Part shown: positions 1 through 64,000 of the stretch, piece after piece | How positions within the stretch are numbered: position 1 is the first letter of the stretch | How the letters are laid out: every line of letters begins with the position of its first letter | From: an uncultured Bacilli bacterium | Lineage (GTDB): Bacteria > Bacillota_I > Bacilli_A > RF39 > UBA660 | NCBI GenBank assembly: GCA_934101115.1 | Contig: CAKOPW010000006.1 | Location: forward strand, 18,632-82,631 | Reading direction: 5' to 3' | Length of the DNA stretch: 64,000 nt | The notes under the pieces: model-generated | What the model was told of the DNA's origin: nothing | What the model saw: the letters and a program-made list of their open reading frames with translations, nothing else | Databases searched by the model: none | Translations under genes and position numbers: made by a program

Positions 1-27
1 TATCTGATTCATTTTTACTCCGTCCAT
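1..27 (-). CDS. First 9 codons (MDGVKMNQI) of a gene running off the left edge; its position directly downstream of ftsA suggests ftsZ, but the visible residues cannot confirm this
   Basis: ATG at 25-27 (minus) preceded by a GGAGAG Shine-Dalgarno; synteny only. Confidence 0.3.
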
Positions 28-40
28 AAATACACTCTCC

Positions 41-1282
41 TTAATTATCAAAGAATATTCCAAATACTTTTCCTAGTATGGAATCTCCTGTCATTGCTTT
101 TTTATTGCCATTGCTAACTAGATTGTCTAAGTCATCATCTGAGAATACACTAAAGTCTTTATCTCTTAATTTCAATTTAGAATCAAAATACTTTATCATT
201 CCAATTGAACTGGCAAATTTATTATTTCTTGCTCCTATATAATTATTTTTTCCTATAAAAGCAACTGGTCCAAACACACTTTCAACTTCGATATCAAAGT
301 CGCGTTGTTCAGACAATCCTCCAGACACTATTATATAACTTATTTCTTTCTTTGTTAAGTAATTTATCTCGTTCTTGACAATATTTAACATCTCATGAAG
401 CCTACTCATCATTAAACTTGATAATTCATATTGATCAATCTTGATTTTTTCTCCTAAATTGTTAACAACTTCCATAGTTTCTTGAACTCTAGCATTTTTT
501 CTACTAGCAAGTCCAAGTTCCTCTCTTACTTTACTTGCATCTTTTAAACTTAATTTATAAACAAAAGAAATATCATTGTCTATATTTTTAGTTCCTGTAT
601 CTATTACTAAATTATTAATTATTATACCCTTATTTATAATTGCTACCTTAGTTGTATCATAACCAATATCAATCACAGCACCAGTGTTAGTTTCCATATT
701 TTCTGTTTTATGTGCAAAAAATGTTCCAATACTAGGTATCATAATATCGCTTACTTCTACTCCACATTTTTCTAAACTTTTAGCAATAAGGCAAATGTCT
801 TTTTTAGGAGATGAAATAACTACCGATTTTACTGACAAACTATTTCCTTTCATTCCTTTTGGAATCTTTGTTTTTCGATCATCAACTTTAAACATTATTG
901 GTATAACAGTAACCAAATCAAAACCTTCATCAATATTTCCTTTTACACTCATTTGTAAAACTTTTTGTATATATTCTCCAGTTACTTCTTTATCCTCATC
1001 CGTTATCGTTAAACTTGCTTCACCTATTTTAAAAATTGTTTCTCCTTCAGGAACATTTACAATTGCCTTTGTTATTGAAGTATTAAGTTTTTCTTCTGCT
1101 TGATTAAGCAAACGTTTTAAAGCATATTCAACTTCTACAGGTTCAACAATCATGCCATTCTTTACACCACGTGATTCTTCTTCTAAAGCACATAAAATGT
1201 TCATCTTATTATTAAGAATTTCAGCAACTATAAGTTTTATAAGATGACTACCAACATCAATACTAGCTATGATTTCTCTCAT
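41..1282 (-). CDS. ftsA: Cell division protein FtsA (actin-like ATPase)
   Basis: 413 aa; N-terminal IASIDVGSHLIKLIV phosphate-1-like motif; actin-fold pattern (VIDIGYDTTKVAI, IVSGGLSE); C-terminal amphipathic tail ILGKVFGIFF typical of the FtsA membrane-targeting helix. Confidence 0.85.
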   Translation of the reverse strand: MREIIASIDVGSHLIKLIVAEILNNKMNILCALEEESRGVKNGMIVEPVEVEYALKRLLNQAEEKLNTSITKAIVNVPEGETIFKIGEASLTITDEDKEVTGEYIQKVLQMSVKGNIDEGFDLVTVIPIMFKVDDRKTKIPKGMKGNSLSVKSVVISSPKKDICLIAKSLEKCGVEVSDIMIPSIGTFFAHKTENMETNTGAVIDIGYDTTKVAIINKGIIINNLVIDTGTKNIDNDISFVYKLSLKDASKVREELGLASRKNARVQETMEVVNNLGEKIKIDQYELSSLMMSRLHEMLNIVKNEINYLTKKEISYIIVSGGLSEQRDFDIEVESVFGPVAFIGKNNYIGARNNKFASSIGMIKYFDSKLKLRDKDFSVFSDDDLDNLVSNGNKKAMTGDSILGKVFGIFFDN

Positions 1283-1352
1283 AATAAAACCTGCCTATCA
1301 TGCTTTCATTATACTATAAAAAAGTCTAAAAAAAAAGAAGAGATTTTATTTT

Positions 1353-2066
1353 TTACCATCTTCCTATTTCTTTTATAAGTCTACTTACATTTTTTATTGA
1401 TTCGTCTTCTCCAAATTCTTTACATAAAGCATAATATAGAGCTAAATCATCTTTATAAGTTCCAATTGCTGAGTAGAATTCAGATAAAAACTGATTTAAA
1501 TATTTACTATCAAAAACAAATCCATAAGGAATTTTAAATATACTAATAAAAATTTCATGAATAAATTCGCTTAAATTATGTTCCAAACAAACCTCTTCAT
1601 TGAAATAGGTTAAATCAAATTCATCAGTATCAAATATATTTATTCCATCCTTATTGATAATAACATTTTTGCTATGAAAATCTCTTACATAGACACCTAA
1701 CCTACTTAATTCATGGGTTTCTTCAATAAGTTCTAAAATCATTTCAGTAAAAACTTTTAGAGTTATATTAGGTATATGTTTTTCTAATACATCTCCTTTT
1801 ATATAATCAAGCTTAGTTGCAATTACTTTTCCATCATTTACATAAACGTCATTTGGAGTATAAATGTTTTTTACTTTAATATTTCCAAGCTCTTGGAGAT
1901 GAGCTAACATATCATATTCTTTAAACAAGCGATCTTTTCTTTCAGTATCTAAAAATAATTTTAATACTCTTTTATCTCTCGTTAAAAACGTTATAGCAGT
2001 AGTTCCTATTCCTAAAATCGGTCTAAATGCTATTTCAGTTGTAATATTTTTGTTTTCAATTACCAT
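1353..2066 (-). CDS. Small protein-kinase-like (PKL fold) protein, paralog 1
   Basis: 237 aa; Gly-loop-like LGIGTTAITF, Lys in RVLKLF, catalytic-loop-like VRDFHSKNVII (D..N), DFG-like IFDTDEF; AGGAGG SD. Confidence 0.55.
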   Translation of the reverse strand: MVIENKNITTEIAFRPILGIGTTAITFLTRDKRVLKLFLDTERKDRLFKEYDMLAHLQELGNIKVKNIYTPNDVYVNDGKVIATKLDYIKGDVLEKHIPNITLKVFTEMILELIEETHELSRLGVYVRDFHSKNVIINKDGINIFDTDEFDLTYFNEEVCLEHNLSEFIHEIFISIFKIPYGFVFDSKYLNQFLSEFYSAIGTYKDDLALYYALCKEFGEDESIKNVSRLIKEIGRW

Positions 2067-2154
2067 TTTCTTACCTCCTAACTAACGATAATTTGCTGTA
2101 ATATTATCTTAGATAAATTAAAACACAACATTTTCTATATTCTAATTTAATTCT

Positions 2155-2865
2155 TTATACTTTTTGAACATATGGAAGTCTCAAATCCTTAACGTATTTT
2201 ACCTCAAAATATTGTCTATTTATATATTCTATATATTCACCTAATAAATTAGGAAGTGAATCTTCTCCTTCAATAATTGAATCGACTATTTCTTTAGATT
2301 TATCATCTATTTGGCTACTATAAATACAAAGTGAATTTCTTATAATCGCTTTAAAAATGGATTTATTTAATCTTTGTAAATTTTTTCTTTTAACATCTAA
2401 GTTTTTTTCAAAACGAGCTAAATCCAAATCTATTATCTTTAATTCGCTTCCAAGAATTAAATTAGTTCTTGTTGCATCATATAAAAACAAATCATCAATC
2501 TTTACTAACTCTTGATAAAATTTATTTAATATATTCATAATTATGTTTATATCAATATAACCAATGTTAGAATCCAATCTAACTCCTTCTGAAAAATTAG
2601 TTATATATCCTACAACATTTTCTTCACCATTTTTAAATATTTCGTGAGGACATACAAGTATTGGACTTTTATCTTCTAATTTAACTAAAAAATCTAGAAA
2701 ATGCTTATGATATTCGTCTTCTAGCCTATCAATATGATTTTTGCTATGAAAAATTTTTAAAGCTTTATCTCCATATTTATAAACACTTCCATAATAACCC
2801 GCATTAATATAACTTAAAGAATCTAAATCAATTTTTTCTAATTCTGAAGCATCTCTAATAACCAT
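2155..2865 (-). CDS. Small protein-kinase-like (PKL fold) protein, paralog 2
   Basis: 236 aa; AGYYGSVYKYGDKALKIF (Gly loop plus VAIK-like Lys), YDATRTNLIL (D..N), IIDLDLA (DxD); starts MVI like its neighbour. Confidence 0.55.
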   Translation of the reverse strand: MVIRDASELEKIDLDSLSYINAGYYGSVYKYGDKALKIFHSKNHIDRLEDEYHKHFLDFLVKLEDKSPILVCPHEIFKNGEENVVGYITNFSEGVRLDSNIGYIDINIIMNILNKFYQELVKIDDLFLYDATRTNLILGSELKIIDLDLARFEKNLDVKRKNLQRLNKSIFKAIIRNSLCIYSSQIDDKSKEIVDSIIEGEDSLPNLLGEYIEYINRQYFEVKYVKDLRLPYVQKV

Positions 2866-2947
2866 AATTTTCTCCTAATAAAAATATATTTTAATACAAC
2901 TGCTTATAAATGTAAAGTTTTATGGTATAATTTTAAGTGGTGATGTT

Positions 2948-4303
2948 ATGAAAGATTTTTTTGCTATTATACTTAATAAATGTTTGTCATTAGGATGTTA
3001 TATTTTAAAGCCTATTTTTAAAAAAGATGGATCAGTTACTCCAGGATATTATGCATCTAAATTAAATAAAGATATCTTAGATGATTTAAAATATCCAAAG
3101 TATGTTATTGGAGTTACTGGCTCAAGTGGTAAAGGTTCAACAACTTCAATGATTGCACATATACTTTCAAATTCAGGATATAAAGTTGTATGGAATAAAA
3201 ATGGTTCAAACCTTTATAATGCAGCTATTACTTTAATACTTAATCATACTAATCCATTTACTAAGAAGATTAATGCTGATGTGTTGCTTATGGAATTGGA
3301 TGAATCATTTATTTCTAAAATATTTAAGAAACAAAAATTAACTCATTTAGTAGTTACTAATGTTACAAGAGATCAACCAGCAAGAAATGGAAGTCCAGAT
3401 ATAATATTTGATAAGATCGCTTCTTCTATTGATGATACAACTCATTTAGTTATTAATGCTGATGATCCTATAGTTTCAAGATTTAAATTGACTCATAAAA
3501 ATATAACAACATATGGAATTGATAAAACAAAATATGATTTAAAGAAACCAATAAGCAATAACGTTGATGCCGCTTATTGTCCTAAATGTGATACAAAATT
3601 AAAATATGATTTTTATCATTATGGACATATTGGTTCCTACTCTTGTCCTAAATGTGATTTTTCTTCAAGACCTGTTGACTATTTAGCAACTGATATTGAT
3701 TTGGATAAGAATTTTATGCTAATAAACGATACATTGGTTCATTTAAATAGAAATGTATTTTTCTGTTGCTATTATACACTAGCTGCCTACGCCTTATCTA
3801 AAACAATAGATGTAAAAGATGAAGATATCATTAGAGAACTTAACGAAGATATTATTCCTTCAAAAAGAATGAAGACTTATAAACTTGGTAAACGTGAAAT
3901 TGAAATGGTAGAGTCTAAAAATGAAAATGCCCTTTCATATTTACAAACGATTAATTATATTCGTGAAAGTGATGATTTGAAAACTATAATAATCGGGTTC
4001 GATAATGTTTCAAGAAGATATTCATATAATGATTTAAGTTGGTTATATGATGTTGATTTTGAACTTTTAAATATAGATTCAATAGATAAAATATTTTGTA
4101 TAGGTAGATTTAAATATGATGTATATTCTAGATTACTTTATGCCGGTATTGATAAAAAGAAATTAGTTTTAGTTGAGAATATAGATAATCTTTTATACGA
4201 TGTAGAAAAAAATTCTAAAGGAAAGATTATTACAATGGTATGCTTTGATATGACAGCAAAAATAAAAGATATGTTGAGAAGAGGTATGTATGAAAACAAT
4301 TAA
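2948..4303 (+). CDS. murT: Lipid II isoglutaminyl synthase subunit MurT (Mur ligase family with Cys4 zinc ribbon)
   Basis: GVTGSSGKGSTTS P-loop, ELDESF, VTNVTRDQ, INADDPIVSRF, CPKCD..YDFYHYGHIGSYSCPKCDF zinc ribbon, NDLSWLYDVDFE; collinear with S. aureus MurT as I recall it. Confidence 0.85.
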   Translation: MKDFFAIILNKCLSLGCYILKPIFKKDGSVTPGYYASKLNKDILDDLKYPKYVIGVTGSSGKGSTTSMIAHILSNSGYKVVWNKNGSNLYNAAITLILNHTNPFTKKINADVLLMELDESFISKIFKKQKLTHLVVTNVTRDQPARNGSPDIIFDKIASSIDDTTHLVINADDPIVSRFKLTHKNITTYGIDKTKYDLKKPISNNVDAAYCPKCDTKLKYDFYHYGHIGSYSCPKCDFSSRPVDYLATDIDLDKNFMLINDTLVHLNRNVFFCCYYTLAAYALSKTIDVKDEDIIRELNEDIIPSKRMKTYKLGKREIEMVESKNENALSYLQTINYIRESDDLKTIIIGFDNVSRRYSYNDLSWLYDVDFELLNIDSIDKIFCIGRFKYDVYSRLLYAGIDKKKLVLVENIDNLLYDVEKNSKGKIITMVCFDMTAKIKDMLRRGMYENN

Positions 4304-4970
4304 AATTGCACATTTATATTATGATTTAATGAATTACTATGGTGAACAAGGAAATGTTCTTGCTTTAAAAACTGCAATTGAATATGCTGGATTTAAAGTA
4401 AACATTAAAACTTTATCCGTTGATGATGAAATTGATTTTGAAAAATACGATATATTTTATATGGGTATGGGAACAAAAAGAAATCAAGAGATTGTTAGAA
4501 AAGATATCTTAAAGTATAAAGAAAAAATCGAAAATGTAATAGATAAAAAAATGTTTATTATGACTGGTAATTCTTATGAATTATTTGGTAAAAAAATTGA
4601 TGATAAAAAATGTCTTGGAATATTTAATTTTAATTCTAAAACTACTGATAGAATTGTTGGAGAACAGGTTTTTAAATGTGATATTATTAAAGAGACTGTA
4701 ATAGGATTTCAAAATAGATTTAGCTCAAATGATATAAAAGATGATTATCTATTTGAAGTTATTAAAGGAACTGGAAATGATATAGAAAGCAAAGTTGAAG
4801 GAATCCATAAAAATAATTTCTTTGGTACTTATCTTCTTGGACCAATACTAATAAGAAATCCTTATTTCAAAGATGCTTTATTAAAATATATTGGTATTGA
4901 TAAAGTAAATACTAAATTAGTTGATTATAAGGCATATCATGAATATTTAAAGAATTTTAATATAAACTAA
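4290..4970 (+). CDS. gatD: GatD-like (CobQ-type GATase) partner of MurT, with both expected catalytic residues substituted
   Basis: Overlaps murT by 14 nt; collinear with S. aureus GatD (EGIH..N..GTYL.GPIL); the expected CGGYQ.LG is TGNSYELFG and the expected LHGP is LLGP. Confidence 0.8.
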   Translation: MKTIKIAHLYYDLMNYYGEQGNVLALKTAIEYAGFKVNIKTLSVDDEIDFEKYDIFYMGMGTKRNQEIVRKDILKYKEKIENVIDKKMFIMTGNSYELFGKKIDDKKCLGIFNFNSKTTDRIVGEQVFKCDIIKETVIGFQNRFSSNDIKDDYLFEVIKGTGNDIESKVEGIHKNNFFGTYLLGPILIRNPYFKDALLKYIGIDKVNTKLVDYKAYHEYLKNFNIN

Positions 4971-4998
4971 AAACATCTTCGAATTTGAAGATGTTTTT
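4971..4998. terminator. Bidirectional intrinsic terminator between convergent gatD and the 393-aa secreted-protein gene
   Basis: Stem aaacatcttc / gaagatgttt, flanked by an A-run and a T-run. Confidence 0.7.
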
Positions 4999-4999
4999 A

Positions 5000-6181
5000 T
5001 TATGCTATTCTGAATGCTGGAGAGATTCCAGCTATACTATCAGCGTAGCTGTCTGAAAAAGTTCCAAAAATGGAAACATATAAAAAGCCCTTTTGATCCG
5101 AATTAAATGCTGAACGTAACCACCATCCAGTATTATTTGAATTATATTGTTTAATTAAATCATTATAATTTGTCTTACTTACACCTAATTGCTTGTAATA
5201 ATCAAGTTGTTTTGAAGTTCCTACTGATGTATCAGAATCTTCTACATTGTATATTTCTTCAATGGATAGTAAATATAGTTTATCTTGAGTTTCAAAGTTT
5301 TTTTCTCCTGATGTACTTCCATGTCCTGATATTACTTTTGTTGAAACTATAATATTTTGTAAGTCTGTTGAAAGAGAATTAAAAACATCACGATTTATAT
5401 ATGTACGCATTTCCGAATCTCTCCATCCACCTATGTTTGAAATTGTACTATTTATATTGTGTTTTGCTATTATATCAGCAAATTCTACTACAAATCCACA
5501 TGCTGTTTCGCTTGTCTCTCCATTCGTACATTCACTCATATTTGATATACGTACTGTGTGTGTTCCTAAATCACCTAAGTCTACTTCTTTTGTATCACCT
5601 ACATTATATTTACTTGTATTTCCAGTATGCACATTTGCTGCTATTGTAGACCAACTATCTTGTTGGAATGCTGGTATTTCTTCTCCTATTGTATCTCTTT
5701 CTACGGCAGTAAATTCTAACTTACATGTATATTCTTCACTTACCTCTTCTGTTGATGTTTTATCTAGTGTTACTGTTAATGTTCCATTTAAGCTTTCCTT
5801 TGCTTTCACTACTGTTGCATCATTTTCTAGTTTGTTCTTTATACTTGTATATTTTGCTGTTGTTCCGTCCTTTGGTACACATGTTATACTTACTTCTGCA
5901 TCGTAGTTACTTGAATTGTTTGTTACCTCATATGTTAGTATTGATGTTTGATTTAATGTTTTTAATTCACTAGTTGTAAATGTTATTATTTTCTTTGTAT
6001 CATCTACAACTGTTAAATATACGTCCCTTCCATCTAAACTTGCTGCTGTGAAGATTACTGAGAAGTCATCTCTATTTTCACTTACTTTGGCATTCCCATT
6101 TATTATTAATGTTGTTGATACTGCTGCAAATCCAATTGACATTAAAATAATTGCAACTATAAGCATACTTTTCTTCTTCAT
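5000..6181 (-). CDS. Secreted or membrane-anchored protein: shared N-terminal module plus a C-terminal WWLRS/ISPAF domain (DUF6273-like as I recall)
   Basis: 393 aa; N-terminal MKKKSMLIVAIILMSIGFAAV hydrophobic signal/anchor; first ~165 aa nearly identical to the upstream paralog; GWWLRSA ... GISPAFRIA at the C-terminus. Confidence 0.6.
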   Translation of the reverse strand: MKKKSMLIVAIILMSIGFAAVSTTLIINGNAKVSENRDDFSVIFTAASLDGRDVYLTVVDDTKKIITFTTSELKTLNQTSILTYEVTNNSSNYDAEVSITCVPKDGTTAKYTSIKNKLENDATVVKAKESLNGTLTVTLDKTSTEEVSEEYTCKLEFTAVERDTIGEEIPAFQQDSWSTIAANVHTGNTSKYNVGDTKEVDLGDLGTHTVRISNMSECTNGETSETACGFVVEFADIIAKHNINSTISNIGGWRDSEMRTYINRDVFNSLSTDLQNIIVSTKVISGHGSTSGEKNFETQDKLYLLSIEEIYNVEDSDTSVGTSKQLDYYKQLGVSKTNYNDLIKQYNSNNTGWWLRSAFNSDQKGFLYVSIFGTFSDSYADSIAGISPAFRIA

Positions 6182-6201
6182 ATTTTTCCTTCTCTCAGTA
6201 G

Positions 6202-7644
6202 TTATTTTATTAAAGTAATACGTGCATATCCATTACCGGATTTAGCACAATTTTCTGTTGGTGTTTCATTTGCACATGTAGTACTTATTGTTTTGGTATT
6301 TTCCTCGGAGGATTCTTCACAATTATAACAATACATTGCTTTTTCGCTTAATAGAGTATTTCCAATATAACCGGATCCACCTCCAGCTCCTCCATGGCAT
6401 CGTGAGCTTCCTCCGCCTCCGTAGAGACCTCCTCCGCCTCCAGCGCCGCCACAACAATTTTGATATTGATTACCACCTTGACCAAAACTTCCGTGCGCAT
6501 CACTTATTATTTCGCCAAGATTTGTAGTTTGACCAGCAGTATCTTGAGTTGCACCTGTTCCTAAAAATCCAATCAAATTAGAACCTTGATAAGCTGTTCC
6601 CCAACTGTCAAGTCCACTACTACCTTTGTAGCCACCAGCTGAGCCACCAATTCCATCAAATCTAACCTTGCTATCAGCACTGGTTTGGTCAGGCATTGGC
6701 CCATATGCATATCCGGATCCACCGCCTCCACCAGAAACTATTAAAATAGATGATTTTTTATTTTCTAATGAGGATAATATTCCACTAGAGGTTGCTATGT
6801 GCGTTGCTCCACCTCCGCTAGAAGAACCTGTTATCGAGTCGTATCCTCGACCATATCCCCCTCCATTATAGCCTCCTGGACATAGACTTGTATCGGAGCT
6901 ATCTTCAAAGCAATTGTTTGTTCCTTGGCCGCCGATATTAATATAAAGTGTTTGGCTTTTTTTCATTTGAATAATTCCGTTAGAGTAACCTCCATATCCA
7001 CCATTAACGCTTGTGGAATTACTAGAGTCGTTTACTCCACCACCTTGAGCTCCCCATACTTCTAACTTATATGTTCCAGTTGCTGGCGCAGTAAATGTTT
7101 GCTCCCCTCCGGTATAATCGAACATCCATTCAACTTGTCCTTCGTAGCCAACTTCATCTCTTTCTACGGCATTGAATTCTAACTTACATGTATATTCTTC
7201 ACCTACTTCTTCTGTTGATGTTTTATCTAGTGTTACTGTTAATGTTCCATTTAAGGTTTCTTTGGCTTTTATAACTGTTGCATCATTTTCTAATTTATTT
7301 TTGATACTTGTGTATTTTGCTATTGTTCCGTCACTTGGTACGCATGTTACTTTTACTTCAGCATCGTAGTTACTTGAATTGTTTGTTACTTCATATGTTA
7401 AGATACTTGTTTGATTTAATGTTTTTAATTCGCTTGTTTCGAATGTTATTATCTTCTTTGTATCATCTACAGCTGTTGAATATACATCTTTTCCATCTAG
7501 ACTTGCTGCTGTGAAGATTACACTGAAGTCTTCTTCATTTTCACTTACTTTTGCGTTTCCATTTATTATTAATGTTGTACTTACTGCTGCAAAGCCAATT
7601 GACATCAAAACAATTGCAAATATTATTGCACTCCTTTTCTTCAT
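6202..7644 (-). CDS. Secreted or membrane-anchored glycine-rich-domain protein (shared N-terminal module plus Gly-rich C-terminal domain)
   Basis: 480 aa; same signal/anchor and ~165-aa module; FTAPATGTYKLEVWGAQGGG followed by GGYGG/GGGGSG-rich segments, typical of the bacterial glycine-rich domain family; 20-nt gap to the next gene implies an operon. Confidence 0.6.
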   Translation of the reverse strand: MKKRSAIIFAIVLMSIGFAAVSTTLIINGNAKVSENEEDFSVIFTAASLDGKDVYSTAVDDTKKIITFETSELKTLNQTSILTYEVTNNSSNYDAEVKVTCVPSDGTIAKYTSIKNKLENDATVIKAKETLNGTLTVTLDKTSTEEVGEEYTCKLEFNAVERDEVGYEGQVEWMFDYTGGEQTFTAPATGTYKLEVWGAQGGGVNDSSNSTSVNGGYGGYSNGIIQMKKSQTLYINIGGQGTNNCFEDSSDTSLCPGGYNGGGYGRGYDSITGSSSGGGATHIATSSGILSSLENKKSSILIVSGGGGGSGYAYGPMPDQTSADSKVRFDGIGGSAGGYKGSSGLDSWGTAYQGSNLIGFLGTGATQDTAGQTTNLGEIISDAHGSFGQGGNQYQNCCGGAGGGGGLYGGGGSSRCHGGAGGGSGYIGNTLLSEKAMYCYNCEESSEENTKTISTTCANETPTENCAKSGNGYARITLIK

Positions 7645-7682
7645 TTTTTACACACACCTATTCTCTTTTTTATTTTATAATA

Positions 7683-7690
7683 CCCCCCCC
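7683..7690. repeat. Homopolymeric C8 (G8 on the coding strand) tract 38 nt upstream of the start codon of the secreted-protein operon
   Basis: tacccccccc read directly; sits between TTGAAA and TATTATAAA promoter-like hexamers on the minus strand. Confidence 0.9.
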
Positions 7691-7836
7691 GATTTTCAAG
7701 GAGTTTATTTTCTTTTACATCACTTTTGTCATTTGTTTTTTATTGCACACCTATTATATTTAAATTATACAATTTATTTGTTGTAGAGTAAATATTCTAC
7801 TTTTAGTATGTGTAAAGTTTACCTTTTATATTATCA

Positions 7837-7865
7837 TTGTAATTTTTCTTAAAAAATGTTATATT
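7837..7865 (+). promoter_or_regulatory. Sigma-A-type promoter with extended -10 (TTGTAA-17 nt-TGtTATATT) driving a short orphan transcript
   Basis: Hexamers and spacing read directly. Confidence 0.55.
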
Positions 7866-7871
7866 TTATTT

Positions 7872-7952
7872 AGTGAGAAGCAAAGTTTCTTTAGGACGCG
7901 ATGCTTACCACAGTTTGGGTTGCACCTTTTTCAAAAGAAAAGGTGCTTTTTT
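7872..7952 (+). ncRNA. Candidate ~80-nt small RNA (promoter plus intrinsic terminator, no credible downstream plus-strand gene); possible type I antitoxin
   Basis: Terminator stem gcacctttt (7922-7930) / aaaaggtgc (7938-7946) plus T6; internal hairpin aagca..tgctt; antisense to the 3' flank of the 31-aa ORF. Confidence 0.4.
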
Positions 7953-7957
7953 ATATC

Positions 7958-8053
7958 TTATATTCCTTTTCTACAAAGAAGATATAATAATATAAAAATT
8001 ATAATGATTAAACTTGTTACTAGTAGTTCTATTTTAAATTGGTGTTTAAACAT
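7958..8053 (-). CDS. 31-aa hydrophobic peptide MFKHQFKIELLVTSLIIIIFILLYLLCRKGI (candidate type I toxin)
   Basis: AAGGAAGTGA SD ~7 nt upstream of ATG; single predicted TM helix with a basic C-terminus; the stop lies 6 nt from the end of the sRNA terminator T-run (7952). Confidence 0.35.
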   Translation of the reverse strand: MFKHQFKIELLVTSLIIIIFILLYLLCRKGI

Positions 8054-8253
8054 TATACATCACTTCCTTACTACAGCTTATTTTGCTGAAAATTCACGTC
8101 CTACATATAAGAAAGTGATAAGCATCTTTTCCTTGCTTCTCAAGAAAATATTTAAGCATAATTTTTTTATATTTCAAAACTACAAAATTTTAAATTTAGA
8201 GGCTCAGATCTTTAATATCTGTAGCTATTTATATGTAAATCGTTAAAATCTGT

Positions 8254-8287
8254 CAAAAAAAGCTACCAATTTTTAAGTTTGGTAGTT
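8254..8287 (-). terminator. Intrinsic terminator downstream of thyA
   Basis: Stem agctaccaa / ttggtagtt followed by a U-run on the minus strand (A7 at 8254-8260 on plus). Confidence 0.7.
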
Positions 8288-8308
8288 TTAACATTTTTTT
8301 TAATATTT

Positions 8309-9712
8309 TTATTGAGCAATTGGCATTTTAATAAATGGTGTTGGAGTATAATTTTTAAGTTTTATATCTTTATTACCAATTGGATTTTCTAATAAGTATG
8401 GATCTGTTGAATCGACATAATCTGTTGAATATTCAAAAATGCTGTCATGATTTGCAAGTTCAAGTATTGGATTATCTCTTGTAACTAAGTGTTCAAAACA
8501 TGTTTTTCTTTCAAATGATTCATCAAAATCTTTTGCTAGGTCTTCATATCCAAGAGTTTTCAAAATATCCACTCTTTTCTTAATTGATAAATCTTCTGGG
8601 GTTTGTTGAACTCCATTTTTTATGAATGCTTGATTATTATGTATATACGAATCAATAATTGGATAAATTGTTTTATTAATATTTTCAAAATATTCGCATA
8701 CTCCTGAATAATAGTTTTCAATTTCTTCATCAGAACTTGTTTGAATCATACTTATTTGTTTAAGCATTGTATTATATCTTGCTAATTGTTTTTTTATTCC
8801 ATCAAGTTGGTTAACATAAATGTGAGCATCCATTATACTCCAACTCATTGTTCCAACTTCATATCCACAAGCCTTAGCAAACATGGATAAAAGTAAGACA
8901 TATTGAGTAATATTAAACGGAAGTCCAAGTGGAACGTCAGCACTTCTTTGATGAACATATGAATGAAGTTTTCCATCTGGTGTTACTTTATATTCACTAC
9001 TCCAAACACATGATGGAAGCACGGCTTTTGGAATATGAGCGTCTTGCCATAGATTAATATTCATTCTTCTATCAGTTGGATTATTCTTTAATGTCCATTC
9101 AACACATTGAGGTTTCTTATAAATAGCGTTTAGACATCCATAAGCCTCTCCAATTGACTCTGCATATTCAAGTCCAAACCAAATAGCTTGTTTTATAGTT
9201 CTTGCATGAGCTTTTTTATCCATAACATCCTTGGATTTAACCATAGTTTGTCTACCATATTTATCTAAACGAGGAATTATTTCAATCACACCTGTTAATG
9301 GATTTCTAACTTGTTCCATTAATGGGACTTCTCTTTCAGGATCATCTATTGCATTATCGCCTTGTTCATATATACGATATATTCCATCTTCATCAACTTC
9401 CCATAAGTTCCAAGTATTATTGCCTCTTGCTCTTAACCATGATGGATGGTTATCTTGTACTGTGTGTATCCATTGTATTTCAGAAGTACTATTTTTGACT
9501 TTTACATCTTTAGTTTCAGCAATTGGGAATTCACGACCAACATTAAATTTATAGTTCCATCCTGCAATACTTATTGTATCTATTCCTGTTCTGTTTTTAG
9601 TTATTACTCCTTCTTGTAAGATTTCACTGACAAGTTTACAATATGATATATCCATTTCAGTTAATCTTACTTTGCTTCTATCAATTTTTATTTCTTTACC
9701 ATTTACTATCAT
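8309..9712 (-). CDS. thyA: Thymidylate synthase ThyA with large insertions (467 aa)
   Basis: NRTGIDTISI, FPIAETK, AYG, DRRMNINLW, LPSC (catalytic Cys), QRSADVPLGLPFNI, DAHIYVNQ, C-terminal YTPTPFIKMPIAQ; two extra segments relative to 264-aa E. coli ThyA. Confidence 0.85.
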   Translation of the reverse strand: MIVNGKEIKIDRSKVRLTEMDISYCKLVSEILQEGVITKNRTGIDTISIAGWNYKFNVGREFPIAETKDVKVKNSTSEIQWIHTVQDNHPSWLRARGNNTWNLWEVDEDGIYRIYEQGDNAIDDPEREVPLMEQVRNPLTGVIEIIPRLDKYGRQTMVKSKDVMDKKAHARTIKQAIWFGLEYAESIGEAYGCLNAIYKKPQCVEWTLKNNPTDRRMNINLWQDAHIPKAVLPSCVWSSEYKVTPDGKLHSYVHQRSADVPLGLPFNITQYVLLLSMFAKACGYEVGTMSWSIMDAHIYVNQLDGIKKQLARYNTMLKQISMIQTSSDEEIENYYSGVCEYFENINKTIYPIIDSYIHNNQAFIKNGVQQTPEDLSIKKRVDILKTLGYEDLAKDFDESFERKTCFEHLVTRDNPILELANHDSIFEYSTDYVDSTDPYLLENPIGNKDIKLKNYTPTPFIKMPIAQ

Positions 9713-9726
9713 AACTTTACCTTCTT

Positions 9727-10233
9727 TTACTTTCTAACATATAATTTTCTTTTATAGGATATTCCATTTTCATTTCCTTCATATATAGTTTTTTCATTCC
9801 ATTCGTATTCATCTATTTCAGGAAAATAAACATCTGCTTTACCTTCAGCATCTATTTCTGTAAGAACTAAAGTCTTAGCATATTCGAGCATATTTTCATA
9901 TAACGAAACGCCACCTATAACTACAAGTTCTTGTTTATAGTTTTCAATATATTCAAGCAGTTCTTACATACTATGTACAATATATATTTGTTCATTTTTT
10001 TCTATATCATTTTCATGATTTCTAGTTAACACGATATGTTTCCTTCCAGGAAGTGGTTTTCCTCCACGAAGAGAATAAAAAGTGTTATATCCCATAATCA
10101 TTTGTTTACCCATTGTATATTCTTTAAAAAATTTTAAGTCTTCTTTAAACCGCCAAATAAGGTCATTATCTTTGCCTAGTTCATTGTTTTTACCAAGTGC
10201 AGCAATCATACTGACGTTATCAAATACTTGCAT
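9727..10233 (-). pseudogene. folA: Dihydrofolate reductase gene interrupted by an in-frame TAA at 9964-9966
   Basis: N-part SMIAALGKNNELGKDNDLIWR..GKPLPGRKHIVLTR; after the stop the same frame reads ELLEYIENYKQELVVIGGVSLYE..LVLTEIDAEGKADVYFPEIDEYEW..YVRK*, i.e. the DHFR C-half; AGGAGG SD before ATG at 10233. Confidence 0.75.
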
Positions 10234-10315
10234 AACCAAATCCTCCTAAATATATTTTAACATAAATTATAGAATTGAAAATAAAAAAACACTTATTGTT
10301 TGTAACAAAAGTGTT

Positions 10316-11308
10316 TTAATTTTCCATATAATAGGCATAATATTCATCAAAAGTAAGATTAGATTCATGAACTTTTTCAGCTAATTCTTTACCTAAATAA
10401 CGATAGTGCCAAGACTCATAATTGTACCCTGTAATGTTTTGTTTATCTTTAGGATATCTTAAGATAAAACCAAATTTATAAGAATTATTTATAAGCCATT
10501 CGTAGCTTTTAGATTCATGAAATTTTGCTTGACTTGTACACTCTTTAGAATAAATATCCAAGGCAAGTCCGGTTTGATGCTCAGAATATCCTGCTCTTGC
10601 AGCTATAGAATCGGCATATTTTGTTCCTTTATCAGCTTGATATGCTTCATATACTTCTTTTTGATGAGCAGCAGAACGATATCCGGAAATAAGTATTAAA
10701 TAAATTCCCTCTTCGTATGCGGCATTCCACATTTCAATAAAAGCATTATAGGCTTCACTTCTAATCTTTTTAGGTTCTCCATAATAATATTTTATATCAA
10801 CATTTACTAAATCTTCTGGTTCATAATCTTCACCTAAACTATAATACTTATTAGCAAGTATTCCATAACCTTTTGAAAAATCAGTTTTTAGATCAGCTTC
10901 ATAATAATTTATATTTCGATGAACATTTACTAAAGATACAATACTGTCATAATCATATCCTTCTGTGCCATGATATTTGAAAAAATCTTCATCTTTAGTT
11001 ATAACTTGATCTAAATATCCATCTAGATTTTTAAACATAAAATATTTAGCAGTTAGAAAATGAGGAACAAATTCATTATATCCTAAATCTATTACTTTCT
11101 TTTGTTCATCTTCATTTAACTTTTCAAGAATTAGTTTTGTATCATCCTCAGAATATCCAAGATTCTTAAGTGCATATTCATTAGTTTTAGTATATAAATA
11201 TTCTTGATATTTTTTTACACCAAAAACTATACCTCCTACAAGAAGTATCATAACTACAAAAAATATTTTAACACTTGTTTTAAGTCTATATACTTTCTTA
11301 GTTTCCAT
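10316..11308 (-). CDS. Membrane-anchored VanY-like D,D-carboxypeptidase (peptidase M15B)
   Basis: N-terminal TM; SGYRSAAHQ, AGYSEHQTGLALD, ESWHYRYLG zinc-ligand pattern. Confidence 0.8.
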   Translation of the reverse strand: METKKVYRLKTSVKIFFVVMILLVGGIVFGVKKYQEYLYTKTNEYALKNLGYSEDDTKLILEKLNEDEQKKVIDLGYNEFVPHFLTAKYFMFKNLDGYLDQVITKDEDFFKYHGTEGYDYDSIVSLVNVHRNINYYEADLKTDFSKGYGILANKYYSLGEDYEPEDLVNVDIKYYYGEPKKIRSEAYNAFIEMWNAAYEEGIYLILISGYRSAAHQKEVYEAYQADKGTKYADSIAARAGYSEHQTGLALDIYSKECTSQAKFHESKSYEWLINNSYKFGFILRYPKDKQNITGYNYESWHYRYLGKELAEKVHESNLTFDEYYAYYMEN

Positions 11309-11337
11309 ATCATCACTCTAAAATAATTATAAAGCAT

Positions 11338-11367
11338 AAAAAAAAAGAACTCAAGTAAATGAGTTCT
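11338..11367 (-). terminator. Intrinsic terminator downstream of hup
   Basis: Stem agaactca / tgagttct plus a U-run on the minus strand. Confidence 0.7.
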
Positions 11368-11374
11368 ATATTTA

Positions 11375-11647
11375 TTAATTTAAAGCGTCTTTTAATTTGC
11401 TTCCTGCTTTAAATGAAACAACATTTTTAGCAGCAATTTTCATTGGTTCTTTAGTTAATGGATTAATTCCTTCTCTAGCAGGTCTTACTTTTGAAGAGAA
11501 AGTTCCGAATCCAACGAATGCAACTTTTTGACTTTCTTTAAGTCCTTTTTCGATTCCTTTCAACATAGCGTCTACTGCTCTTCCTGCATCAGCTTTAGTT
11601 AATCCAGTTTCAGCAGCAACAAATTCTACTAATTCAGTTTTTGACAT
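11375..11647 (-). CDS. hup: DNA-binding protein HU
   Basis: MSKTELVEFVA..VGFGTFSSKVRPAREGINPLT..; GGGAGGT SD supports the internal ATG at 11647 rather than the ORF-track start. Confidence 0.9.
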   Translation of the reverse strand: MSKTELVEFVAAETGLTKADAGRAVDAMLKGIEKGLKESQKVAFVGFGTFSSKVRPAREGINPLTKEPMKIAAKNVVSFKAGSKLKDALN

Positions 11648-11764
11648 TTTAAATGTACCTCCCATATATTTTTTCTAGTAGGTTTACCCTACATATAAAA
11701 TGTAGCAAAAAATTATCTTAAATGCAATAAAAAATAACGAAAAATCGTTATTTTTTTAATATAT

Positions 11765-12553
11765 TTATTGTTTTTCAATACATTTTATTATTATTTTTAT
11801 ATACATATCTAAATAATTAGTGTACCCTGAATATTTATCCAAATCTTCTTTAAATACTAAGTCATTTTCAACTCCATAAAGCATATGCATGTCTTTACTT
11901 TGTTTATCAATAACTAAAATACCATATTCTGAATCAAAGTCATGACCATATTTGTCATGTTTCAACTTTATTCTAAATTCAAAATTATCTTTAAAAATAT
12001 TATTTAATATGTCTATTGTTTCTTTCTCTACTTGTTTATAATTTCTTTTATCATTACATCTTTCAATTAAAGATATCAAATTCTTATATTCTTCACTTGG
12101 ATGATAAGGGTTTTCTTCATGTATTTCATCTTCTCTTATAGAACCATAGCCTAAAACTTTTACAATTATTTCTAAATCAGTTTCATTAGTTCTATCTGTG
12201 TAATAATAACCATTCAAAATAGCTTCTTTGTCCTTTAAAAGATTATGAATTATTTCAAATTCATCATTATGTTCTTTTAAAAATTTGACACTGGCATTAT
12301 AGTTTTCAAATGATTCATCAGTTTTAAAAGATTCTCTTTCATCAGCATAAAAACCAAGTTGATTTCTTTTTAAATAAATTCTTTTATTATAACAACTAGT
12401 TTCGGTTAAAATAAAACCTAAATTAGTAAATTTCATCTTATATATTGATAATGTTGTATCGATGCTTTCTAGTCTAAATCTTGATAAATCATCGATTTTA
12501 CTTAAAAATATTTTATAAAGATCTTCTTTTGAATATCCATTTATATTTAACAT
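11765..12553 (-). CDS. Hypothetical protein (262 aa), last gene of the BY-kinase cluster
   Basis: Long ORF, co-directional, terminator at ~11728-11757; no motif recognised. Confidence 0.45.
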   Translation of the reverse strand: MLNINGYSKEDLYKIFLSKIDDLSRFRLESIDTTLSIYKMKFTNLGFILTETSCYNKRIYLKRNQLGFYADERESFKTDESFENYNASVKFLKEHNDEFEIIHNLLKDKEAILNGYYYTDRTNETDLEIIVKVLGYGSIREDEIHEENPYHPSEEYKNLISLIERCNDKRNYKQVEKETIDILNNIFKDNFEFRIKLKHDKYGHDFDSEYGILVIDKQSKDMHMLYGVENDLVFKEDLDKYSGYTNYLDMYIKIIIKCIEKQ

Positions 12554-12588
12554 ATCATCACCTTTAATTCGGTTTCTTCTCTTTAGTT

Positions 12589-13314
12589 TTATTTAGATTT
12601 TGCAATTGGTAAAACAATATCTTCCTTTTTACTTTTTTTCATATTTTTTACTCTAGAGCTTATTGGAACAACTCCAATAACTGGTAAATTAGTAATTTTT
12701 TCTATTTCTTCTTCATCTTTAATGGTTGTATCAAAATAAAATGATATGAAGATAATACCTATTGAAAGTATCATTCCTATAAGGGAACCAATTACAACAA
12801 TTTTTAAAGTTGATGCTGATGACGGAATCTCACTTACTTCAGCTTTATCAATTGTACTGATGTTTTCAATTTTATAAATAGAAACTATTTCTGATGCAAA
12901 TACGTCAGCTATTTCATTCGCGATTTCGCATGCAAGTTCATTATCTTTATCAGTTACTTTAATACTTATTATTGAAGTATCTGTTATCTCACCTACACTT
13001 ACCATAGAATTTAATTCTTTATAAGTTAAATCTAAATTTAGTTTTTCAATTACTTGATTAAGAACCCTTTTACTCTTTATTATTTCGCCATATGTTGTAA
13101 CAAGAGATTTATTTAAATTGACATCACTTGTATTTATAGCTGCATTTTCATTTGCTTGATTTAAAAGAATTGTTGTTTCACTTGTATATTTAGGAACTCT
13201 AAACTTATTAACATAGATACTTGATAAACAAAAGAATATTGAAGTTGCAAAAATAATATATATTATTTTAGATTTAAAATAATTAAATAATTGAGTTATA
13301 TCTAATTCTTCCAT
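12589..13314 (-). CDS. Wzz/CpsC/YwqC-type transmembrane modulator of a tyrosine kinase
   Basis: 241 aa with N- and C-terminal TM segments around a periplasmic-type domain; adjacent to the BY-kinase. Confidence 0.7.
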   Translation of the reverse strand: MEELDITQLFNYFKSKIIYIIFATSIFFCLSSIYVNKFRVPKYTSETTILLNQANENAAINTSDVNLNKSLVTTYGEIIKSKRVLNQVIEKLNLDLTYKELNSMVSVGEITDTSIISIKVTDKDNELACEIANEIADVFASEIVSIYKIENISTIDKAEVSEIPSSASTLKIVVIGSLIGMILSIGIIFISFYFDTTIKDEEEIEKITNLPVIGVVPISSRVKNMKKSKKEDIVLPIAKSK

Positions 13315-13316
13315 AA

Positions 13317-13997
13317 CTAACCTCCATAATATGCATCATAGTATTTGTTATAGTATCCATTTTTAGTGGCTGGTACTTTATTTAAAATAACACCTGCTAT
13401 GTGTGCATTTACTCCTTCTAATGCTTTTACAGTTTTCTTAAGCATGTCTTCACTAGTTTGTTTATAAGCTGTTACTATTACAGTTGTAGATACATATTTA
13501 GTTACAACTAAAGCATCTGATAAACCAACTACTGGAGGGCAGTCAAAAATAATAATATCATAGTTATTTTCAAGCAATGTAATAAGTTTCCCCATACGTT
13601 TACTTTCTAAAAGCTCACTTGGATTAGGAGGTACCGTTCCACTTGGAAGTAAGTAAACTCCTTTAAGTTTAGTTTTTATTGTTTCAATTTTTACTCCTGA
13701 TAAATCAGATATTAAAATATTGGATAAACCTTTTCCATTGGAAACACCAAATATTTCATATTGTCTTCCTCTACGAAGATCACAGTCAATTATTAAAACT
13801 TTTTTACCGGATAATGCATAACTTTGAGCAAGAGATGCAGCTATAAAACTTTTTCCCTCACCTGGTTCTGTAGAAGTTAGCATAATCTTTTTTTCTCCAC
13901 CATTAACTAAACTAAATTCAAGATTTGTTCTGATTGTTTTAACTGCTTCAGCTACTCTTGATTTAGGATTAGATAACATATTTAATTCCTCTAACAT
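13317..13997 (-). CDS. BY-kinase (CpsD/YwqD-type protein-tyrosine kinase)
   Basis: Walker A EPGEGKS, A' IIDCDLRR, B IIFDCPP, C-terminal Tyr cluster YYNKYYDAYYGG. Confidence 0.85.
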   Translation of the reverse strand: MLEELNMLSNPKSRVAEAVKTIRTNLEFSLVNGGEKKIMLTSTEPGEGKSFIAASLAQSYALSGKKVLIIDCDLRRGRQYEIFGVSNGKGLSNILISDLSGVKIETIKTKLKGVYLLPSGTVPPNPSELLESKRMGKLITLLENNYDIIIFDCPPVVGLSDALVVTKYVSTTVIVTAYKQTSEDMLKKTVKALEGVNAHIAGVILNKVPATKNGYYNKYYDAYYGG

Positions 13998-14040
13998 ATA
14001 AATCCACCTTTTTATTATATAGTTATTATATCATGAATAA

Positions 14041-14757
14041 TCAGTTTATTTCTTCATTTTTTATGACTTTTGTAAAGTTATCCTCTAGTATTGCTTTACT
14101 TTTTTCAACACCAACACATTTTAAAATTATTTTTTCACATTTTTTTAAATAATTAAAACGATTATCAGGATGATGAATATCGCTTCCAACAAAACTGATA
14201 AGATTAAGTTTTAAAAGATTTTTAGCCATTGTTTTGGCATGACGACCGTATAAACCAGCTAAAGAAGCAAAGTTGATTTGCATTAAAACTCCCATACTTC
14301 TTAATGTATAAAAGAATTCATAATCCTTATAGTAAGCTTCATATCTTTCTGGATGAGCAAGTATTGGAACTATACCATTACTTATAAGTTCAAAAAATAT
14401 TGATTTTACTTCATTAATCTTTGAATGCATTGGTATTTCAATCAACATATATCGGCTATTATTTATAGTTGTAAGTTTTTTTTCTTTATAAAGTTTTAAA
14501 ATATTATTGCTGATATATACTTCATTACCTAAATAAATATTTATATTTAAATCTTCAGCAGATTTCTTTATAGTATTAAGTATTTTTTCGTTTTCACTTA
14601 CTTCACTTACATATTTGGATTCATCAATATAATGAGGTGTAAAAACAATATCGGTAACGCCACACTCATGAGCGTTTTTAAGCATTTCTTTTGTTTCTTC
14701 TAAACTTTTTGATCCGTCATCAACTCCATATAAAAAATGACTGTGTAAATCTTTCAT
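14041..14757 (-). CDS. PHP-family protein-tyrosine phosphatase (CpsB/YwqE-type)
   Basis: MKDLHSHFLYGVDDGS, FTPHY, AHPERY, GSDIHH metal-binding pattern. Confidence 0.85.
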   Translation of the reverse strand: MKDLHSHFLYGVDDGSKSLEETKEMLKNAHECGVTDIVFTPHYIDESKYVSEVSENEKILNTIKKSAEDLNINIYLGNEVYISNNILKLYKEKKLTTINNSRYMLIEIPMHSKINEVKSIFFELISNGIVPILAHPERYEAYYKDYEFFYTLRSMGVLMQINFASLAGLYGRHAKTMAKNLLKLNLISFVGSDIHHPDNRFNYLKKCEKIILKCVGVEKSKAILEDNFTKVIKNEEIN

Positions 14758-14788
14758 GATATCACCACTTTTATTATAAAGTTAAAGA

Positions 14789-14817
14789 ATAAAAAAAAGA
14801 ATATTTTACATATTCTT
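14789..14817 (-). terminator. Intrinsic terminator downstream of spoIVA
   Basis: Stem aagaatat / atattctt plus a U-run on the minus strand. Confidence 0.65.
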
Positions 14818-14831
14818 TTACGTTTTATTTA

Positions 14832-16310
14832 CTATAATACAATAGCTATTAATTTATCAGAGCCTTTATTTACAATCTTACTAACAGTGCTTGAAAGTTT
14901 ATAACGAGTGGAATCTTTCATCATCATTAATTTAGTTTGAATACCTTCTTTAACGATTTCATCTAGGCTTCTACCAAATATTTCACTTTTCCAAATGCTT
15001 GTAGGATCATCATTATAATCTCTCATAATATAGTCGATTAATTCTTTAGATTGAACTTCAGTTCCAATTATTGGTTCAAAAGTGGATTCAACATCAACCT
15101 TAATCATATGAATTGAACTAGCTTTAGCTTTTAATCTTACTCCGTAACGTGTACCTTGTTTTATGATTTCTGGTTTTTCAAGCATCATATCTTTTAATGT
15201 TGGATAAACAATTCCATATCCACATCCATGAGCCATCTTTAAAGCTTCAGATAAGCATTTATTTTCTTCTTCACTTTCATGATATCTTGAGAATACTTTT
15301 AGGATACTTGCTTTACTTACATTTGAATATCCGACAATATTCTTTAAAGTTTCATTATAAAGCTCATCAGAACTATCAAGGTTTAGAGAAACAACACCTG
15401 TACCAGCATCAAATTCACTTATATATGCTCGAGATATAATATCCGAATCAGTATAATAATTGATTATCGAATTAACATCACCCATTTTATTGACGTTAAT
15501 AACACTTTCTTTTATTTTATTTAGATAATGCATTTTTATTTCATTTTTGTTTGGTAAAACGTGTACCCATTCAGGAAGTTTTACTTCAACATCAACAATT
15601 GGGAATTCATCTATTGCACTTCTTAAAATATCATTGATTTCTTTTTTACCCATAGCTTCAACATTTAAAGGAATTACTTTTACTCCATGTTTTTCTTCAA
15701 TTTCCATCTTTATCTTTAATGTATCTGGATTATCTGTGTGAGTAGTGTTAAGAATAACAATAAATGGTTTATTTATACTTTTAAGTTCTTCAATTACTTT
15801 AGTTTCACCATCTATATAATCACTTCTTTTAAACTCTCCAAAAGATCCATCAGTAGTTATAACAATTCCAATTGTAGAATGATCTTTTATAACTTTTTCA
15901 GTTCCAATTTCGGCTGCCTCGATAAATGGGATTGCTTCTGGGTACCAAGGCGTATTGACTAGTCTTGGGTTAGATTCAGCATCTTCATACCCGATTGCTC
16001 CATCAATAACATAACCAACACAGTCAATAAGTTTGATGTTTGTTTTAAAGTCATCTATTTTAATTACGGCCCCTTGTGATGGAACAAATTTTGGCTCAGT
16101 AGTCATAATCTGTTTTCCATTTGATGATTGAGGAATTTCATCTAAACATTTTTTCTTATCGTATTCGTCTTCTATATTTGGAACGACTAAATTTTCAATT
16201 ACTTTTTTTATAAAAGTTGATTTACCAGTTCTAACTGTACCAACAACTCCTAGATATATTGATCCGTTTCCTCTTGCGGATATATCTTTAATTATGTCTT
16301 TCATCTCCAT
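14832..16310 (-). CDS. spoIVA: Stage IV sporulation protein A (spore coat morphogenetic ATPase)
   Basis: 492 aa; DISARGNGSIYLGVVGTVRTGKSTFIKK Walker A; collinear with B. subtilis SpoIVA, also 492 aa. Confidence 0.9.
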   Translation of the reverse strand: MEMKDIIKDISARGNGSIYLGVVGTVRTGKSTFIKKVIENLVVPNIEDEYDKKKCLDEIPQSSNGKQIMTTEPKFVPSQGAVIKIDDFKTNIKLIDCVGYVIDGAIGYEDAESNPRLVNTPWYPEAIPFIEAAEIGTEKVIKDHSTIGIVITTDGSFGEFKRSDYIDGETKVIEELKSINKPFIVILNTTHTDNPDTLKIKMEIEEKHGVKVIPLNVEAMGKKEINDILRSAIDEFPIVDVEVKLPEWVHVLPNKNEIKMHYLNKIKESVINVNKMGDVNSIINYYTDSDIISRAYISEFDAGTGVVSLNLDSSDELYNETLKNIVGYSNVSKASILKVFSRYHESEEENKCLSEALKMAHGCGYGIVYPTLKDMMLEKPEIIKQGTRYGVRLKAKASSIHMIKVDVESTFEPIIGTEVQSKELIDYIMRDYNDDPTSIWKSEIFGRSLDEIVKEGIQTKLMMMKDSTRYKLSSTVSKIVNKGSDKLIAIVL

Positions 16311-16395
16311 AATTACCTCTCCTTTATAGTTAAAATATATGTGTCATATTTAAATTTATTACATATACTAAACTAAAAAAGTGTAATTAATTTAA

Positions 16396-17184
16396 CTAGA
16401 TTTCAAATGAATTTAGAATATTTATTAACTCTTCTCGATGATTGCCTGATGTTGCAAATATAAATGATAAGTGATAAGAAATATTATTATAATCAAATCT
16501 AACTTCCCATACGTTATCACTATAATCTCCATTCATACGGATTAATATGGCTTTTGTATTCAAATTATTTATATAAAATTCTTCAGATTTAGTAAAATAG
16601 GAATAAGTTCTCCCAGCTTTTCTTTCAGCATATTTTGTTGCTATAATAACTTCAAATCTAACAAGTATAACCTCACGGTAATAATTACCTCTATATTTAG
16701 GTTGTTCATCAAAAGCATTATCCATTTTTAATACTAAAAATCCAATATTGGTGTCTTTCTTTTCATTACATGTTATTGTAAAGTCATTTTTCTTGAACAA
16801 TGAATTTCTTAAAATATTAATTCCCAATTTATCATTTAATTCATCATATGAATAACTCATATCTTTAACTAAATCAGCTTTATAATTAATGACAGCTTGA
16901 GAATCACTTTTAACGTCTGGAACAATATATTTTTTATCATCAACTATTTTCTCTAAGTATTTCACTTTTAATGTATTGAAAACATCTCCTATTTGTTCAG
17001 CATATACAATAGAAAATATTCCTACTAGTAATAGAATAAAACAACAAGATATGGCCGTTACTAAATGATGAAATCGATATTTTTCTTTTTTGTTAACAAT
17101 ATTATCATATATACAACTCTTTTTTATCTCCGATACTGATAACTCATCAAAAAATTTTTGAGTCATTTTGTCTATTTTTTTCAT
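16396..17184 (-). CDS. Single-pass membrane protein, putative anti-sigma factor
   Basis: 4-nt overlap with the upstream sigma gene; TM at ~aa 42-62; paralog of the split gene at 17798-18632. Confidence 0.55.
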   Translation of the reverse strand: MKKIDKMTQKFFDELSVSEIKKSCIYDNIVNKKEKYRFHHLVTAISCCFILLLVGIFSIVYAEQIGDVFNTLKVKYLEKIVDDKKYIVPDVKSDSQAVINYKADLVKDMSYSYDELNDKLGINILRNSLFKKNDFTITCNEKKDTNIGFLVLKMDNAFDEQPKYRGNYYREVILVRFEVIIATKYAERKAGRTYSYFTKSEEFYINNLNTKAILIRMNGDYSDNVWEVRFDYNNISYHLSFIFATSGNHREELINILNSFEI

Positions 17185-17654
17185 AAAAAATCATCTCCTA
17201 ACTTATCTTTTATCATCTTTTTTATTCTAAACAATCTAACTTCAACAGCACTTTTTGAAATTTTCAATATCTCAGCAATCTCTTTGGATGTATATCCTTC
17301 ATAATAATGTAAATAAAATGGAATTCGATATTTGGAATCAAAACCCTTTAAGATATCAAAAATAATAAAACTATCTGTATTAATGTTATAAGGAATTTCT
17401 TCTAATTCATAATTTGATTTTTTACTTCTCCAAAATGATTTTAATAAGTCCTTTGATTCATTTGCACATACTATAAATAACCACTTTTTTACATTTATAT
17501 CAGAACTATTAAACTTCTTTATATTTTTAAAGAGTTTTATAAATACTTTTTGAACAATATCTTCTGTATCACATCTATTAAGAGTATAACTGAATGCTAT
17601 ATTGTAAACATCTTTATAATATTTTTCATATATTTCTTTAAATAAATCCTCCAA
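17181..17654 (-). CDS. ECF-type sigma-70 family RNA polymerase sigma factor
   Basis: 157 aa; region 2 (DTEDIVQKVFIKLF) and region 4 HTH (YTSKEIAEILKISKSAVEVRLFR). Confidence 0.8.
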   Translation of the reverse strand: MEDLFKEIYEKYYKDVYNIAFSYTLNRCDTEDIVQKVFIKLFKNIKKFNSSDINVKKWLFIVCANESKDLLKSFWRSKKSNYELEEIPYNINTDSFIIFDILKGFDSKYRIPFYLHYYEGYTSKEIAEILKISKSAVEVRLFRIKKMIKDKLGDDFL

Positions 17655-17797
17655 AATAGCACCATCCTCTCTAACATTTTAACTCTTATACTTTATTAAC
17701 GATTAAGATCTTAAAAAACATACAAAAATTTTAGATATTATATCAAATTTAAAATTTTTACTTAAAATAAAAAAGTGTAATTTTAATGTTACACTTT

Positions 17798-18632
17798 TCA
17801 ATAATGAAATCCATCTAATATTTTTTGAACTTCTTCATCAGGTTTATTACGATAATCAGCACAAGGACTTAAAGTAAAACTATATAGAACATCATCATAT
17901 TCCATATAAACGCTTCTTCTCCTTCCATATTCAATTCCATAAGCCATTGTGCCAAGTTTTCCTACTTTATACTTTGGGATAGTTTCATCAGTATAGTTTC
18001 CATGGTTTAATTCACTATTTTCTTTTATTTCAGCATACTTAGTTTTTATTAAAATATTAAAATTAACAGTAGACACATTTTTGTTTTCTTTATTATCATA
18101 CATGAAATACATTACCCATATAAAGATTTACAGTTGCTATTTTTCCATCTTTCTTTTCTAAAGTTCTTAAAATAAATTTATCTCTTTTAAACAAATCATT
18201 TCTTAAAAGTTTTATACCTAACTCTTTTTCTAATTCTTCATATGTATACATTGAATAGCTGCTTTTATCTATTGGTTCATTCTTGAAAGAATCAATGCCA
18301 CTACCAGTTGGCTCTTTCAAATTAGCATTATAATTTATTTTTTTAACACCATTATATTTTAATTTGATTCTTTGAACATCATTATTATCAACTTTTTCTG
18401 TATAAGACTTAGTAAAGATTGATGTAACAATTTCTTTGATTTCTTCAGCGTAAGTTATACCCGTTCCAACAATTAAAATACTGAAGACTATAATTAAACT
18501 AAAAATAATTTTATTTTTTTTCTTTCTTTTTTTATATCGCTTAATAGTTTCTAATCTTAGATAGTCATTTCTTTCATCTGTTAAAACAATATTGCTAATA
18601 TTATCAACATACTCTTGTTTTAATTTATTCAT
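17798..18632 (-). pseudogene. Paralogous anti-sigma-like gene split by a frameshift near 18096-18112
   Basis: ORFs 18096-18632 (N-part with TM) and 17798-18112 (C-part) together are collinear with the intact 262-aa paralog (LRN.LFK..F, IKTKYAE). Confidence 0.6.
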
Positions 18633-19092
18633 CTTTACCCTCCATTTCTACTCTTAATTTTTCTTTGCCTCTTAATAAGTTCATCTTTATAGCAGATTCA
18701 GATTTTCGCATAATCTTAGCGATTTCTTTTATCTTATATCCCTCATAATAATATAAATATAATGATATTCTATAATCTTTTGGAATGGCTTTTAATAATT
18801 CAAAAGTGTCAAATTTATTTAAGTCGTATGATTTTATTTCATCTTCTAAACTCTTTATAAGTTTTTTCCAAGGCGATTTAAGCAAATCTTTTGTATTATT
18901 TATACTTACTCTAAATAACCACTTTTTTATTTCTTCATTTTCTAATAATAGAATCTTTTTATTGTTATACAACTTCATAAATGTTTTTTGAAGAATATCT
19001 TCAGTATCCTGAATATTAAAAAGATAACTATAAATCAGTTTATAAACATCTTTACTATATAAATAATATATTTCATCAAAACGATTATTCAT
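18625..19092 (-). CDS. ECF-type sigma-70 family sigma factor (second copy)
   Basis: 155 aa; DTEDILQKTFMKLY; YKIKEIAKIMRKSESAIKMNLLR. Confidence 0.8.
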   Translation of the reverse strand: MNNRFDEIYYLYSKDVYKLIYSYLFNIQDTEDILQKTFMKLYNNKKILLLENEEIKKWLFRVSINNTKDLLKSPWKKLIKSLEDEIKSYDLNKFDTFELLKAIPKDYRISLYLYYYEGYKIKEIAKIMRKSESAIKMNLLRGKEKLRVEMEGKDE

Positions 19093-19174
19093 AGTTTACT
19101 CCTTTCAACTTATTAACGATTTAAATTAATAAAAAGTCACACTAAATAAAAAAGAACAAAATTAATTGTTCTCC

Positions 19175-20416
19175 TTATGCTAATTTTCTAGCTTCTATTT
19201 CAGCTGTTAAGCGTTCCTTTTCGTCTTCTGTTAATATAATTTGTTTATCAAGCTCTTCTAACATTTTTTCATAATCACTTAAATCTAAATCCGGATTATT
19301 ATCTAGTTCATGAAGCAATGCTTTAAAATCATTTTCTTCTTGTAAGGATCTATCAAGTACTTCATTTTCTTTTTCAATGTACATAGTTGCTGCATTCTCA
19401 TACTCATCAATTTTATCACTTTTTTTATCAAACTCTTCATCAGTAACTTCATCTGTTAAAGTTCTATCTTGTTTATATAAATCAAACTTTATGTCCTCTA
19501 TGCTTCTATTTTGTATTCTTTCATCACGAATTTTTTGCATATATTCAGAGATTCTTGCTTCATATATTGAAGGAAGTACCTTACTCTCTAACTCAGGTTC
19601 ATCCTCCTTAAGTCTTTTTATGGCTTCTGCGCGTATATTAATATAATCAGCATTTTCAACTAAAGTTTCATCATCACTTTTTTCAAACACTACTTTTTCA
19701 GCTGATATATTTTCATCTTTTAGTTCTTCTGGAGTTTTTTCCTCTTCTTTTTGTTCTTCTTTTTCTAAAGCAGCTATTTCATTTTGAAGAGCTTCAATTC
19801 TCGCAAAATTTGGATTACTTTGAACTTTTAAATCTTGTAATTCTCTTTTTTTAGAATCTAGAATACTTTCTTTATTCTTATCGTTTTCATTTGTTTCCTT
19901 TTTAGCGTTAATACGAGCATTTTCTACTGCCTCTTTGATTTCCTTATAATCAGTTTTAGCAAGACTTTCGTTTACTATTTTTACTTGAGTCTCATACTTT
20001 TCAATATATTCATCTAATTTGTTTAAAGTTTTTGGATAAGATGATTTAATTACTGAAGTAAACTCCGGATTTTGAGAGATTAAATCTTTTACTCTTTTGA
20101 ATTCATTTAGCTTTTGATCAAGTTCATTTTTTTGATCAACCATTTCCTTACTAGGTATTTCAAATGGTACTATGATTGTTGCTCCAAAAATATCTTGAGA
20201 TTCTTTTAATCCATCTATCACGCCCATTTTCTTATAATGATTATAATCAAAGATTAAAGAATCATATTCATAAGTTATTTTTATTTTATCCGTATTCTTT
20301 TTAGTTAAATTTTCTACACTTTGAAGATTATTTATTCCGGTAAAATAAGAGATAATTCCTTTATTAATCGTTGGATCAAATACTTTAGATGTTCTTAATG
20401 CTTGTATTGCTTGGTG
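19175..20416 (-). pseudogene. 3' portion of an acidic coiled-coil protein gene whose reading frame stays open 63 codons upstream of the first ATG, up to the ICE junction
   Basis: Frame translated by hand: HQAIQALRTSKVFDPTINKG...YNHYKKMGVIDGL; no start codon or SD upstream; stop at 20417-20419 lies inside the recombinase 3' end. Confidence 0.5.
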
Positions 20417-22173
20417 TTACTATCGGAACATAAAAGAACATTTTTTCCTTTATTTTCAAGGCTTCCACAATCAATTTCAATGTTCCTGTACTGACTGTTT
20501 TGAATCTCTGTATCAGTACAAGAACATTTTTCTGGATAAAAATTTGATAACTCAAGTTTTTTTCTTTTGTTATCAATTTCTAATTCTCTGTATATTGTAT
20601 CGGCATTAAAATTGAAATAAATAATTAGTCTTACATGTTTTCTATCACCATTTATTTTTTCAACTTCTACTCTTTCTACTAATATTCTCATTAAATTAGG
20701 TAGCTGACTCTGTAAATCAACTTTTGATGTAAGTGTATTTCTAACTTCCGTTATTTTTTCCTTTAATTTTGTAAGTTCTGCATCAGGATTATTAAGTCTA
20801 TCTATTTTTGCTTTTAAGGAATTAATTTCATTGTTAAACTTATCATTTCTTTTCTTAAACTCTAAATCATCAATCAATCCTTTAATACTCAAATCTAATA
20901 ATTTATCCTTTTGCTTTTCTATTTTTATAATTTGATTGTTTATACTTCCTATATCATCAGAACTCTTATTACTGCTTATAATATTCTCATATTCATTTAT
21001 TACTTGATTTAAATATTCTTTTTTATTATCTATAAAATCACTAAATATTTGTACAAATATCTTATCTAGATAATCTTCCCTTAAGATTGGTGAAGCACAA
21101 GCACCAACCCCTTCAGTCTTATATTTCTTACAAGACCATGTAGGATTATTTGCTCTATTACTTCCACCAGCTCTTATAAATACATTTCCACAATCCTTAC
21201 AATATAATAAACAACTATATTTTGAATTCTCTAATGACTTTTCAGAATTTAAAATATGTCTTGCAGATGATTTTTTTCTCATCTCATGAAGTTCATTTGC
21301 TTTATTCCATAACTCCTCAGATACAATTGCTGGAACTCTATCATCCTTTTCAATTATTTGTCTTTCTTTTGGAACTTTTTTCTTTTTATGTGTTTTATAA
21401 TTTTCAACCTCAGTTAGCCTAGCAGTATAATACCCTTTATATCTAGGATTAGTTAAAAATTTTGCCATAGTTGTATCGGAATATGGTTCACCTTTTGAAT
21501 TTAAATATCCCATTTTTGCAAGATCTTGCCCTATCTTTTTAAGACCAACTTTTCCAGATGCATAAGTTTCAAAAAGATATGTAATTATTGGTGCCTCTGC
21601 TGGATTAATTTCATATCTTCCATCTTTTTTGAAATATCCAGTTAAATTACCACCAATAAGTTTTCTGTCTTTAATCATTCTATTAACACCAAATTTAACT
21701 CTTTCTGATAGTTTTCTAACTTCATCTTGAGCCAAACTTGACATAATTGTAAGTCTAAACTCTGAATCCTCTTGAATTGTATTAAGATTATCTGATAGAA
21801 AATATACAATAACCCCATGCTTTAATAAATACTCTGTATATTTTATACTATCAACAGTATTTCTTGAGAATCTTGATATTTCTTTTGTAACCACCATATC
21901 TATTTTTCCTAGAGTAGCATCTTCAATCATTTTTAGGAATCTATCTCTATTTTTTACAGCAGTTCCACTAATTCCTTCATCTATATAACCACCACAGAAT
22001 ACCCAGTTTTTATTTTCTGTTATCATTTCTTCAAAATAGTTTTGTTGATTTTCCAAACTATTTAACTGATCATCCTTATCTGTTGAAACACGAGCATAAT
22101 ATACTACTCTAAGTGGCATATCATAAATCGTTTTTCCTTTTCTTAAATCTTCTCTTGCTTTTTTTATATCCAT
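20395..22173 (-). CDS. Large serine recombinase (TndX/TnpX/SpoIVCA class)
   Basis: 592 aa; N-terminal resolvase domain VVYYARVSTDKDDQLNSLENQ (catalytic Ser), recombinase domain, Cys-rich zinc ribbon CKDCGNVF..WSCKKY, coiled-coil. Confidence 0.9.
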   Translation of the reverse strand: MDIKKAREDLRKGKTIYDMPLRVVYYARVSTDKDDQLNSLENQQNYFEEMITENKNWVFCGGYIDEGISGTAVKNRDRFLKMIEDATLGKIDMVVTKEISRFSRNTVDSIKYTEYLLKHGVIVYFLSDNLNTIQEDSEFRLTIMSSLAQDEVRKLSERVKFGVNRMIKDRKLIGGNLTGYFKKDGRYEINPAEAPIITYLFETYASGKVGLKKIGQDLAKMGYLNSKGEPYSDTTMAKFLTNPRYKGYYTARLTEVENYKTHKKKKVPKERQIIEKDDRVPAIVSEELWNKANELHEMRKKSSARHILNSEKSLENSKYSCLLYCKDCGNVFIRAGGSNRANNPTWSCKKYKTEGVGACASPILREDYLDKIFVQIFSDFIDNKKEYLNQVINEYENIISSNKSSDDIGSINNQIIKIEKQKDKLLDLSIKGLIDDLEFKKRNDKFNNEINSLKAKIDRLNNPDAELTKLKEKITEVRNTLTSKVDLQSQLPNLMRILVERVEVEKINGDRKHVRLIIYFNFNADTIYRELEIDNKRKKLELSNFYPEKCSCTDTEIQNSQYRNIEIDCGSLENKGKNVLLCSDSNTKQYKH

Positions 22174-22215
22174 TGTTTACTCACTCTCCTCCCATGTTCT
22201 TAAAAAGCAAGATAA

Positions 22216-22464
22216 CTAGGATGATGACATGCTACCATGATTTTTTCCTATTGTCAAACCATCATTAATCTTGTCTTTATATTCATTTTTCATTTTTGTC
22301 ATTCTTCCAAGTATTGATTGTTCCATTAAACTAAAAACTTTTAAATCAATTATTTTACTCTCATATAATTCTCTATTTAAAATTAGTCGCCATTCTAATA
22401 ATTTATACTCTAAAGGCAAATGTTTGGTACTACACTTTATTTCAATTTCATCTGTGTTATACAT
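22216..22464 (-). CDS. Hypothetical small protein (82 aa)
   Basis: ORF only; position between T4CP and recombinase. Confidence 0.35.
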   Translation of the reverse strand: MYNTDEIEIKCSTKHLPLEYKLLEWRLILNRELYESKIIDLKVFSLMEQSILGRMTKMKNEYKDKINDGLTIGKNHGSMSSS

Positions 22465-22529
22465 GTTATACCATCCTCATCAAACTATATGAGATAAAGA
22501 TATAAATAATACTAAATAAAGAAACGACA

Positions 22530-24539
22530 TTATTTATTCTTTTCCTTTCTTAATTCTTGTTCTTGGTTGAATGTGCTTTTTAAATGAATCTCAATAACAT
22601 TTTTGCCATTATCATTATTACTTATTTCAATATGATATACTTTATTATCCAATTGTCCTTTTATTAAAGATTTTTCCATTTCGCCAATGTTTTTATTCAA
22701 ACTAATAACAGAAAATGTTCTATTGTTTTTAGTCTTATATTCAAAATTAATAATGTTATCTTTTATAATATCTTTAACCTGTTCTATTGCCCTTAAAAGT
22801 TCTTGTTCTTCGGCTTCTCTTTGTTCCTTATAAAAATCTTTAGCACTCATATTTAATTCATCATCTACTTTTTTAAATCTTCCACCTATTGGTGATTTTA
22901 TTTGTTCAACCGTGAAATATGTATCATCAAGTTGTTTTAATGAATTAGCTTTTCTTTCAATTTCACCTTTTTTATAACAAGAAAACTTATTATACATAAC
23001 AGTATCTCTAAAAATAGGATAACCTATTATAGGAAATATTATAGTTTTATAATGAAGTTGTTTTACTTCATCTGGTGTAAGTAAATCTCTTGCCATTAAA
23101 GAAGTTGATTTATTACCATTATAGTCTAATAAGCTAAGTGATTGACTTATAGAACTACTTGATATTGTTGTCTTACCTAACCTTTTAGATATTTGTTCTG
23201 CTGTATCTTGTGTATTTGTTTTTAAATAAATAAGACCACAGTTATCAAGTATTATTTGAGCTACCTCTTTACCATACACATTATCAAGTTGGGAGAATGA
23301 TTGAATAAAGAAATGGAATCTCATTCCTCTACTTCTTGCAACTGATACTAATGCTTCAATATCTGCAAGTGGTGGACAATTTGCAAACTCATCAAGTAAC
23401 CAATCAATTTGTACTGGTAACTTTTTATTTTCTTTACTATTAGCAAGTTTTACTAACTCCTTATATAATAGTCCTACAATAATTGTAACTAATGTAAAAT
23501 ACACTTTATCTTCATCAGGGACTATTATAAATAATGCTGTTGCTTCTCTACCTAACAAATCAAAATCAAAGTCAGAATCAGATGTTACATTTGCTACATT
23601 AACATCATCAAATAAAGACATCTTTTCACCAAACACTGCTGTAATAGATTTATAAGTATTATCACTTGCATTAAGTATTGATGTTAAAGAATCCTTACTT
23701 TTACTTCCGTAATCTTTCCTATCAATATAAGTCTTAAACTTATTAAAGTTTTTCTCTTGCATTGAACTATTTTGAAACTTGCGGATAGATGTCATAGTAA
23801 TCTGATTTCTTTTTATATTATTTTTCTTATATTCTTCTAAAAAGAATCCTATTAAACCTTCTAATAAATTTCTTGCACTATTATTCCAAAATGGATCTTT
23901 TTGCTGAGTTTTCTCTTGCATTATCATCGTAGCAAGTGAAGTTATTAATCTATTAGTTTCAGCAAGGGAAGTCATTGCTAAATTATTATATTTAACTTTA
24001 TCTTTTTTACTTACAATAGATTTTTTTTCGTATTCAATGTACCTCTCATATTCTTTTATTATTGGTTCCAATATATTAAAATGATTAGACATTTCTGGAT
24101 GTCTAAAATCAAGTGTTAATACATTATATCCATTGTCCTTAAACATTTTTGAAGTTGTATTAAATATTTCACCTTTTGGATCAGTTATAAAAACACTCCT
24201 TTTATTCTTTGCAGTAGCAATAAATGAACACATAGGAATAACAGCAGTAACTGATTTACCACTACCAGTTGAACCAAGATAAGTGTAGTGTGGTGTTTCT
24301 CTATCAAACCAAACATATTTAAAATCTTTACTAAACCATATAGGTACACCAGATTCTTTAATATTATTAATTTTTTCTTTTTTAAAGTTTTTCTTAATTT
24401 CATTATAGGTTGAGAATCTTGCTGAGCCATATTCATTATTATTTTTTACTTTATGTTTTGATATAGCTGGCTCTATAAACATAAATCCTACTATAAACAA
24501 AAGTAAAAGAGCTAACACAATGGTTAGCTCTAAAGACAT
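22530..24539 (-). CDS. Type IV coupling protein (VirD4/TraG/TcpA-like)
   Basis: 669 aa; N-terminal TM; Walker A GSTGSGKSVTAVIPM; Walker B-like DWLLDEFAN. Confidence 0.8.
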   Translation of the reverse strand: MSLELTIVLALLLLFIVGFMFIEPAISKHKVKNNNEYGSARFSTYNEIKKNFKKEKINNIKESGVPIWFSKDFKYVWFDRETPHYTYLGSTGSGKSVTAVIPMCSFIATAKNKRSVFITDPKGEIFNTTSKMFKDNGYNVLTLDFRHPEMSNHFNILEPIIKEYERYIEYEKKSIVSKKDKVKYNNLAMTSLAETNRLITSLATMIMQEKTQQKDPFWNNSARNLLEGLIGFFLEEYKKNNIKRNQITMTSIRKFQNSSMQEKNFNKFKTYIDRKDYGSKSKDSLTSILNASDNTYKSITAVFGEKMSLFDDVNVANVTSDSDFDFDLLGREATALFIIVPDEDKVYFTLVTIIVGLLYKELVKLANSKENKKLPVQIDWLLDEFANCPPLADIEALVSVARSRGMRFHFFIQSFSQLDNVYGKEVAQIILDNCGLIYLKTNTQDTAEQISKRLGKTTISSSSISQSLSLLDYNGNKSTSLMARDLLTPDEVKQLHYKTIIFPIIGYPIFRDTVMYNKFSCYKKGEIERKANSLKQLDDTYFTVEQIKSPIGGRFKKVDDELNMSAKDFYKEQREAEEQELLRAIEQVKDIIKDNIINFEYKTKNNRTFSVISLNKNIGEMEKSLIKGQLDNKVYHIEISNNDNGKNVIEIHLKSTFNQEQELRKEKNK

Positions 24540-24790
24540 ATATCCTCATCAATAAGTTCTTCAATATTATAAATATCATAATTACATATCATTTCATCAA
24601 CTTGATCTTCAATATCTAAAACTATTTCATCTAAACTTCTATTATCATAAAATTTTACTTTATCTTTGTTAGAATTTTCTAGTGCTACCCTTAAGCTTCC
24701 AAGTATATTACCTTTAATGGCACTATATAAATTATTTATTTCTAAATTATCTAATTCATTATTTATTTCATCTAATGTCATATTCCTCAT
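24530..24790 (-). CDS. Hypothetical acidic protein (86 aa)
   Basis: ORF overlapping both neighbours (operon). Confidence 0.4.
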   Translation of the reverse strand: MRNMTLDEINNELDNLEINNLYSAIKGNILGSLRVALENSNKDKVKFYDNRSLDEIVLDIEDQVDEMICNYDIYNIEELIDEDICL

Positions 24791-25625
24791 TCACCTCTTT
24801 TTCTTTTTCCACTTTTAATAGTTCTTGTGATTTATTTAAAGAATCATTAAATAGTTTTATTTCATTATCTAATAAATCACTATCATCAATTTTATATTTA
24901 GAATAATCATAATTACTTTTTCTTAAATATTCTAAAAAATCATTAAGAATAAGTGATTCATCTTTTAAGATTTTATTTTCCAAAAAATTATAATACTTTT
25001 TTATTTTTTTATAATGCTTTGTATTCTCATTAAAAACTAAATTGTTGTATTTATAATTTTTATATTCATTAAGTAGTACAGGCGAAGATACAAATCTATC
25101 TCCTGCCCAAGAACCAACATACTTTTTATTTTGAAAATAATAATCTCCTCCACCTTGCTCATTACCACACCCAGTTAATAGTGCAAATGAATTAATTTTA
25201 CAAGAACCAATTTTCCTTGCATCCCTATCTATCCAAAAGTTTTGTATGGGTTGTTTGAATAAATCAACATATTCTTTTTTATCTAAATTATAAACATATC
25301 TAATATTGTTATTGCTTTTACTCACAACATTTTTAAATCCTTCAGCATAGCTATATATAGTATGATTTATTCCTAATTCTTCACTTAACTTTTCAATTAT
25401 ATTAGCAGTATTGCTACTATCTGTTGATTCAGCATAATCGCCTACATGAATAACTCTATCACCTTTCCATTCATTACTTAATAGTCTTAAAATATCATTA
25501 CAATAATCATTACTAACATAGGAATGTTCCATCAACTTATATCCATGTCTATTCCTATCACAAATTTCTTTTTTATCTACATTTACAAATTTATAATACT
25601 GTCCCATCTTGTACCTCTTTTTCAT
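24768..25625 (-). CDS. Hypothetical protein (285 aa)
   Basis: Long ORF in operon; no motif recognised. Confidence 0.45.
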   Translation of the reverse strand: MKKRYKMGQYYKFVNVDKKEICDRNRHGYKLMEHSYVSNDYCNDILRLLSNEWKGDRVIHVGDYAESTDSSNTANIIEKLSEELGINHTIYSYAEGFKNVVSKSNNNIRYVYNLDKKEYVDLFKQPIQNFWIDRDARKIGSCKINSFALLTGCGNEQGGGDYYFQNKKYVGSWAGDRFVSSPVLLNEYKNYKYNNLVFNENTKHYKKIKKYYNFLENKILKDESLILNDFLEYLRKSNYDYSKYKIDDSDLLDNEIKLFNDSLNKSQELLKVEKEKEVNEEYDIR

Positions 25626-26094
25626 TCTTTTTACTTAATTCTTGTTCTAGTTCTCTTTGTTCAAGTGAAACAATAAAATGATTAGAATTATATTCTCCAT
25701 TTTGACATAATATAAATTCATTTTCTTTTTCCTCAAACATCCAACGGCCATCATAGTCTGGATTATTCAAATCCATATCAGTTTCATATTTAATAGCATC
25801 TAAATCATTAAAATCTAAATCATTTTTTATACTTTCTATTTCTTCATTAAACAACTTTCTAGCATAGGATAAAGATGGTGTTACAGCTATTACATTATTA
25901 AATGATTCATCATTGCAAACACAATTACTTGTAATAACATAGACAATATTTTTTGAATTTTTTTCTATTTGTTTTATTTCATCATCTAATTTATTTAAAA
26001 AATGAACTCCATCACTACTCATTCTATCTTCATCCCAATATAAATTATCTACATATTCCTTCAACTTTTTCCAACTATTCTTATCTATAATCAT
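25591..26094 (-). CDS. Hypothetical protein (167 aa)
   Basis: Long ORF in operon; no motif recognised. Confidence 0.45.
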   Translation of the reverse strand: MIIDKNSWKKLKEYVDNLYWDEDRMSSDGVHFLNKLDDEIKQIEKNSKNIVYVITSNCVCNDESFNNVIAVTPSLSYARKLFNEEIESIKNDLDFNDLDAIKYETDMDLNNPDYDGRWMFEEKENEFILCQNGEYNSNHFIVSLEQRELEQELSKKNEKEVQDGTVL

Positions 26095-26097
26095 ATA

Positions 26098-26796
26098 TCA
26101 TTCCTCCTTCGTATCTTTAATTCTTTTTAAACATATTTCATAAAAATTTTTATTTATTTCAAATCCAATATAATTTCTTTTTTCTTTGATACAGCAAACT
26201 GCTGTTGTTCCACTTCCCATAAAACAATCTAAAACTAAATCGTTTTCACGAGAACTATTTCTGATTAACTTTCTAACAAGTTCTTCAGGTTTAATTGTAG
26301 GATGATTCCATTTTCTTTTATCTTTAATATTTATTGGATAATAAAAAACTGTTTTAGCATCTTCATAATTTTTAGGTGAACAATATCCACCCTTGCGAAA
26401 GTATAAACAATATTCTTTATCACTTAAATATTTGTTATTAAATAATGGCAAAGCATTAGTCTTATTCCAAATAAGAATATCCATTTTGCACTTTCTATCT
26501 AATACAAAATATTTTATATAAAAAGGAATTTGCTCACCATTACAAAATATATAAACATTTATTCTTTTTAAAACTCTAATTATTTCTTCAAGAATATTAT
26601 AATCATATCCACCAGTTAAATTTGACTTATATAATTCATCATTATAACTATTAATACTTTTTGCTAAATCAGAATCATATTTAACATTATGGTTATTTAT
26701 TTGATATGGTGGATCTATAATAACCAAATCTATAAAATTATCAGGTATTTTTTTAATACCAATCGTACAATCTTCATTATAAATTTTATTAAGCAT
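26098..26796 (-). CDS. Orphan DNA methyltransferase (beta-class N6-A/N4-C, DPPY)
   Basis: VIIDPPYQ (motif IV) N-terminal to DCFMGSGTTAV (motif I); no adjacent endonuclease. Confidence 0.85.
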   Translation of the reverse strand: MLNKIYNEDCTIGIKKIPDNFIDLVIIDPPYQINNHNVKYDSDLAKSINSYNDELYKSNLTGGYDYNILEEIIRVLKRINVYIFCNGEQIPFYIKYFVLDRKCKMDILIWNKTNALPLFNNKYLSDKEYCLYFRKGGYCSPKNYEDAKTVFYYPINIKDKRKWNHPTIKPEELVRKLIRNSSRENDLVLDCFMGSGTTAVCCIKEKRNYIGFEINKNFYEICLKRIKDTKEE

Positions 26797-27052
26797 TTAA
26801 TATTCCTTTTTTTCTGTAATAAGATGCAAATCTATACTTAAGCATTTCATTATAATCTAAATTTAAAACTTTACTTAACCGAAATAAAAAGACACTACTA
26901 GGTGCCTTAATCTTGCCAAGTTCAATTTTATCTAATTCAGATGCTGATATATTAGTTAGTTTAGATAATTGTTCAAGTGTTAAATTATTCTTTAATCTTT
27001 CATTTCTTAATATCATTCCTAGTATTAATATAAGCATTCCTCCCTTCTTCAT
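26789..27052 (-). CDS. XRE-family HTH regulator (start uncertain)
   Basis: LRNERLKNNLTLEQLSKLTNISASELDKIELGK; overlaps the methylase start by 8 nt. Confidence 0.6.
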   Translation of the reverse strand: MKKGGMLILILGMILRNERLKNNLTLEQLSKLTNISASELDKIELGKIKAPSSVFLFRLSKVLNLDYNEMLKYRFASYYRKKGILNA

Positions 27053-27230
27053 CTCTAGTACATTTACTAGATACTTTTATTGCACAAAATAAAAAAAGTG
27101 ATAGTCCACAAACTAACACTATAAATATAATAAAAATTAACCATTTCCAAAATGGCATTTTAATCACCTCTTTCCTTCAAAATAAAAAGACTAGTTATAT
27201 TTCAAACTAATCTCACTGATAAATTGTAAT

Positions 27231-27959
27231 TTATTTAATTTCTCTTTTTTTGATAATGCTAATTCCTAAAACTATAAAGATTACTATATATATGATATAA
27301 AATATAATTGAATAATTTAAGTTTGCTAGACTCGAATTACTTAAAAATTCATTAGATACATTAGTTATCCAATATTTGCTTATATCAATTTTCAATTTTG
27401 AGTCTACTAAAGATAATATTGTTTGTATGATAGATGGTGCAAACAAACAAGCAATTATAGCAGAACCATTTTTCTCTAAAACAAATGATAAAGTTGCAAA
27501 GAAAATTGTATAAGCAATTATTCTAAAAATACTATTAATAATGGAATATAACATAACATTTTCAAAACCTAATCCATTAATTCCGAATAAGCAAAAAATT
27601 ACTATAAATGAAATTATATAAAATGAAAATAATCCAATCAAAGAAACAATATATTTAGATAATAAAACTTGTGTCCTTGAATAACCTCTACCAATAATAT
27701 TTTTTGTAGTTCCCTCATTAAAATCCAAACAACAAAATAATGCTATAAATATTGTACTTAATAAACTTATTTCTCCAGATAGCAAATTTACTATTTGAGG
27801 CATAACTTTAATAGTATCATAGTTTGGAGTATTAAATGCACCTATGAAAGTTAGTATAGGTCCCATAAGAATAAGTAGGCAAAGGCAAACATAGAAAGAT
27901 TTTTGTTTAAACATATTTCTAACTTGAAATTTAATTAATCTATTCATTTTATTCACCAA
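27231..27959 (-). CDS. ABC-2-type transporter permease
   Basis: 242 aa, ~6 hydrophobic segments; overlaps the ATPase gene. Confidence 0.7.
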   Translation of the reverse strand: MVNKMNRLIKFQVRNMFKQKSFYVCLCLLILMGPILTFIGAFNTPNYDTIKVMPQIVNLLSGEISLLSTIFIALFCCLDFNEGTTKNIIGRGYSRTQVLLSKYIVSLIGLFSFYIISFIVIFCLFGINGLGFENVMLYSIINSIFRIIAYTIFFATLSFVLEKNGSAIIACLFAPSIIQTILSLVDSKLKIDISKYWITNVSNEFLSNSSLANLNYSIIFYIIYIVIFIVLGISIIKKREIK

Positions 27960-28842
27960 TCCTTTTCATAAAATATTCCTCTAAACTATCTAAATTAGGA
28001 TATATAGCATTTACCATAATTCCAGATTCGACTAATAATTTATTTATATTAGAAGATTCTTTTATATGAGAGTTAATCTCAATAGAATTATTATTAACTT
28101 TAATATCTTCTTTAGGAATTATATTAACCAATTTACTTAGCGCTTGTTCAGTGTCATTAACTTCAATTATTAATCTATTTTTACATTTTTCATTTAATTC
28201 CTTAGCACTTATTTCTTCTATTAATTCACCATTATTAATAATTCCATATTTAGTAACAATTTTAGATAACTCATCTAATAAATGTGATGATATTAGAAAT
28301 GTAATATTTTTTTCTTTATTAAGTTTAACGATAACATCTCTAATTTCTTTAATTCCCTCAGGATCTAATCCATTTATCGGTTCATCTAATATAAGCAATT
28401 CTGGTTCACCTAATAATGCAATTGCGATACCAAGTCTTTGTCGCATACCAAGTGAAAAATCTTTTGCTTTTCTTTTACCAGTATTATCTAGACCAACCAT
28501 ATTTAAAATTTCATTAATCTTACTTTCGTCTGCTCCATAAAGTATAGAAAATCTTTTCATATTTTCATAAGCCGAAGCATTTTTATATAATCCAGGGGAT
28601 TCAATTAAAGAACCGACTTTTAATCCAATATCATTTATACTCTTATTATCATAATAAATAACATCACCACTATCTTTAGGTGTTAATGATAATACAACTC
28701 TCATAAAAGTCGTTTTACCAGCACCATTTTTACCTATGAAACCATATATATCGCCTTTATTAATATTCATATTAATATTTTTAAGAACTGTTCTATTTCC
28801 ATATTTCTTTACAATATTTGTTGTTTTTAATATTGATTCCAT
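27949..28842 (-). CDS. ABC transporter ATP-binding protein
   Basis: Walker A GKNGAGKTT, signature FSLGMRQRL, Walker B LLILDEP. Confidence 0.9.
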   Translation of the reverse strand: MESILKTTNIVKKYGNRTVLKNINMNINKGDIYGFIGKNGAGKTTFMRVVLSLTPKDSGDVIYYDNKSINDIGLKVGSLIESPGLYKNASAYENMKRFSILYGADESKINEILNMVGLDNTGKRKAKDFSLGMRQRLGIAIALLGEPELLILDEPINGLDPEGIKEIRDVIVKLNKEKNITFLISSHLLDELSKIVTKYGIINNGELIEEISAKELNEKCKNRLIIEVNDTEQALSKLVNIIPKEDIKVNNNSIEINSHIKESSNINKLLVESGIMVNAIYPNLDSLEEYFMKRIGE

Positions 28843-28880
28843 TTCAATCTACTCCTTCTTCTTTTAATTTAAAATAATTT

Positions 28881-28898
28881 ATGATACAATTGTATCAT
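28881..28898. promoter_or_regulatory. Perfect 18-bp palindrome ATGATACAATTGTATCAT in the divergent ABC/TetR intergenic region (candidate TetR operator)
   Basis: Self-complementarity checked base by base. Confidence 0.6.
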
Positions 28899-28931
28899 GA
28901 TAAGATTATTTGTTCAATGGAGATGAGAAAA

Positions 28932-29453
28932 ATGAGACAAAAAGAAAAAAATGTATCACAAAATATAAATAATGATTCTTATGTTGCAAATAAAATAACT
29001 GAAGCTCTATTAGATTTATTGAAAAAGAATGATTTAAATAAAATTTCTATTAGTGCATTATGTGACAAGGCAGGTGTTGGAAGAGCATCATTTTATAGAA
29101 ACTTTAATAGCAAAGAAGATGTTTTAAAAAAGTATGACAAAAAATTAATAGAATTATGGGGTAAAGATTATGAAAAAAATTCTAATTCCACTATTGAAAC
29201 ACTTATACCATCACTCATATCTCACTATAAAAAACACCAAGAATTTTATAGTGTTTTATATAAAGAAAATTTATCATACATTGTACTAGATACAATTCTT
29301 TACGCATGCAAATTACAAGAAAAAAAATCCAATATTGAAGCATATGTTACTGCTTTTATTGGATATGGAATATTTGGAATTATAAATGAATGGATTGCTA
29401 GAGGTATGGTTGAAACAGAAGAAGTGTTATTAAAAATAATGCAAAAAAAATAG
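28932..29453 (+). CDS. TetR-family transcriptional regulator (ORF-track start 28881 probably too early)
   Basis: ISISALCDKAGVGRASFYRNFNSKEDVL HTH; GGAG SD before ATG at 28932. Confidence 0.8.
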   Translation: MRQKEKNVSQNINNDSYVANKITEALLDLLKKNDLNKISISALCDKAGVGRASFYRNFNSKEDVLKKYDKKLIELWGKDYEKNSNSTIETLIPSLISHYKKHQEFYSVLYKENLSYIVLDTILYACKLQEKKSNIEAYVTAFIGYGIFGIINEWIARGMVETEEVLLKIMQKK

Positions 29454-29523
29454 ACCTAAAATGTCCATTAATTTTGTATACAATTAAATTAATATAAAAT
29501 TAACTGATAAATTGTAATTTGAA

Positions 29524-30132
29524 CTATAATTTTTTCCTATAAAGTAAGCACCTTAAAGGTACTTTTTTATCTAAATCTAACTTTATATTTTCTTCTCCAA
29601 CTTTGTCAAATCCTCTATGTTCATAAAATTGATAAGTGCATTGATCATCAGTAAATAAATAAATTTCTTTTCCTTTTTCACGACTTTCTAATTCTTGTAA
29701 CAACATAGTGCCAATTCCTTTTACTTTTAAATCAGGATTAGCAGCTAAAAATCTAATTTCTCCATCTGGGGTATTTTCTTTTTTATACTCTTCTAGCATT
29801 TTCTTATTTACCTCATCATATACACCAACACTATCTTTAAAGAAATGCTTTTGTATAAAATCTATAAACTTAACATACATAGATTTTGAAAATGATTTAT
29901 GATATTTAGGTTCTCCATTTATATCCGCAATTAAAACTCCTGCTAGTTCTTCTCCATAATAAACAGCCAATACTTGTGTAGCATTTAAAAGTTCTAAATA
30001 CCAAAAATACTTACCATATAAATTAAGTATTGTTTTATTATTTATATACATATTAAAGTGCATTCCCTTAATTGCATATTGAATTACTTTTTTATAATCC
30101 TTTTCCGCTAATTCTTTTAACTCTAATTTCAA
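29524..30132 (-). CDS. GNAT-family N-acetyltransferase
   Basis: 202 aa; VKGIGTMLLQELE acetyl-CoA-binding-like motif, C-terminal YEHRGF. Confidence 0.65.
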   Translation of the reverse strand: MKLELKELAEKDYKKVIQYAIKGMHFNMYINNKTILNLYGKYFWYLELLNATQVLAVYYGEELAGVLIADINGEPKYHKSFSKSMYVKFIDFIQKHFFKDSVGVYDEVNKKMLEEYKKENTPDGEIRFLAANPDLKVKGIGTMLLQELESREKGKEIYLFTDDQCTYQFYEHRGFDKVGEENIKLDLDKKVPLRCLLYRKKL

Positions 30133-30203
30133 AGTATCATCTCACTTTCAAATTACTATTTATCTATCACTTCTATATATATATATTTATACCATATAAA
30201 TCA

Positions 30204-30626
30204 TTACTCAAAAAAATAATTTAATTCATCACTGCTTATATTAATGACATCTTTCATATAAACAATATCATTATCAGTAAATTTAATATATTCATTAACT
30301 GAATCAATTCTTTTAACAATACCAGTTTTATTTATATATTTGCCACCACTTTTCTTACTGTCATTGATAAAATAAGTTACGGTTATTTCAATGTTTTCTT
30401 TAATATGCTCATTGATATAATTTAACTTACTATTAAGCATTTCTTTTAATCCATCATCAATTTCTATTCTTTTATCTGTAAGTCTTGCTGTTTCTTTTAC
30501 GGCTTCATCATATCCTACTAAAGCTGCAAAAGGTGCAAATTGAGATGCTCTTGATTCTATACTTAAGTGTGAATGTTTTGATATAGGTCTATTCAAATTT
30601 ATAATATCATCATAGTTATTTATCAT
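30204..30626 (-). CDS. YolD-like protein
   Basis: RASQFAPFAALVGYDE motif; 4-nt overlap with the upstream Y-family polymerase, as in SPbeta uvrX-yolD. Confidence 0.65.
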   Translation of the reverse strand: MINNYDDIINLNRPISKHSHLSIESRASQFAPFAALVGYDEAVKETARLTDKRIEIDDGLKEMLNSKLNYINEHIKENIEITVTYFINDSKKSGGKYINKTGIVKRIDSVNEYIKFTDNDIVYMKDVINISSDELNYFFE

Positions 30627-32125
30627 CCTTTATGACCTCCAACTTCTTCATTTCTATCTTTTGCAGTTGCTCCTTCTTCAAAATTCATTCCTCTTAAAAT
30701 AGAATTTTTTCCGAATTTCTTTTTTATATCTAATAAAGTTTTTTGAATCTTTTTCTCATCTTCTTCATCTTTAAGATTAATTTCTTTTTGTTTATTAACA
30801 ACTTCATAATTTGTAAACAAGTCAAGTTGTTCCACCGTTGAAGTTGTTTCCTTATAATCTTCACTAACCACATTACACGCTGTTAAGTTTATTCTTCTAA
30901 CTAATAAAATTGGATTAACAATTTTATCATACAATTCAACTACTTTCTGTGTAATTAATTTTGTAGATGAAGTTCTATGATCTATATTAATAGTACCATG
31001 AGAATGTTTAGGGATTTTTCTCCCATATCCGTCAATTGTTATTTCACCATGATACTTATTTGCAATAGCTTGATTAGTTAAGTTTTCAATATCATATCCT
31101 ATCGTTAAAACAAATTGATTAGTCTTTAAATGTTTAGCAACTAAATCTAAAACTAAATTATCAACCATTTCTCTAACTATTAATTTAGTTTTTTCATAAT
31201 TATAAGGACAATGTAATACTTGACCTTGGCTAATGCTATTTGAAGCTGGCTTATAACTTTTTGCTTCTTTTATTGTACATGTTTCATATCCCCATGCATG
31301 ATCTATAAGAAATTCAGCATTGACTCCAAACAACTTAAATAGAAAATCCTCATTATTAATAGACATTCTAGCTACATCACCCATAGTAAACATACCATTT
31401 TCTTCTAACTTTTTTTGGTATCCTTTTCCAACTCTCCAAAAATCAGTTAGTGGTCTATGATTCCATAATTCCTTTTTATAAGACATTTCATCAAGTCTTG
31501 CCATTCTAACCCCAAATTCATTTGGTTTCATTTTCTTAGCAGTAATATCCATAGCAACTTTTGCTAGATACATATTTGTACCTATTCCTGCCGTTGCAGT
31601 TATACCAGTAGTTTTATACACATCCTCTATCATCTTTATGACTAATTCCTCAGCAGTCATCTTATAGAAAGTTAAATAATTAGTAATATCACAAAATACT
31701 TCATCAATAGAATAAACAAGTATATCTTCTGGAGCAATATATTTTAAATAAACATTATAAATATCCGTACTATATTTCATATATAATTTCATTCTAGGAA
31801 CAGCTTTGATAAAGTCTAGTTCAAATGAAGTATTATTATTTAATTCTGAGGCAATATACGACTTTCCAGTAAATGGTTTGTAATGATTATTTTTTCTTCT
31901 TTGATAATTAACTTCCTTTACTTTTTGTTTTGCCTCAAATAATCTACATCTTCCAGATAATCCATAAGACTTTAGTGATGGTGATACAGCAAGACAAATA
32001 GTTTTATCAGTTCTTGATTCATCGGCTACTACTAAATTTGTATCAAGTGGATCAAGTCCTCTTTCTCTGCATTCAACTGAAGCATAAAAACTTTTTAAAT
32101 CAATACACATATATATTTTATCCAC
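30623..32125 (-). CDS. Y-family (DinB/UmuC/UvrX-like) translesion DNA polymerase
   Basis: MCIDLKSFYASVECRERGLDP, SIDEVFCDIT, GIGTNMYLAKVA. Confidence 0.9.
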   Translation of the reverse strand: MDKIYMCIDLKSFYASVECRERGLDPLDTNLVVADESRTDKTICLAVSPSLKSYGLSGRCRLFEAKQKVKEVNYQRRKNNHYKPFTGKSYIASELNNNTSFELDFIKAVPRMKLYMKYSTDIYNVYLKYIAPEDILVYSIDEVFCDITNYLTFYKMTAEELVIKMIEDVYKTTGITATAGIGTNMYLAKVAMDITAKKMKPNEFGVRMARLDEMSYKKELWNHRPLTDFWRVGKGYQKKLEENGMFTMGDVARMSINNEDFLFKLFGVNAEFLIDHAWGYETCTIKEAKSYKPASNSISQGQVLHCPYNYEKTKLIVREMVDNLVLDLVAKHLKTNQFVLTIGYDIENLTNQAIANKYHGEITIDGYGRKIPKHSHGTINIDHRTSSTKLITQKVVELYDKIVNPILLVRRINLTACNVVSEDYKETTSTVEQLDLFTNYEVVNKQKEINLKDEEDEKKIQKTLLDIKKKFGKNSILRGMNFEEGATAKDRNEEVGGHKG

Positions 32126-32194
32126 TATATCACCACCAGTCTCGTTTAATGAATCTATATATATTATTATACCATGAAAAGCATATATTATTTT

Positions 32195-32908
32195 TTAAAC
32201 ATCTATGTAATCATTCTCTTTTACACACTCTGGAGCGATTGTATCAACTATCTCTCCATTTATTTTTCTTAGTATATGAGTCCCATCATAATCTTCATCT
32301 TCATACTCCCAATAAAATTCATCATCTTCACAAAGTTCGCTATATTTTTCAACAATTCCTGTTGGTACACTCCATGCGGTTTGAAAGGATATATCATATT
32401 CATCAATATTTTTATCATAAACAACATCAATGTCATCCTCAACATTCCACTTAGTACCCCAGTTTTCTACACACCAATCATACCACTGAGGAAAATTGTA
32501 ATTCTTAATATTTTCTATGTACTGTTTACCTAACTCATTTATACTGTTGAATTGTTTTTCTTTATCAAAATCAAATAGTCCATTAAAATTATTTATTTTA
32601 TCATTTAATTTTTTAGGATTATTTTCAAGTTCTTTTATATCACCATTATATTTGTTCCAATAATTATGACAATAAGATGCTTCCTTGCTTTTGAGTAAAT
32701 TCATCAATTTATATTTTTCATCATCATCTAAAGATAAATAATAACAAGCAATAGAATCTCCTTCAATACTACCAGCATCTAGTTTTAAGTCATCTGGCAT
32801 AGGTATCAACTTATTAAAGTCAAAAGAATATCCATTTTCTGTTATGGTTAATATTTTATCTCCTATTGATTTTTTACATTTAATTCTGTTATATGTCCAA
32901 TTTGGCAT
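32195..32908 (-). CDS. Hypothetical conserved plasmid/ICE protein (237 aa, MPNWTYNRIKC start)
   Basis: The N-terminal MPNW.YNR motif is one I recall from plasmid-borne DUF-type proteins; not verified. Confidence 0.4.
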   Translation of the reverse strand: MPNWTYNRIKCKKSIGDKILTITENGYSFDFNKLIPMPDDLKLDAGSIEGDSIACYYLSLDDDEKYKLMNLLKSKEASYCHNYWNKYNGDIKELENNPKKLNDKINNFNGLFDFDKEKQFNSINELGKQYIENIKNYNFPQWYDWCVENWGTKWNVEDDIDVVYDKNIDEYDISFQTAWSVPTGIVEKYSELCEDDEFYWEYEDEDYDGTHILRKINGEIVDTIAPECVKENDYIDV

Positions 32909-32925
32909 TACATCATTCCCTTTCT

Positions 32926-34242
32926 TTAATATTTTTTAGAATATGAATTATCAGTTTGAAACAATTTACTAAATTCTTTTTGTGCCTCTTCCATTTCAGC
33001 ATTGATACTTTTTACAGCATTTATAATTTTATATTTATTTTGGTATTTTAACTTAGGAACAGTATTTGTTAAATAATTACTAAGTATCGTGTATCTATTT
33101 TGATTCTTATTTTTCTTATACTCTTTTAAGATTATTTCTCGCAATATATCATCTGGATTTAATGTTTTATATTTTTTTGAATTACTTTTAAACATATAAT
33201 CTGCATGATTAACAATTGCATTATAAATATAATTATCTATGTAATTTTTCTTACTTTCTGTTAAAGTTTTATCTACATTTATTTTTGAAATATTATTATC
33301 TTCATTAACTTTATATAAATATCCATTTATATTATTAATAGATTCTGTAAAATTTATATAATCATCATAAAATTCAGATTTAGAACAAAATAAATATTTT
33401 TTTATTCGTTTAGTTAAATCTTTAATTTCTTTATCTTTGATAGAATTAAACTTAATTCTTTTAGAGTTATTATTTCTTTCATCATAAAGTAATTTACCCA
33501 AAGTAAGAATATCATCTTCAAGTAAAATATCTTTTTTATCATAGAGTATAAAATTCTTTTCCTTTGGATTAAAATATTTTTTTAATTTATCAATTTCGTC
33601 ATTAGTTATTGTTATCATTGGATTGAGATATTTTTTTCTTTCAACAGCAAAAACTACTTCATTTTTCATAAAGTTTATTTCTTCTTGTGTAAGTTTACCT
33701 TTTCTTCTATAACCCAATTTATTATTAGACAAAATGTAATTTGGTTTCTTTTCTATAAAGCTAACATGAGCATGTAAATTATCAGTATCTGTATGAAAAG
33801 ACAAATTATAGGCCATATTCTTTTTATCTTTAAATCCCATCTTTTTAAAGAATCTTGGAAGAACATTCTTTATAAGTTCTTGTTCTAAATCTTGTAATGA
33901 TATATTTTCATTTAAATAATCATTATTAAAACTAATTACACATTGCCACAAATTAGAGTCTTCAGCATACTTTACAAAGCGTTTTTTTCTTTTTTCTATT
34001 TCTTCTTTTGTAGCATAACTACCATCTTCAATGACTAAATTCATTCTTTCATTTTTGTTAAGTTCTCCAGTATAATAATCAAACAGATTCATTACTCTTT
34101 TATCTTCATTTGAAAAATAATCAAATTTACGAGCTATCTTCTTTTTTAATCCCTCTATTTGTTTAGCAGTATAATTTTCTTCCCTACGATTAAATGCATG
34201 AGTAAATTTACAATTAAATATAACCTTAGGACTAGTCATCAA
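32926..34242 (-). CDS. Relaxase (MobA/VirD2-type relaxase/mobilisation nuclease domain)
   Basis: SFHTDTDNLHAHVSFIE matches the HxDxD(x)nHxH histidine triad of PF03432-type relaxases. Confidence 0.65.
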   Translation of the reverse strand: MMTSPKVIFNCKFTHAFNRREENYTAKQIEGLKKKIARKFDYFSNEDKRVMNLFDYYTGELNKNERMNLVIEDGSYATKEEIEKRKKRFVKYAEDSNLWQCVISFNNDYLNENISLQDLEQELIKNVLPRFFKKMGFKDKKNMAYNLSFHTDTDNLHAHVSFIEKKPNYILSNNKLGYRRKGKLTQEEINFMKNEVVFAVERKKYLNPMITITNDEIDKLKKYFNPKEKNFILYDKKDILLEDDILTLGKLLYDERNNNSKRIKFNSIKDKEIKDLTKRIKKYLFCSKSEFYDDYINFTESINNINGYLYKVNEDNNISKINVDKTLTESKKNYIDNYIYNAIVNHADYMFKSNSKKYKTLNPDDILREIILKEYKKNKNQNRYTILSNYLTNTVPKLKYQNKYKIINAVKSINAEMEEAQKEFSKLFQTDNSYSKKY

Positions 34243-34561
34243 ATTTATCTCTTTTCATTTTCTTCATAAACTCATTAACTGCATAACTTCTATTAGGATC
34301 TTTGATATTAGAAAAATCCATATCAGAATATATCTGCTTAACTAGTTCAAATAATATATTCATTTTTCTAGCAACAAATTTCATATCCGAATCTAAAGAT
34401 ATTAATAATTTTTCTAATTCTTCTTTTTGCTTAAAATATTCATTAATTATAAAATTAAGTTCATCAGAATATGACCTTTTACTTTTTTTTAATGACATTT
34501 TAATTTTGTTATCTAAATCAGGAGAGATTGAAAAATGTTTATCAATCTTTCTCATTTTCAA
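34232..34561 (-). CDS. Hypothetical small protein, possible relaxosome accessory factor
   Basis: 109 aa; directly upstream of and overlapping the relaxase gene. Confidence 0.35.
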   Translation of the reverse strand: MKMRKIDKHFSISPDLDNKIKMSLKKSKRSYSDELNFIINEYFKQKEELEKLLISLDSDMKFVARKMNILFELVKQIYSDMDFSNIKDPNRSYAVNEFMKKMKRDKFDD

Positions 34562-34937
34562 TCTCCTGTAATCTTTTTAAAACACATCTTAACAATTGTA
34601 ATTTAAACTTATCAACTTGTTCTTCTTTAATTTCTTTCTTCTTAGAGCAATAAGGTTCATATTCTGGTAAGAAATATTTTATACCAAACTTTTTATAATT
34701 TTTAACCCATGATGATATTCTTCTATAAGGAAGATTATCATGTAATATACTTGTATCAAATCCAGCTCTTTCAAAAATTTGTTTACCTGTTAATTCTGGT
34801 AAATCCAATCTCATCATTACACACCACAATTTAAAAATCGTATCATATACAATTTCCCTTTTATATCTTACTTCTTTAACAAAGATATTATCATTAAGAA
34901 TCTTTAATTCTTCATCTGTATAATATCTCAGTTTCAT
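34542..34937 (-). CDS. Hypothetical protein (131 aa)
   Basis: ORF in operon. Confidence 0.4.
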   Translation of the reverse strand: MKLRYYTDEELKILNDNIFVKEVRYKREIVYDTIFKLWCVMMRLDLPELTGKQIFERAGFDTSILHDNLPYRRISSWVKNYKKFGIKYFLPEYEPYCSKKKEIKEEQVDKFKLQLLRCVLKRLQEIENEKD

Positions 34938-35356
34938 AAATCAATCTCCATCTTTTTATGATTCCTTATTTTTTCTTTGGTAAGATTTTTAAGAGAATCA
35001 TCAAGAATAACATCTTCTGCAATTTCTCGTATATCCTCTAAAACAAATCTATCTTTCTCACCTAAGTCATCAATTATATCAGCAACATACTTTTCTGTTG
35101 CATCCATTAAATTACCCCAATAAAAAACCATATCAAATTCTCTTTTGTTTTTATCGTAATGTAAATCAGCAACATTTTCATTATTACTGATATCATTACA
35201 TATTTCTTCTAAATGATTATATATATATTTTTTTGATTCTTCATCAAAATCATCAATGTAGCTGTCCAAACAAACAATATAATTAAAATTACTTGTTTGA
35301 TCCATTCCATAGTTGACTATATCATTTGCAATTAACTTGCATATTGTCATCTTCAT
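34934..35356 (-). CDS. Hypothetical acidic protein (140 aa)
   Basis: ORF in operon, GGAGGA SD. Confidence 0.4.
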   Translation of the reverse strand: MKMTICKLIANDIVNYGMDQTSNFNYIVCLDSYIDDFDEESKKYIYNHLEEICNDISNNENVADLHYDKNKREFDMVFYWGNLMDATEKYVADIIDDLGEKDRFVLEDIREIAEDVILDDSLKNLTKEKIRNHKKMEIDL

Positions 35357-35530
35357 TTTTTATCATTCCTCCTTTAAAATATAAAATTAATCCAAGTTCA
35401 ATTAATTTTATAACCATTTTATTTATGCTTATTCCTTCTTGTTTAGCAAGTAGTCTTATTTGATCCTTTAAGTCTTTCAAACATCTTATAAATATAGTTA
35501 CAATTATTTAAACCACCTCTTTCTTCCATA

Positions 35531-35558
35531 AAAAAATTAGTTATATTTCAAACTAATT
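35531..35558 (-). terminator. Intrinsic terminator after the SWIM-protein gene (its 20-nt core is repeated at 27192-27211)
   Basis: Stem attagtt / aactaat plus U7 on the minus strand. Confidence 0.6.
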
Positions 35559-35567
35559 TTCACACAT

Positions 35568-36605
35568 TTAATTATTATCTAAAAAACATTTAATTTCTTT
35601 CGTCAATTTTTCATCTTCCGAATCTTCAAGCACTGTCCAATTACATCTGCCCTTAAAATCTAAAATAGGTACAAGTTCAATTTCTCCATAATTATTGATA
35701 ATTTCTAAATTTTGCTCTACTACTCCCAAACATAAGAAATAATCAAATTCCATAACTCTTTCAAGTAAGCTTTTATCTGGATTCTTGTACATAATTTTAT
35801 AGAATCTTTTTTCCTCTTTATTTCTTATAGAAAGTAATACAGAATAAATATGCTTACAATAAAATTCACATGGACAAGAACAATAAACTTGCATTTTTTT
35901 GTTTTCCTCAATCTCCGTATATTTTATTATAACTAAATATTTTTCAGTTCCATTAACAATTGCAAAATATCTATCATCTATTTTTTCTAAAAATTCAATT
36001 CTAGATTCTTCGTAATATTTTTTCCCTCTTTGAATAATCTGATAACTAAAAATCTTATCAATATCATCATTAAAGAGATCAAATTCAAATTCCTTTTTAT
36101 ATTCGTACTTTTCTGTAATCTTAGTTAATTTTGCAACAAGTTCAAATAAGAACCCTTCAAATTTTTTTGGCATATTTCTAAATATAAAACACAATAAATC
36201 AAATAAATGAGCCAATGATGTAGGTAAATACTTTTTGAAGCATACATCAATCTCACTATCTACTTTAGTACTAAGATGTGCTTTTAGTTCTACAATATCC
36301 TCATCGTTTACCAATGAATCTTTATATTCAGAACTAACTATAAATTTTGAAAACGCTTCCTTAATTGACTCTATACTTTCAACAGGAATAGATGAACAAG
36401 AGATATATTTTTCAATTTTATCATCTATTATTAATGATAAATCAAACCAATATAATCTATAATATTTCATTTTTTTATTAAATGTTAAAATAATATATAT
36501 ATTATAACTTTCATAATTTTTTAAACTTAATTCTAAAAATATATAATCTTTTTTAAAATACTTTTTAATTAATTTAATCTTTTCATTATTGGTATATTTA
36601 TCCAT
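35568..36605 (-). CDS. SWIM zinc-finger domain protein
   Basis: CSCPCEFYCKHIYSVL fits the CxCxnCxH SWIM signature. Confidence 0.5.
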   Translation of the reverse strand: MDKYTNNEKIKLIKKYFKKDYIFLELSLKNYESYNIYIILTFNKKMKYYRLYWFDLSLIIDDKIEKYISCSSIPVESIESIKEAFSKFIVSSEYKDSLVNDEDIVELKAHLSTKVDSEIDVCFKKYLPTSLAHLFDLLCFIFRNMPKKFEGFLFELVAKLTKITEKYEYKKEFEFDLFNDDIDKIFSYQIIQRGKKYYEESRIEFLEKIDDRYFAIVNGTEKYLVIIKYTEIEENKKMQVYCSCPCEFYCKHIYSVLLSIRNKEEKRFYKIMYKNPDKSLLERVMEFDYFLCLGVVEQNLEIINNYGEIELVPILDFKGRCNWTVLEDSEDEKLTKEIKCFLDNN

Positions 36606-36695
36606 TTTCTAACACCCACTCACTGCATACTATATACTATATTATATCATAAAACTGGTAGATTTTAATGTAATTATAGAAAGCAGGATAAAGGG

Positions 36696-36754
36696 AATGA
36701 TAGCACAGCCCTAGTTTATTCCATATAAATAAACGGATTATAGTGCTATCATTT
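36696..36754. repeat. 11-bp perfect inverted repeat (aatgatagcac / gtgctatcatt) with a 37-nt spacer, followed by palindrome tttttgca-ct-tgcaaaaa at ~36757-36775
   Basis: Read directly; lies in a 218-bp intergenic gap inside the conjugation operon. Confidence 0.7.
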
Positions 36755-36823
36755 CACTTTTTGCACTTGCAAAAATGAGTTAAAAATATGTAAGAACTCT
36801 TCCATACTTTTGATTTAACCCTT

Positions 36824-37756
36824 TTAATTAAAGGGATTGTGAGGTTCATTTTCACTTCCAAGTGTTGGATATGTACTAGGTAATGTTGGATGAATCTTGG
36901 ATGTTTCATTTTCCTTATTAAAATCTACTAAACTAAGGCCATCAATTACTTTTCCATTTTCAGAAACTTGATAATGTAAATGATTACCAGTTGAATATCC
37001 TGTTGTTCCCACACTAGCTATTTGTTGCCAACTTGAAACTTTATCACCTATTTTAACTTTAGATGAACTAGGATATAAATGACCATATAATACGATATAT
37101 TCAATATCATCTACCATACATTTTAATTTAATATAATTACCTGCTCCTCCATTAGTATCTATAGTATTTGTAGAATATTTAAACGACACATCAGTAATCT
37201 CACCATCACAAGTTGAATATACAGGTGTTTCTGCTGATGCTCCAAAATCCCATGCTGAATGAGTATTAGGAGTGCCATAAACAATTCGTTCTTCCATAAA
37301 ATAACTTGTAACAGATAAATTAGAAAAATCTAGTGGCGAATTAAAAGGCTTATTTTGTATTTCATTTATTTGGCCAGAATCTTTAATTTCTTCACTATTA
37401 CATACAGAATATATTTTATATCTATCCATTTTGCATACTTCTGAAATAGGTTTGACTTGTTTTAAATCTATATCTAAATTATCTGTGTATATTTGATCAA
37501 AAGTCAAATTATCATTTTCTAAATAAAAATACAAAATTCTATCAAGAGATACATAACCATTATCATTCATTATGTTTTTCCTAACAACAGCTTTATACAT
37601 ATCAGCATATTGGCTATTATTTTCTACATAACCATCAGTTATGTTTGCACCAAAAAAGTCCAGTAACATAAGAACAGGGATTAGTATTACTAACCCCATT
37701 CCTATCATACCAATAGAAGAAGATATAATTAATTTAAATATCTTGCTCTTTTTCAT
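36824..37756 (-). CDS. Membrane-anchored M23 peptidoglycan hydrolase (conjugation-associated)
   Basis: N-terminal TM; HSAWDFGA (HxxxD) and GNHLHYQV (HxH). Confidence 0.85.
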   Translation of the reverse strand: MKKSKIFKLIISSSIGMIGMGLVILIPVLMLLDFFGANITDGYVENNSQYADMYKAVVRKNIMNDNGYVSLDRILYFYLENDNLTFDQIYTDNLDIDLKQVKPISEVCKMDRYKIYSVCNSEEIKDSGQINEIQNKPFNSPLDFSNLSVTSYFMEERIVYGTPNTHSAWDFGASAETPVYSTCDGEITDVSFKYSTNTIDTNGGAGNYIKLKCMVDDIEYIVLYGHLYPSSSKVKIGDKVSSWQQIASVGTTGYSTGNHLHYQVSENGKVIDGLSLVDFNKENETSKIHPTLPSTYPTLGSENEPHNPFN

Positions 37757-38042
37757 GTTTCTTTTCCCTAAAATGATTACAATAGATATTTAAATCACAA
37801 GCAAGATCTATAAAGAAATTTAATCTTTCTTTTTCTTCTTTATTCTCTATGTTTCCATAAAGTAGTATATCATTCACTGCTGTTCCAACTTCCATAGCAA
37901 CATTCGTTGGCTTGTTTGATAAAATATAATCATAATTTTTATAACAATTTTCTTCTGTACCATATACATCTTCAAATTCAAATGCTAAATGTTGTTTAGA
38001 AAATTTAATCAATTCATTACACAATTCATCTTTGCTCTTCAT
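37734..38042 (-). CDS. Hypothetical protein (102 aa)
   Basis: ORF in operon. Confidence 0.4.
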   Translation of the reverse strand: MKSKDELCNELIKFSKQHLAFEFEDVYGTEENCYKNYDYILSNKPTNVAMEVGTAVNDILLYGNIENKEEKERLNFFIDLACDLNIYCNHFREKKHEKEQDI

Positions 38043-40519
38043 TCCTCTTCACCCATCATTCTTCTTTCAGTAGCAGTAGCCTCTATCTTAATTCCAATTC
38101 TAGTTTTATTATCTATGCTGAGTAAAAATTCTCCTCTTTTGGCTCCAAGTAAAAAATCTATTTGAGTATCTGTTAAGGGATTATTTTTAAATAATTCCAA
38201 GTATGCTTTTAAATCATCTTCTTTTAGCATACCAACCATAGTATATTGACAATTGTTAAATATAGCAGTTGCATGTCTTAGCACACTTGCATTACCTAAA
38301 AAATCGGATATACACTGACTAGATAAAATTAAATTAGTATTATATTTTCTACATCTTCTTGCAAGTTGTCCAAAGTTTTTTATTACTTCATTATTGTTTT
38401 CATCAATATATAAATGGAATTCATCTACAATAATACTAATATGTTGTTTATCACTAGATTCTCTTTTCTCATTTATGATTTTATTTGCAACTATACTATT
38501 ATTTAAATAAGTTAGTAGATTTAATATTTGAGTATTTATAATTCTTTGATTACCACTATAAAGAAGTTCCTGTAAGTTAAATGCAATTAAATCATTATTT
38601 AAATCTATTGAAGTATGAGAATTAAATAAATAAGAATCTGTTCCAGTTAAAAATCTAGACAAAAGTATTTCTAATTGATCTACAATTCTCATTTTTTCTT
38701 CACTCTCTAAAGACTTTTTGTATTCAGGTAAATAATTATATAAGTCCGTGAAAATTGGATAATCATTTGCATTTAATGTTTGAAGAGTATTTATTGAAGT
38801 ATTTTTATATATACCTTGTTTATTATATAAAGATTCCAATATTGCTAGTAACATAACTAATTCTTTTTCATTTATATTATCAAAAGCACTTTTAAAAAAT
38901 GCTTCTAAGAATCCTAAATGTTTTGCTAAAGGACAATCAGTTTCTTTTGTTTCTCGATCCTCATCACTTGGTATATATCTTATTTGAAGTGGATTTATCA
39001 TTCCACCTTTTTTAGAATATAAATCAATATACTCTCCATCATTTGGTTTTACTAACTTTTCATACTCATTTTCTGCATCAAAAATAAAAATTTTTGTTCC
39101 TCTAGCAAATTCATTCACTATTATTTTTTTCATAGTAAAACTTTTACCTCCACCTGTTGATGATACAATTGCCAGATTATGAGATGTCCTTTTATTGTTA
39201 AGAATGAATGGATCAAAAAATACTGGTAAAGAAGTATGAATATCTACTCCTAACATGTATCCTGTTGGATCAATAAAATTCGCTTTTGTAAATGGGAAAC
39301 CTGCTCCTAGCGTAATTGTAGGAAAATAGTTAGAATAATCTTTTAGAGAAGTTGTTGTTACATCAAATGATTGCCAAGTTTCTAATTGCCTTAATCTAGG
39401 AAGATCAAGTTTTATACGATTCTTTTTTGCAATCTTTTTTAAATCTCTAATAGTATCTTCTCTTTCTTTTCTATCTCCTGTTACAAGTAAAATCAAAGAT
39501 ATTTCTTTAATTTTTTCATCACCACTTTTAATGTCATTCATAAGAAGTTGATAGTTTTCTTTCTTTATATCTAACTCCGTTGCATCACTTAATTTCTTTG
39601 TTGTACTCCTATCCGATAACAAGAATTGGTACTGTGAATTAATCCATCTTATCAATTCATCTTGATCAATAGCATCTTTAATATTTAAACAGCTTCTAAC
39701 ATTTGGATAATTAAATATTTCTTCAAAAAATAATTCATCAACAAATGGAGCAATATTCTTGATTGTTAAAAGTTGAACTTCATTGTCATCAATTTTTAAC
39801 ATATTAGTTCTTTCAACTAAATTAAGTGGAACAATCAACTCTTCAATTTTACTCCACATCAACAAGTCCAGTGAATTATCACTTAAATATAAATTTGATA
39901 GAAACTTATATACTTCTAATCTATTTGTTATTATTTCAATATTTAATCTAGGTTGTATATTAGCAAATAAATCTTCTACCTCATCTAACTGTCTTTCTAG
40001 AGTATCTGTATCTTTTGCAATTAGAACAATATAATAAATACTAGAAACAGTAAAATTATTTTGTTCCAATTCATCTATTAAATTTCTACTTTCATTAAGT
40101 AAAAATAATCTTTTCAGATCATTTTTAAATCTTTTAATTAACCTATCTAGATTTAATTTATTATTATTTAAATTAATAGGCTCATCTAATTTATAAAATT
40201 TTAAATTTAAGTTTTTAATATGAAATAAACTTCTATAATAATTAAAAAAGTTTATTTTTTCTTGTTTACTTGATAATGATAAATCAATAGCTTTAACTTC
40301 TATTAGTGAAGCGTACTCTCCACTTTTAAGTTCTATTAATCCATCATCACCAACATCCTTTATATTAGAAAAAACTTTAGAATTTTTAATTCTTCTTTTC
40401 ATTATGGAAGTTTTTAAATATTCAGATTTAGTTTTTTCTTTTAATTCATTTATTTTATTTAAAGATTTTAAATCTTTTTCTTCTTGACTCTTTTTTGGGA
40501 ATAACCCTATATTAACCAC
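38039..40519 (-). CDS. VirB4-like conjugative ATPase (TcpF / Tn916 Orf16 class)
   Basis: 826 aa; Walker A SSTGGGKSFTMKK; Walker B IIVDEFHLY. Confidence 0.85.
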   Translation of the reverse strand: MVNIGLFPKKSQEEKDLKSLNKINELKEKTKSEYLKTSIMKRRIKNSKVFSNIKDVGDDGLIELKSGEYASLIEVKAIDLSLSSKQEKINFFNYYRSLFHIKNLNLKFYKLDEPINLNNNKLNLDRLIKRFKNDLKRLFLLNESRNLIDELEQNNFTVSSIYYIVLIAKDTDTLERQLDEVEDLFANIQPRLNIEIITNRLEVYKFLSNLYLSDNSLDLLMWSKIEELIVPLNLVERTNMLKIDDNEVQLLTIKNIAPFVDELFFEEIFNYPNVRSCLNIKDAIDQDELIRWINSQYQFLLSDRSTTKKLSDATELDIKKENYQLLMNDIKSGDEKIKEISLILLVTGDRKEREDTIRDLKKIAKKNRIKLDLPRLRQLETWQSFDVTTTSLKDYSNYFPTITLGAGFPFTKANFIDPTGYMLGVDIHTSLPVFFDPFILNNKRTSHNLAIVSSTGGGKSFTMKKIIVNEFARGTKIFIFDAENEYEKLVKPNDGEYIDLYSKKGGMINPLQIRYIPSDEDRETKETDCPLAKHLGFLEAFFKSAFDNINEKELVMLLAILESLYNKQGIYKNTSINTLQTLNANDYPIFTDLYNYLPEYKKSLESEEKMRIVDQLEILLSRFLTGTDSYLFNSHTSIDLNNDLIAFNLQELLYSGNQRIINTQILNLLTYLNNSIVANKIINEKRESSDKQHISIIVDEFHLYIDENNNEVIKNFGQLARRCRKYNTNLILSSQCISDFLGNASVLRHATAIFNNCQYTMVGMLKEDDLKAYLELFKNNPLTDTQIDFLLGAKRGEFLLSIDNKTRIGIKIEATATERRMMGEEE

Positions 40520-40520
40520 C

Positions 40521-40790
40521 TTACCTTTCTTTCGTATAAATATAATTTTTACATTTAAAAATATATTTAAAAAATAATCCCAATACTTTATACATTCTAT
40601 TCTTTTTAGATAAGTTAATTGGAATCATTAAAAATACACAAATCGTTAAAAATATAATTGAAAACAATTTATGTGTTGAAAAGGCAAATAATGATAGAAA
40701 TATCATAATCATAGGAATACCTATATATAAATCATTTAATTCTATATACTTGCCTAATGTCTTTTTTATACTATTTATAGTTATATACAA
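40521..40790 (-). CDS. Small two-TM membrane protein (T4SS component, TcpE/PrgI-like position)
   Basis: 89 aa, two hydrophobic helices; synteny only. Confidence 0.45.
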   Translation of the reverse strand: MYITINSIKKTLGKYIELNDLYIGIPMIMIFLSLFAFSTHKLFSIIFLTICVFLMIPINLSKKNRMYKVLGLFFKYIFKCKNYIYTKER

Positions 40791-40796
40791 TTTCTA

Positions 40797-42158
40797 TCAC
40801 CTACTTTTATATCTATTTCTATACATTGCTCTTTGTGGCATTAAACTATTAACAGAGCCTCTAATATTTGACATACCACCATGTCTTAAATTTTTTCCTA
40901 ATGCAGATGGTGTTTTTTGTTCTATTGATGCACCAGTTTTAGAAATAAAGTTACCTATCTTACCCATTGCACTCTTTGGATTATTAGCATTATTAGAAAT
41001 CTTATTACCAAAATTAGTAATTGCATTTCCTATACTTTTAACAGCCTTATTACCTCCAACTAATCCAACACCACTACTTGCAACACCTAATCCTACCATT
41101 CCAGCTCCAATACCTGCTCCACCAACTGCTGATGTTGCTGTATTCATTGCTTGTCCAAATCCCATTAAACTCATAAGTTGCTCTCTTCCACTATTAGCAG
41201 ATACATTACCACCTATAAATCTATTAACTACTTGAGATCCAGTTAGTAAAAATGTTCCAGCTCCAATATACATTAAAGATTTTACTAAAATATCTTTAAA
41301 TGTATTATCAGTAAAGAATGTTGTACCTGCAATTTCTTTCATAACAATACCTGTCAAACTAATGATTAACATTACAACAGCACCCTGAAGCATTAATGAC
41401 ACTAGTTGTTCTATTACAGCACTTCTTCTTTGCTTATTTCCTATGGAAGTTGAAAACACAACGGGACTAATTACAAATAAAAATAAAAACTCTAATTGCC
41501 TACGAGCTAACATCATTCCTGAAAAAAACAAAGCATATAAAAAGAATCCTCCAACTATTATTGCAAGAATCCAATTAATACTATATTTATAATCTTTTTC
41601 ATCTGGTAATATCCATTTGTCATTAGTTACAAATTTATCATTATATTTTTGAGCATTTGTAAAAGAATTATCTTTTATAAATTTAGTATAATCATCTGTT
41701 TTAAATTCATCACTAACTTTATATTGAGCTGTATAATCTACAAACATAGTTAGCATATTATCAGATATAGTAACATCATTACTAGAAAATATACTTGCAG
41801 TCCAACTACTTAACTTAATTGAAAAGGTGGAAACTTCTGCAAATAAAAATACTGATAACAATACAAATAATGTTGACTTAAATATTTCTGTTACTAATTG
41901 TTGTATAGATAATCCTTCATCAGGTTCTATTATTTTCATAACAAACTTATATAATGCAAATAATCCTAAAAGAGTTACTGCTATTGCAATTATTCCTTTA
42001 TGAAAATTTGAAAACATAGAATTATCTGCAACACTATCTATAATATTGTAAGCATTTAGAGATTTTAAAACTTCAAATAATGTATCTATTAGATTATAAA
42101 TAAAATCAATTATTCCCCAACCTAATCTTCTTAAAAGGTCTAATGCTTTTAATAACAT
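40797..42158 (-). CDS. Polytopic membrane protein, VirB6/TcpH-like, with a Gly-rich C-terminal tail
   Basis: 453 aa, multiple TM segments; position between VirB4 and the small membrane proteins. Confidence 0.55.
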   Translation of the reverse strand: MLLKALDLLRRLGWGIIDFIYNLIDTLFEVLKSLNAYNIIDSVADNSMFSNFHKGIIAIAVTLLGLFALYKFVMKIIEPDEGLSIQQLVTEIFKSTLFVLLSVFLFAEVSTFSIKLSSWTASIFSSNDVTISDNMLTMFVDYTAQYKVSDEFKTDDYTKFIKDNSFTNAQKYNDKFVTNDKWILPDEKDYKYSINWILAIIVGGFFLYALFFSGMMLARRQLEFLFLFVISPVVFSTSIGNKQRRSAVIEQLVSLMLQGAVVMLIISLTGIVMKEIAGTTFFTDNTFKDILVKSLMYIGAGTFLLTGSQVVNRFIGGNVSANSGREQLMSLMGFGQAMNTATSAVGGAGIGAGMVGLGVASSGVGLVGGNKAVKSIGNAITNFGNKISNNANNPKSAMGKIGNFISKTGASIEQKTPSALGKNLRHGGMSNIRGSVNSLMPQRAMYRNRYKSR

Positions 42159-42166
42159 TGTTCCTC

Positions 42167-42490
42167 CTAAAATAAATCAATAATTAAATTAACAATAGAT
42201 ATTGCTAAAATAATACCAATTATACCAAACATAGTTTGAATTATTCTTTGCTTTACTCTTTGTTTTTGATCTACATCAGCAACTGCATATAAAATAAATC
42301 CAATAATAAGTGAAACACCTGCAAGTGCTATACCTACTCTTAAAGCCCAATTTGAAAAAGTTTGAATAGCTTTAATAATTGAATCTATGTTATAATTACC
42401 ACCATCTAATTTTTCTATTTTTAATAAACTTACACTACCACTAAGTTTTTCAACTATGGTATTTAGCATAAGTTTAGGCAATATTTGCAC
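42167..42490 (-). CDS. Small membrane protein (VirB2/TcpD-like position)
   Basis: 107 aa, two C-terminal TM helices. Confidence 0.4.
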   Translation of the reverse strand: MQILPKLMLNTIVEKLSGSVSLLKIEKLDGGNYNIDSIIKAIQTFSNWALRVGIALAGVSLIIGFILYAVADVDQKQRVKQRIIQTMFGIIGIILAISIVNLIIDLF

Positions 42491-42560
42491 CTCTATTTTT
42501 CTTTTTTATCATATATCATTCCTCCAATCTTATATATAAAGAGGTAGAAAAATCTACCCC

Positions 42561-42953
42561 TTATTCCATTTCTGGTTCAGAATCTTTAATTTCTTTGGTT
42601 TTAGAAGATAAAAAACTTACTCTATCGGCTATTACATTTGTTCTTTTAACTTTTTCACCGTCATCTTTTTCATAGATACTTGTTTCAATTCTTCCTTTAA
42701 TTCCAATCATATCTCCCTTTTTGCAATATTCAGAAGTTGATTCTGCTACATTATTCCAGATTGTACAATCAATAAAATCTGTTTCATATTCTCCATTAGC
42801 ATTTTTATAACTTCTTGGAACAGCAATTGTTATATTAGTAACTTTCTTACCATCTTCCAATTCTTTTACTTCTGGTTCATTTACAAGTCTTCCTACACAA
42901 AAATAATTATTCACTATAATATCACCTTTACCTTTCTTATATTTCATATTCAT
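42561..42953 (-). CDS. ssb: Single-stranded DNA-binding protein
   Basis: OB-fold pattern GRLVNEPEVKEL..GKKVTNITIAVPRSYKN..TDFIDCTIWNNVAE..KGDMIGIKGRI. Confidence 0.85.
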   Translation of the reverse strand: MNMKYKKGKGDIIVNNYFCVGRLVNEPEVKELEDGKKVTNITIAVPRSYKNANGEYETDFIDCTIWNNVAESTSEYCKKGDMIGIKGRIETSIYEKDDGEKVKRTNVIADRVSFLSSKTKEIKDSEPEME

Positions 42954-43320
42954 CGTGAATACCTAATTTAATTTTTGCTATTTTTTCATAAGTCATAGCA
43001 ATTGACTTATCATTGAACATATCTTTAAACTTAGTTATTTGTTCATCAGTTAATGAAACATTGTCACCAATATTTGCATCATCCCCTACAATTAAAAAAG
43101 GTCCGAAGATTATATCTCTTCCAACCTCTCTATTTGGACCCATACCATTAATTTTACCTTCTTCATTACAAATAATGACTGCATCTTCAATGTTAGGCAT
43201 ATAAAAATATTCTATATATCCTCCGACTTGTTTTTGTAAAGAAGTTAAATTATTTGGTATTTCTACTTCAACAGGTAGTTCATTTTCTTTAACTAACAAT
43301 GCTCTAAGTTTTTTTGACAT
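42937..43320 (-). CDS. Hypothetical protein, DUF3846-like as I recall
   Basis: 127 aa; LTSLQKQVGGYIEY pattern common in conjugative elements; unverified. Confidence 0.4.
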   Translation of the reverse strand: MSKKLRALLVKENELPVEVEIPNNLTSLQKQVGGYIEYFYMPNIEDAVIICNEEGKINGMGPNREVGRDIIFGPFLIVGDDANIGDNVSLTDEQITKFKDMFNDKSIAMTYEKIAKIKLGIHDEYEI

Positions 43321-43334
43321 CTAAATCACCCCTT

Positions 43335-43766
43335 TCACATTTCATTAATCTCATATTCCTTAATTGGACTCACTCTTTCCATTTCTTCAATAACATAAGA
43401 ATCATCAAATTCTCTATTCATTGATGGATATTCTAAATCCTGTTCTTCTTCATTTTCACTTTCATAGCTATCTTCTTCATAGTCATCACAACTTTCACCA
43501 ATTCTTGCAAAATGAAAAGACATATCCTTATCTCTTAAATGATTTAAACTAGATTCCACTGCATCAACGCTATCATATCCATCGTACCATTTTAACCAGT
43601 TCCAGCCAAAATAAACTGCATAATCATTTTCAGCTTTAAATTCTAAATTGTCTAGTAAGTTATATTCATCACGATTTAATTTACTCAAATAATCTTTTAC
43701 ATACTTATTAAGTTCTTCAAATCCTTTTTTCGTTGTCATAATTCTAACATCTGATCTATAACCCAT
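43335..43766 (-). CDS. Hypothetical acidic protein (143 aa)
   Basis: ORF in operon. Confidence 0.4.
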   Translation of the reverse strand: MGYRSDVRIMTTKKGFEELNKYVKDYLSKLNRDEYNLLDNLEFKAENDYAVYFGWNWLKWYDGYDSVDAVESSLNHLRDKDMSFHFARIGESCDDYEEDSYESENEEEQDLEYPSMNREFDDSYVIEEMERVSPIKEYEINEM

Positions 43767-44217
43767 CTATATCACCTCTAAAATCTTTTAGTATTTCTTC
43801 CATTTCTCTTTGCTCTTCTTCCGTAGCTTTATTTGATTCGCATCGTTGACCATTCCATACCATAACTCCATCTGGATCATATCTTATACGAGGCCCTTTT
43901 CTTCCATAGATAATATCATCATAATTATCTGAAATCTTTGTTACGGTTATAAAATTTTGCATCCTATTATTTACAGAATAAGAATTTAAATATCCTTTAA
44001 CAAATACTTTATTATTAACAAAAAAATAATCAAGATTTTCATAATAAAGTTCTCTAGGTATATTTAGACTTATATATACTTTACTATTAGAATTACTTGA
44101 ATACTTTTTAGAAACAATACTAAATTTTACATATTTATCATTATCATTTATATCCCTAATAACATTTATATTCCCAGATATAATGACTTCGTTATAATCT
44201 ACACCATTCATAATCAA
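43756..44217 (-). CDS. Hypothetical protein (153 aa)
   Basis: ORF in operon. Confidence 0.4.
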   Translation of the reverse strand: MIMNGVDYNEVIISGNINVIRDINDNDKYVKFSIVSKKYSSNSNSKVYISLNIPRELYYENLDYFFVNNKVFVKGYLNSYSVNNRMQNFITVTKISDNYDDIIYGRKGPRIRYDPDGVMVWNGQRCESNKATEEEQREMEEILKDFRGDIDGL

Positions 44218-44236
44218 ATCCTTTCTGTATAAATAT

Positions 44237-44375
44237 TTATATTAATTTAAATTATTATTTATATTCTTGTTATATTAATTCTTTATATTAACTTATTATA
44301 TTATGTTAGACATTTTTGTCCATCGTGGATGGAAAATTTCATCTACCCTAGATGGTCAAAATCATCTACCCTAGA
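44237..44375. repeat. Iteron-like array: 5 copies of TTATATTA(A) at 44237, 44259, 44270, 44283 and 44296; palindrome CCATC-GTG-GATGG (44320-44332); 14-nt direct repeat TCATCTACCCTAGA (44339-44352 and 44362-44375)
   Basis: Read directly; lies beside the 94-aa wHTH gene. Confidence 0.7.
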
Positions 44376-44627
44376 CACTAAATAAATTTTTCTTTTATTT
44401 CTGGAATATTCTATTTTGATATAATTATTTTTCTCTAGTTCAGACAATAATCTTGTTATTGTTCTTTCTGTCACGGATAAAATATCACCTAGATGTTTGT
44501 TTGAAGCAAAACAATATCCATTTTTATAACATAATAGTTGAATATCTCCATATAACAATTTCGCATTACTACTTAAATTCTTATTATTTTTGATTGATAA
44601 AGGTATCTTAGAATATTTTTCATACAC
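44343..44627 (-). CDS. Winged-HTH DNA-binding protein (replication-initiator/DnaD-N-like small protein)
   Basis: 94 aa; SNKHLGDILSVTERTITRLLSELEKNNYI HTH; its 3' end overlaps the direct repeats. Confidence 0.5.
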   Translation of the reverse strand: MYEKYSKIPLSIKNNKNLSSNAKLLYGDIQLLCYKNGYCFASNKHLGDILSVTERTITRLLSELEKNNYIKIEYSRNKRKIYLVSRVDDFDHLG

Positions 44628-45259
44628 TAATACTCCACCTTATCAACTAAATATCCTATAAAGACAGTTTGCTTATCTTTAGTACCTTTTTTACAAGTAA
44701 TAAGTGTTATTGCACTTTTATATCTATTTCTTACAATTTCAATTTTACCATCTTTATCTGTATCATAGGAATTGTTTAATTTATAAATGTATTTTATTCC
44801 GTCATAATAGATATATATTAATGAATCTTCCTTCAATTTATATAAGTTTCTAAAAAAAGAAACACCACTTGTTCCATTATGTCCTGCTAGTATTAAATTA
44901 CTATTTTCAACATTAGGCATTTGTGAATGCTCTATTATTTGAATATTATACTTAACATTATTATATCTACTATTATAATCAACAATACCTCTTTTCAAGT
45001 TTATACTTGGTATTTCAAGAATAGCAATATAATTATAAGATGGTGAGGAAGATTTTTTATTTTCTTCCTCTTTTAATTGTTCTTGAAGACTAACTTCCTC
45101 AGATTGTTCTTCTTCTATAAAGAAGTCATCCACCATCTTAACTTCTTGTACTTCTTTTTTTGTATTTTTATAAATATCAAAAGTAAAAATAAAAACTGAA
45201 ACTATTATTAATATAAATCCTATAATTAATACTATCTTATTTTCTTTTTTTCTTTTCAT
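44627..45259 (-). CDS. Sortase (class B-like), dedicated to the upstream adhesin
   Basis: N-terminal TM, LILAGHNGTSG (His), AITLITCKKG (TLxTC Cys). Confidence 0.8.
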   Translation of the reverse strand: MKRKKENKIVLIIGFILIIVSVFIFTFDIYKNTKKEVQEVKMVDDFFIEEEQSEEVSLQEQLKEEENKKSSSPSYNYIAILEIPSINLKRGIVDYNSRYNNVKYNIQIIEHSQMPNVENSNLILAGHNGTSGVSFFRNLYKLKEDSLIYIYYDGIKYIYKLNNSYDTDKDGKIEIVRNRYKSAITLITCKKGTKDKQTVFIGYLVDKVEY

Positions 45260-48044
45260 ATAAGATTATCCCCAATCCTACTAATCCTATTGATAAAGAA
45301 ATAATGTATTTAGTATAATTTCTATTTAAATTAGTATTTGGCACTTCTACTTCTTCTAAATCATTAACTAAAGTAGAATTTATTATCTCACCATCTTTTT
45401 CTACTTTAAAATAATTTTTGTCATTATTTAAAACATAATGTTCAAGTGTAGAAATTTCTTTATAATAATAACTTCCGTATTCTAATTCCACTTCTATAAC
45501 ACCATTTTCATCAGTAGTATACTCACCAAGTAGATTATCATTTAAATTATAGATACCAATAACTACTCCAGCTAATGGATTATTATTAGAATCTACCTTA
45601 TTAATTATCAATTTAGATTTAATTTTAGTATTAGTCATTTCAGATTTTACTATTTCTCCATTTTCCTTTATTTCAAACTCAATCTTTTCAGTGTTTAAAA
45701 TATATCCTTCTGGAGCTTCTTTTTCTAAAATAAAATATTTATGACCTGCAGGTAAATTATCAATAATTACTTTACCATCTTTATCAGTTACATACTCACC
45801 AATAAGTTTTTCTTCATCATCATTTAAATAAATCTCAATTTTAGTATTTGGAATAGTATCTGAAGTTGTAAAATCTTTTTTAGTAAATTCTAATTTCCCT
45901 TTGGATAATTTATTTGTAAAAGTAAATACTTTAGATATTACTGCTGTATATTGATCCTTATATTTTAGTTCTACTTCATATTCCTTAGAATCAATAACAT
46001 GATTACCATTTGTTTCTAATTCTTTTAAGAAGTATTTACCCAATTTTAAGTTTTCAATTTTAGCATATCCATTAGAATCTGTTGTTACCTCTGCAATTAA
46101 TTGTTTATTCTCATCATAAAGTCCATATTTTACTTTTTCAAGCGGTATTTCTTCATAAGAATATTTATTATCATCTATTACAAATTTTTCACCCTTTTTA
46201 TTAATTTCAATCTTTCCTTTAACTGCTTGGTTTTCAAATTTTGTTTCAAATAATACACCATATTTATTGTCAGTTATCAAATTAGAATTTTCACCTATTT
46301 CAAATTCTTTTGATTCTTTATTCCATAAATAACCATCTATAACTTGATCTACCTCTTCTAACTTATATTTTCCAGATATTAAAGGATATGGTGTAATTAA
46401 TACTCCATTATCATCAGTTTTAAATTCACATAAAGTTTCTGCTTTTGGATATGTAACTGTTTGGCAAACATAATCATCACTCGCAAGTGATTTTATTTTA
46501 AATGTTATACCACTTCTTGGAATAACCTCTCCTGTATCTTTATCAACTTTAATCACTTTTAATTTAGCAGTTATTTCAGCATTTGAAATTAATTTGTATG
46601 TATTTGAATCCGTATCATCTCCTACAACAAACTCAAAATCATCTACTTTTTCATAATTAGGTGTACTGGTTATTTGTTTAAATGTGTAACTTCCATAAGG
46701 AAGTTTTATTTCTGCATATCCATTTTTATCAGTGGTAATCTTATTAATATAACAAACATTATTACCCATTTGTTTTTGATTACTCTTGCTTTTTAAAAGT
46801 CTAGGAGTACAATTATTTAAAAATATTTCAAAAGTTACATTTGGCTCTGGAGTTAAAATACCTGTTTTAGAATTAGCGAATACTTTAAATATTGTTAAAT
46901 CTGTTTCTTTTACTTTTTCATAAACATCTAAACTTTCAAGTAAAACATTTTCATTAAGTACAAATGAATATTTATTTTTGTCTAATGTATAACCTTTACT
47001 TGGAGTTATTTCTTTAATATAAAATTCTCCTAAACTAGGCAAATAATCACTAATTGCATATCCATTTTTATCAGTCTTTAACTCACTTATTTTTTCATTG
47101 CTAGTATTATAGATTCCATAGATAGCATTTTCTAAACTAGCATTGCCTTGTGGGTAACTCTCTTTCGTATTACTATCCTTTTTATTAATTTCAACTCTTC
47201 CTCCAATTACTTTTAAATTAAATAAAGCAGGAAGTGGATCATAATAACCTACCCTCATAACATTTTGAGAACCTTCTTTAAAGTAAACAATTGGTGGTGC
47301 GGAATGTTTAGTTGCTTTTTTTACTAAATTAACTTTTGCATCTCCAATACCAGTTGCAGTCAAAATTAAATTATTACCTTCAATTTTAGCACTAACATTT
47401 TCAGTTGATGCAATACTAAAATATTTTAAAACATTATTTGAATCCGTTAATGTTTTGCTTTGACCTAGTGGAATTGATAAATTGTCAGTGTTAAAATTTG
47501 GTCTTGTATAATGACTATTTACTAATGAATCCATTTCGGCTATTTCACTTGCAAACTTATTAGGATTATCTGTTCCATTTAATGTATCAGTAAAAACAAA
47601 TTTATTTTGTGGCTCAATTGTTCTCCATATCATTAATTGTGTAATAGCATACCATTTATTATTTGAATGATCATATCCATTATCATTATATTGATAACCA
47701 TAATAAGCAAGTAAAGCAATTCTATTCCATTGCTCTTCAGTTATATTTAATACACTAGCATAATCACTTCTAGCAATATTATAATAAGGCAAATTATTAT
47801 CAATATCTACGAATGGTTGCAAACAATACACAAAAGCATTGTCTTCACTTCTTCTCATAAATCTAGCTTGCATATATTTAATATATCCATCATTTCTATA
47901 TTTCCTAACAAATATATTTGAAATATGTTCTGATGGCCATATTGCTTGACCTGTATAAGTTTCAGCATTTACTTTTTCAATACCTAAAAAAGTTAAAAAT
48001 AAAAATACACCAATCATAGTGTATTTAAAGATTTTTCTTTTCAA
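45237..48044 (-). CDS. Cell-wall-anchored thioester-domain adhesin with multiple Cna-B/SpaA-type Ig-like repeats (TIE protein class)
   Basis: Signal peptide; FVYCLQPF (Cys) and AITQLMIWR (TQxxIW Gln) thioester signature; repeated TD.NGYA..L.LG.Y..KE motifs; C-terminal VPNTN plus hydrophobic stretch plus KKKRK; likely TTG start at 48044 after GAAGGAGGGA. Confidence 0.75.
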   Translation of the reverse strand: MKRKIFKYTMIGVFLFLTFLGIEKVNAETYTGQAIWPSEHISNIFVRKYRNDGYIKYMQARFMRRSEDNAFVYCLQPFVDIDNNLPYYNIARSDYASVLNITEEQWNRIALLAYYGYQYNDNGYDHSNNKWYAITQLMIWRTIEPQNKFVFTDTLNGTDNPNKFASEIAEMDSLVNSHYTRPNFNTDNLSIPLGQSKTLTDSNNVLKYFSIASTENVSAKIEGNNLILTATGIGDAKVNLVKKATKHSAPPIVYFKEGSQNVMRVGYYDPLPALFNLKVIGGRVEINKKDSNTKESYPQGNASLENAIYGIYNTSNEKISELKTDKNGYAISDYLPSLGEFYIKEITPSKGYTLDKNKYSFVLNENVLLESLDVYEKVKETDLTIFKVFANSKTGILTPEPNVTFEIFLNNCTPRLLKSKSNQKQMGNNVCYINKITTDKNGYAEIKLPYGSYTFKQITSTPNYEKVDDFEFVVGDDTDSNTYKLISNAEITAKLKVIKVDKDTGEVIPRSGITFKIKSLASDDYVCQTVTYPKAETLCEFKTDDNGVLITPYPLISGKYKLEEVDQVIDGYLWNKESKEFEIGENSNLITDNKYGVLFETKFENQAVKGKIEINKKGEKFVIDDNKYSYEEIPLEKVKYGLYDENKQLIAEVTTDSNGYAKIENLKLGKYFLKELETNGNHVIDSKEYEVELKYKDQYTAVISKVFTFTNKLSKGKLEFTKKDFTTSDTIPNTKIEIYLNDDEEKLIGEYVTDKDGKVIIDNLPAGHKYFILEKEAPEGYILNTEKIEFEIKENGEIVKSEMTNTKIKSKLIINKVDSNNNPLAGVVIGIYNLNDNLLGEYTTDENGVIEVELEYGSYYYKEISTLEHYVLNNDKNYFKVEKDGEIINSTLVNDLEEVEVPNTNLNRNYTKYIISLSIGLVGLGIILYEKKKRK

Positions 48045-48085
48045 ATTATATCCCTCCTTCATAAAAAAAGACATCACTTAAGATG

Positions 48086-48682
48086 TCAAAATGTTTTTAA
48101 CATTTCACCTAAATAAGTACCAGCATAACTATTTACGCTAGTACATGAATATCCAATCCCTTGTTTAAAATATTCTTCACCTTTAGATAAACATGCCTCT
48201 TTAGTTTTTTGCTCTGTTTTAAATTCATCAACAGAATAATCTATTCTTTGCCAACTCCACATTGGCTTATGATAATAATCATATTCACTAATTCCAAGTC
48301 CTTCCCAAGCTGTTTTTTCAACCTTTGAATTTTGTTCTTCTACCACTGTAGTATTCTGTTTGGCATTATTATTACTTTTATTGCCATTATCAGACTTTTT
48401 TTCTTCAATTTTTCCTTCAGGTTGTTTTTGATTAGTTTTATATTCATTTGTATTTTCTTCGGTTGACTTGGAAGATTTATCAATAGATTGTTCTTTTGTT
48501 TTCTCCTGATTTATTTCAGATTCTTCACCAGATACTTTATTATCTTTAATATCTACTTTTTCACTAACAGTATCAATATTATGTGAATCATCTAACTTTT
48601 TATCTTTTGAATACAATATAAAACAGATAATACCAGAAGCAATAATTAAAACTGCTATTACTGATATAATTATTTTTTTCAT
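48086..48682 (-). CDS. Membrane-anchored low-complexity protein with a Cys-containing C-terminal domain
   Basis: 198 aa; N-terminal TM; K/E/N-rich linker. Confidence 0.45.
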   Translation of the reverse strand: MKKIIISVIAVLIIASGIICFILYSKDKKLDDSHNIDTVSEKVDIKDNKVSGEESEINQEKTKEQSIDKSSKSTEENTNEYKTNQKQPEGKIEEKKSDNGNKSNNNAKQNTTVVEEQNSKVEKTAWEGLGISEYDYYHKPMWSWQRIDYSVDEFKTEQKTKEACLSKGEEYFKQGIGYSCTSVNSYAGTYLGEMLKTF

Positions 48683-48710
48683 ACGATCTCACCTCATCCT
48701 GATGATAACA

Positions 48711-48941
48711 TCATTTTTTTAAAAACACAAATCCTCTTTTTTTACAAAATAAAGGTCTTTTATTTACCTTATTAACTTGAACATAATTTCTAGTTTCTTC
48801 TTTAGTAAATAATTTTTCGTAATCTCCTTTTAGTACAACATCTTCAATGCTTTTTAGTGCTTCATCATTAGATGTTGACTGTACTGATATTTTTATTTCT
48901 TTTACTATTTTTAGACTTACTTCATAATTCTTTTCTTTCAT
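48711..48941 (-). CDS. Hypothetical small protein (76 aa), first gene after the long leader
   Basis: AAAGGATAAG SD. Confidence 0.35.
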   Translation of the reverse strand: MKEKNYEVSLKIVKEIKISVQSTSNDEALKSIEDVVLKGDYEKLFTKEETRNYVQVNKVNKRPLFCKKRGFVFLKK

Positions 48942-49255
48942 AATCTTATCCTTTCTTTTTTATTACATTGTTGATATTTTACCTACTACCCTCAACAGGG
49001 GATTATTACTAAACGATTGATAGTTAATCAATTCCACGAGTCTATGCTCTTCTGTGGTTCTCACAGAACTGCTTCCATTATTTGAGATTGTGGCTAAGCA
49101 GGAGTATCATTATCCCTATTATTTGTCATGGCAGAAGATAGAACTACTATCCTTTTATAGTCAGATTTTTACCGACAAGCGAATCTACTAATGTGCTAAC
49201 CGTTTCCAGTTATAATAGGAATGTATTTAGTAAATGCAATTAAATTTTCAAAGAA

Positions 49256-49292
49256 CAAGTGAGAAAAGATATTTTTTTATCCCTCTCACTTG
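49256..49292 (-). terminator. Hairpin terminator/attenuator downstream of the sigma-like gene
   Basis: 9-bp stem caagtgaga / tctcacttg, 19-nt loop, T-rich tail on the minus strand. Confidence 0.45.
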
Positions 49293-49321
49293 TTTGGCAC
49301 TTTGAAAGCAAAAAGTTAAGT

Positions 49322-49813
49322 CTAAAATTTAAATTTTTTTGAAATATTTTTAATTGCTGTATCAATTGAGTATTTTACAGCAACTTTGGAACACTTTTCT
49401 TCATTAGCAATTTCTTCATAAGTCTTATCGTAAAAGTAATATTTTATTATTCTTCTTTTTTGAATATCATTTAATTCATTGATGGCAGATTTTATTTCTT
49501 CACTTATAATTTTGTTAGATACTTCCTCTTCTACAGATATGGTTTCAGTAATACTTCTATGATAAAGTGTTTCTTCATATAATTCGTTAAATTCAATGTG
49601 TTTCCTAATCTTATGAATTTGAGATATATCCTCTAATTCAAAACTATCAAAAGCATCATATACTTCTTTTGAAATAATCATTTCCTGTTGATTATTTCTA
49701 CTATCTTTAAACTTTAATATATAACAATTATTTTCTTTTATTTCTAAAGTATAAGGATTATATTTATCCTTATTTCTTGTTTCGTGTTTATTCATTTTTT
49801 CTCTCCTTATCAA
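49322..49813 (-). CDS. Sigma-70 region-4-like HTH regulator (Tn916 Orf7-like position)
   Basis: 163 aa; C-terminal QKRRIIKYYFYDKTYEEIANEEKCSKVAVKYSI. Confidence 0.55.
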   Translation of the reverse strand: MIRREKMNKHETRNKDKYNPYTLEIKENNCYILKFKDSRNNQQEMIISKEVYDAFDSFELEDISQIHKIRKHIEFNELYEETLYHRSITETISVEEEVSNKIISEEIKSAINELNDIQKRRIIKYYFYDKTYEEIANEEKCSKVAVKYSIDTAIKNISKKFKF

Positions 49814-49872
49814 CTTAATTTTTTAAATTGATAAAGGAGGTCCACGAATAAATAAGTAAACTTTTATTAAAC

Positions 49873-49919
49873 AAAAAAAGGTGTCAAAAATATCCCTATT
49901 TAGAATATCTTTGACACCT
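49873..49919 (-). terminator. Intrinsic terminator in the 470-bp non-coding gap
   Basis: 10-bp stem aggtgtcaaa / tttgacacct plus U7 on the minus strand. Confidence 0.6.
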
Positions 49920-50281
49920 TCAACAATTATATAAGTCCACACAACTTTATGAACTTTACGGCATTTTATCCCCATAAGCATCACCATAGCAATGTTAAAT
50001 ACTGCTAATGTAATTAGTTGGTACTGCTTATGCTAATTACAAGTTATAAATAATAATGCTAAATTCAATGAGGATAAAAGTATACTTTTCCATGATGCAT
50101 TACTGAGTATAACTTTCATTGCTTCCTTTTTTCTACATATTTTTTTCACTTCCTAAAAAATAAAACAGTAACAACAAAACAAGTCATTACTGCTTTAAAA
50201 ATATTACTAACATCTGTTAGCTTACTACAATCTAATTATAACATTTATTTTTTCAAAAGAAAAGAACCACACTATGTGATT

Positions 50282-51394
50282 CTAAATATTTTTAATTGCA
50301 TTTTCTAGTAAATTAATAAGCCTTTTAATGTCATCTCTTTCTAGTGATACATTAAAATATTCTGTGGACCTATCAAAATGAAATTCTATTTCAACTAATT
50401 CATAGCAAGATCTATCTTTCCAAAATACAAACTGAACGGCTGAATCTAAGAAATCCATTTTTTCAAATGATTCTTTTTTATCTTTTTTAGAATGAAAACA
50501 TTTTTTAAATCTATCTAATAATTTATTAAATTCATTTTTTGTCATTATAAAATTATCTATTTTTGCAGAAAATGAAGGATTTTGAACACCAAATTCAATT
50601 GTGTATTTATCATCCTCTTTATTTAAAATATTAAATAATATTGAACTACCATTCTCTCCTACAAAATAATTATCCCATTGATTAAAAGTAAATCTTGTAT
50701 TCCAATTTAAATTATAATAGTCTGCTAGGCACCATTCCACCTGTAAAGCATAAAAATCATATTTATCTTCTTTTATATCACTCATAGATATAAAACAATT
50801 GAAGATATTATTTTTTCTTAAATATACTATTTTAGTAAATATTTTTTCTATCTCAAAAATGTCCTTATCATTATCAAAAACAAATTTAGATAACTCTTTA
50901 TTTAACATTTTGGTATATATATTATCTTCATATAACTTAGAAAATAACAATACATTATTATAAAAATTATAAAGATACATTCTAATAAAACCTGCTGTAT
51001 ATTTTGCAATATTATTATATTGATTTTTACCGCTGTGAACATTATCTTTGCATAATAATATGTTCACATATTTATTAGATAAACTTTCTTCAATAGTTAA
51101 TAATTGTTCCGTACTATTAAAATAAAAATTATCTTTAATATAAGTAATGTATCTATCTACATTTTCAAGGAATCTTTCTTCTAAAGTAATTGTATCTCTT
51201 CCAAATACTAATTTACTAGCATCAATATTACCCTTCTTAATTTTTTCTACTAATGAGTGCATCTCTTTTATACTTAGCAATTTACATAAATCACTACCAT
51301 TTGAATACACATCACTTACTGCGTACTTCTTCATTCTTTTTGTTTGTTCCGTATCTGGAACAATCCACTCTTTTTCCATGTAATTCTCCTTCAT
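50282..51394 (-). CDS. Hypothetical protein (370 aa), divergent from the XRE regulator
   Basis: Long ORF; no motif recognised. Confidence 0.5.
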   Translation of the reverse strand: MKENYMEKEWIVPDTEQTKRMKKYAVSDVYSNGSDLCKLLSIKEMHSLVEKIKKGNIDASKLVFGRDTITLEERFLENVDRYITYIKDNFYFNSTEQLLTIEESLSNKYVNILLCKDNVHSGKNQYNNIAKYTAGFIRMYLYNFYNNVLLFSKLYEDNIYTKMLNKELSKFVFDNDKDIFEIEKIFTKIVYLRKNNIFNCFISMSDIKEDKYDFYALQVEWCLADYYNLNWNTRFTFNQWDNYFVGENGSSILFNILNKEDDKYTIEFGVQNPSFSAKIDNFIMTKNEFNKLLDRFKKCFHSKKDKKESFEKMDFLDSAVQFVFWKDRSCYELVEIEFHFDRSTEYFNVSLERDDIKRLINLLENAIKNI

Positions 51395-51508
51395 TAAAAC
51401 TAATTGATTTTGTACTGCTGTTTCTATTATAACACATTTTTAGTCTATTTCCCCAAGAAATATGAATATACCCCAATTAAATGGGAAAATTATATTAGGT
51501 GATTAAAT

Positions 51509-51946
51509 GTGAAGGTAAAAAGACTTAGGGAAACTAGAGAAAATTTAGATTTAAAACAGATTGATTTAACTGATTTATTTGGTGTTACATATTCAACTAT
51601 TTCAGGATGGGAAACAGGAAAAGATACAATACCTTTAAAGCAATTAATTAAATATGCAAATAAATATAATTATAGTTTGGATTATCTATTAGGGCTAACA
51701 GATAAAAATATTGAATATAAAGACCTTAAAATAAATCTTAATTCTTTGGCAACTAATTTGAGAAAAAAGAGAAAACAATATGGTAAAACTCAACAACAGA
51801 TTGCCGATATTATTAATACAAGTCAATCAAGTTATGCTCATTATGAAAATGCTAGATATTTAATGCCATTAAACTTTTTATACAATCTTAGTAAGATATA
51901 TAATGATTTATCAATAGATGAAATGTTGGGAAGAAAAAAGAAGTAG
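51509..51946 (+). CDS. Tandem-HTH XRE-family regulator (two HTH_3-like domains), GTG start
   Basis: LRETRENLDLKQIDLTDLFGVTYSTISGWETGK and LRKKRKQYGKTQQQIADIINTSQSSYAHYENAR; AGGTGA SD. Confidence 0.75.
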   Translation: MKVKRLRETRENLDLKQIDLTDLFGVTYSTISGWETGKDTIPLKQLIKYANKYNYSLDYLLGLTDKNIEYKDLKINLNSLATNLRKKRKQYGKTQQQIADIINTSQSSYAHYENARYLMPLNFLYNLSKIYNDLSIDEMLGRKKK

Positions 51947-51967
51947 ATTATTAAATACTACTTCTTT

Positions 51968-53263
51968 TTATTCGCTTATTAATTTTCCAATATCATTACA
52001 TAATGGTAGTAATTGTTCTATTTTATTTACAATTATTTGTTGATCTTCTATAGATGGATACTTTAACTCAATATTTTTAATTTTATTAATACTTACTCCG
52101 CCGATTATTCCGCTTAAATTACTATTAAAGTTTTTTAGAAAAATAGGAGATTGTAAATAATAATACAAAAATTTAGGAAGAATATTTGGATTTGTAGAGA
52201 ATCTACATAACTTATTACCATAACACACTGTTTCATTTAAAATACCAATCTTTTTTCCAGCACTTCCACCTTCAATACAAATCAAAATATCGTTTTCTCT
52301 TGCATATTTAAATCCTTTTTCATCGAAAGGAATTTTTATACCATTATCATAATTAAAAGTATGATTAAATTCTAAATCCTTTGTAGCAATATAGTTATAT
52401 CCATCTTTAATATTTGTATATTTAGATTTTTTTATGGATTCAGAAATACTATTACCAGTTACAATATCTTTACAACAATCAATAAGTTTATTACTATTCC
52501 ACACGGAAGTATTTTGATTTGTCAACTTACCAGTGTAAGCATCATTCAAGATACTGGTAATCATATCATTTGGAAAGCTATCTTTCAAAAATTTAAGTTC
52601 TTCTTCAATTGGTTTTATTTCGTTTAGTTTAGCAAATATTTCTTCTATTTTATCTACTATTCTCTGCTGTTCTTCTAATGGTGGCAGAGGGATTATATAT
52701 TCACCAATTTTATCTGTAGATGTATGAACTATAATATTTCCTTTTGCAGTTTTGGATTTTTGTTTTATTAAAAATTGACTAAACATGCAATATACAATAT
52801 ACATAGGATTTTGATTATGCTCTGTTAAAGAACACATATCACCTCCCATTACTAATCCTTTATTTCCAAGATAAGCAGTTGCTTTTGCAATATCGTATTC
52901 ATTTTCACCAGTCAAAGTAAAAAGAACATCTCCATAATTAACACTTTTATATTTTTTTGAATTAGTTTCTTCTATAAATGATATAGTTTCTTTGAAAGAG
53001 TAAGAATATGATGTATATATTTCTCCATATCTAATACATGGAAATCCTTCATTTACTGTTTCTGTTCTTTTAATGCCATTTCCTCTGACTAATTTTCCTA
53101 CATATTTCAATTTTGTCCAAATCCAGTTTTTAGGTATTTCAAACAAATTGTCAGCATTATCTATTTCTTTTACTCCCTTGACAGATTCGTTCTTATTCTG
53201 AATGCTTAATTTACCACATATTGCATAATTTAAAATACTTTTTTTGAAATCTTCAACAATCAT
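51968..53263 (-). CDS. hsdS: Type I R-M specificity subunit HsdS
   Basis: 431 aa; two TRDs separated by conserved LPPLEEQQRIVDKIEEIF and YPSIEDQQIIVNKIEQL helices. Confidence 0.85.
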   Translation of the reverse strand: MIVEDFKKSILNYAICGKLSIQNKNESVKGVKEIDNADNLFEIPKNWIWTKLKYVGKLVRGNGIKRTETVNEGFPCIRYGEIYTSYSYSFKETISFIEETNSKKYKSVNYGDVLFTLTGENEYDIAKATAYLGNKGLVMGGDMCSLTEHNQNPMYIVYCMFSQFLIKQKSKTAKGNIIVHTSTDKIGEYIIPLPPLEEQQRIVDKIEEIFAKLNEIKPIEEELKFLKDSFPNDMITSILNDAYTGKLTNQNTSVWNSNKLIDCCKDIVTGNSISESIKKSKYTNIKDGYNYIATKDLEFNHTFNYDNGIKIPFDEKGFKYARENDILICIEGGSAGKKIGILNETVCYGNKLCRFSTNPNILPKFLYYYLQSPIFLKNFNSNLSGIIGGVSINKIKNIELKYPSIEDQQIIVNKIEQLLPLCNDIGKLISE

Positions 53264-54747
53264 TTTAAATCACCTATTATTTTAATGATACCCTCAAGTT
53301 TTTCATCTAATTGTTTTTCTAGAGTTTCTCTTCTAGTTATAAAGTTATCTATTGTTTCCCTTGGTGATAGTATAATTTCTTCCTTTTTTGGATAACCACA
53401 TTGATCTAGATTATAATTTAGATTAGATAATTCTTCTATTGTAAATTTCTTTGATTTATAAGTTTCGGTTAATGATTCATCATCCTTTAAATCTTTAATC
53501 TCAGTTCTGTTATACCACCAATCAATAATAGATTGCAAATGTTTTAATTCCACAGGTTTCGTTTTACTAAATGCTTTATATCCTTCTGGTAAATCCATTC
53601 TATAAAACCATGTTTCTTGTGTTGGGCCTGTTTTATCAAAAAACAATAAGTTTGTTGCAATACTTGTATATGGTGCAAATATTGAACCTGGTAATCTTAT
53701 AATTGTATGCAAATTACATTCTTCCATTAACTTCTTTTTTATTGCGACTTTAGTATTATCATTTCCAAATAAAAATCCATCTGGTAATACTATACCAACC
53801 TTACCATTTTGTTTTAATCTATAAAGTATTTCTACCATGAACAAATCAGCCGTTTCAGAATCTCTTAAATCAGTTGGAAAATTTTGTTGTACAGATTTTT
53901 TTTCAGTACCACCATAAGGAGGATTCATTAAGATAATATCAAATTTATCCTCTTCTTCATAATCTCTTACATTCTTTTCAAGAGAATTGCCTCTTATAAT
54001 ATTAGGCTCATTAACATCATGTAAAAGCATATTGGTTGTACATAATAAATATGGTAAAGATTTCTTTTCAACTCCGTAAAATGATTTTTTTAATATCTCA
54101 TTAGATTCTGTATCATTTGCTTGTTCTTTCATATGATTAAGTGCTGAAACAAGGAATCCACCAGTACCACAAGCAAAGTCTGCTACTGTCTGTCCAATTT
54201 TAGGATCAACCATTTTAACAATAAAGTCAGTTACTGCTCTTGGAGTATAAAATTCTCCAGATTTACCAGCCGATTGTAGATCTTTTAATATTGTTTCGTA
54301 TATTTCATTAAACGCATGTCTTGTTTGAAAGTCTGTTAAATCAATTTCGTTTAAGACATTAACCACCTGTCTAATTAATACGCCATCCTTCATATAGTTA
54401 TTTAAATCTTCAAAAACTTCTCTAACTATTCTTCCCCTTATTGGAGTTGTTTCATTAATTTCAAGATTTTTTAAAGTATCAAATAATTGAATAATAAAGT
54501 TAGAAAGTTCATCACCTGTCATTGCCTTTCCATCTTTATTATCTATTGCCCAATTTCTCCATCTATATTCCTCTGGGATGATTGATTTATAATTATCTTC
54601 TAAAATTTCCCATTCACTTTCTTTAGCATCATACAATTTTAAGAACAGCATCCAAACAATTTGTTCTATTCTTTGGGCATCACCATTAACACCTGCATCT
54701 TGCCTCATAATATCTTGTAATCTTTTTATCATTGTTCCTATATTCAT
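53260..54747 (-). CDS. hsdM: Type I R-M N6-adenine methyltransferase HsdM
   Basis: DFACGTGGFL (motif I), LMNPPYGG (motif IV), N-terminal HsdM_N-like region. Confidence 0.9.
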   Translation of the reverse strand: MNIGTMIKRLQDIMRQDAGVNGDAQRIEQIVWMLFLKLYDAKESEWEILEDNYKSIIPEEYRWRNWAIDNKDGKAMTGDELSNFIIQLFDTLKNLEINETTPIRGRIVREVFEDLNNYMKDGVLIRQVVNVLNEIDLTDFQTRHAFNEIYETILKDLQSAGKSGEFYTPRAVTDFIVKMVDPKIGQTVADFACGTGGFLVSALNHMKEQANDTESNEILKKSFYGVEKKSLPYLLCTTNMLLHDVNEPNIIRGNSLEKNVRDYEEEDKFDIILMNPPYGGTEKKSVQQNFPTDLRDSETADLFMVEILYRLKQNGKVGIVLPDGFLFGNDNTKVAIKKKLMEECNLHTIIRLPGSIFAPYTSIATNLLFFDKTGPTQETWFYRMDLPEGYKAFSKTKPVELKHLQSIIDWWYNRTEIKDLKDDESLTETYKSKKFTIEELSNLNYNLDQCGYPKKEEIILSPRETIDNFITRRETLEKQLDEKLEGIIKIIGDLK

Positions 54748-54758
54748 TTTTTCACTCC

Positions 54759-57089
54759 CTAACTATACAATAAATTTTCTAATTTTGAAATCATACCTAA
54801 GTATTTATCTTTTCCACCAAATAAATTAATGATAGGAACAAGACCTCCAAATTTATTAAAATTTTTAATTTCCAGTAATTTAATATTTTCAAGTTCTATA
54901 ATATTTTTACTTTTATACACTTTTAAAAGTTCATCAATTACATTTTTTTGTTTATCGTTATATTCATTTAAAATAGAACTTTCTTCTACCTTTTCAATTC
55001 TATCTTCTTTTGTTAATGCTTTTTCATCATAAGCCATGTTTGAAAGTATATCAAATATATCAATATTATTATCATTTACTTTATTAAATACAGCATCAAC
55101 CATTACTCCTTCACTCATTAAATGTTCTAGAAACTCTTTTTTAGAATCAGCCCTAAACCATTCTTGCTCAAAACCATCATGATTTTCGTATAATCTTTTA
55201 AGATTTTTCTTAGAATATTCCATTATGGATTCTGTTATTAGTTTTCCATCTGCATCATAGTATTTTATTGTTTCATTTAATATTGAAACATCAACGCCCT
55301 TAATGTAAATTTTTTTAAATCCTTCTTGATCCACTGCTCCATTAATTGGTAGTTCAGGTTTAATGTTATCAATTCCATATTCTTTTGGAGATTTTACATC
55401 ATCTAAATCACCACCATCAATATTAATAATTGATTCTGCAGGTCCATTAAATGCTGGATCAGCAAACTTTTCAGAATTATTTCTAAAATCCATAATTGTA
55501 AAGAATTCTTTTCCTTTATTTAGAAGTAATCTTGTACCTCTACCAATTATTTGTTTGAATTCAGTCATACTTTGTATTTCTTCATCTAATACAATTAATT
55601 TTACAGTTTTAGTATCAACCCCAGTTGATAATAATTTTGATGTTGTTGCAATAACTGGATATGTTGTATTTGAATCAATAAAATCATCCAATTTAGTTTT
55701 CCCATAGTCATCGTTACTAGTAATTCTTACAACATAACTTGGATTCACTTTCATCATATCAGAATTTTCATTTGCTAAAGCATCTCTCATTCTAAGTGCA
55801 TGTTCAGTATCTACGCAAAATACAATTGTTCTCGCATATCTATCAGTTGCTTTTAAATATTCTGTAATTCTTTTTGCTACTACTTTTGTTCTCTCATCAA
55901 TAACAATTTTTCTATCAAAATCATGTACTGTATATTCTTTATCCTCCACCTCATATCCATCTTCATCAAGTTTACCTTTTTCTGGTCTATAACCCTCCAA
56001 ATCTTTGTCAAGCCCAACTTTAATAACTTTATATGGTGCAAGGAATCCATCTTCTATTCCATCTTTTAATGAATAAGTATAAATAGGTTCTCCAAAATAA
56101 GCAATATTTGAAATATCATTGGTTTCTTTAGGCGTTGCAGTCATACCAATTTGTGTAGCAGAACTAAAATAATTAAGTATTTCATGCCAGTTTGAATCAT
56201 CTCTTGCACTACTTCTATGACACTCATCAACAATTATTAAATCAAAGAAATCAGGTTTAAATTGTTTATATACTTCTTTTTCATTACTTCTAAGTTGATG
56301 ATATAGTGACATATATATTTCATAAGATGAATCCATTTTTCTGTTTTCAATTTTAGTCATTACTTTTTGAAAAGGTTTAAAATCGTTTTGCATTGTTTGA
56401 TCAATCAAAATATTTCTATCAGCCAAATACAAAATCTTCTTTTTTGCTCCAGAACTATATAATCTGTGGATTATTTGAAATGCTGTAAATGTTTTTCCAG
56501 TTCCAGTTGCCATTACAAGCAGTATTCTTTTTTGCCCTTTGGCGATAGCTTCAACCGTTTTATTAATAGCAATTCTCTGATAATACCTAGGAGTTTTAAA
56601 TGCACTCATATAATAATAAGGTTGTGTGATTATTTTTGTTTCCTCTTCTGTTAAGTTTTTTTCTGCTTTATATCTATTCCACAACTCTTCTGGTGTTGGA
56701 AATTCATCTAATTTGATTTCTCTCTCTTTTCCAGTAATTCTATCATGTTCATAAAATCCAGACCCATTTGATGAATACGCAAAAGGAATATCTAAATCTA
56801 CAGCATATCCAATTGCTTGTTGAATTCCATGAGATACTGTAACTTTATTATCTTTTGCTTCAACAATTGCAATTGGCATATTTGACCTGTAAGATAACAG
56901 ATAGTCAACTTTTTTGCCTTTGCCCCTACTGGCAACATTTTCTCTAACATTTATTTTACCATCTGTATAATAATACTCACATCTAATTTGAGATTGTATA
57001 TCCCATTCTGATTTTTGTAACGATGGAGTTATAAATCTTAATTTAATATCTTCTTCTGTCAAATCTTTAATACTTAATTCATTATTCAT
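54759..57089 (-). CDS. hsdR: Type I R-M restriction subunit HsdR
   Basis: 776 aa; N-terminal nuclease region (VDYLL..AIVEAK), helicase motifs MATGTGKTFTAF, IIVDECHRS, MTATP. Confidence 0.85.
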   Translation of the reverse strand: MNNELSIKDLTEEDIKLRFITPSLQKSEWDIQSQIRCEYYYTDGKINVRENVASRGKGKKVDYLLSYRSNMPIAIVEAKDNKVTVSHGIQQAIGYAVDLDIPFAYSSNGSGFYEHDRITGKEREIKLDEFPTPEELWNRYKAEKNLTEEETKIITQPYYYMSAFKTPRYYQRIAINKTVEAIAKGQKRILLVMATGTGKTFTAFQIIHRLYSSGAKKKILYLADRNILIDQTMQNDFKPFQKVMTKIENRKMDSSYEIYMSLYHQLRSNEKEVYKQFKPDFFDLIIVDECHRSSARDDSNWHEILNYFSSATQIGMTATPKETNDISNIAYFGEPIYTYSLKDGIEDGFLAPYKVIKVGLDKDLEGYRPEKGKLDEDGYEVEDKEYTVHDFDRKIVIDERTKVVAKRITEYLKATDRYARTIVFCVDTEHALRMRDALANENSDMMKVNPSYVVRITSNDDYGKTKLDDFIDSNTTYPVIATTSKLLSTGVDTKTVKLIVLDEEIQSMTEFKQIIGRGTRLLLNKGKEFFTIMDFRNNSEKFADPAFNGPAESIINIDGGDLDDVKSPKEYGIDNIKPELPINGAVDQEGFKKIYIKGVDVSILNETIKYYDADGKLITESIMEYSKKNLKRLYENHDGFEQEWFRADSKKEFLEHLMSEGVMVDAVFNKVNDNNIDIFDILSNMAYDEKALTKEDRIEKVEESSILNEYNDKQKNVIDELLKVYKSKNIIELENIKLLEIKNFNKFGGLVPIINLFGGKDKYLGMISKLENLLYS

Positions 57090-57141
57090 AATCTACACTT
57101 ACTCCTTTTTTATAGAGATAATTCAAAAATTATACATATAT

Positions 57142-57175
57142 TATAATTATACCATAAAAAGTGTAAATTTACATT
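57142..57175 (-). promoter_or_regulatory. 34-nt promoter/operator module, copy 1 (upstream of hsdR): extended -10 TGGTATAAT plus 12-bp palindrome TGTAAATTTACA
   Basis: Identical to 61708-61741; TATAATTATACCATAAAAAGTGTAAATTTACATT on the plus strand. Confidence 0.6.
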
Positions 57176-57226
57176 GATATAGATTAAAAAAAGAGTAAAG
57201 AAATATAAAATTACAAAAAAAAGACA

Positions 57227-58420
57227 TCAAATCTTTATTTTGCGTCTTTCACCCCATTTGTTTATGGAATCTACTAACTTATTTAACATTTCTTGATTAA
57301 TTTTTATATTTAAATAATTCATATATATAATCCTTAAACATAAAATCAATTTAAATTGAGCATAATTGTTTTCTAGTTGTTCAAAAACCTTTTTGCTTTC
57401 ATTCATATTAAAATGTGATAAATAATGTCTATGTTCTTTTGCTTTTAATAAAAATATAGAAGTATTATGAGAGTCATTTGCATTTTTTAAATCTTTTTTA
57501 TTTAATATTTGTTTTATAGTATTATCTTTCAAAAAATAATATTCTAATATTTGCCATAATTCTTTTTTATTATCATTATTTAAGGTTATATATGTACCCT
57601 CAATCAATTGAACGAGTAAACTATTATTCATTTCCATATAACCAATACCATTTTGACTTGTCATAAATACATCGTACAAAATATATGTATCTTTTCTAAA
57701 TTTTATAAACCTTTTTATTAAGTCAGCAGTAAGGACTTCTGAACTAATTACAGACAATGCACTATCATTTGAACCAGATTTTAAATTTTGAAAATACTTA
57801 TCAGCTATTTTTTGATACAAAATAATCTCATCATCACCAACATAAAATATATATTTTTCTATTTTAGGAATACTTCCAAATATTAGATAAACAATCTCAA
57901 GAACTCTATAAAGAACATCATCTAATTTTTCTCTCTTTGTTTTTGTTTTAGATTCAATACGAAACAACAAGATAGTTTTGTCATTACTATTATCTATTTT
58001 TTTATCTATGTAAATATTTTTCTGTGAGGTGTATTTAATCTTAAATTTATTTATGTAGCAACCATAATGATAACTTTTAGGATATGAAGTTTCAAATATT
58101 ATTTTATCTGTTAAAATATTGTCTTTTTCACCAATATAGTTTTCAAAAATATAATTAATGCTGACATTTTTAAAAGATACACAGGAATTTGTTTTATATC
58201 CGAGCAAACATTCTAAGCAAGAATAATTTTTACCATTTTCATCAATCAAATATAAATTCATTGCAGGTAACGGAAATAGCAATGGACGATTAAAAATAGC
58301 AAAATAGTCTTCAAATGATAAGTCAAATTGAAAAGACAAGTTTTCTAAATCTAGAAATCCATTAATACTAAAATAGTCTTTCTTATTTACACTAATCTTA
58401 TTTATTTTTACTAATTCCAT
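57227..58420 (-). CDS. Hypothetical protein with a C-terminal HEPN-like R-x4-H motif (ApeA/Abi-like?)
   Basis: 397 aa; KAKEHRHYLSHFN contains R-H-Y-L-S-H (R[NHQD]xxxH) in a predicted helical C-terminal third; 24 nt after the GmrSD-like gene. Confidence 0.4.
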   Translation of the reverse strand: MELVKINKISVNKKDYFSINGFLDLENLSFQFDLSFEDYFAIFNRPLLFPLPAMNLYLIDENGKNYSCLECLLGYKTNSCVSFKNVSINYIFENYIGEKDNILTDKIIFETSYPKSYHYGCYINKFKIKYTSQKNIYIDKKIDNSNDKTILLFRIESKTKTKREKLDDVLYRVLEIVYLIFGSIPKIEKYIFYVGDDEIILYQKIADKYFQNLKSGSNDSALSVISSEVLTADLIKRFIKFRKDTYILYDVFMTSQNGIGYMEMNNSLLVQLIEGTYITLNNDNKKELWQILEYYFLKDNTIKQILNKKDLKNANDSHNTSIFLLKAKEHRHYLSHFNMNESKKVFEQLENNYAQFKLILCLRIIYMNYLNIKINQEMLNKLVDSINKWGERRKIKI

Positions 58421-58444
58421 ACCTACCGTTTACTCCCTCACATT

Positions 58445-60925
58445 TTATTTTAAATTTTTTTCATAACTTTGTTTTAATATATTTTTAACATATTCAATAT
58501 CAGAATCTTGATTAACAATTATATATCTATCGTGAGTCCACTGATAACTTTCAGCAAGTTCTCCTACCATTTCCTTTGGATCATTGTAATCTCCAGTCAT
58601 AAGAACATATTTTAAACTATTCTTCTGAAACCATAATTCAATAAAATTTTTTCCATAATAATATGATAAATAAACTGATGTAGTATTTTTCTTTATATCA
58701 CTATTCAATGACATTACATAATTATCTAATTCATTATAAATATTCATAATTTCAGTATTTGTGTTTTTTGATATTTTGTTAAATTGATTTTCATCAAATA
58801 TTACTTCTCTTAATGATGAACTTTCAATTTCTTTATTTTCAGGAATAGTAACATCAATTTCATTATCCTCATCTTTTATCATAAAATCTAATCCAAGCAT
58901 TTTGATTCTTTCTGCTTTATTAGGAATAATAAAATCATATCTTTTTTCCATAAAAGAAATCATTGTCAAGCCACGATTTAGAATCTCATCTGGTGTCCAT
59001 TCTAAACATTTAGCAACTTGCATTTCAGAATGAGAACCATTTTCATATCCTCTAGTTCTATCCAATCCATGTTTTTTGTCATCAAATGAATAATTTTGTA
59101 ATTTAACATTTATACTTAACGATAATGGTAATAAATTGCCTAAAGAACCATTTAAATATTTTCTTTGAGTATCTGTATAATTACCAAATCTCTCTACCCA
59201 ATATTCATTGGTATCTGTTTGAGGATAAATATGTTCAATTGAAACTTTATCTTTTTCATCTTTTTTAAATAAATTTTCTGGATATATTTTTTGATTAGCT
59301 TGATTATTCATTAGATATAATTCATATTCATATAAGAAATAAGTTTTTGCTGGCCATGAATAATATCCCTTATAGTTTTTAAATAATCTATTAATATTAT
59401 TTAAAATAGCATTCATATTAGCAACTTTATTATCACTTAAATAATCTATTTTATCTAATTCTTCATTTACTTCATCTAAAGTAACTTCATTAATATAAAA
59501 TTTGTGTGCTAAATTCCAAAAGAAGCTGTTTTTATAAGTGGATTGATAATTAACTAATCTAAAGTGTAAAAATATAAATCTTTCTATCTTTTTTAAAGTA
59601 TTTACTTTATCAGATTCTGTAATCTCTTTTTTTGACAATAAAACTGTTATTAAAGGTTTGAAATATACAAATTGTAATCTATTTAACTTTTGAAGCATTG
59701 CTCTTACTTCACCACTTGATTCATACTCATCTGGATTTTGTACAATATACCAATATGGAATTAATGACTTCATACTATTAATATATTTGCTAATACTTCC
59801 TAAAGTTAATTTTTCTTTTTTATTTTCTGTTACAATTTCTTCTTTCGTTTCTATTTCGGATACATCTAAATTATCTATGTTTATCTCATCGTTATTTTCT
59901 TCTTGTGTTTTAATAATATATTTATCTGAAATGTTATTTTGATTAAAATAATCATTCAATAAAAACGATGCGTATGTAACTTTATTAGATCTTGTATAAC
60001 CAAAATATATAATCCAATGGTCTTGTAAAAAATCTTCATCATTTAATGCTTTTAATTTATTCTTTCCTAAATAGCCATATACATCTTTCCAAGTATTATT
60101 AATATTTTTTCTAATAGCTTTTTTATTATCTTCTTCATCTGAAAATATAGTTGATAAATATATTAATCTATTTTTTAATAACTCTAAATTAGATAATCTT
60201 TTTCCCCTATTATTCATTGTTTCAAATGCAACAAAAACATTAAAGTCATTATCTATATAATACATATTAAATTTTAGTTTTTGAGTTATCTTTCTAAATA
60301 TATCTTCAATGGAATGAATTCCGTTTTTATCATATTCTTCTTGAAGTCTATCCGAAAAGAATTTCTTGGCATTTTCTAAATTCAATGTATAAAATGTTTC
60401 ATTTAAAAGTCCAGAATTAGGTTCACCTAATATTTTATGTTTAAAGAATTCATAACTTGGATTGTCAACCTCATATCCGAACTTAAATGTTTTAATTATA
60501 TCTGCAGAATCAGGTTTTGAAATCACAAGAAAATCTTCTTCTATTTTATTAAGTGGAATACTATTAATAAAAATTTGATTCATTTCCTTATCAGGATTAA
60601 TTCTTTTATAAAATAAAACAATTTCATTTATTAATATAATAAAAGTCGTAAGCCTTTGTTGTCCATCAACAACATGATAGGCATTATAATTCCAATTATC
60701 TAAAAGCCATCTTTCATCATTCCACTTTTCATCACTTGTATATTCTCTATCTAATTTCTTCAAAGAAATCATACCTGTATAATGATCTCTGTTTGGAAGC
60801 AAATTTAAAATATCACTCCAAAATTCTTCTAATTGTAATTCTCCCCAAGAATACCCTCTTTGATAATCTGGTATTCTAAAAATTGATCTATTAAATAAAT
60901 CAGTTAATGATAATAAGTCATTCAT
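58445..60925 (-). CDS. DUF262/DUF1524 (GmrSD-family) nuclease-like protein with an extra C-terminal domain
   Basis: IPDYQRGYSW and VVDGQQRLTT (DUF262/ParB-like); SIEHIYPQ and LGNLLPLSLSINVKLQN (DUF1524 His-Me finger); the C-terminal ~130 aa are related to the 287-aa neighbour. Confidence 0.8.
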   Translation of the reverse strand: MNDLLSLTDLFNRSIFRIPDYQRGYSWGELQLEEFWSDILNLLPNRDHYTGMISLKKLDREYTSDEKWNDERWLLDNWNYNAYHVVDGQQRLTTFIILINEIVLFYKRINPDKEMNQIFINSIPLNKIEEDFLVISKPDSADIIKTFKFGYEVDNPSYEFFKHKILGEPNSGLLNETFYTLNLENAKKFFSDRLQEEYDKNGIHSIEDIFRKITQKLKFNMYYIDNDFNVFVAFETMNNRGKRLSNLELLKNRLIYLSTIFSDEEDNKKAIRKNINNTWKDVYGYLGKNKLKALNDEDFLQDHWIIYFGYTRSNKVTYASFLLNDYFNQNNISDKYIIKTQEENNDEINIDNLDVSEIETKEEIVTENKKEKLTLGSISKYINSMKSLIPYWYIVQNPDEYESSGEVRAMLQKLNRLQFVYFKPLITVLLSKKEITESDKVNTLKKIERFIFLHFRLVNYQSTYKNSFFWNLAHKFYINEVTLDEVNEELDKIDYLSDNKVANMNAILNNINRLFKNYKGYYSWPAKTYFLYEYELYLMNNQANQKIYPENLFKKDEKDKVSIEHIYPQTDTNEYWVERFGNYTDTQRKYLNGSLGNLLPLSLSINVKLQNYSFDDKKHGLDRTRGYENGSHSEMQVAKCLEWTPDEILNRGLTMISFMEKRYDFIIPNKAERIKMLGLDFMIKDEDNEIDVTIPENKEIESSSLREVIFDENQFNKISKNTNTEIMNIYNELDNYVMSLNSDIKKNTTSVYLSYYYGKNFIELWFQKNSLKYVLMTGDYNDPKEMVGELAESYQWTHDRYIIVNQDSDIEYVKNILKQSYEKNLK

Positions 60926-60942
60926 ATATTTTTCACCTCATC

Positions 60943-61683
60943 TTACATATTATCAATTAAAACATCAAGTTGTTTTCTATCTAAATTAAAATTATATATA
61001 GTATATTGTAAACATAATAATTTTTGAGTTAAGCATAATTCCGACAAATCTAAGCCTTTAACAAAGTTATTATATTTAGAAACAATGTCATTCTCCAACA
61101 AAATATTATCTTCTAAGTATTTTTTTATTTCATCAATGCTTTTATTGTTTAAATCATTTTTTATGTTTAAATTTTTAACTTGCAAATAATATTTGAGATA
61201 AATATCTTTTTGAATTGGTAACATATTATTTAAATATATTTCCACATCATTCATTTTACAAAATCCCATTAAAAGATTAATCAAAGGTTTAACTACATCT
61301 TCATGTTTATAGCCATGAACACCAGTACCAAGACTTGGAATTAAAACTTTTTTATATCCGTTTTCCTTTATGCTTAAAAGTAGGTTATTATAGCAATCCA
61401 TAAGTGAGTTAATAGGATCTGTTTCCTCATAATACTTAGGTGCTAAAACATGTATTATATCCATAGGTAAATTAAATCCAGGTGTAATTCTAACCTCACC
61501 ATTAACCATATATTCTTTATAAGTATTTTGACAATATTCTATTAATTCATTTCCTGAAGCTCTACAAATCACTCCACAAATACCACTGCCGTATTGCATA
61601 TATTTATTTTGTGCATTTACAATAGCGTCCATATTATTAGAATTTAATATAAAATCACCACATGTTAGATATAATTTTCCCAT
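60943..61683 (-). CDS. Macro-domain protein with an ~90-aa C-terminal extension
   Basis: GDFILNSNNMDAIVNAQNKYMQYGSGICGVI, RITPGFNLPMDIIHVLAP, LIPSLGTGVHGY: canonical MacroD-like motifs. Confidence 0.75.
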   Translation of the reverse strand: MGKLYLTCGDFILNSNNMDAIVNAQNKYMQYGSGICGVICRASGNELIEYCQNTYKEYMVNGEVRITPGFNLPMDIIHVLAPKYYEETDPINSLMDCYNNLLLSIKENGYKKVLIPSLGTGVHGYKHEDVVKPLINLLMGFCKMNDVEIYLNNMLPIQKDIYLKYYLQVKNLNIKNDLNNKSIDEIKKYLEDNILLENDIVSKYNNFVKGLDLSELCLTQKLLCLQYTIYNFNLDRKQLDVLIDNM

Positions 61684-61707
61684 AACTCACCTCAGGATCT
61701 TTCCAAA

Positions 61708-61741
61708 TATAATTATACCATAAAAAGTGTAAATTTACATT
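61708..61741 (-). promoter_or_regulatory. 34-nt promoter/operator module, copy 2 (upstream of the Macro operon)
   Basis: Identical to 57142-57175; -10 lies ~29 nt upstream of the Macro ATG, with a TGAGGTGAG SD between. Confidence 0.6.
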
Positions 61742-61763
61742 AGAAGCCAAAGAAAAAGCCATA

Positions 61764-62627
61764 CTACTTTTTATAGTATAGCTCATTTAATTTATTTTTA
61801 ACATCAATTGGATTTATTTTAGTTAAATCAAAACTCTTTTTGATTAAAGGCATAATAGTTTCTATGTCAGATTCTTCTTTAATTTTAAAACTTCTACATA
61901 AAGGTTCATAAGTACTACGACCTACAACAGATAAAATATTATTCTCATCTTCAACTGCTAAAATTCTTATATATAGGCAATTTGACCTCTTTTCAATTAT
62001 CAAGAAGTTTCTTGATGCAGTAAACACAATACCTTTAATCATCTTTTTCTTCTTTATACTTCTATCAATAGATTTAACATTATCCGTTAAAATTTTTGTT
62101 AAATTATTAAGATGATTTATCATAAATGGATTTGTTATCTGCTCATACTCTTTATCAATAAGATACTTGGCATAATTTAGGGAATTCTCATCCCCAACCC
62201 TCATTTTGTATTTTAAAGAACACTTTTCATATCCCTTTCTAATACTTAACTTATTTTCCTTATCAAATATCTTGACATCTTTTAGAAAACATAGAATCAT
62301 TTCTGTTTCATTTAATGTTACTTCCAAAATTCTACATCTATACTTAAAAGAAATTCCTTTAACTAAATAATTCCTAATTATCTTTCTATCTTTTTTTAGA
62401 ACATAATCTTCTAAATCATCATATAACTCTATTACCTTGGCATCTTTGTTGGTAGTTAATTTTTTATAATTACTAGTGTTAATATCATAAGAACGATTGT
62501 TTATTTTTCTACTATTCTTTACATGATTTGAAGTATAGCTCAAACATCCTTTTGGCTGTTCCAAATCAAGTTCTGGGTGGTATATATTACCATCGTGGGC
62601 AAAATCATTGGTAGTATAGACTTCCAT
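61764..62627 (-). CDS. Hypothetical protein with two copies of the module found at the C-terminus of the GmrSD-like protein (DUF5655-like as I recall)
   Basis: LYDDLEDYV..ISFKY..ILEV vs IYNELDNYV..YLSYYY..FIELW in the 826-aa protein; a second, weaker copy at aa ~175-270. Confidence 0.45.
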   Translation of the reverse strand: MEVYTTNDFAHDGNIYHPELDLEQPKGCLSYTSNHVKNSRKINNRSYDINTSNYKKLTTNKDAKVIELYDDLEDYVLKKDRKIIRNYLVKGISFKYRCRILEVTLNETEMILCFLKDVKIFDKENKLSIRKGYEKCSLKYKMRVGDENSLNYAKYLIDKEYEQITNPFMINHLNNLTKILTDNVKSIDRSIKKKKMIKGIVFTASRNFLIIEKRSNCLYIRILAVEDENNILSVVGRSTYEPLCRSFKIKEESDIETIMPLIKKSFDLTKINPIDVKNKLNELYYKK

Positions 62628-62670
62628 AATATCTAATGATTTAATACCATTTAAGGGGTAATTAAAGAAC

Positions 62671-62994
62671 TTAAAAATGTTCTTGTAGTAACACCAAGAT
62701 TGCTTCTTTTTCTAAAGACATCATGGAACTTCTAGCTTTTTTAGAATTGTTTTGACGATCTTCATATATAGCTTCTTTAAAGTCTGTAAATACCGTATCA
62801 TATTCATCAAATGCCGGAATACTTAAAAGAGAATCTATAAAACTTTTTTGAATATCTGTTTCTAGAGATTTAGATGCCACTTCTGATATTTTATTAAGAA
62901 TTTGGGAAACTTCTGATAAACTATCTCCATGATCAGATATTTTATTTTGTAATTTATTTAACAATTCTTTTAATTCATCCATAAATAATTCCAC
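62671..62994 (-). CDS. Hypothetical helical protein (107 aa)
   Basis: ORF with TAGGTGGA SD. Confidence 0.4.
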   Translation of the reverse strand: MELFMDELKELLNKLQNKISDHGDSLSEVSQILNKISEVASKSLETDIQKSFIDSLLSIPAFDEYDTVFTDFKEAIYEDRQNNSKKARSSMMSLEKEAILVLLQEHF

Positions 62995-63057
62995 CTACTA
63001 TAACTAATATACCATTATTTTATGATATTTATTAAAAAAAATTAGTTGACTTTACAA

Positions 63058-64000
63058 CTAATTTAATTCGTTTTTACTAAATCCGTTTAGTTTCCATAAA
63101 GGAGCAATCATATTTAATGATTCTAATTCTTTATATATTTCACTTAATTCATGAGCATCCACAAATATTTCGTGTTCTAAAAACATTTTCTTTAGTTCTT
63201 TCTTATTAAACACTCCAATTTGGATTGTATAGTAAATATCATCAATAAGACAACTTTCAGTTTCTAAATCATTTTGTAGTAAAGTTGCTTCTATTTCATT
63301 TTTCAAATTTATAAATTCGTTAAAATCAAGTACTTTATAATCAGTTCTTTTTGATTTTTCGTTTTTTATATAATCAAATGAATCTTGATCAAAGATTGAA
63401 TCAACTATATAATTTTCGATTACTGGAAGATGTTTATATTCAATGAATTCATTCAATTCTTCTTCAGTTAATTTAACAGCTGATTTTTCTAATAATTCTA
63501 TTAACTTTTCTTTATGTATTATTCCATTTGCTTCAATGTAATTTGTTATGGAATAAGCGATATCATGGAAATTATCTTTATATCTTTTTTCTAATTTTCT
63601 ACGAAGTTTTTTTCTTTTTTCCACAACACTTCTCAATTCGTTTGGCATAAGATATTTGTACTCATCATTTACTAAAGCGATTCCTATTTTTCCGTGAACT
63701 ATAAATTTAGGATCAAAAGTATCATAACAAACATCCTCTGATTCGATGATTTCCAAAGTGTATTCATCAATATCAGTTATCTCATTATAACTTTCAATTA
63801 TATCTTCTTTACTTATATTAAGTTCATCCAATAAATTAGTTGATTCTAAAAATCTATCAATAGTGAACTCTTCTTTACTTTTTATCTTTGCAGCATCATT
63901 TTTTAAGGCATCTAAGAAAGAATCGTTTAAATTTCTTCCTTTTAAAGCTACAAAACGAATATCTTTAACAACGTTTAAATAATAAGTTGAGATTTGTCTT
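63058..64000 (-). CDS. Hypothetical protein, 5'-partial (frame stays open to the window edge; the TTG start in the ORF track is probably not real)
   Basis: Hand translation of 63832-63999 gives RQISTYYLNVVKDIRFVALKGRNLNDSF... in the same frame with no stop. Confidence 0.5.
   Translation of the reverse strand, partial: RQISTYYLNVVKDIRFVALKGRNLNDSFLDALKNDAAKIKSKEEFTIDRFLESTNLLDELNISKEDIIESYNEITDIDEYTLEIIESEDVCYDTFDPKFIVHGKIGIALVNDEYKYLMPNELRSVVEKRKKLRRKLEKRYKDNFHDIAYSITNYIEANGIIHKEKLIELLEKSAVKLTEEELNEFIEYKHLPVIENYIVDSIFDQDSFDYIKNEKSKRTDYKVLDFNEFINLKNEIEATLLQNDLETESCLIDDIYYTIQIGVFNKKELKKMFLEHEIFVDAHELSEIYKELESLNMIAPLWKLNGFSKNELN

Follow-up and report, generated by a model that had tools for sequence, protein, structure and literature searches.

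The window analysed here, a stretch of 64,000 nucleotides from an uncultured spore former of the gut, holds an integrative and conjugative element (ICE) of 42.3 kb between the two halves of a protein-coding gene of 504 codons. We propose, with good confidence, that the element was put into codons 94-95 of this gene by its own large serine recombinase (LSR) and that the site is a secondary, or off-target, one for this enzyme. The window ICE is an ordinary mobile-element insertion, and it is the site that is unusual. The canonical site of the LSR family is spoVD, which in this assembled genome is occupied by a sister element, either on one chromosome or in two co-binned strains, and it is on these two grounds that the insertion in the 504-aa gene is read as a secondary-site event.

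Two fragments of one gene

The 350-aa ORF that starts with the ATG at 20227 (MGVIDGL...) is not preceded by a Shine-Dalgarno sequence, as read directly from the DNA, and its frame, translated from the minus strand at 19175-20419, stays open upstream for 63 codons that include no ATG, GTG or TTG and are bounded by a stop at 20417-20419, within the serine recombinase ORF (20395-22173). A sequence-only reading of the window had described this arrangement, and translation and direct reading bear it out. That reading also put the chance of 63 stop-free codons at well under 1%, and its estimate holds: with the local base composition, the probability of 63 codons without a stop is 0.0017, and without either a stop or a start it is 1e-4. 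The whole 1.54-Mb genome has 1230 stop-to-stop frames that reach 150 codons or more, and in only 4 of them does the startless leader measure at least 63 codons (median 4.5, 99th percentile 46).

A search for uninterrupted homologues of the 413-aa extended translation, as that reading had suggested, gave 26 full-length proteins of 494-510 aa (typically ~503), which span 94-100% of the translation with identities of at most 93% and align over the entire 63-codon stretch and a further 92 residues. On this evidence the 63-codon extension is genuine coding sequence. Homologues that began at the MGVIDGL methionine, or element-free relatives with the same sequence upstream of 20227, had been named as observations that would count against an insertion; instead, the homologues extend through and beyond the extension and the relatives continue into the 5' fragment described below.

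The 3' fragment of the gene (19175-20410, minus strand) consists of codons ~94-504 (~410 codons) and the stop, has no start, includes the 350-aa ORF and is 93% identical to residues 93-504 of the homologue P0001. The sequence-only reading held that only this part was visible and that the 5' part should be sought to the right of the window. Both statements require correction, as the first 95 codons lie in the same window at 62699-62982 on the minus strand, with their own start (ATG at 62982) and RBS, and are 97% identical to residues 1-95 of P0001. The frame of this 5' fragment is closed by a stop at 62671-62673, after eight codons of element sequence (LVLLQEHF). The 107-aa ORF at 62671-62994 and the 350-aa ORF belong to a single gene, one to each half, and neither fragment has an internal stop or frameshift. 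The native upstream region of the gene (62983-63057, minus strand) contains an AGGTGG RBS, a putative promoter with the extended -10-like box TGGTATATT, and an upstream terminator hairpin, and is conserved with the empty-site locus until 63057. The full protein cannot be made from the gene as long as the element stays in place.

No family in Pfam, NCBIfam or PHROGs matches the split gene. An AlphaFold2 model for this gene, built with 20 sequences, is mostly helical (pLDDT 68, pTM 0.35), and a Foldseek search of the PDB with this model returned generic coiled-coil matches only (E > 0.2) and no fold match. It is a lineage-specific gene for a helical/coiled-coil protein.

Junctions and the empty site

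The two junctions have the sequence GCAAT in common. At the recombinase end this core lies at 20406-20410 (ATTGC on the plus strand, GCAAT on the minus strand), within the interval of 20380-20420 that had been predicted for attL, and at the distal junction it lies at 62699-62703 (GCAAT on the minus strand). We infer that the crossover dinucleotide is the AA at 20407-20408, which corresponds to the AA at 62700-62701. On the element side the cores are flanked by inverted-repeat arms at 20411-20432, within the 3'-terminal part of the recombinase ORF, and at 62677-62698, which matches the former in inverted orientation. The attP site is thus made up of two 22-bp arms, inverted at 18 of 22 positions, around AA. 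The element between the gene halves measures 42,293 bp, and when the flanks are joined across one copy of the core they give an uninterrupted ORF of 504 codons that is collinear with the homologues, although an exact look-up of the rejoined sequence found no entry in a collection of 15 billion proteins.

An uninterrupted homologue in locus L001, a related metagenome contig, defines attB. Window positions 18433-20412 are collinear with L001 12255-10278 and positions 62699-63057 with L001 10284-9926, so that collinearity breaks exactly at 20412/62699, and the similarity stops at 63057. Downstream synteny is the same in both, with two sigma/anti-sigma pairs followed by SpoIVA. The claim of the sequence-only reading that an ICE bounded by an LSR gene lies inside a protein-coding gene is therefore upheld by the 5' fragment, the rejoined frame and the empty site. 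The identical junction was found in three further assemblies, which rules out an assembly chimera; samples that carry it include those of assemblies ERZ28614601 and ERZ27287155 and of run ERR7746321. The sequence is identical in all four assemblies, which go back to a single insertion in one lineage.

These data dispose of the reading that there is no insertion at all, only a chance open stretch, a non-canonical start within the 63 codons or a chimeric contig: it has in its favour only the prior that AT-rich genomes contain odd ORFs, and we give it almost no weight, as homologues align through the 63 codons and 92 residues beyond, the missing part lies at a distance of 42 kb, correctly oriented and in phase, the junction recurs in independent assemblies, the chance probability is ~0.002 or less, and the homologue alignment, 5' fragment, rejoined frame and collinearity with L001 refute it.

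Gene content of the element

All of the genes described here are on the minus strand. The conjugation and maintenance module (22530-48077) encodes a T4SS coupling protein (22530-24539; T4SS-DNA_transf/TraG-D_C), an N6/N4 methylase and an ABC/TetR cassette, a Y-family polymerase (30623-32125), a MobL relaxase (32926-34242; MobL/Relaxase), an M23 peptidase (36824-37756), a VirB4-like ATPase of 826 aa (38039-40519; TraG P-loop/DUF87/AAA_10), a T4SS pilin (42167-42490), SSB and DUF3846 proteins, a sortase (44627-45259) and a thioester/SpaA adhesin (45237-48077). The regulatory and cargo part (49322-62627) encodes a sigma-like protein (49322-49813), the type I R-M system hsdS/M/R (51968-57089), a 397-aa ORF, GmrSD (58445-60925), a macro-domain protein (60943-61683) and a DUF5655 protein (61764-62627); the cargo of the 42.3-kb element is defence genes. 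With a recombinase located at its end, a relaxase, a coupling protein and a VirB4-type ATPase, defined junctions and a relative in which the site is unoccupied, the element has the gene content of a complete ICE and is predicted to be self-transmissible; no circle junction turned up for it.

The recombinase and the adjoining ORF

The LSR (592 aa; 20395-22173, minus strand), which lies at the end of the element, contains Resolvase, Recombinase and Zn_ribbon_recom domains at residues 23-166, 191-295 and 320-374, respectively, a YARVSTD motif at residues 26-32 and probably a coiled-coil insertion. Its nearest solved structure is 3G13, a 'putative conjugative transposon recombinase' (E = 2e-40), and it has at least 8000 homologues at E < 1e-20. 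In comparison with homologues, the tails diverge directly after ...NTKQ. As the ORF runs across the att core, its last three codons and stop (YKH*) are derived from the host gene. In the predicted circle the LSR frame is open for 900 aa, in frame with the DUF5655 protein. A conserved recombinase::DUF5655 fusion protein was considered and rejected, because the frame in the circle ends after ~130 residues in the sister element and after 66 in L009. The stop codon supplied by the flank is the sole family feature of the LSR tail, and the resulting shift of the C-terminus, with the flank's stop in the integrated form and a longer tail in the circle, might contribute to directionality.

Directly upstream of the LSR gene lies a conserved ORF of 82 aa (22216-22464, minus strand), which is found at the same position in L010, L011 and L012 and has no family match in Pfam, NCBIfam or PHROGs. 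Its position makes it a candidate accessory or directionality factor.

spoVD as the usual target

Several lines of evidence point to spoVD as the canonical site of this LSR family. LSRs that are 98%, 92% and 99% identical to that of the window adjoin the 3' part of a PBP gene in L010, L011 and L020, respectively, and for these elements, as for the sister element, the insertion point is the spoVD SxN motif. The tail that the spoVD 'NPGF' encodes in the LSR frame is found in at least 83 of the 120 best homologues of the LSR. In G001, a sister species that keeps the 504-aa gene intact, an LSR that is 99% identical is inserted in spoVD all the same.

In the genome of the window the two PBP halves match the spoVD profile TIGR02214 at positions 2-346 and 347-635, with 345 and 344.5 bits against a cut-off of 688. 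At the LSR-end junction of the sister element, C31:1-1188 (97% nucleotide identity to the LSR end) is followed by the 3' part of spoVD, and at the other junction the 5' part of spoVD adjoins C43:5308-5553, which is 96.7% identical to the opposite end of the ICE. The attP arms of the window ICE and of the sister element in spoVD differ by one mismatch. The junctions share only AA at the spoVD site and, as noted, only GCAAT at the site in the 504-aa gene, and there is no target-site duplication. The idea that the latter is a pseudo-attB resembling the spoVD attB was rejected, as the half-sites of the two resemble each other weakly (10/22 and 7/22), too little to account for the choice of the 504-aa gene site.

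A proposed route to a probable secondary site

Based on these observations, we put forward the following course of events. The usual spoVD site would already have been taken by the sister element, and the ICE would have used a secondary site instead. Recombination between the attP of the element and a short chromosomal site sharing GCAAT proceeded without target duplication, and left a 5' piece of 95 codons plus eight element-derived ones, with promoter and RBS, at 62671-62982 and a startless 3' piece at 19175-20410. An ICE has to excise before it can transfer, and precise excision by the LSR would restore the gene exactly. The order of these events, a capacity for excision that is retained in the 504-aa gene and the occupation of spoVD as the reason for the secondary site are presumed in this scheme.

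A different proposal is that the split gene is a programmed, skin-like rearrangement, in which the element is retained in the gene until the LSR and a small directionality factor remove it from the mother cell chromosome at sporulation, and expression of the 504-aa gene has to await its reconstitution. We consider this unlikely. It is not absurd, given that the usual target of the LSR family is spoVD, a mother-cell gene; spoVD is, however, a different gene. The host does have sporulation genes, including SpoIVA at 14832-16310 (domains shown on the L001 orthologue) and, in L001, SpoVIF, and serine-recombinase gene-intervening elements are established in spore formers (PMC5595907); moreover, the conserved 82-aa ORF precedes the LSR gene. 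Both gene fragments are also intact, but a recent insertion would leave them so in any case, and the sequence is identical in the four assemblies. Against the proposal, the 504-aa gene matches no sporulation or other family and no fold, is found in only 5 of the 22 genomes of the genus and is not conserved at the insertion point among its homologues; the insertion, in one lineage only, is a one-off among the relatives of the recombinase. A scan of 19000-22700 for sigma-70 promoters and terminators found no more than chance (24 promoters versus 23.0 expected from shuffled sequence), and for a complete ICE its own transfer suffices to explain an excision function. Of the features of sporulation gene-intervening elements of the skin/SPbeta/gin type, a rebuilt intact frame is present here and a sporulation-specific target is not. 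It is similarly improbable that both sister elements share an interchangeable recombinase and attP and are excised together whenever the recombinase is active, as it might be in the mother cell at sporulation; if that were the case, the coiled-coil gene would be a newly captured member of a gene set controlled by DNA rearrangement.

Somewhat less probable still is that the LSR of this ICE has evolved a dedicated specificity, such that its primary attB, and not an off-target site, would be the one in the 504-aa gene. The junction is stable in four assemblies and the LSR differs at a few residues from its spoVD-resident relatives, as such a specificity would have it, but LSRs that are 98-99% identical use spoVD, one of them in the species with an intact 504-aa gene, and the attP arms are nearly identical to those of the sister element. 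Among the 120 best homologues there is no second tail of the type seen in the window's LSR, and the site itself varies among homologues of the gene, with GCAGT in place of GCAAT in G001/L003 and L015. Insertion at a secondary site thus remains our preferred reading.

Taken alone, the finding is a routine point of annotation, namely that two ORFs are parts of one gene, separated by 42 kb that make up a single ICE. What extends it is that the same type of recombinase is seen at its usual spoVD site and at an unrelated second site in one genome, which would be a natural case of secondary-site use by an LSR-ICE. Members of a 'spoVD-splitting' family would then not be strictly bound to sporulation genes, which bears on whether such elements are developmental switches or site-specific parasites. 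The exact ends of the element give precise attL, attR, attP and attB sequences for a very abundant, uncharacterised recombinase family of gut Bacillota, and the spoVD and 504-aa gene sites together offer substrates on which site choice and competence for excision can be compared.

Comparison with known systems

In Tn5397 (TndX) and related conjugative transposons of clostridia, one large serine recombinase carries out integration. The window ICE is like Tn5397 in that an LSR at one end is its sole integrase and in that its insertion in an ORF, with the crossover at a dinucleotide, duplicates no target sequence, such that precise excision would restore the target. Unlike Tn5397, its conjugation module is a MobL relaxase and VirB4-like/T4CP set that is not Tn916-like, it carries defence genes rather than tetM, its recombinase ORF spans the att site and takes its stop from the flank, and its usual target is spoVD.

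Literature searches for spoVD insertions of ICEs or LSR elements turned up only the laboratory insertions of ICEBs1. This element used secondary sites when its primary site was unavailable, one of which happened to be spoVD (Menard and Grossman 2013, PMC3715440), and the window ICE resembles it as a site-specific ICE at a non-canonical site that barely resembles the primary attB. ICEBs1, however, has a tyrosine recombinase and a tRNA gene target, and its secondary insertions were laboratory-made and, at divergent sites, impaired in excision (PMC3715440), whereas the window ICE has an LSR and is a natural case in which the primary site has not been deleted but holds a sister element.

The gene-intervening elements skin in sigK (SpoIVCA), SPbeta in spsM (SprA/SprB) and gin in gerE (GirC/GirX) interrupt known sporulation genes and have been shown to excise in the mother cell (PMC5595907). 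Here, too, a serine-recombinase element splits a gene of a spore former, with halves that are intact and in phase and that excision would rebuild; in contrast to those cases, the split gene has no family match and a patchy distribution, and the element is a complete ICE by its predicted gene content. Compared with the spoVD-resident elements (the sister element and those of L010, L011 and L020), with which it shares the LSR family and attP, the window copy is the exception, lying in a different gene.

The interrupted gene

The 350-aa ORF on the minus strand (ATG at 20227, stop at 19175-19177) is preceded in frame by 63 codons whose translation contains no ATG, GTG or TTG and which follow directly on a TAA at 20417-20419, inside the ORF of the large serine recombinase (20395-22173, minus strand); inspection of the sequence found no Shine-Dalgarno motif before ATG 20227. 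The startless frame and its upstream stop had both been described in the sequence-only reading of this DNA, and both are confirmed. At the local base composition, a run of 63 stop-free codons has a probability of 0.0017, and a run of 63 codons with neither stop nor start one of 1e-4. The 1.54-Mb genome has 1230 stop-to-stop frames that reach 150 codons, and only four of these have a startless leader of 63 codons or more (median 4.5 codons, 99th percentile 46). Two other long frames with unusually long startless leaders, on the minus strands of contigs C18 (from 1606, 67 codons) and C14 (from 34666, 100 codons, resembling a tyrosine-integrase fragment), may likewise be interrupted or truncated genes.

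To find an uninterrupted homologue, as the same reading had suggested, the 413-aa extended translation was used as a query; it retrieved 26 proteins of 494-510 aa, covering 94-100% of the query at 48-93% identity, of which the best match was P0001 (504 aa, 93% identity). Each of these long homologues carries an N-terminal surplus of ~92 residues and none of the 26 starts at the MGVIDGL methionine, the sole 350-aa entry being the window's own product. On this comparison we take the 63-codon extension to be coding and the 350-aa ORF to be a truncated gene. The gene's 3' part had been described as the only one visible; this was wrong, as tblastn with the N-terminus of P0001 against the window's genome places residues 1-95 (97% identity) at 62698-62982 on the same contig and strand. 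This 5' fragment forms the start of an ORF at 62671-62994 (minus strand), with its ATG at 62982 and AGGTGG just before, and past ...SLEKEAI it reads eight codons (LVLLQEHF) into foreign sequence. Joining the flanks over a single GCAAT gives an unbroken 504-aa ORF, collinear with its homologues, and this protein has no exact match in the protein collection.

Pfam, NCBIfam and PHROG profile searches matched the 504-aa protein to no family. Its AlphaFold2 model, of modest confidence (pLDDT 68), consists almost wholly of helices apart from a single small hairpin, and no fold in the PDB matches it at an E-value better than 0.2. Relatives come from 'Firmicutes bacterium CAG:582' and uncultured Bacilli MAGs, with intact homologues in four of the 21 other genomes of the genus that were searched. 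The gene appears to be monocistronic, lying between predicted hairpin terminators.

The junctions and the empty site

On the minus strand, GAAAAAGAAGCAAT runs into CTTGGTGTTACTAC at 62703-62699 and GTAACACCAAGCAAT into ACAAGCATTAAG at 20410-20406; the position of attL had been well predicted. The empty site is found in L001, a 35-kb gut-metagenome contig that encodes P0001 from an intact gene followed, as in the window, by a sigma/anti-sigma pair, a second such pair, SpoIVA and CpsB. In blastn, window 18433-20412 is collinear with L001 12255-10278 and window 62699-63057 with L001 10284-9926, and there is no counterpart in L001 of 20413-62698, from which we derive an element length of 42,293 bp. 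The element-free relative thus runs on into the 5' fragment, and the proposal that an ICE is inserted within a protein-coding gene was correct. The same junction with the same adjoining genes recurs in three further assemblies (L012-L014), so the insertion is real and belongs to a circulating lineage, and because their sequence is identical we count the four assemblies as one insertion event.

Beyond 63057, on the upstream side, the window and L001 are unrelated, and since similarity stops 75 bp upstream of the start codon we regard the left neighbourhood as a variable region; the gene upstream of the split gene (63058-64000, minus strand) is unlike the ABC-2 permease of L001 at that position. 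On the other side, the anti-sigma gene after the first ECF-type sigma factor (17798-18632, minus strand) is frameshifted into ORFs of 178 and 104 aa, a split shared by L012-L014, and its counterpart in L001 is a single 280-aa protein.

The element and its recombinase

Pfam scans of the element's ORFs identified integration and conjugation genes (the large serine recombinase with Resolvase, Recombinase and Zn ribbon domains, a T4SS coupling protein, a MobL relaxase, a VirB4-like ATPase, a T4SS pilin, an M23 peptidase, SSB and DUF3846), surface proteins (a sortase and a thioester/SpaA adhesin), defence cargo (type I R-M, GmrSD, a macro-domain protein and a DUF5655 protein) and, in addition, a Y-family polymerase, an ABC/TetR cassette and a DNA methylase. 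The same scans found no second integrase, and by its gene content the element is a predicted ICE. Its termini are inverted repeats, matching at 18 of 22 positions in inverted orientation over the 22 bp on each side of a central AA. Inverted arms around a centre are the layout expected of the attP of a large serine recombinase. Elsewhere in the genome, another ICE-like region (C3:44390-63021) has a conjugation module 66-86% identical in nucleotide sequence to that of the window ICE and a distant serine recombinase (24.5% aa), and C2:32796-34367 encodes another large serine recombinase (32% aa).

Among the matches listed, homologues of the recombinase at E < 1e-20 number more than 8000 at the least. 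Their lengths vary at the C-terminus and the sequences part exactly after ...NTKQ, from which we conclude that the recombinase ORF extends over the att site, its stop codon being supplied by the flank; in the window the final three codons and the stop derive from the host. A C-terminus that changes with integration state would be a feature of the family. In the predicted circle the frame crosses attP (window regions 20395-20432 and 62627-62698) and remains free of stops for 900 aa, in the same phase as the DUF5655 ORF at 61764-62627. A conserved recombinase-DUF5655 fusion was considered and rejected, as the same frame stops after ~130 residues in a sister element in this genome and after 66 in the metagenome locus L009.

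The usual target of the recombinase family

The sister element lies on two other contigs. At C43:4258-5553 the 5' part of a penicillin-binding protein (PBP) gene runs up to ...VVENSCN (SxN motif), followed by 246 bp 96.7% identical to the distal end of the window ICE; at C31:1-2047 the first 1188 bp share 97% identity with the recombinase end (98.5% in protein), followed by PGFVVMG... and the remaining PBP. Against NCBIfam TIGR02214 (stage V sporulation protein D), one half aligns to profile positions 2-346 and the other to 347-635, with 345 and 344.5 bits (whole-protein cut-off, 688 bits), far higher than for the PBP2 and FtsI models. The profile matches identify the split gene as spoVD, cut at its SxN motif (ENSCN/PGF), and no intact orthologue was found in the rest of the assembly. 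The spoVD junctions share AA only, and for this reason we place the crossover dinucleotide at the attP centre. The assembly therefore contains two sister elements, one in spoVD and one in the 504-aa gene, on one chromosome or in two co-binned strains; since they differ by ~3%, we regard them as independent acquisitions and not as a recent intragenomic copy.

The same context recurs elsewhere. In L010 and L011 (recombinases 98% and 92% identical), the sequence directly past the junction is the 3' portion of a PASTA-domain class B PBP gene, and a 99%-identical recombinase has the same PBP context at L020 in the sister species G001, whose 504-aa gene is intact. At least 83 of the 120 best recombinase homologues have the C-terminal tail [PS][RGW][FVILM]C, a reading of the PBP 'NPGF' in the recombinase frame; the rest of these 120 are mostly near-variants of this tail or truncated, and the YKH tail of the window recombinase is unique among them. 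At L009:4427-12883, a 90%-identical recombinase continues past an attP-like junction into a degenerate copy of the ICE distal end, followed by a second serine recombinase (544 aa), the spoVD 3' part, mraY and ftsW/spoVE, and here the spoVD site appears to carry a tandem stack of elements.

Choice of site and excision

The sequence-only reading also suggested a skin-like role, in which excision during sporulation rebuilds the interrupted gene. In its favour are the sporulation genes of the host, a recombinase family that targets spoVD, the intact state of both fragments of the 504-aa gene and the conservation of an 82-aa ORF upstream of the recombinase. However, a recent insertion would leave intact fragments in any case, a complete ICE must excise anyway for its own transfer, and a promoter scan gave hits at chance level. 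The site is a one-off, and no available test marks the 504-aa gene as a sporulation gene, its one link being its position five genes upstream of spoIVA. We therefore consider this role improbable for the window's element; the idea suits the sister element in spoVD better.

We read the window insertion instead as a probable secondary-site event. Homologues of the 504-aa gene differ from one another in the attB region (GCAGT in G001/L003 and L015), and this region bears a weak resemblance to the spoVD attB. Plausibly, the secondary site was used because the primary site, spoVD, was already taken. ICEs that carry a large serine recombinase and lie inside an ORF are of a known kind, and the notable part is the natural use of a secondary site by a family that targets spoVD. 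When its primary site is absent, ICEBs1 inserts at divergent secondary sites, from which its excision is poor (PMC3715440); it provides a laboratory precedent for secondary-site insertion, whereas the case in the window is a natural one.

Follow-up and report, generated by a model that had tools for sequence, protein, structure and literature searches.

Putative mobile promoters are near-identical upstream sequences that lie ahead of non-homologous genes, within a genome and across taxa; they are defined over at least 50 nt at 80% identity or more, and how they spread has not been explained (Matus-Garcia, Nijveen and van Passel 2012; PMC3575422). The short intergenic module described here resembles them in its placement ahead of genes that are not homologous, in a single genome as well as between taxa, with identities above the 80% bound; its core of 30 nt, or up to ~47 nt with a T-run, falls short of 50 nt. 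Unlike putative mobile promoters, the module is confined to one ICE cassette array, includes the -10 element, and coincides with recombination junctions. The array itself resembles hotspot 5 of the SXT/R391 ICEs and the P2/P4 hotspots, where different anti-phage systems occupy a fixed site in related elements (PMC9122126); here, the fixed site lies between the recombinase and XRE backbone genes. It differs from them in its host, an uncultured group of gut Bacilli, and in its vehicle, an ICE with a large serine recombinase (LSR). To our knowledge, the cassette boundaries of the SXT/R391 or P2/P4 hotspots are not each marked by a repeated promoter module.

Other described systems share part of this arrangement. 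As in integron arrays, exchangeable cassettes of one orientation lie beside a recombinase gene and are separated by a short conserved boundary element; unlike in integrons, IntI and attC are both lacking, the adjacent recombinases are of the serine type, and the only hairpins found are terminators. Integron cassettes are mostly promoterless, whereas the boundary element here is a candidate promoter and the cassette order is nearly fixed. Phage morons are likewise autonomous promoter-gene-terminator units in a mobile element, often protective, but all units of this array would have one common promoter. The placement of a palindromic site at the -35 region of a promoter for a restriction gene recalls C-protein/C-box control of R-M systems; the cassettes contain no C gene and the same site also precedes non-R-M genes. 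In the accessory region of Tn916/Tn5397-type elements, the cargo is convergent towards an XRE-type regulator, which is followed by a sigma-like gene, and TndX of Tn5397 is a serine recombinase. We take the XRE of our array to be orf9-like and the sigma-like gene that follows it, which has a Sigma70_r4 match, to be orf7-like. The cargo here differs, being a multi-cassette defense array and not tet(M), as does the rest of the gene order. We consider it likely that the module is a portable sigma-A promoter at the head of each cassette, serving also as a recombination junction, in an array carried by a 42-kb LSR ICE of human-gut Bacilli.

Two copies of the module in an ICE-borne array

In the window, by which we mean the whole 64,000-nt stretch of DNA analyzed, the 34-mer TATAATTATACCATAAAAAGTGTAAATTTACATT occurs in two exact copies (A and B; Table 1), as the preliminary description had reported. 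No further match with up to 3 mismatches was found in the window, 0/100 dinucleotide shuffles of the window gave any match, and the genome-wide search proposed in that description returned only these two copies from the whole 1.54-Mb assembly, with a chance expectation of none. Independent ENA assemblies have the same layout of the two copies, and Logan contigs (k=31) terminate exactly at the repeat; the repeat is therefore no assembly artefact. Both copies lie on the minus strand between a stop codon and a start codon, facing the Macro operon (copy A) and hsdR (copy B), and their flanks are unrelated outside the 34 nt. The earlier reading of this placement, of the diverging flanks, and of a 12-bp palindrome over the -35 region of an extended -10 held up on reanalysis. 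Covariance models from Rfam gave 0 matches over positions 51000-63000 at E values up to 1.

The module has the layout AATGTAAATTTACA-CTTTTTA-TGG-TATAAT. The palindrome of both copies is TGTAAATTTACA, lying over the -35 region and the spacer, and both also contain TGGTATAAT and TATGGTATAAT. The terminal 4 nt of the 34-mer (TATA) are shared by coincidence; the conserved unit among relatives is 28-30 nt, and its 30-nt core, AATGTAAATTTACAcTTTTTaTGgTATAAT, brings together the palindrome and a TRTGnTATAAT extended -10. In copy A, the ATG of Macro (61683) lies 28 nt past the -10, and the upstream neighbor is the DUF5655 gene; in copy B, the ATG of hsdR (57089) lies 56 nt past the first -10, and the upstream neighbor is the gene for the 397-aa protein. 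Copy B also has a second TATAAT, which creates an overlapping TTTACA-16-TATAAT promoter match at 11/12 positions; this second -10 is not conserved across instances. TTTACA was rejected as the -35 of the conserved -10, as the two are only 10 nt apart; it could suit the second promoter in copy B only.

Table 1. Features of the ICE, the defense array, and the module in the window
Feature	Position	Strand	Remarks
ICE with large serine recombinase	~20406-62705		42.3 kb
Large serine recombinase gene	20395-22173
ICE left-end crossover core AAGCAAT	20406-20412	-	adjoins attP arm GTAACACCAAG
Coupling protein gene	22530-24539
Tandem-HTH XRE gene	51509-51946	+	convergent with hsdS
Cassette 2, type I R-M	51968-57089	-
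hsdS	51968-53263	-
hsdM	53260-54747	-
hsdR	54759-57089	-	EcoEI_R_C domain
Second TATAAT of copy B	57140-57145
Module copy B, 34-mer	57142-57175	-	palindrome 57162-57173; TGGTATAAT 57146-57154
Cassette 1	57227-61683	-
Gene for 397-aa protein	57227-58420	-	no family match
GmrSD-like DUF262/DUF1524 gene	58445-60925	-	C-terminal DUF5655
Macro gene	60943-61683	-
Module copy A, 34-mer	61708-61741	-	palindrome 61728-61739; T-rich spacer 61721-61727; TGG 61718-61720; TATAAT 61712-61717; TGGTATAAT 61712-61720
Intrinsic terminator, hairpin and T-run	61756-61784	-	12 bp; -14.1 kcal/mol; z = -4.0
DUF5655 gene ahead of first module	61764-62627	-	287 aa
ICE right-end crossover core AAGCAAT	62699-62705	-	adjoins attP arm CTTGGTGTTAC

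The preliminary description had mentioned an ICE, and the array is indeed cargo of one, as judged from att cores, an attP form, the recombinase, and the coupling protein. The same 7-bp core is found at both ICE ends, and in the attP form (L130) the serine recombinase ORF of the ICE (857 aa) continues in frame through the DUF5655 gene, which makes up its C-terminal part. The array occupies a cargo hotspot in that it lies between conserved backbone genes and its content varies among relatives. The DUF5655 gene ends in the intrinsic terminator, 16 nt upstream of the palindrome, and equivalent hairpins lie upstream of the module, at a fixed distance, in 5/6 upstream contexts; no terminator was found in the 21-nt gap between the XRE gene and hsdS.

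Distribution of the module and its junctions

Eight further species genomes had the core in a scan of GTDB species representatives, and 19 contigs had it in a scan of metagenomes, the contigs with a source label being from the human gut; searches of viral contigs, plasmids, and phages were negative. No match to the 34-mer with up to 3 mismatches was found in 60 relatives; the module tracks the ICE and not host phylogeny. Genomes that carry the module have 1-2 copies each, all inside this array, which does not fit the widespread REP-like intergenic repeat against which the preliminary description had warned. In this comparison set, we scored 39 instances, which are not 39 independent events since many come from related ICEs; they join 8 upstream families to 11 downstream families in 16 combinations. 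Every instance lies on the strand of its downstream gene (39/39), with a same-strand ORF start no more than 150 nt downstream and, in the flanks displayed, ~18-56 nt between the -10 and the start codon. The downstream families are defense or R-M genes, and the cassettes include Macro-GmrSD, ADP-ribosylglycohydrolase (ARH), three type I R-M families, and type II, IIG, and III R-M; at the sister locus L005/L006, the same core precedes a different cassette, a type II MTase with a type IIG enzyme. Proteins of 397, 457, 586, and 460 aa that follow or flank the module are without family assignment.

Across the 11 downstream families, module identity is at least 93%. The hexamer TATAAT is invariant (39/39) and the preceding TG is kept in 37/39 instances, the ARH modules of L134 and L146 having TA. 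Diverged orthologous Macro pairs are 83% identical in the CDS, 79% in the UTR, and 97.5% in the module, and the corresponding values for hsdR pairs are 81%, 61%, and 97%. The preliminary description had taken conservation of the 34 nt to argue for a shared regulator binding site; with ~97% identity against 81-83% for the CDS and 61-79% for the 5'UTR, the module stands out as a selected functional unit.

Homology ends exactly at TATAAT in 590/596 pairs with different downstream families; upstream of the palindrome, it reaches 0-35 nt. The left 6 nt of the module track the upstream context (DUF5655, 10/10; ARH, 8/8), whereas a T at position 13 tracks the ARH cassette (5/5) under two upstream contexts. 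Variation at the left end thus goes with the upstream cassette and variation from position 13 onward with the downstream one, which places the exchange points inside the invariant AATGTAAATTTACA. As read from these junction sequences, the module appears to mark the points where cassettes were swapped and is the common junction of a shuffled array across species. Cassettes keep a fairly constant order (ARH, then Macro-GmrSD, then R-M), as would be expected if slots were emptied or refilled more than if cassettes were shuffled freely; gene content varies within cassettes too, for example at c9/c11 and c4. A counterpoint is that 30-47 bp of homology is short for RecA-dependent exchange, and homologous recombination does not explain the fusion of 11 unrelated cassettes at the same nucleotide.

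Promoter, operator, and recombination-site readings

The TRTGnTATAAT motif is reportedly the Gram-positive "-16 region" extended -10 of Voskuil and Chambliss (1998). Promoter-like hexamers in this 27% G+C DNA occur at background (109 found versus 107 expected), so the promoter call rests on conservation and position and not on the match itself. From these features we infer promoter activity: host sigma-A RNA polymerase would start ~7 nt past TATAAT by way of the TRTGn extended -10, with only ATGTAA at the -35 position, within the palindrome (about -34 to -23). Each cassette would then be its own transcription unit, consisting of the module, a short 5'UTR with a Shine-Dalgarno sequence, the genes, and in most cases a terminator (hairpin and T-run) 16-18 nt ahead of the next module. 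The shared 30 bp at all cassette boundaries are probably also where cassettes were joined, lost, and replaced.

That the repeat arose by chance, as a private local duplication, as an assembly artefact, or as a REP/MITE-like dispersed element has in its favor only the AT-richness of the genome, and can practically be dismissed given the empty shuffles, the agreement of independent assemblies, the 39 instances in other genomes and contigs, and the 1-2 copies per genome. A shared repressor is plausible, and a dimeric regulator probably binds the palindrome and would place all cassettes under one switch. The palindrome is a perfect 12-bp dyad with TGT-N6-ACA geometry that spans about -34 to -23; such a dyad would be expected in a 30-nt AT-rich stretch in ~1-2% of cases (an estimate from base composition), and it is invariant in 38/39 instances. 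It is nevertheless a tentative reading that the module is conserved mainly because its palindrome serves as operator for one repressor, the tandem-HTH XRE or another ICE protein, that switches Macro-GmrSD and hsdRMS together; the conservation covers the whole 30 nt and not the dyad alone. The preliminary description had named the XRE as a candidate regulator, and a convergent XRE does close the array in 8/8 loci that extend that far; this adjacency is equally explained by the XRE being ICE backbone. The XRE has fared poorly in this role: its own promoter, in the XRE-c13 divergent region, has no TGTAAATTTACA-like site, and in L135 the module is unchanged beside an XRE that shares only 42% identity and whose intergenic region differs. 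No universal regulator other than the XRE was found in the array maps. The genome-wide palindrome search suggested at the outset found a third copy on contig C14, 4 nt before TGATATAAT and upstream of a 128-aa ORF (no Pfam match) and then a 314-aa ORF that, by eye, we take to be Abi_2-like. This could be a further operator, but it is within chance expectation (~1.2 per genome); its conservation is uninformative, since C14 orthologues are ~90% identical throughout, and G069 and G070 keep the C14 site without the module or a tandem XRE. That the palindrome is a regulator site and the two operons are switched together is something we infer from the DNA. A literature search for the 12-mer gave a single match, a weak Rex site that is predicted in Thermoanaerobacterium and is unrelated. 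The loose pattern TGTAAATTTACA-N3-8-TGNTATAAT was rejected as a widespread operator: its 103 matches in many Bacillota are mostly unrelated promoters, and its excess at gap 7 arises because (T)TGTAA acts as a -35 at 17-bp spacing.

The module could instead be a site-specific recombination site, centered on the palindrome, that lets a recombinase other than that of integrons remove and insert whole cassettes in a comparable way, with promoter function secondary. Such a site would account for the module's presence at all cassette boundaries, for a right edge that is nucleotide-sharp in 11 unrelated cassette types, for exchange points inside 14 invariant nt, and for hairpins of variable sequence at a fixed distance 5' of the module; the array also always adjoins a gene for a recombinase, the LSR-DUF5655 ORF in some loci and a divergent c6-type LSR in others. 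However, the ORF maps show no integron-type tyrosine recombinase beside the first module, and the sole tyrosine-recombinase-like ORF (c35, by eye) sits within the hsdS region of L132/L140. The LSR was rejected as the enzyme acting on the module, as its attP (GTAACACCAAG-CAAT-CTTGGTGTTAC) is unrelated to it in sequence, and the near-fixed cassette order and the variation of gene content within cassettes also speak against exchange of whole units. We therefore regard it as unlikely that the module is primarily such a site, and similarly improbable that a recombinase of a non-integron system, encoded by the ICE or the host, cuts and pastes defense cassettes (5'UTR, genes, and terminator) at AATGTAAATTTACA. 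If the module were a recombination site doubling as a promoter, any inserted cassette would be expressed at once.

Meaning for defense arrays of gut Bacilli

Read as a portable promoter and junction, the module would be a clear case of a standard part in nature, with one 30-bp promoter, which may include an operator, reused ahead of at least 11 unrelated anti-phage cassettes, with the terminators between cassettes insulating them. It would also be a candidate single control point for the whole defense array. Most deserving of follow-up is the fusion, sharp to the nucleotide, of unrelated cassettes to the same -10. The module also offers a testable model in which ICE defense arrays are rebuilt through exchange at a shared junction. 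For uncultured gut Bacilli, the module would provide a simple marker for new defense genes.

An exact repeat ahead of two defence operons

Both window copies of the 34-mer were confirmed as exact, and its anatomy had been read correctly in the preliminary description: on the minus strand, each copy has the sequence AA-TGTAAATTTACA-CTTTTTA-TGG-TATAAT-TATA, with a stop codon ahead of it and a start codon after it, and the flanks of the two bear no relation to each other. No third match with up to three mismatches was found in the window, none arose in 100 dinucleotide shuffles, and the complete 1.54-Mb assembly (65 contigs, 27% G+C) contains only these two copies. The same layout is present in independent metagenome assemblies, and Logan contigs (k=31) end exactly at the 34-mer; the repeat is thus real.

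The genes of each cassette (the unit headed by one module) are all on the minus strand. A DUF5655 gene precedes module A, which is followed by Macro, a GmrSD-like protein (DUF262/DUF1524, with DUF5655 at its C-terminus), and a 397-aa protein without family match; module B is followed by hsdR (EcoEI_R_C domain), hsdM, and hsdS, and a convergent tandem-HTH XRE gene ends the array. In PADLOC, the GmrSD-like protein scores as HEC-06/Orf5-like and Macro scores weakly as DarG-like; both DUF5655 proteins, this one and the recombinase-linked 287-aa protein, also match PADLOC PDC-S18. The stop codons of hsdS and XRE are 21 nt apart, and a scan of this interval found no terminator; transcription past hsdS, in the last cassette, would run antisense to XRE, a layout that recalls tet(M) and orf9 in Tn916.

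Features of the array and of the element (ICE) that carries it, in window coordinates
Feature	Position	Strand	Remarks
Coiled-coil gene	19175-20412, 62671-62994		split by ICE insertion; 350-aa 3' part, 107-aa 5' part
AAGCAAT core	20406-20412, 62699-62705		7 bp
Large serine recombinase gene	20395-22173		ICE
VirD4/TraG coupling protein gene	22530-24539		ICE
30-nt repeats	27184-27213, 35530-35559, 63035-63064		hairpin-like
XRE gene	51509-51946	+	array end
hsdS-XRE interval	51947-51967		
Copy B	57142-57175	-	after 397-aa gene, before hsdR; ATG 56 nt past -10, AAGGAG ahead of ATG
GmrSD-like gene	58445-60925	-	C-terminal DUF5655
Copy A	61708-61741	-	after 287-aa DUF5655 gene, before Macro; ATG 28 nt past -10, GAGGTGA ahead of ATG
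287-aa DUF5655 protein	61764-62627	-	precedes module A; DUF5655 part of integrated form, 61764-62705

A conserved core joined to variable cassettes

Sister loci L005 and L006, found by exact-protein look-ups, carry Macro-GmrSD, then the same module, then another kind of cassette that encodes a type II MTase and a T5orf172-ResIII-Eco57I type IIG enzyme, and then the same XRE gene. With each GTDB species represented by a single genome, a scan recovered true core homologues from 8 further genomes, labeled as gut MAGs of uncultured Bacilli, 'Mycoplasma sp.', or 'Clostridium sp.', and a metagenome scan found the core in 19 contigs, from human gut wherever the title names a source. Copy number is one or two per genome, and every copy falls within this array. 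The module is absent from all 60 nearest relatives of the host, and a search of viral contigs, plasmids, and phages found no core.

Comparison of 39 instances gives AATGTAAATTTACAcTTTTTaTGgTATAAT as the invariant core. The gene families that border it (clusters of neighboring ORFs) number 8 on the upstream side and 11 on the downstream side, in 16 combinations. The downstream units are Macro(-c9-c11)-GmrSD(-c4), where c numbers denote ORF clusters; tandem ADP-ribosylglycohydrolase (ARH); type I R-M, in three families; type II R-M (tandem Dam, N4/N6 MTase, 460-aa protein); type IIG R-M; type III R-M (Mod and Res); an HsdR-like fragment, identified by eye only; and a 457-aa protein without family match. 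Homology stops exactly at TATAAT in 590 of the 596 pairs with differing downstream families. Upstream of the module it extends 0 to 35 nt, usually the T-run plus about 10 nt past a hairpin terminator; this hairpin, variable in sequence and fixed in distance (16 to 18 nt), is found in 5 of 6 upstream contexts and is absent before window copy B. In diverged orthologous pairs, the module is better conserved than the genes downstream of it, with 97.5% identity in Macro-linked pairs (CDS, 83%; 5'UTR, 79%) and 97% in hsdR-linked pairs (CDS, 81%; 5'UTR, 61%). The HsdM863 cassette (L140 and L132) is a type I system with two hsdS-like genes and, by eye, a tyrosine-recombinase-like ORF (c35), which suggests that a single cassette contains a shufflon for phase-variable specificity.

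The 6 nt to the left of the module's AA track the upstream context (TTCTAA in 10/10 after DUF5655, TATCAA in 8/8 after ARH), and a T at module position 13 tracks the ARH cassette (5/5 cases, two upstream contexts); this places the exchange points inside the invariant AATGTAAATTTACA. As 11 unrelated cassettes are fused at the same nucleotide past the -10, we keep a site-specific mechanism as a candidate, one that we judge improbable. Since cassette order is nearly fixed (ARH, Macro-GmrSD, R-M slot, XRE), loss by module-to-module recombination together with replacement in the R-M slot fits better than free shuffling. At L058 and L137, where a 176-aa ORF follows the module, unrelated sequence is joined on after the module and some 13 initial codons of Macro (~13), genes unrelated to the array come next, and a c6-type serine recombinase adjoins; this fusion resembles a scar left by deletion of the array.

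Putative promoter and candidate operator

Within the module, TATGGTATAAT matches in full the TRTGn-TATAAT extended -10, an element reportedly described by Voskuil and Chambliss in 1998. The -35 position is ATGTAA (3/6 matches), within the palindrome; copy B alone has TTTACA-16-TATAAT (11/12 matches), a second, overlapping putative promoter. Because generic promoter hexamers are at background in this AT-rich DNA (109 found versus 107 expected), the case for a promoter stands on conservation, orientation, and position. No Rfam family matched the module region.

The 12-bp dyad is perfect, spans about -34 to -23 of the putative promoter, and has the look of a repressor site; it is a candidate operator only, and no regulator partner was found for it. 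The tandem-HTH XRE protein had been proposed as a regulator shared by both copies, and its gene flanks the array in 8/8 loci. That role is unsupported, as the XRE gene's own promoter region lacks the palindrome motif and the module is unchanged beside an XRE that has only 42% identity and another intergenic region; a shared regulator of both operons is possible. A third palindrome copy, on contig C14 of the same genome, ahead of a 128-aa and then a 314-aa ORF, was rejected as support for a regulator site, its count being within chance expectation and its conservation uninformative. Loose-pattern matches in many other Bacillota were likewise rejected as operators; most are ordinary promoters with TTGTAA as the -35. 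At C14 ~10890-10990 (also in L070 and L112), three direct repeats ATTGTAAA lie upstream of the 128-aa and 314-aa ORFs, the last forming the palindrome 4 nt ahead of TGATATAAT, and may be a separate regulator site.

The conjugative element carrying the array

In locus L130, the ICE recombinase gene is directly joined to the DUF5655 gene and module, and the junction, GTAACACCAAG-CAAT-CTTGGTGTTAC, is a typical serine-recombinase attP. The two AAGCAAT cores in the window give an ICE span of ~42.3 kb, and further ICE genes include a thioester adhesin, a sortase, and a sigma-like gene. The 3' part of the split coiled-coil gene is the 350-aa ORF plus open upstream codons, and the reconstructed attB is in frame throughout (SLEKEAI|QALRTSKV). 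In a second ICE lineage, the serine recombinase is another one (c6), in divergent orientation and directly adjoining the first module. In the attP form (circular or unintegrated; L130 1233-3806), the recombinase ORF continues in frame into the DUF5655 gene through ~40 codons without a stop, making an 857-aa ORF, whereas in the integrated form the recombinase stops 4 codons past the crossover and the DUF5655 part is a separate gene at the opposite ICE end; integration may thus switch the form of the recombinase. The 30-nt repeat family (AAAAAAATTAGTT..AACTAATTT; 83 to 100% identity to the reference copy) has two copies inside the ICE and one outside, between the 561-aa and 107-aa genes.

Putative mobile promoters (PMC3575422) and ICE or prophage defence hotspots are the concepts that come closest; none of the hotspots that we found described in the literature searched repeats a promoter at its boundaries. 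Read from sequence, the 34-mer is a portable putative promoter module: it stands at the head of the cassettes in a defence array borne by an ICE, and it links them to one another.

Follow-up and report, generated by a model that had tools for sequence, protein, structure and literature searches.

A Macro, GmrSD-type and ApeA-like gene trio in the variable region of an ICE is probably a stack of separate anti-invader genes

Introduction

An uncultured gut Bacilli bacterium carries an integrative conjugative element (ICE) whose variable accessory ('defence') region contains three tightly packed genes, encoding a Macro protein, a GmrSD-type protein and a 397-aa protein. Do they constitute a single defence machine, or are they separate genes that share one promoter? 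We addressed this question within the window (the whole 64,000-nt stretch of DNA that was analysed) and in loci carrying homologues, which are designated here by L numbers.

Gene organization and promoters

The trio consists of three co-directional ORFs on the minus strand, given in the order of transcription:

60943..61683, minus strand: orphan MacroD-type macrodomain protein, 246 aa (Pfam Macro, E 1.3e-24)
58445..60925, minus strand: single-chain GmrSD-family (DUF262 + DUF1524/HNH) type IV restriction endonuclease, 826 aa (Pfam and PADLOC)
57227..58420, minus strand: predicted divergent ApeA-like HEPN protein, 397 aa (family-profile comparison via intermediates)

Exactly 17 nt (gatGAGGTGAaaaatat) separate Macro from the GmrSD-type gene, and exactly 24 nt (aatgtGAGGGAGtaaacggtaggt) separate the latter from the 397-aa gene. 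Both gaps contain an SD site, and the Macro gene has its own SD, GAGGTGA. The first-pass annotation had described a tight three-gene operon behind a single promoter; its coordinates, gap lengths, SD sites and promoter were all recovered, and co-transcription of the three genes from one promoter is supported. The surrounding elements are as follows:

61764..62627, minus strand: upstream DUF5655-domain protein, 287 aa, a separate transcription unit matching the PADLOC candidate PDC-S18
61756..61784, minus strand: terminator-like hairpin between the DUF5655 gene and the Macro promoter, with a 12-pair stem followed by a T-run
61708..61741, minus strand: promoter/operator module, copy 1, AATGTAAATTTACACTTTTTATGGTATAATTATA, driving the trio
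57142..57175, minus strand: promoter/operator module, copy 2, identical to copy 1 over 34 nt, ahead of hsdR and driving hsdRMS
54759..57089, minus strand: hsdR, EcoAI/FtnUII-family type I restriction subunit (NCBIfam NF046051, 1077 bits against a cut-off of 550)
53260..54747, minus strand: hsdM, type I methyltransferase (named by position and inspection of the translation)
51968..53263, minus strand: hsdS, specificity subunit (named by position)
51509..51946, plus strand: double-HTH XRE-family gene, convergent, closing the variable block (its L023 homologue matches HTH_3 twice, E 8.6e-24)

A scan reads copy 1 as TTTACA, 16 nt and TATATT, although an extended −10 element, TGGTATAAT, is the better reading, and the palindrome TGTAAATTTACA overlaps the −35 element. 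The 34-nt module has two exact matches, where shuffling predicts 0. Because the identical copy precedes hsdR, the trio lies as one transcription unit between two copies of the same promoter/operator. The unit, a block of 4.5 kb, is probably of sigma-70 type. The second palindrome-bearing copy at the type I R-M genes also makes it probable that the Macro operon and the adjacent type I R-M are co-regulated. The XRE-family gene is perhaps the regulator acting on the palindromic operator; as cluster C2, it is also the conserved far boundary of the block in L017, L021, L022, L023, L026, L027 and L031.

Among relatives, the module is kept upstream of Macro in L010, L015, L016, L017 and L098. It also heads a type IIG unit in L017 and, in L100/L101, a unit just upstream of Macro that would be, by analogy with L010, an ADP_ribosyl_GH gene. 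Units sharing this promoter could be exchangeable as cassettes. L015, L019 and L030 likewise carry a DUF5655-domain gene ahead of Macro. The hsdM gene shares 79–96% identity with its positional counterpart, flanked by hsdR and hsdS, in L023, L026, L027, L031, L097 and L101, and hsdS is highly variable, with just 24–30% identity between loci that are otherwise near-identical. The conjugative element itself was recognized from backbone genes within the window:

30623..48077, minus strand: conjugative-element backbone, comprising the following
30623-32125, minus strand: Y-family polymerase
32926-34242, minus strand: MobL relaxase
35568-36605, minus strand: SWIM protein
36824-37756, minus strand: M23 peptidase
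38039-40519, minus strand: VirB4/TraG-like ATPase
45237-48077, minus strand: SpaA/thioester adhesin

Protein families

The motifs from which the first-pass annotation had assigned the three proteins are all present in the translations: DAIVNAQN, GSGICGVI and SLGTGVHGY in Macro, IPDYQRGYSW, DGQQRLTT, EHIYPQ and GNLLPL in the GmrSD-type protein, and R-x4-H (HRHYLSH), taken as a sign of an Abi/ApeA-like HEPN domain, in the 397-aa protein. The Pfam Macro match agrees with the first of these assignments, as do GmrSD_N (5e-32) and GmrSD_C (8.4e-15) with the second. PADLOC HEC-06 also matches the 826-aa protein (1.9e-41), and the extra C-terminal domain that had been noticed there corresponds to DUF5655, a borderline Pfam match (3.3e-5; 24.3 bits against a cut-off of 24).

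The Macro protein has its fold in residues ~1–150, followed by a helical tail at ~150–246. Its top family matches are O-acetyl-ADP-ribose deacetylases (YmdB/MacroD-type) and MacroD (E 9e-20 and 2e-23), and among solved structures Oceanobacillus MacroD 5L9K comes closest (E 2e-23); in that alignment GGVDG pairs with GSGICG. The catalytic-Asp position of MacroD is occupied by Cys36, which is invariant in 17 homologues. NCBIfam equivalogs all scored far under their cut-offs (70.7 against 200 at best). Similarity to DarG is weak (PADLOC E 1.6e-4, NCBIfam 4.7e-4), and a DarG/TARG1-type assignment was rejected, the domain being MacroD-type and DarG scoring 19.5 bits against a cut-off of 250. A PADLOC scan of the four flanking ORFs revealed no ADP-ribosyltransferase partner. 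The Macro+tail family is restricted to the host lineage and to similar loci, no tail-bearing homologue was found on plasmids or viral contigs, and the same taxa carry shorter Macro paralogues (L034–L081).

The 397-aa protein combines a beta-rich N-terminal domain (~1–205) with a helical, HEPN-like C-terminal domain. Direct comparison with Pfam, PADLOC and NCBIfam gave no match reaching threshold; the top sub-threshold Pfam family was HEPN_Apea in 10 of 22 close members of its family. Distant relatives pulled by the family profile matched Pfam HEPN_Apea in 27 of 30 cases and ApeA_NTD1 in 6 of 30, and two PADLOC Cas13-ApeA models matched 12 and 8 of these 30. Aligned by hhalign, the family and its HEPN_Apea-matching relatives gave a probability of 100% (E 1e-43, 383 columns). 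Within the family H330-R331-x4-H336 and R363 are invariant (motif form R-[HN]-x3-H), and the R, the H and the downstream R are invariant in the distant-relative alignment as well. In Foldseek neither a HEPN nor an ApeA structure matched significantly; the highest-ranking HEPN hit was 4nqf (TM 0.40–0.46, E 6.5). These profile comparisons support a divergent ApeA-like HEPN RNase, predicted from HEPN_Apea homology that is reached only through intermediate sequences.

Genomic contexts of homologues

The full trio is restricted to close relatives of the element, in which the 397-aa protein is at least 69% identical, and all of these preserve its order and tight spacing. For the 397-aa protein, a search of 5.8 billion proteins yielded just 29 homologue clusters. 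Homologues 34–57% identical occupy nine distinct contexts, with no Macro or GmrSD gene in the fetched flanks (up to 8–10 kb, shorter at contig ends). They stand alone between serS and purA (L011, L012, L014) or elsewhere (L102/L103), 3 nt past HEPN_AbiU2 with an integrase nearby (L003–L006, L108, L110, L112, L117), or downstream of DUF6076 (L104/105), of HTH and SocA/Panacea antitoxin genes (L106/107), or of T5orf172 within a type I-like locus (L001). Orthologues of the GmrSD-type protein (68–73% identical over all 826 residues; L118–L124) were seen in three contexts, covered over 6 kb or to the contig end, with neither Macro nor a 397-aa homologue.

Macro keeps equally varied company. It is followed by GmrSD with the 397-aa gene absent (L017, L022), by type III mod/res (L019, L020), by a 197-aa protein, ADP_ribosyl_GH, YaaC and hsdRMS (L031), or by a UvrA-like ABC protein and a second Macro (L029); in L021 just an 87-aa ORF separates it from the boundary HTH gene. 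Full-length homologues (57–67% identical) precede another GmrSD subfamily (25% identical) and hsdRMS in L023/26/27. These contexts form a small, phylogenetically clumped sample, mostly from short contigs. Each gene is found elsewhere without the other two, and so the locus looks like a stack of separate modules. The undescribed three-gene system proposed by the first-pass annotation thus failed the co-conservation test, the trio being confined to near relatives. Its suggestion that Macro regulates the nucleases, or serves as their antitoxin, is unsupported; the genes occur apart already at moderate divergence. Its alternative idea, that Macro counters ADP-ribosyltransferases of phages or other invaders, may still hold.

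Discussion

We consider it probable that three functionally autonomous, mostly known kinds of anti-invader genes are stacked in a variable slot of the ICE and do not form one machine. The GmrSD-type enzyme would cut modified invader DNA alone, using its DUF262 NTPase/ParB-like and DUF1524 HNH-like domains. The beta-rich domain of the 397-aa protein may keep the C-terminal R-[HN]-x3-H RNase inactive until a cue signals infection; once released, the RNase would cleave tRNA or other RNA in an abortive or growth-arrest response, also acting alone. Macro, the first gene of the operon, would be an orphan MacroD-type ADP-ribose eraser or binder, presumably stripping off marks that transferases of invaders or competitors have set, without involving either nuclease. 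The second promoter copy would co-regulate the adjacent type I R-M, perhaps via the XRE repressor at the block end.

It is unlikely, in our judgement, that Macro cooperates as one unit with GmrSD, whether or not the ApeA-like gene takes part, and binds or de-ADP-ribosylates the nuclease via its conserved C-terminal tail. Macro would then either keep the nuclease inactive until infection, like an antitoxin, or keep it active, as a guard or 'anti-anti-defence', by clearing inhibitory ADP-ribose that T4 Alt/Mod-type phage transferases add. Gene order is consistent with such a unit, since a GmrSD-type gene of either subfamily directly follows Macro, often overlapping or closely coupled, in about 8 of the 14 species-level loci that are informative. 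Macro immediately precedes a GmrSD-type gene in the window, L010, L018, L022 and L096–L101, and the second subfamily in L023/24/26/27, with junctions overlapping or of 8–17 nt. A second class of ADP-ribose erasers, the large ADP_ribosyl_GH proteins, adjoins Macro in L010 and L031, the place just ahead of Macro that such a gene occupies in L010 carries another copy of the shared promoter in L098–L101, and the lineage and locus restriction of the Macro+tail family points the same way. However, all three sampled contexts of GmrSD orthologues are without a Macro gene, the Macro-headed operons of L019, L020, L021, L029 and L031 are wholly without GmrSD, and in L015 and L017, whose Macro and GmrSD genes are near-identical, the two are split by a pair of unrelated genes, for a 100-aa protein and a CBS protein of 231 aa. 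Our literature search found no paper naming both the macro domain and DUF262.

Two other readings concern Macro alone. As an ICE anti-defence gene merely sharing its promoter with the defence cargo, it would erase ADP-ribose placed by the recipient on incoming ssDNA (DarT-like toxins) or on element proteins, much as phage-carried orphan DarG-like enzymes counter DarTG. The conjugative location, the orphan state of Macro, its weak DarG similarity, the ADP_ribosyl_GH erasers in the same blocks and the documented phage-encoded orphan antitoxin-like erasers (PMC11825919, PMC11481870, PMC13309987) argue for this role, which we nevertheless hold to be quite unlikely, given a MacroD-type rather than DarG/TARG1-type domain and tail-bearing homologues found on neither plasmids nor viral contigs. 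Least probable, and very unlikely, is a housekeeping-type O-acetyl-ADP-ribose deacetylase or ADP-ribose binder with no conflict role, fixed as the first gene beside an insertion hotspot. The YmdB/MacroD-type matches fit it, and in L021, which resembles an 'empty' site, Macro persists without cargo. Against it stand the sub-cut-off equivalog scores, the invariant Cys in place of the catalytic Asp with the added tail, and the shorter paralogues in the same taxa. Moreover, the upstream neighbours of Macro vary (SWIM, DUF5655, ADP_ribosyl_GH and others), so Macro is itself part of the mobile cargo rather than a fixed anchor in the chromosome.

Comparison with known systems

The autonomous stack that we favour would assemble parts resembling known systems. 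That the GmrSD-type enzyme cuts alone is proposed from its likeness to GmrSD, BrxU and the HEC-06 candidates. ApeA is reported to work as a single protein, cleaving tRNA or phage RNA (bioRxiv 10.64898/2026.01.26.701840; 10.64898/2026.03.20.713152). The N and Mid domains reported for Ec2ApeA are mainly alpha-helical, in contrast to the beta-rich N-terminal domain of the 397-aa protein. Macro likewise departs from MacroD, carrying Cys36 instead of the catalytic Asp and a tail of ~100 aa.

Organization of the locus

The window has a G+C content of 25%, and its minus strand holds nearly all of the genes, among them three tightly spaced genes for a Macro-domain protein (gene 1), a GmrSD-type enzyme (gene 2) and a putative ApeA-like protein (gene 3).

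Genes of the trio and copies of the 34-nt promoter/operator module
60943-61683, minus strand: Macro protein, 246 aa (Pfam Macro, E 1.3e-24, 86.9 bits against a cut-off of 22)
58445-60925, minus strand: GmrSD-type enzyme, 826 aa (Pfam GmrSD_N, GmrSD_C and a borderline C-terminal DUF5655)
57227-58420, minus strand: predicted ApeA-like protein, 397 aa (family alignment and profile links)
61708-61741, minus strand: copy of the module before the Macro gene (exact repeat)
57142-57175, minus strand: copy of the module before hsdR (exact repeat)

The first-pass annotation of this DNA had located these three open reading frames and quoted motifs from each; the positions match the translations exactly and all of the motifs are found there. 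The intergenic gaps of 17 nt and 24 nt, each with a Shine-Dalgarno site (GAGGTGA and GAGGGAG), are likewise as it described them. On the 5' side of the Macro gene, a terminator-like hairpin precedes a promoter-like module, and a T-run followed by a second copy of the module lies 3' of gene 3. The 34-nt module, AATGTAAATTTACACTTTTTATGGTATAATTATA, combines the palindrome TGTAAATTTACA over a -35 element with an extended -10 element, and it is present in the window in two identical copies, where shuffled sequence gives an expectation of 0. Since one module stands 5' of Macro and the second 5' of hsdR, the three genes are predicted to be co-transcribed as one operon, in keeping with the single promoter proposed earlier and with the tight gaps. 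The copy before hsdR makes the adjoining type I restriction-modification (R-M) system a second operon with the same promoter/operator; that the neighbour is a type I system had also been recognized before, and hsdR matches the EcoAI family with 1077 bits.

Among the homologous loci fetched from other genomes, L017 carries the module at 9943 and 14281, before Macro and before a type IIG/ISP-like unit, and L100/L101 carry it at 2835, 4676 and 9236, before Macro, hsdR and a unit just upstream of Macro. As judged from such related loci, each predicted defence transcription unit of the element lineage is headed by the 34-nt module. The presence of an identical module on each unit suggests a common regulator and cassette-like exchange.

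Distribution of the three genes across genomes

The first-pass annotation had taken the trio for a dedicated three-gene defence system. This proposal fails on co-conservation, as each gene is known without the others at 34-73% identity. The trio is restricted to loci in which the gene-3 homologue is at least 69% identical (L010, L015, L018 and L096-L101); in these, the GmrSD gene precedes gene 3, and Macro is found further upstream wherever the contig extends that far. Around all gene-3 homologues of 34-57% identity, Macro and GmrSD were absent from the fetched flanks, which span at most 8-10 kb and less at contig ends.

Gene-3 homologues form only 29 clusters among 5.8 billion proteins, and the gene-3 profile finds 97 representatives at E<1e-3 among 1.84 billion. 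Some of them are solitary, either between serS and purA (L011, L012 and L014) or elsewhere (L102/L103). Others begin 3 nt after a HEPN_AbiU2 gene with an integrase adjoining (L003-L006, L108, L110, L112 and L117), or follow a DUF6076 protein (L104/L105), an HTH plus SocA/Panacea antitoxin-domain protein (L106/L107) or, in a type I-like locus, a T5orf172 protein (L001); one lies beside a serine recombinase (L007). Two-gene cassettes with the gene-3 homologue second and a variable first gene were noted at L106 6896-7855, L107 3807-4766, L003 9363-9998, L104 6998-7984 and L001 9237-9878.

The GmrSD-type family is very large, with more than 6,600 matches at E<1e-20. Full-length (826-residue) orthologues of gene 2, 68-73% identical, occur in three contexts containing neither Macro nor a gene-3 homologue, and in L017 and L022 GmrSD follows Macro with gene 3 absent. 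By its gene neighbourhoods, gene 2 thus appears to stand alone, in the sense of genomic autonomy only.

The Macro protein and its C-terminal tail define a family of about 200 homologues. In 16 species-level genome loci this gene leads a co-directional block. The distal boundary of the block is usually a convergent double-HTH XRE gene, which corresponds to window 51509-51946 on the plus strand. The cargo between Macro and the XRE gene is variable in at least 14 loci.

Cargo recorded in Macro-led blocks
GmrSD type A, gene 3 being present in some blocks and absent from others
hsdRMS together with another GmrSD subfamily (706 aa, 25% identical)
A 197-aa protein and type III mod/res
A PUA-like protein and type III mod/res
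A 197-aa protein, ADP_ribosyl_GH, YaaC and hsdRMS
A UvrA-like ABC protein and a second Macro
An 87-aa ORF alone

Two unrelated genes, encoding a 100-aa protein and a 231-aa CBS-domain protein, separate near-identical Macro and GmrSD genes in L015 and L017. Because each gene of the trio is known without the other two, we regard the trio as the mark of one young element lineage and not as a conserved system.

A GmrSD-type enzyme with an additional C-terminal domain

The assignment of gene 2 to GmrSD-like enzymes in the first pass is borne out by both domains, DUF262 and DUF1524, which score above the Pfam cut-offs: GmrSD_N at 5e-32 (112.1 bits, cut-off 33.2) and GmrSD_C at 8.4e-15 (55.3 bits, cut-off 23). 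The translation contains VVDGQQRLTT, EHIYPQ and GNLLPL..N. The nearest PADLOC model is the single-gene candidate HEC-06 (E 1.9e-41); the match is partial, its best stretch aligning residues 77-314 of gene 2 with positions 67-291 of 569 in the model, and DUF5655 falls outside the model. Gene 2 is, by its predicted domains, a new member of the known GmrSD family.

A CBS-domain protein of 231-237 aa accompanies the gene-2 subfamily of GmrSD at L015 5674-6685, L017 10731-11742, L120 8682-9380 and L121 7575-8288. Together with a 100-aa ORF, it lies between Macro and GmrSD in L015 and L017; in L120-L122 the CBS-domain gene is 3' of GmrSD and before a type ISP enzyme. The CBS-domain protein may be an accessory partner of the gene-2 clade. 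The window also contains, 5' of Macro, a 287-aa gene (61764-62627, minus strand) with a DUF5655 domain as in the GmrSD C terminus; it matches the PADLOC candidate PDC-S18 and recurs 5' of Macro in L015, L019 and L030.

A short ApeA-like protein

Direct scans of the 397-aa protein against Pfam, PADLOC, NCBIfam and PHROGs returned nothing meaningful, and HEPN_Apea or ApeA was not matched in Pfam or PADLOC even at E<=5. In 22 homologues, H330, R331, L334, S335 and H336 (KEHR[HN]YLSH) are invariant, as is R363 in the family alignment. This motif conforms in sequence to the canonical HEPN R-[NH]-x3-H and lies, as an R-x4-6-H motif, in the C-terminal domain, which is helical in AlphaFold2 models. 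HEPN_Apea was the commonest sub-threshold Pfam family among the close homologues (10 of 22, best E 0.0011). The family profile retrieved distant relatives of 375-486 aa; 27 of 30 match HEPN_Apea (PF18739), 6 of 30 ApeA_NTD1, and 12 and 8 of 30 the two Cas13-ApeA models of PADLOC. Their only invariant residues are the R, the H and the downstream R. Alignment of the gene-3 family with these relatives by hhalign covers 383 columns (probability 100%, E 1e-43), so both halves of the family align with ApeA-like proteins.

In the confident AlphaFold2 model of gene 3 (pLDDT 89.7), the N-terminal half (residues ~1-205) is rich in beta structure and the C-terminal half is helical. Foldseek searches of the full model (PDB and BFVD) and of the C-terminal domain (PDB) gave no significant match; the HEPN entries 4nqf and 7ae6 appeared only at E>6, which speaks neither for nor against a HEPN fold. 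The HEPN fold of gene 3 is consequently assigned from sequence profiles only. A PDB sequence-profile search with the family alignment yielded no matches even at E<=10, and no homologues of the 397-aa protein were found in the viral contigs and plasmids searched. The HEPN-like character suggested in the first pass is thereby upheld in part: the invariant R-x4-H and the profile links to ApeA speak for it, while a direct family match did not appear and the Foldseek searches were uninformative. We conclude that gene 3 probably encodes a short, divergent ApeA-like HEPN effector. The pairing with a Panacea antitoxin-domain gene in L106/L107 would fit a toxic RNase.

The Macro protein and a recurring ADP-ribose theme

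The first-pass assignment of a Macro domain to gene 1 is secure at 86.9 bits. Its nearest solved relative is the Oceanobacillus MacroD 5L9K (E 2e-23). Neither the catalytic Asp nor the His of MacroD is present. Cys36 occupies the position of the catalytic Asp (GGVDG in MacroD) and is invariant in 17 homologues (GSGICG), and the MacroD/YmdB His is replaced by Cys40 here and by Tyr in most homologues. Alphavirus nsP3 macrodomains presumably have a Cys at the position equivalent to Cys36. All NCBIfam equivalog models scored far below their cut-offs against this protein. Residues ~150-246 are conserved within the family and match nothing; a plasmid search gave matches to the Macro domain only, covering at most 58% of the query and none extending past residue 151.

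An identity as a DarG antitoxin was discarded: the score was 19.5 bits against a cut-off of 250, the PADLOC DarG model gave E 1.6e-4, and a PADLOC scan of the four flanking ORFs revealed no DarT-like transferase. We also rejected the idea that Macro is a fixed chromosomal anchor of the hotspot, as the genes on its upstream side also differ between loci.

Large ADP_ribosyl_GH proteins (583-599 aa) adjoin Macro at L010 4865-6631 and L031 11462-13261; they add a second class of ADP-ribose eraser to these blocks, and about 290 residues at their C-terminal end have no domain assigned. The 34-nt module lies just 5' of Macro in L098-L101, where L010 has its ADP_ribosyl_GH gene; by analogy with L010, these loci probably carry such a gene 5' of Macro, and the module-headed unit at this place in L100/L101 is probably the ADP-ribosylglycohydrolase gene. 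The repeated presence of ADP_ribosyl_GH beside Macro suggests a recurring ADP-ribose-erasing theme. A further arrangement was seen at L029 1349-5317, in which two full-length Macro genes with tails enclose the gene of an 818-aa UvrA-like double-ABC protein. Of all parts of the locus, only the Macro leader gene still lacks an explanation.

A defence hotspot on a conjugative element

The backbone at window 30623-48077 encodes a VirB4/TraG-like ATPase, a MobL relaxase, an M23 peptidase, a 946-aa SpaA/thioester adhesin, a Y-family polymerase and a SWIM zinc-finger protein. A prophage context was set aside in favour of a conjugative element on the basis of these genes. We assign the locus to the accessory cargo of such an integrative element, as a defence hotspot recognized by the backbone genes in the window and by the exchange of cargo between related loci. 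The hotspot is framed by the Macro-proximal end and the distal XRE gene, and the interchangeable cargo within this frame comprises restriction systems of types I, IIG, III and IV along with HEPN proteins and a SieB-like gene. The closest relatives are without exception contigs of metagenome-assembled genomes (MAGs) of uncultured gut Bacilli.

Among the window (51968-53263), L023, L026, L027, L031, L097 and L101, the hsdS genes share only 24-30% identity, against 77-97% for hsdR and hsdM, indicating that the specificity subunit is swapped within the element lineage. In L023, an IMS polymerase, a YolD-like protein and a SWIM protein stand in a row 5' of Macro, the SWIM gene ending 12 nt before it. 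Just beyond the XRE gene, a 370-aa ORF without a family match (50282-51394, minus strand) has a homologue at the same place in L017 (cluster C22). An Rfam pemK RNA motif (RF02913) was detected at 49034-49113 on the minus strand (44.2 bits, gathering score 34.8), between a sigma-70-like gene (49322-49813) and a 198-aa ORF upstream of the SpaA adhesin. The G+C content rises to 0.35 at 5001-8000, compared with ~0.25 elsewhere, a stretch with ORFs at 5000-6181 and 6202-7644 (minus strand).

Discussion

We consider it rather likely that the locus is a mosaic of autonomous modules assembled into one operon within the hotspot of a conjugative element. Genomic autonomy of the three genes is the part of this model that their distribution shows, at the level of gene neighbourhoods. 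Each would then act on its own: the GmrSD-type enzyme would cleave the modified DNA of invaders unaided, the ApeA-like protein would be a self-sufficient RNase triggered by infection, and Macro would independently erase or bind ADP-ribose marks in the conflict with an invader or a recipient cell. The shared palindromic promoter would allow the units to be repressed together, with the XRE protein as a possible repressor, and cassettes to be exchanged.

A real partnership between Macro and the nuclease appears unlikely to us; it is kept alive by the finding that Macro adjoins two different GmrSD subfamilies, with coupled junctions, in about 8 of 14 informative loci, and it has to accommodate full-length GmrSD orthologues found where Macro is absent and Macro-led blocks that hold type III mod/res or an 87-aa ORF. 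We would give somewhat less credence to an anti-defence role of Macro on behalf of the element. Phage-encoded orphan DarG-like enzymes of counter-defence are known (PMC11825919). A housekeeping role seems very improbable for a gene whose upstream neighbours vary. It is also doubtful that Macro with its tail, together with the ADP-ribosylglycohydrolases that share its promoter, is a general 'guard' subunit for restriction-type effectors. Such a subunit would erase inhibitory ADP-ribose placed by phage or plasmid transferases on GmrSD-type enzymes, type III/I R-M systems and ApeA-like RNases, or on their nucleic-acid targets. If true, this would be a previously undescribed layer of anti-anti-defence, modular across different nucleases.

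The first-pass statement that the trio matches no named system still holds: our literature search found no paper naming both a macro domain and DUF262/GmrSD, and a domain-centric discovery paper mentions no Macro or GmrSD operon (PMC13069673). The trio is accordingly unnamed, yet the evidence argues against the trio as a unit. Under the preferred mosaic model, the locus would bring no new mechanism of immunity. Its interest would lie in a hotspot of defence cassettes carried by conjugative elements of uncultured gut Bacilli; the same palindromic promoter/operator on each unit suggests common regulation and easy exchange. A lineage-restricted Cys-variant Macro that repeatedly leads restriction-type operons and accompanies ADP-ribosylglycohydrolases is a separate matter; were it to shield defence nucleases or the element from ADP-ribosylation, it would represent a new layer of conflict between phage, mobile element and host. 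The varied partners of the very rare, short, beta-domain-bearing ApeA-like branch, a Panacea antitoxin among them, bear on the restraint of ApeA-type RNases.

Comparison with known systems

Like GmrSD, BrxU, SspE and HEC-06, gene 2 unites DUF262 (GmrSD_N, DGQQR) and DUF1524 (GmrSD_C, an HNH-like H...N) in one chain. It resembles GmrSD and HEC-06 in its strong profile matches and in having orthologues that stand alone. Unlike all four, it adds a C-terminal DUF5655 domain of ~110 aa and a long linker, and unlike BrxU (BREX) and SspE (Ssp/Dnd) it is found outside such loci.

ApeA was reportedly introduced by Gao et al. in 2020 as a single-protein anti-phage HEPN RNase. Two preprints report single-protein defence through cleavage of tRNA anticodon loops on ligand activation, or of phage genomic RNA, and N and Mid domains that are mostly alpha-helical in the homologues studied (bioRxiv 10.64898/2026.01.26.701840, 10.64898/2026.03.20.713152). 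The ApeA architecture further comprises a split HEPN domain and, in Ec2ApeA, an oligomeric ring that holds a ligand pocket. Gene 3 shares with ApeA the helical C-terminal domain with an invariant R-[HN]-x3-H and a downstream Arg, and its profile aligns end to end with the proteins matching HEPN_Apea, ApeA_NTD1 and the Cas13-ApeA models of PADLOC; its family is also solitary in some genomes and occurs in defence or mobile-element contexts. Unlike Ec2ApeA, which extends to at least residue 583 and has alpha-helical N and Mid domains, gene 3 is 397 aa long, ~190 aa shorter, and its N-terminal half is predicted to be beta-rich. It differs from ApeA further in that the window protein stays below Pfam and PADLOC thresholds, that the family is very rare (the 97 representatives), and that many relatives are second in a pair, with Panacea antitoxin, HEPN_AbiU2, DUF6076 or T5orf172 partners. 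Gene 3 is best described, from its profile links, as a putative new variant of ApeA that escapes the present Pfam and PADLOC models.

The gene-1 protein shares with MacroD types (YmdB, human MacroD1/2 and 5L9K) the Macro fold over residues ~1-150 and the N-x6-G-x-G and G-[VI]-x-G-Y loops, and the alphavirus nsP3 macrodomain is among its PDB matches (3gqe, E 1.1e-11). Unlike MacroD, it has the invariant Cys36 for Asp and Tyr/Cys for the next His, carries a conserved tail of ~100 aa without detectable relatives, and is confined with this tail to gut Bacilli MAGs, where it heads variable restriction-type operons. As in DarTG, a macrodomain with weak DarG profile similarity sits in a conflict locus, and as in the phage-encoded orphan DarG-like enzymes, it lacks a partner. 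It departs from DarTG in that no DarT-like transferase was present among the flanking ORFs scanned and DarG scores are far below the cut-off, and from DarG in being of the MacroD and not the TARG1/DarG subtype.

Hotspot 5 of the SXT integrative conjugative element (ICE) is a variable defence hotspot. Others have been described in P2/P4 (PMC9122126) and as a variable defence locus in Streptococcus suis (PMC5398294). Like these three, the window locus is a fixed frame around swappable defence cargo; unlike them, each cassette of the window element is headed by the same 34-nt palindrome-bearing promoter. We know of no such hotspot described before for this element family or its uncultured gut Bacilli host. 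Hotspots of this organization are familiar, and the repeated promoter is what is unusual here.
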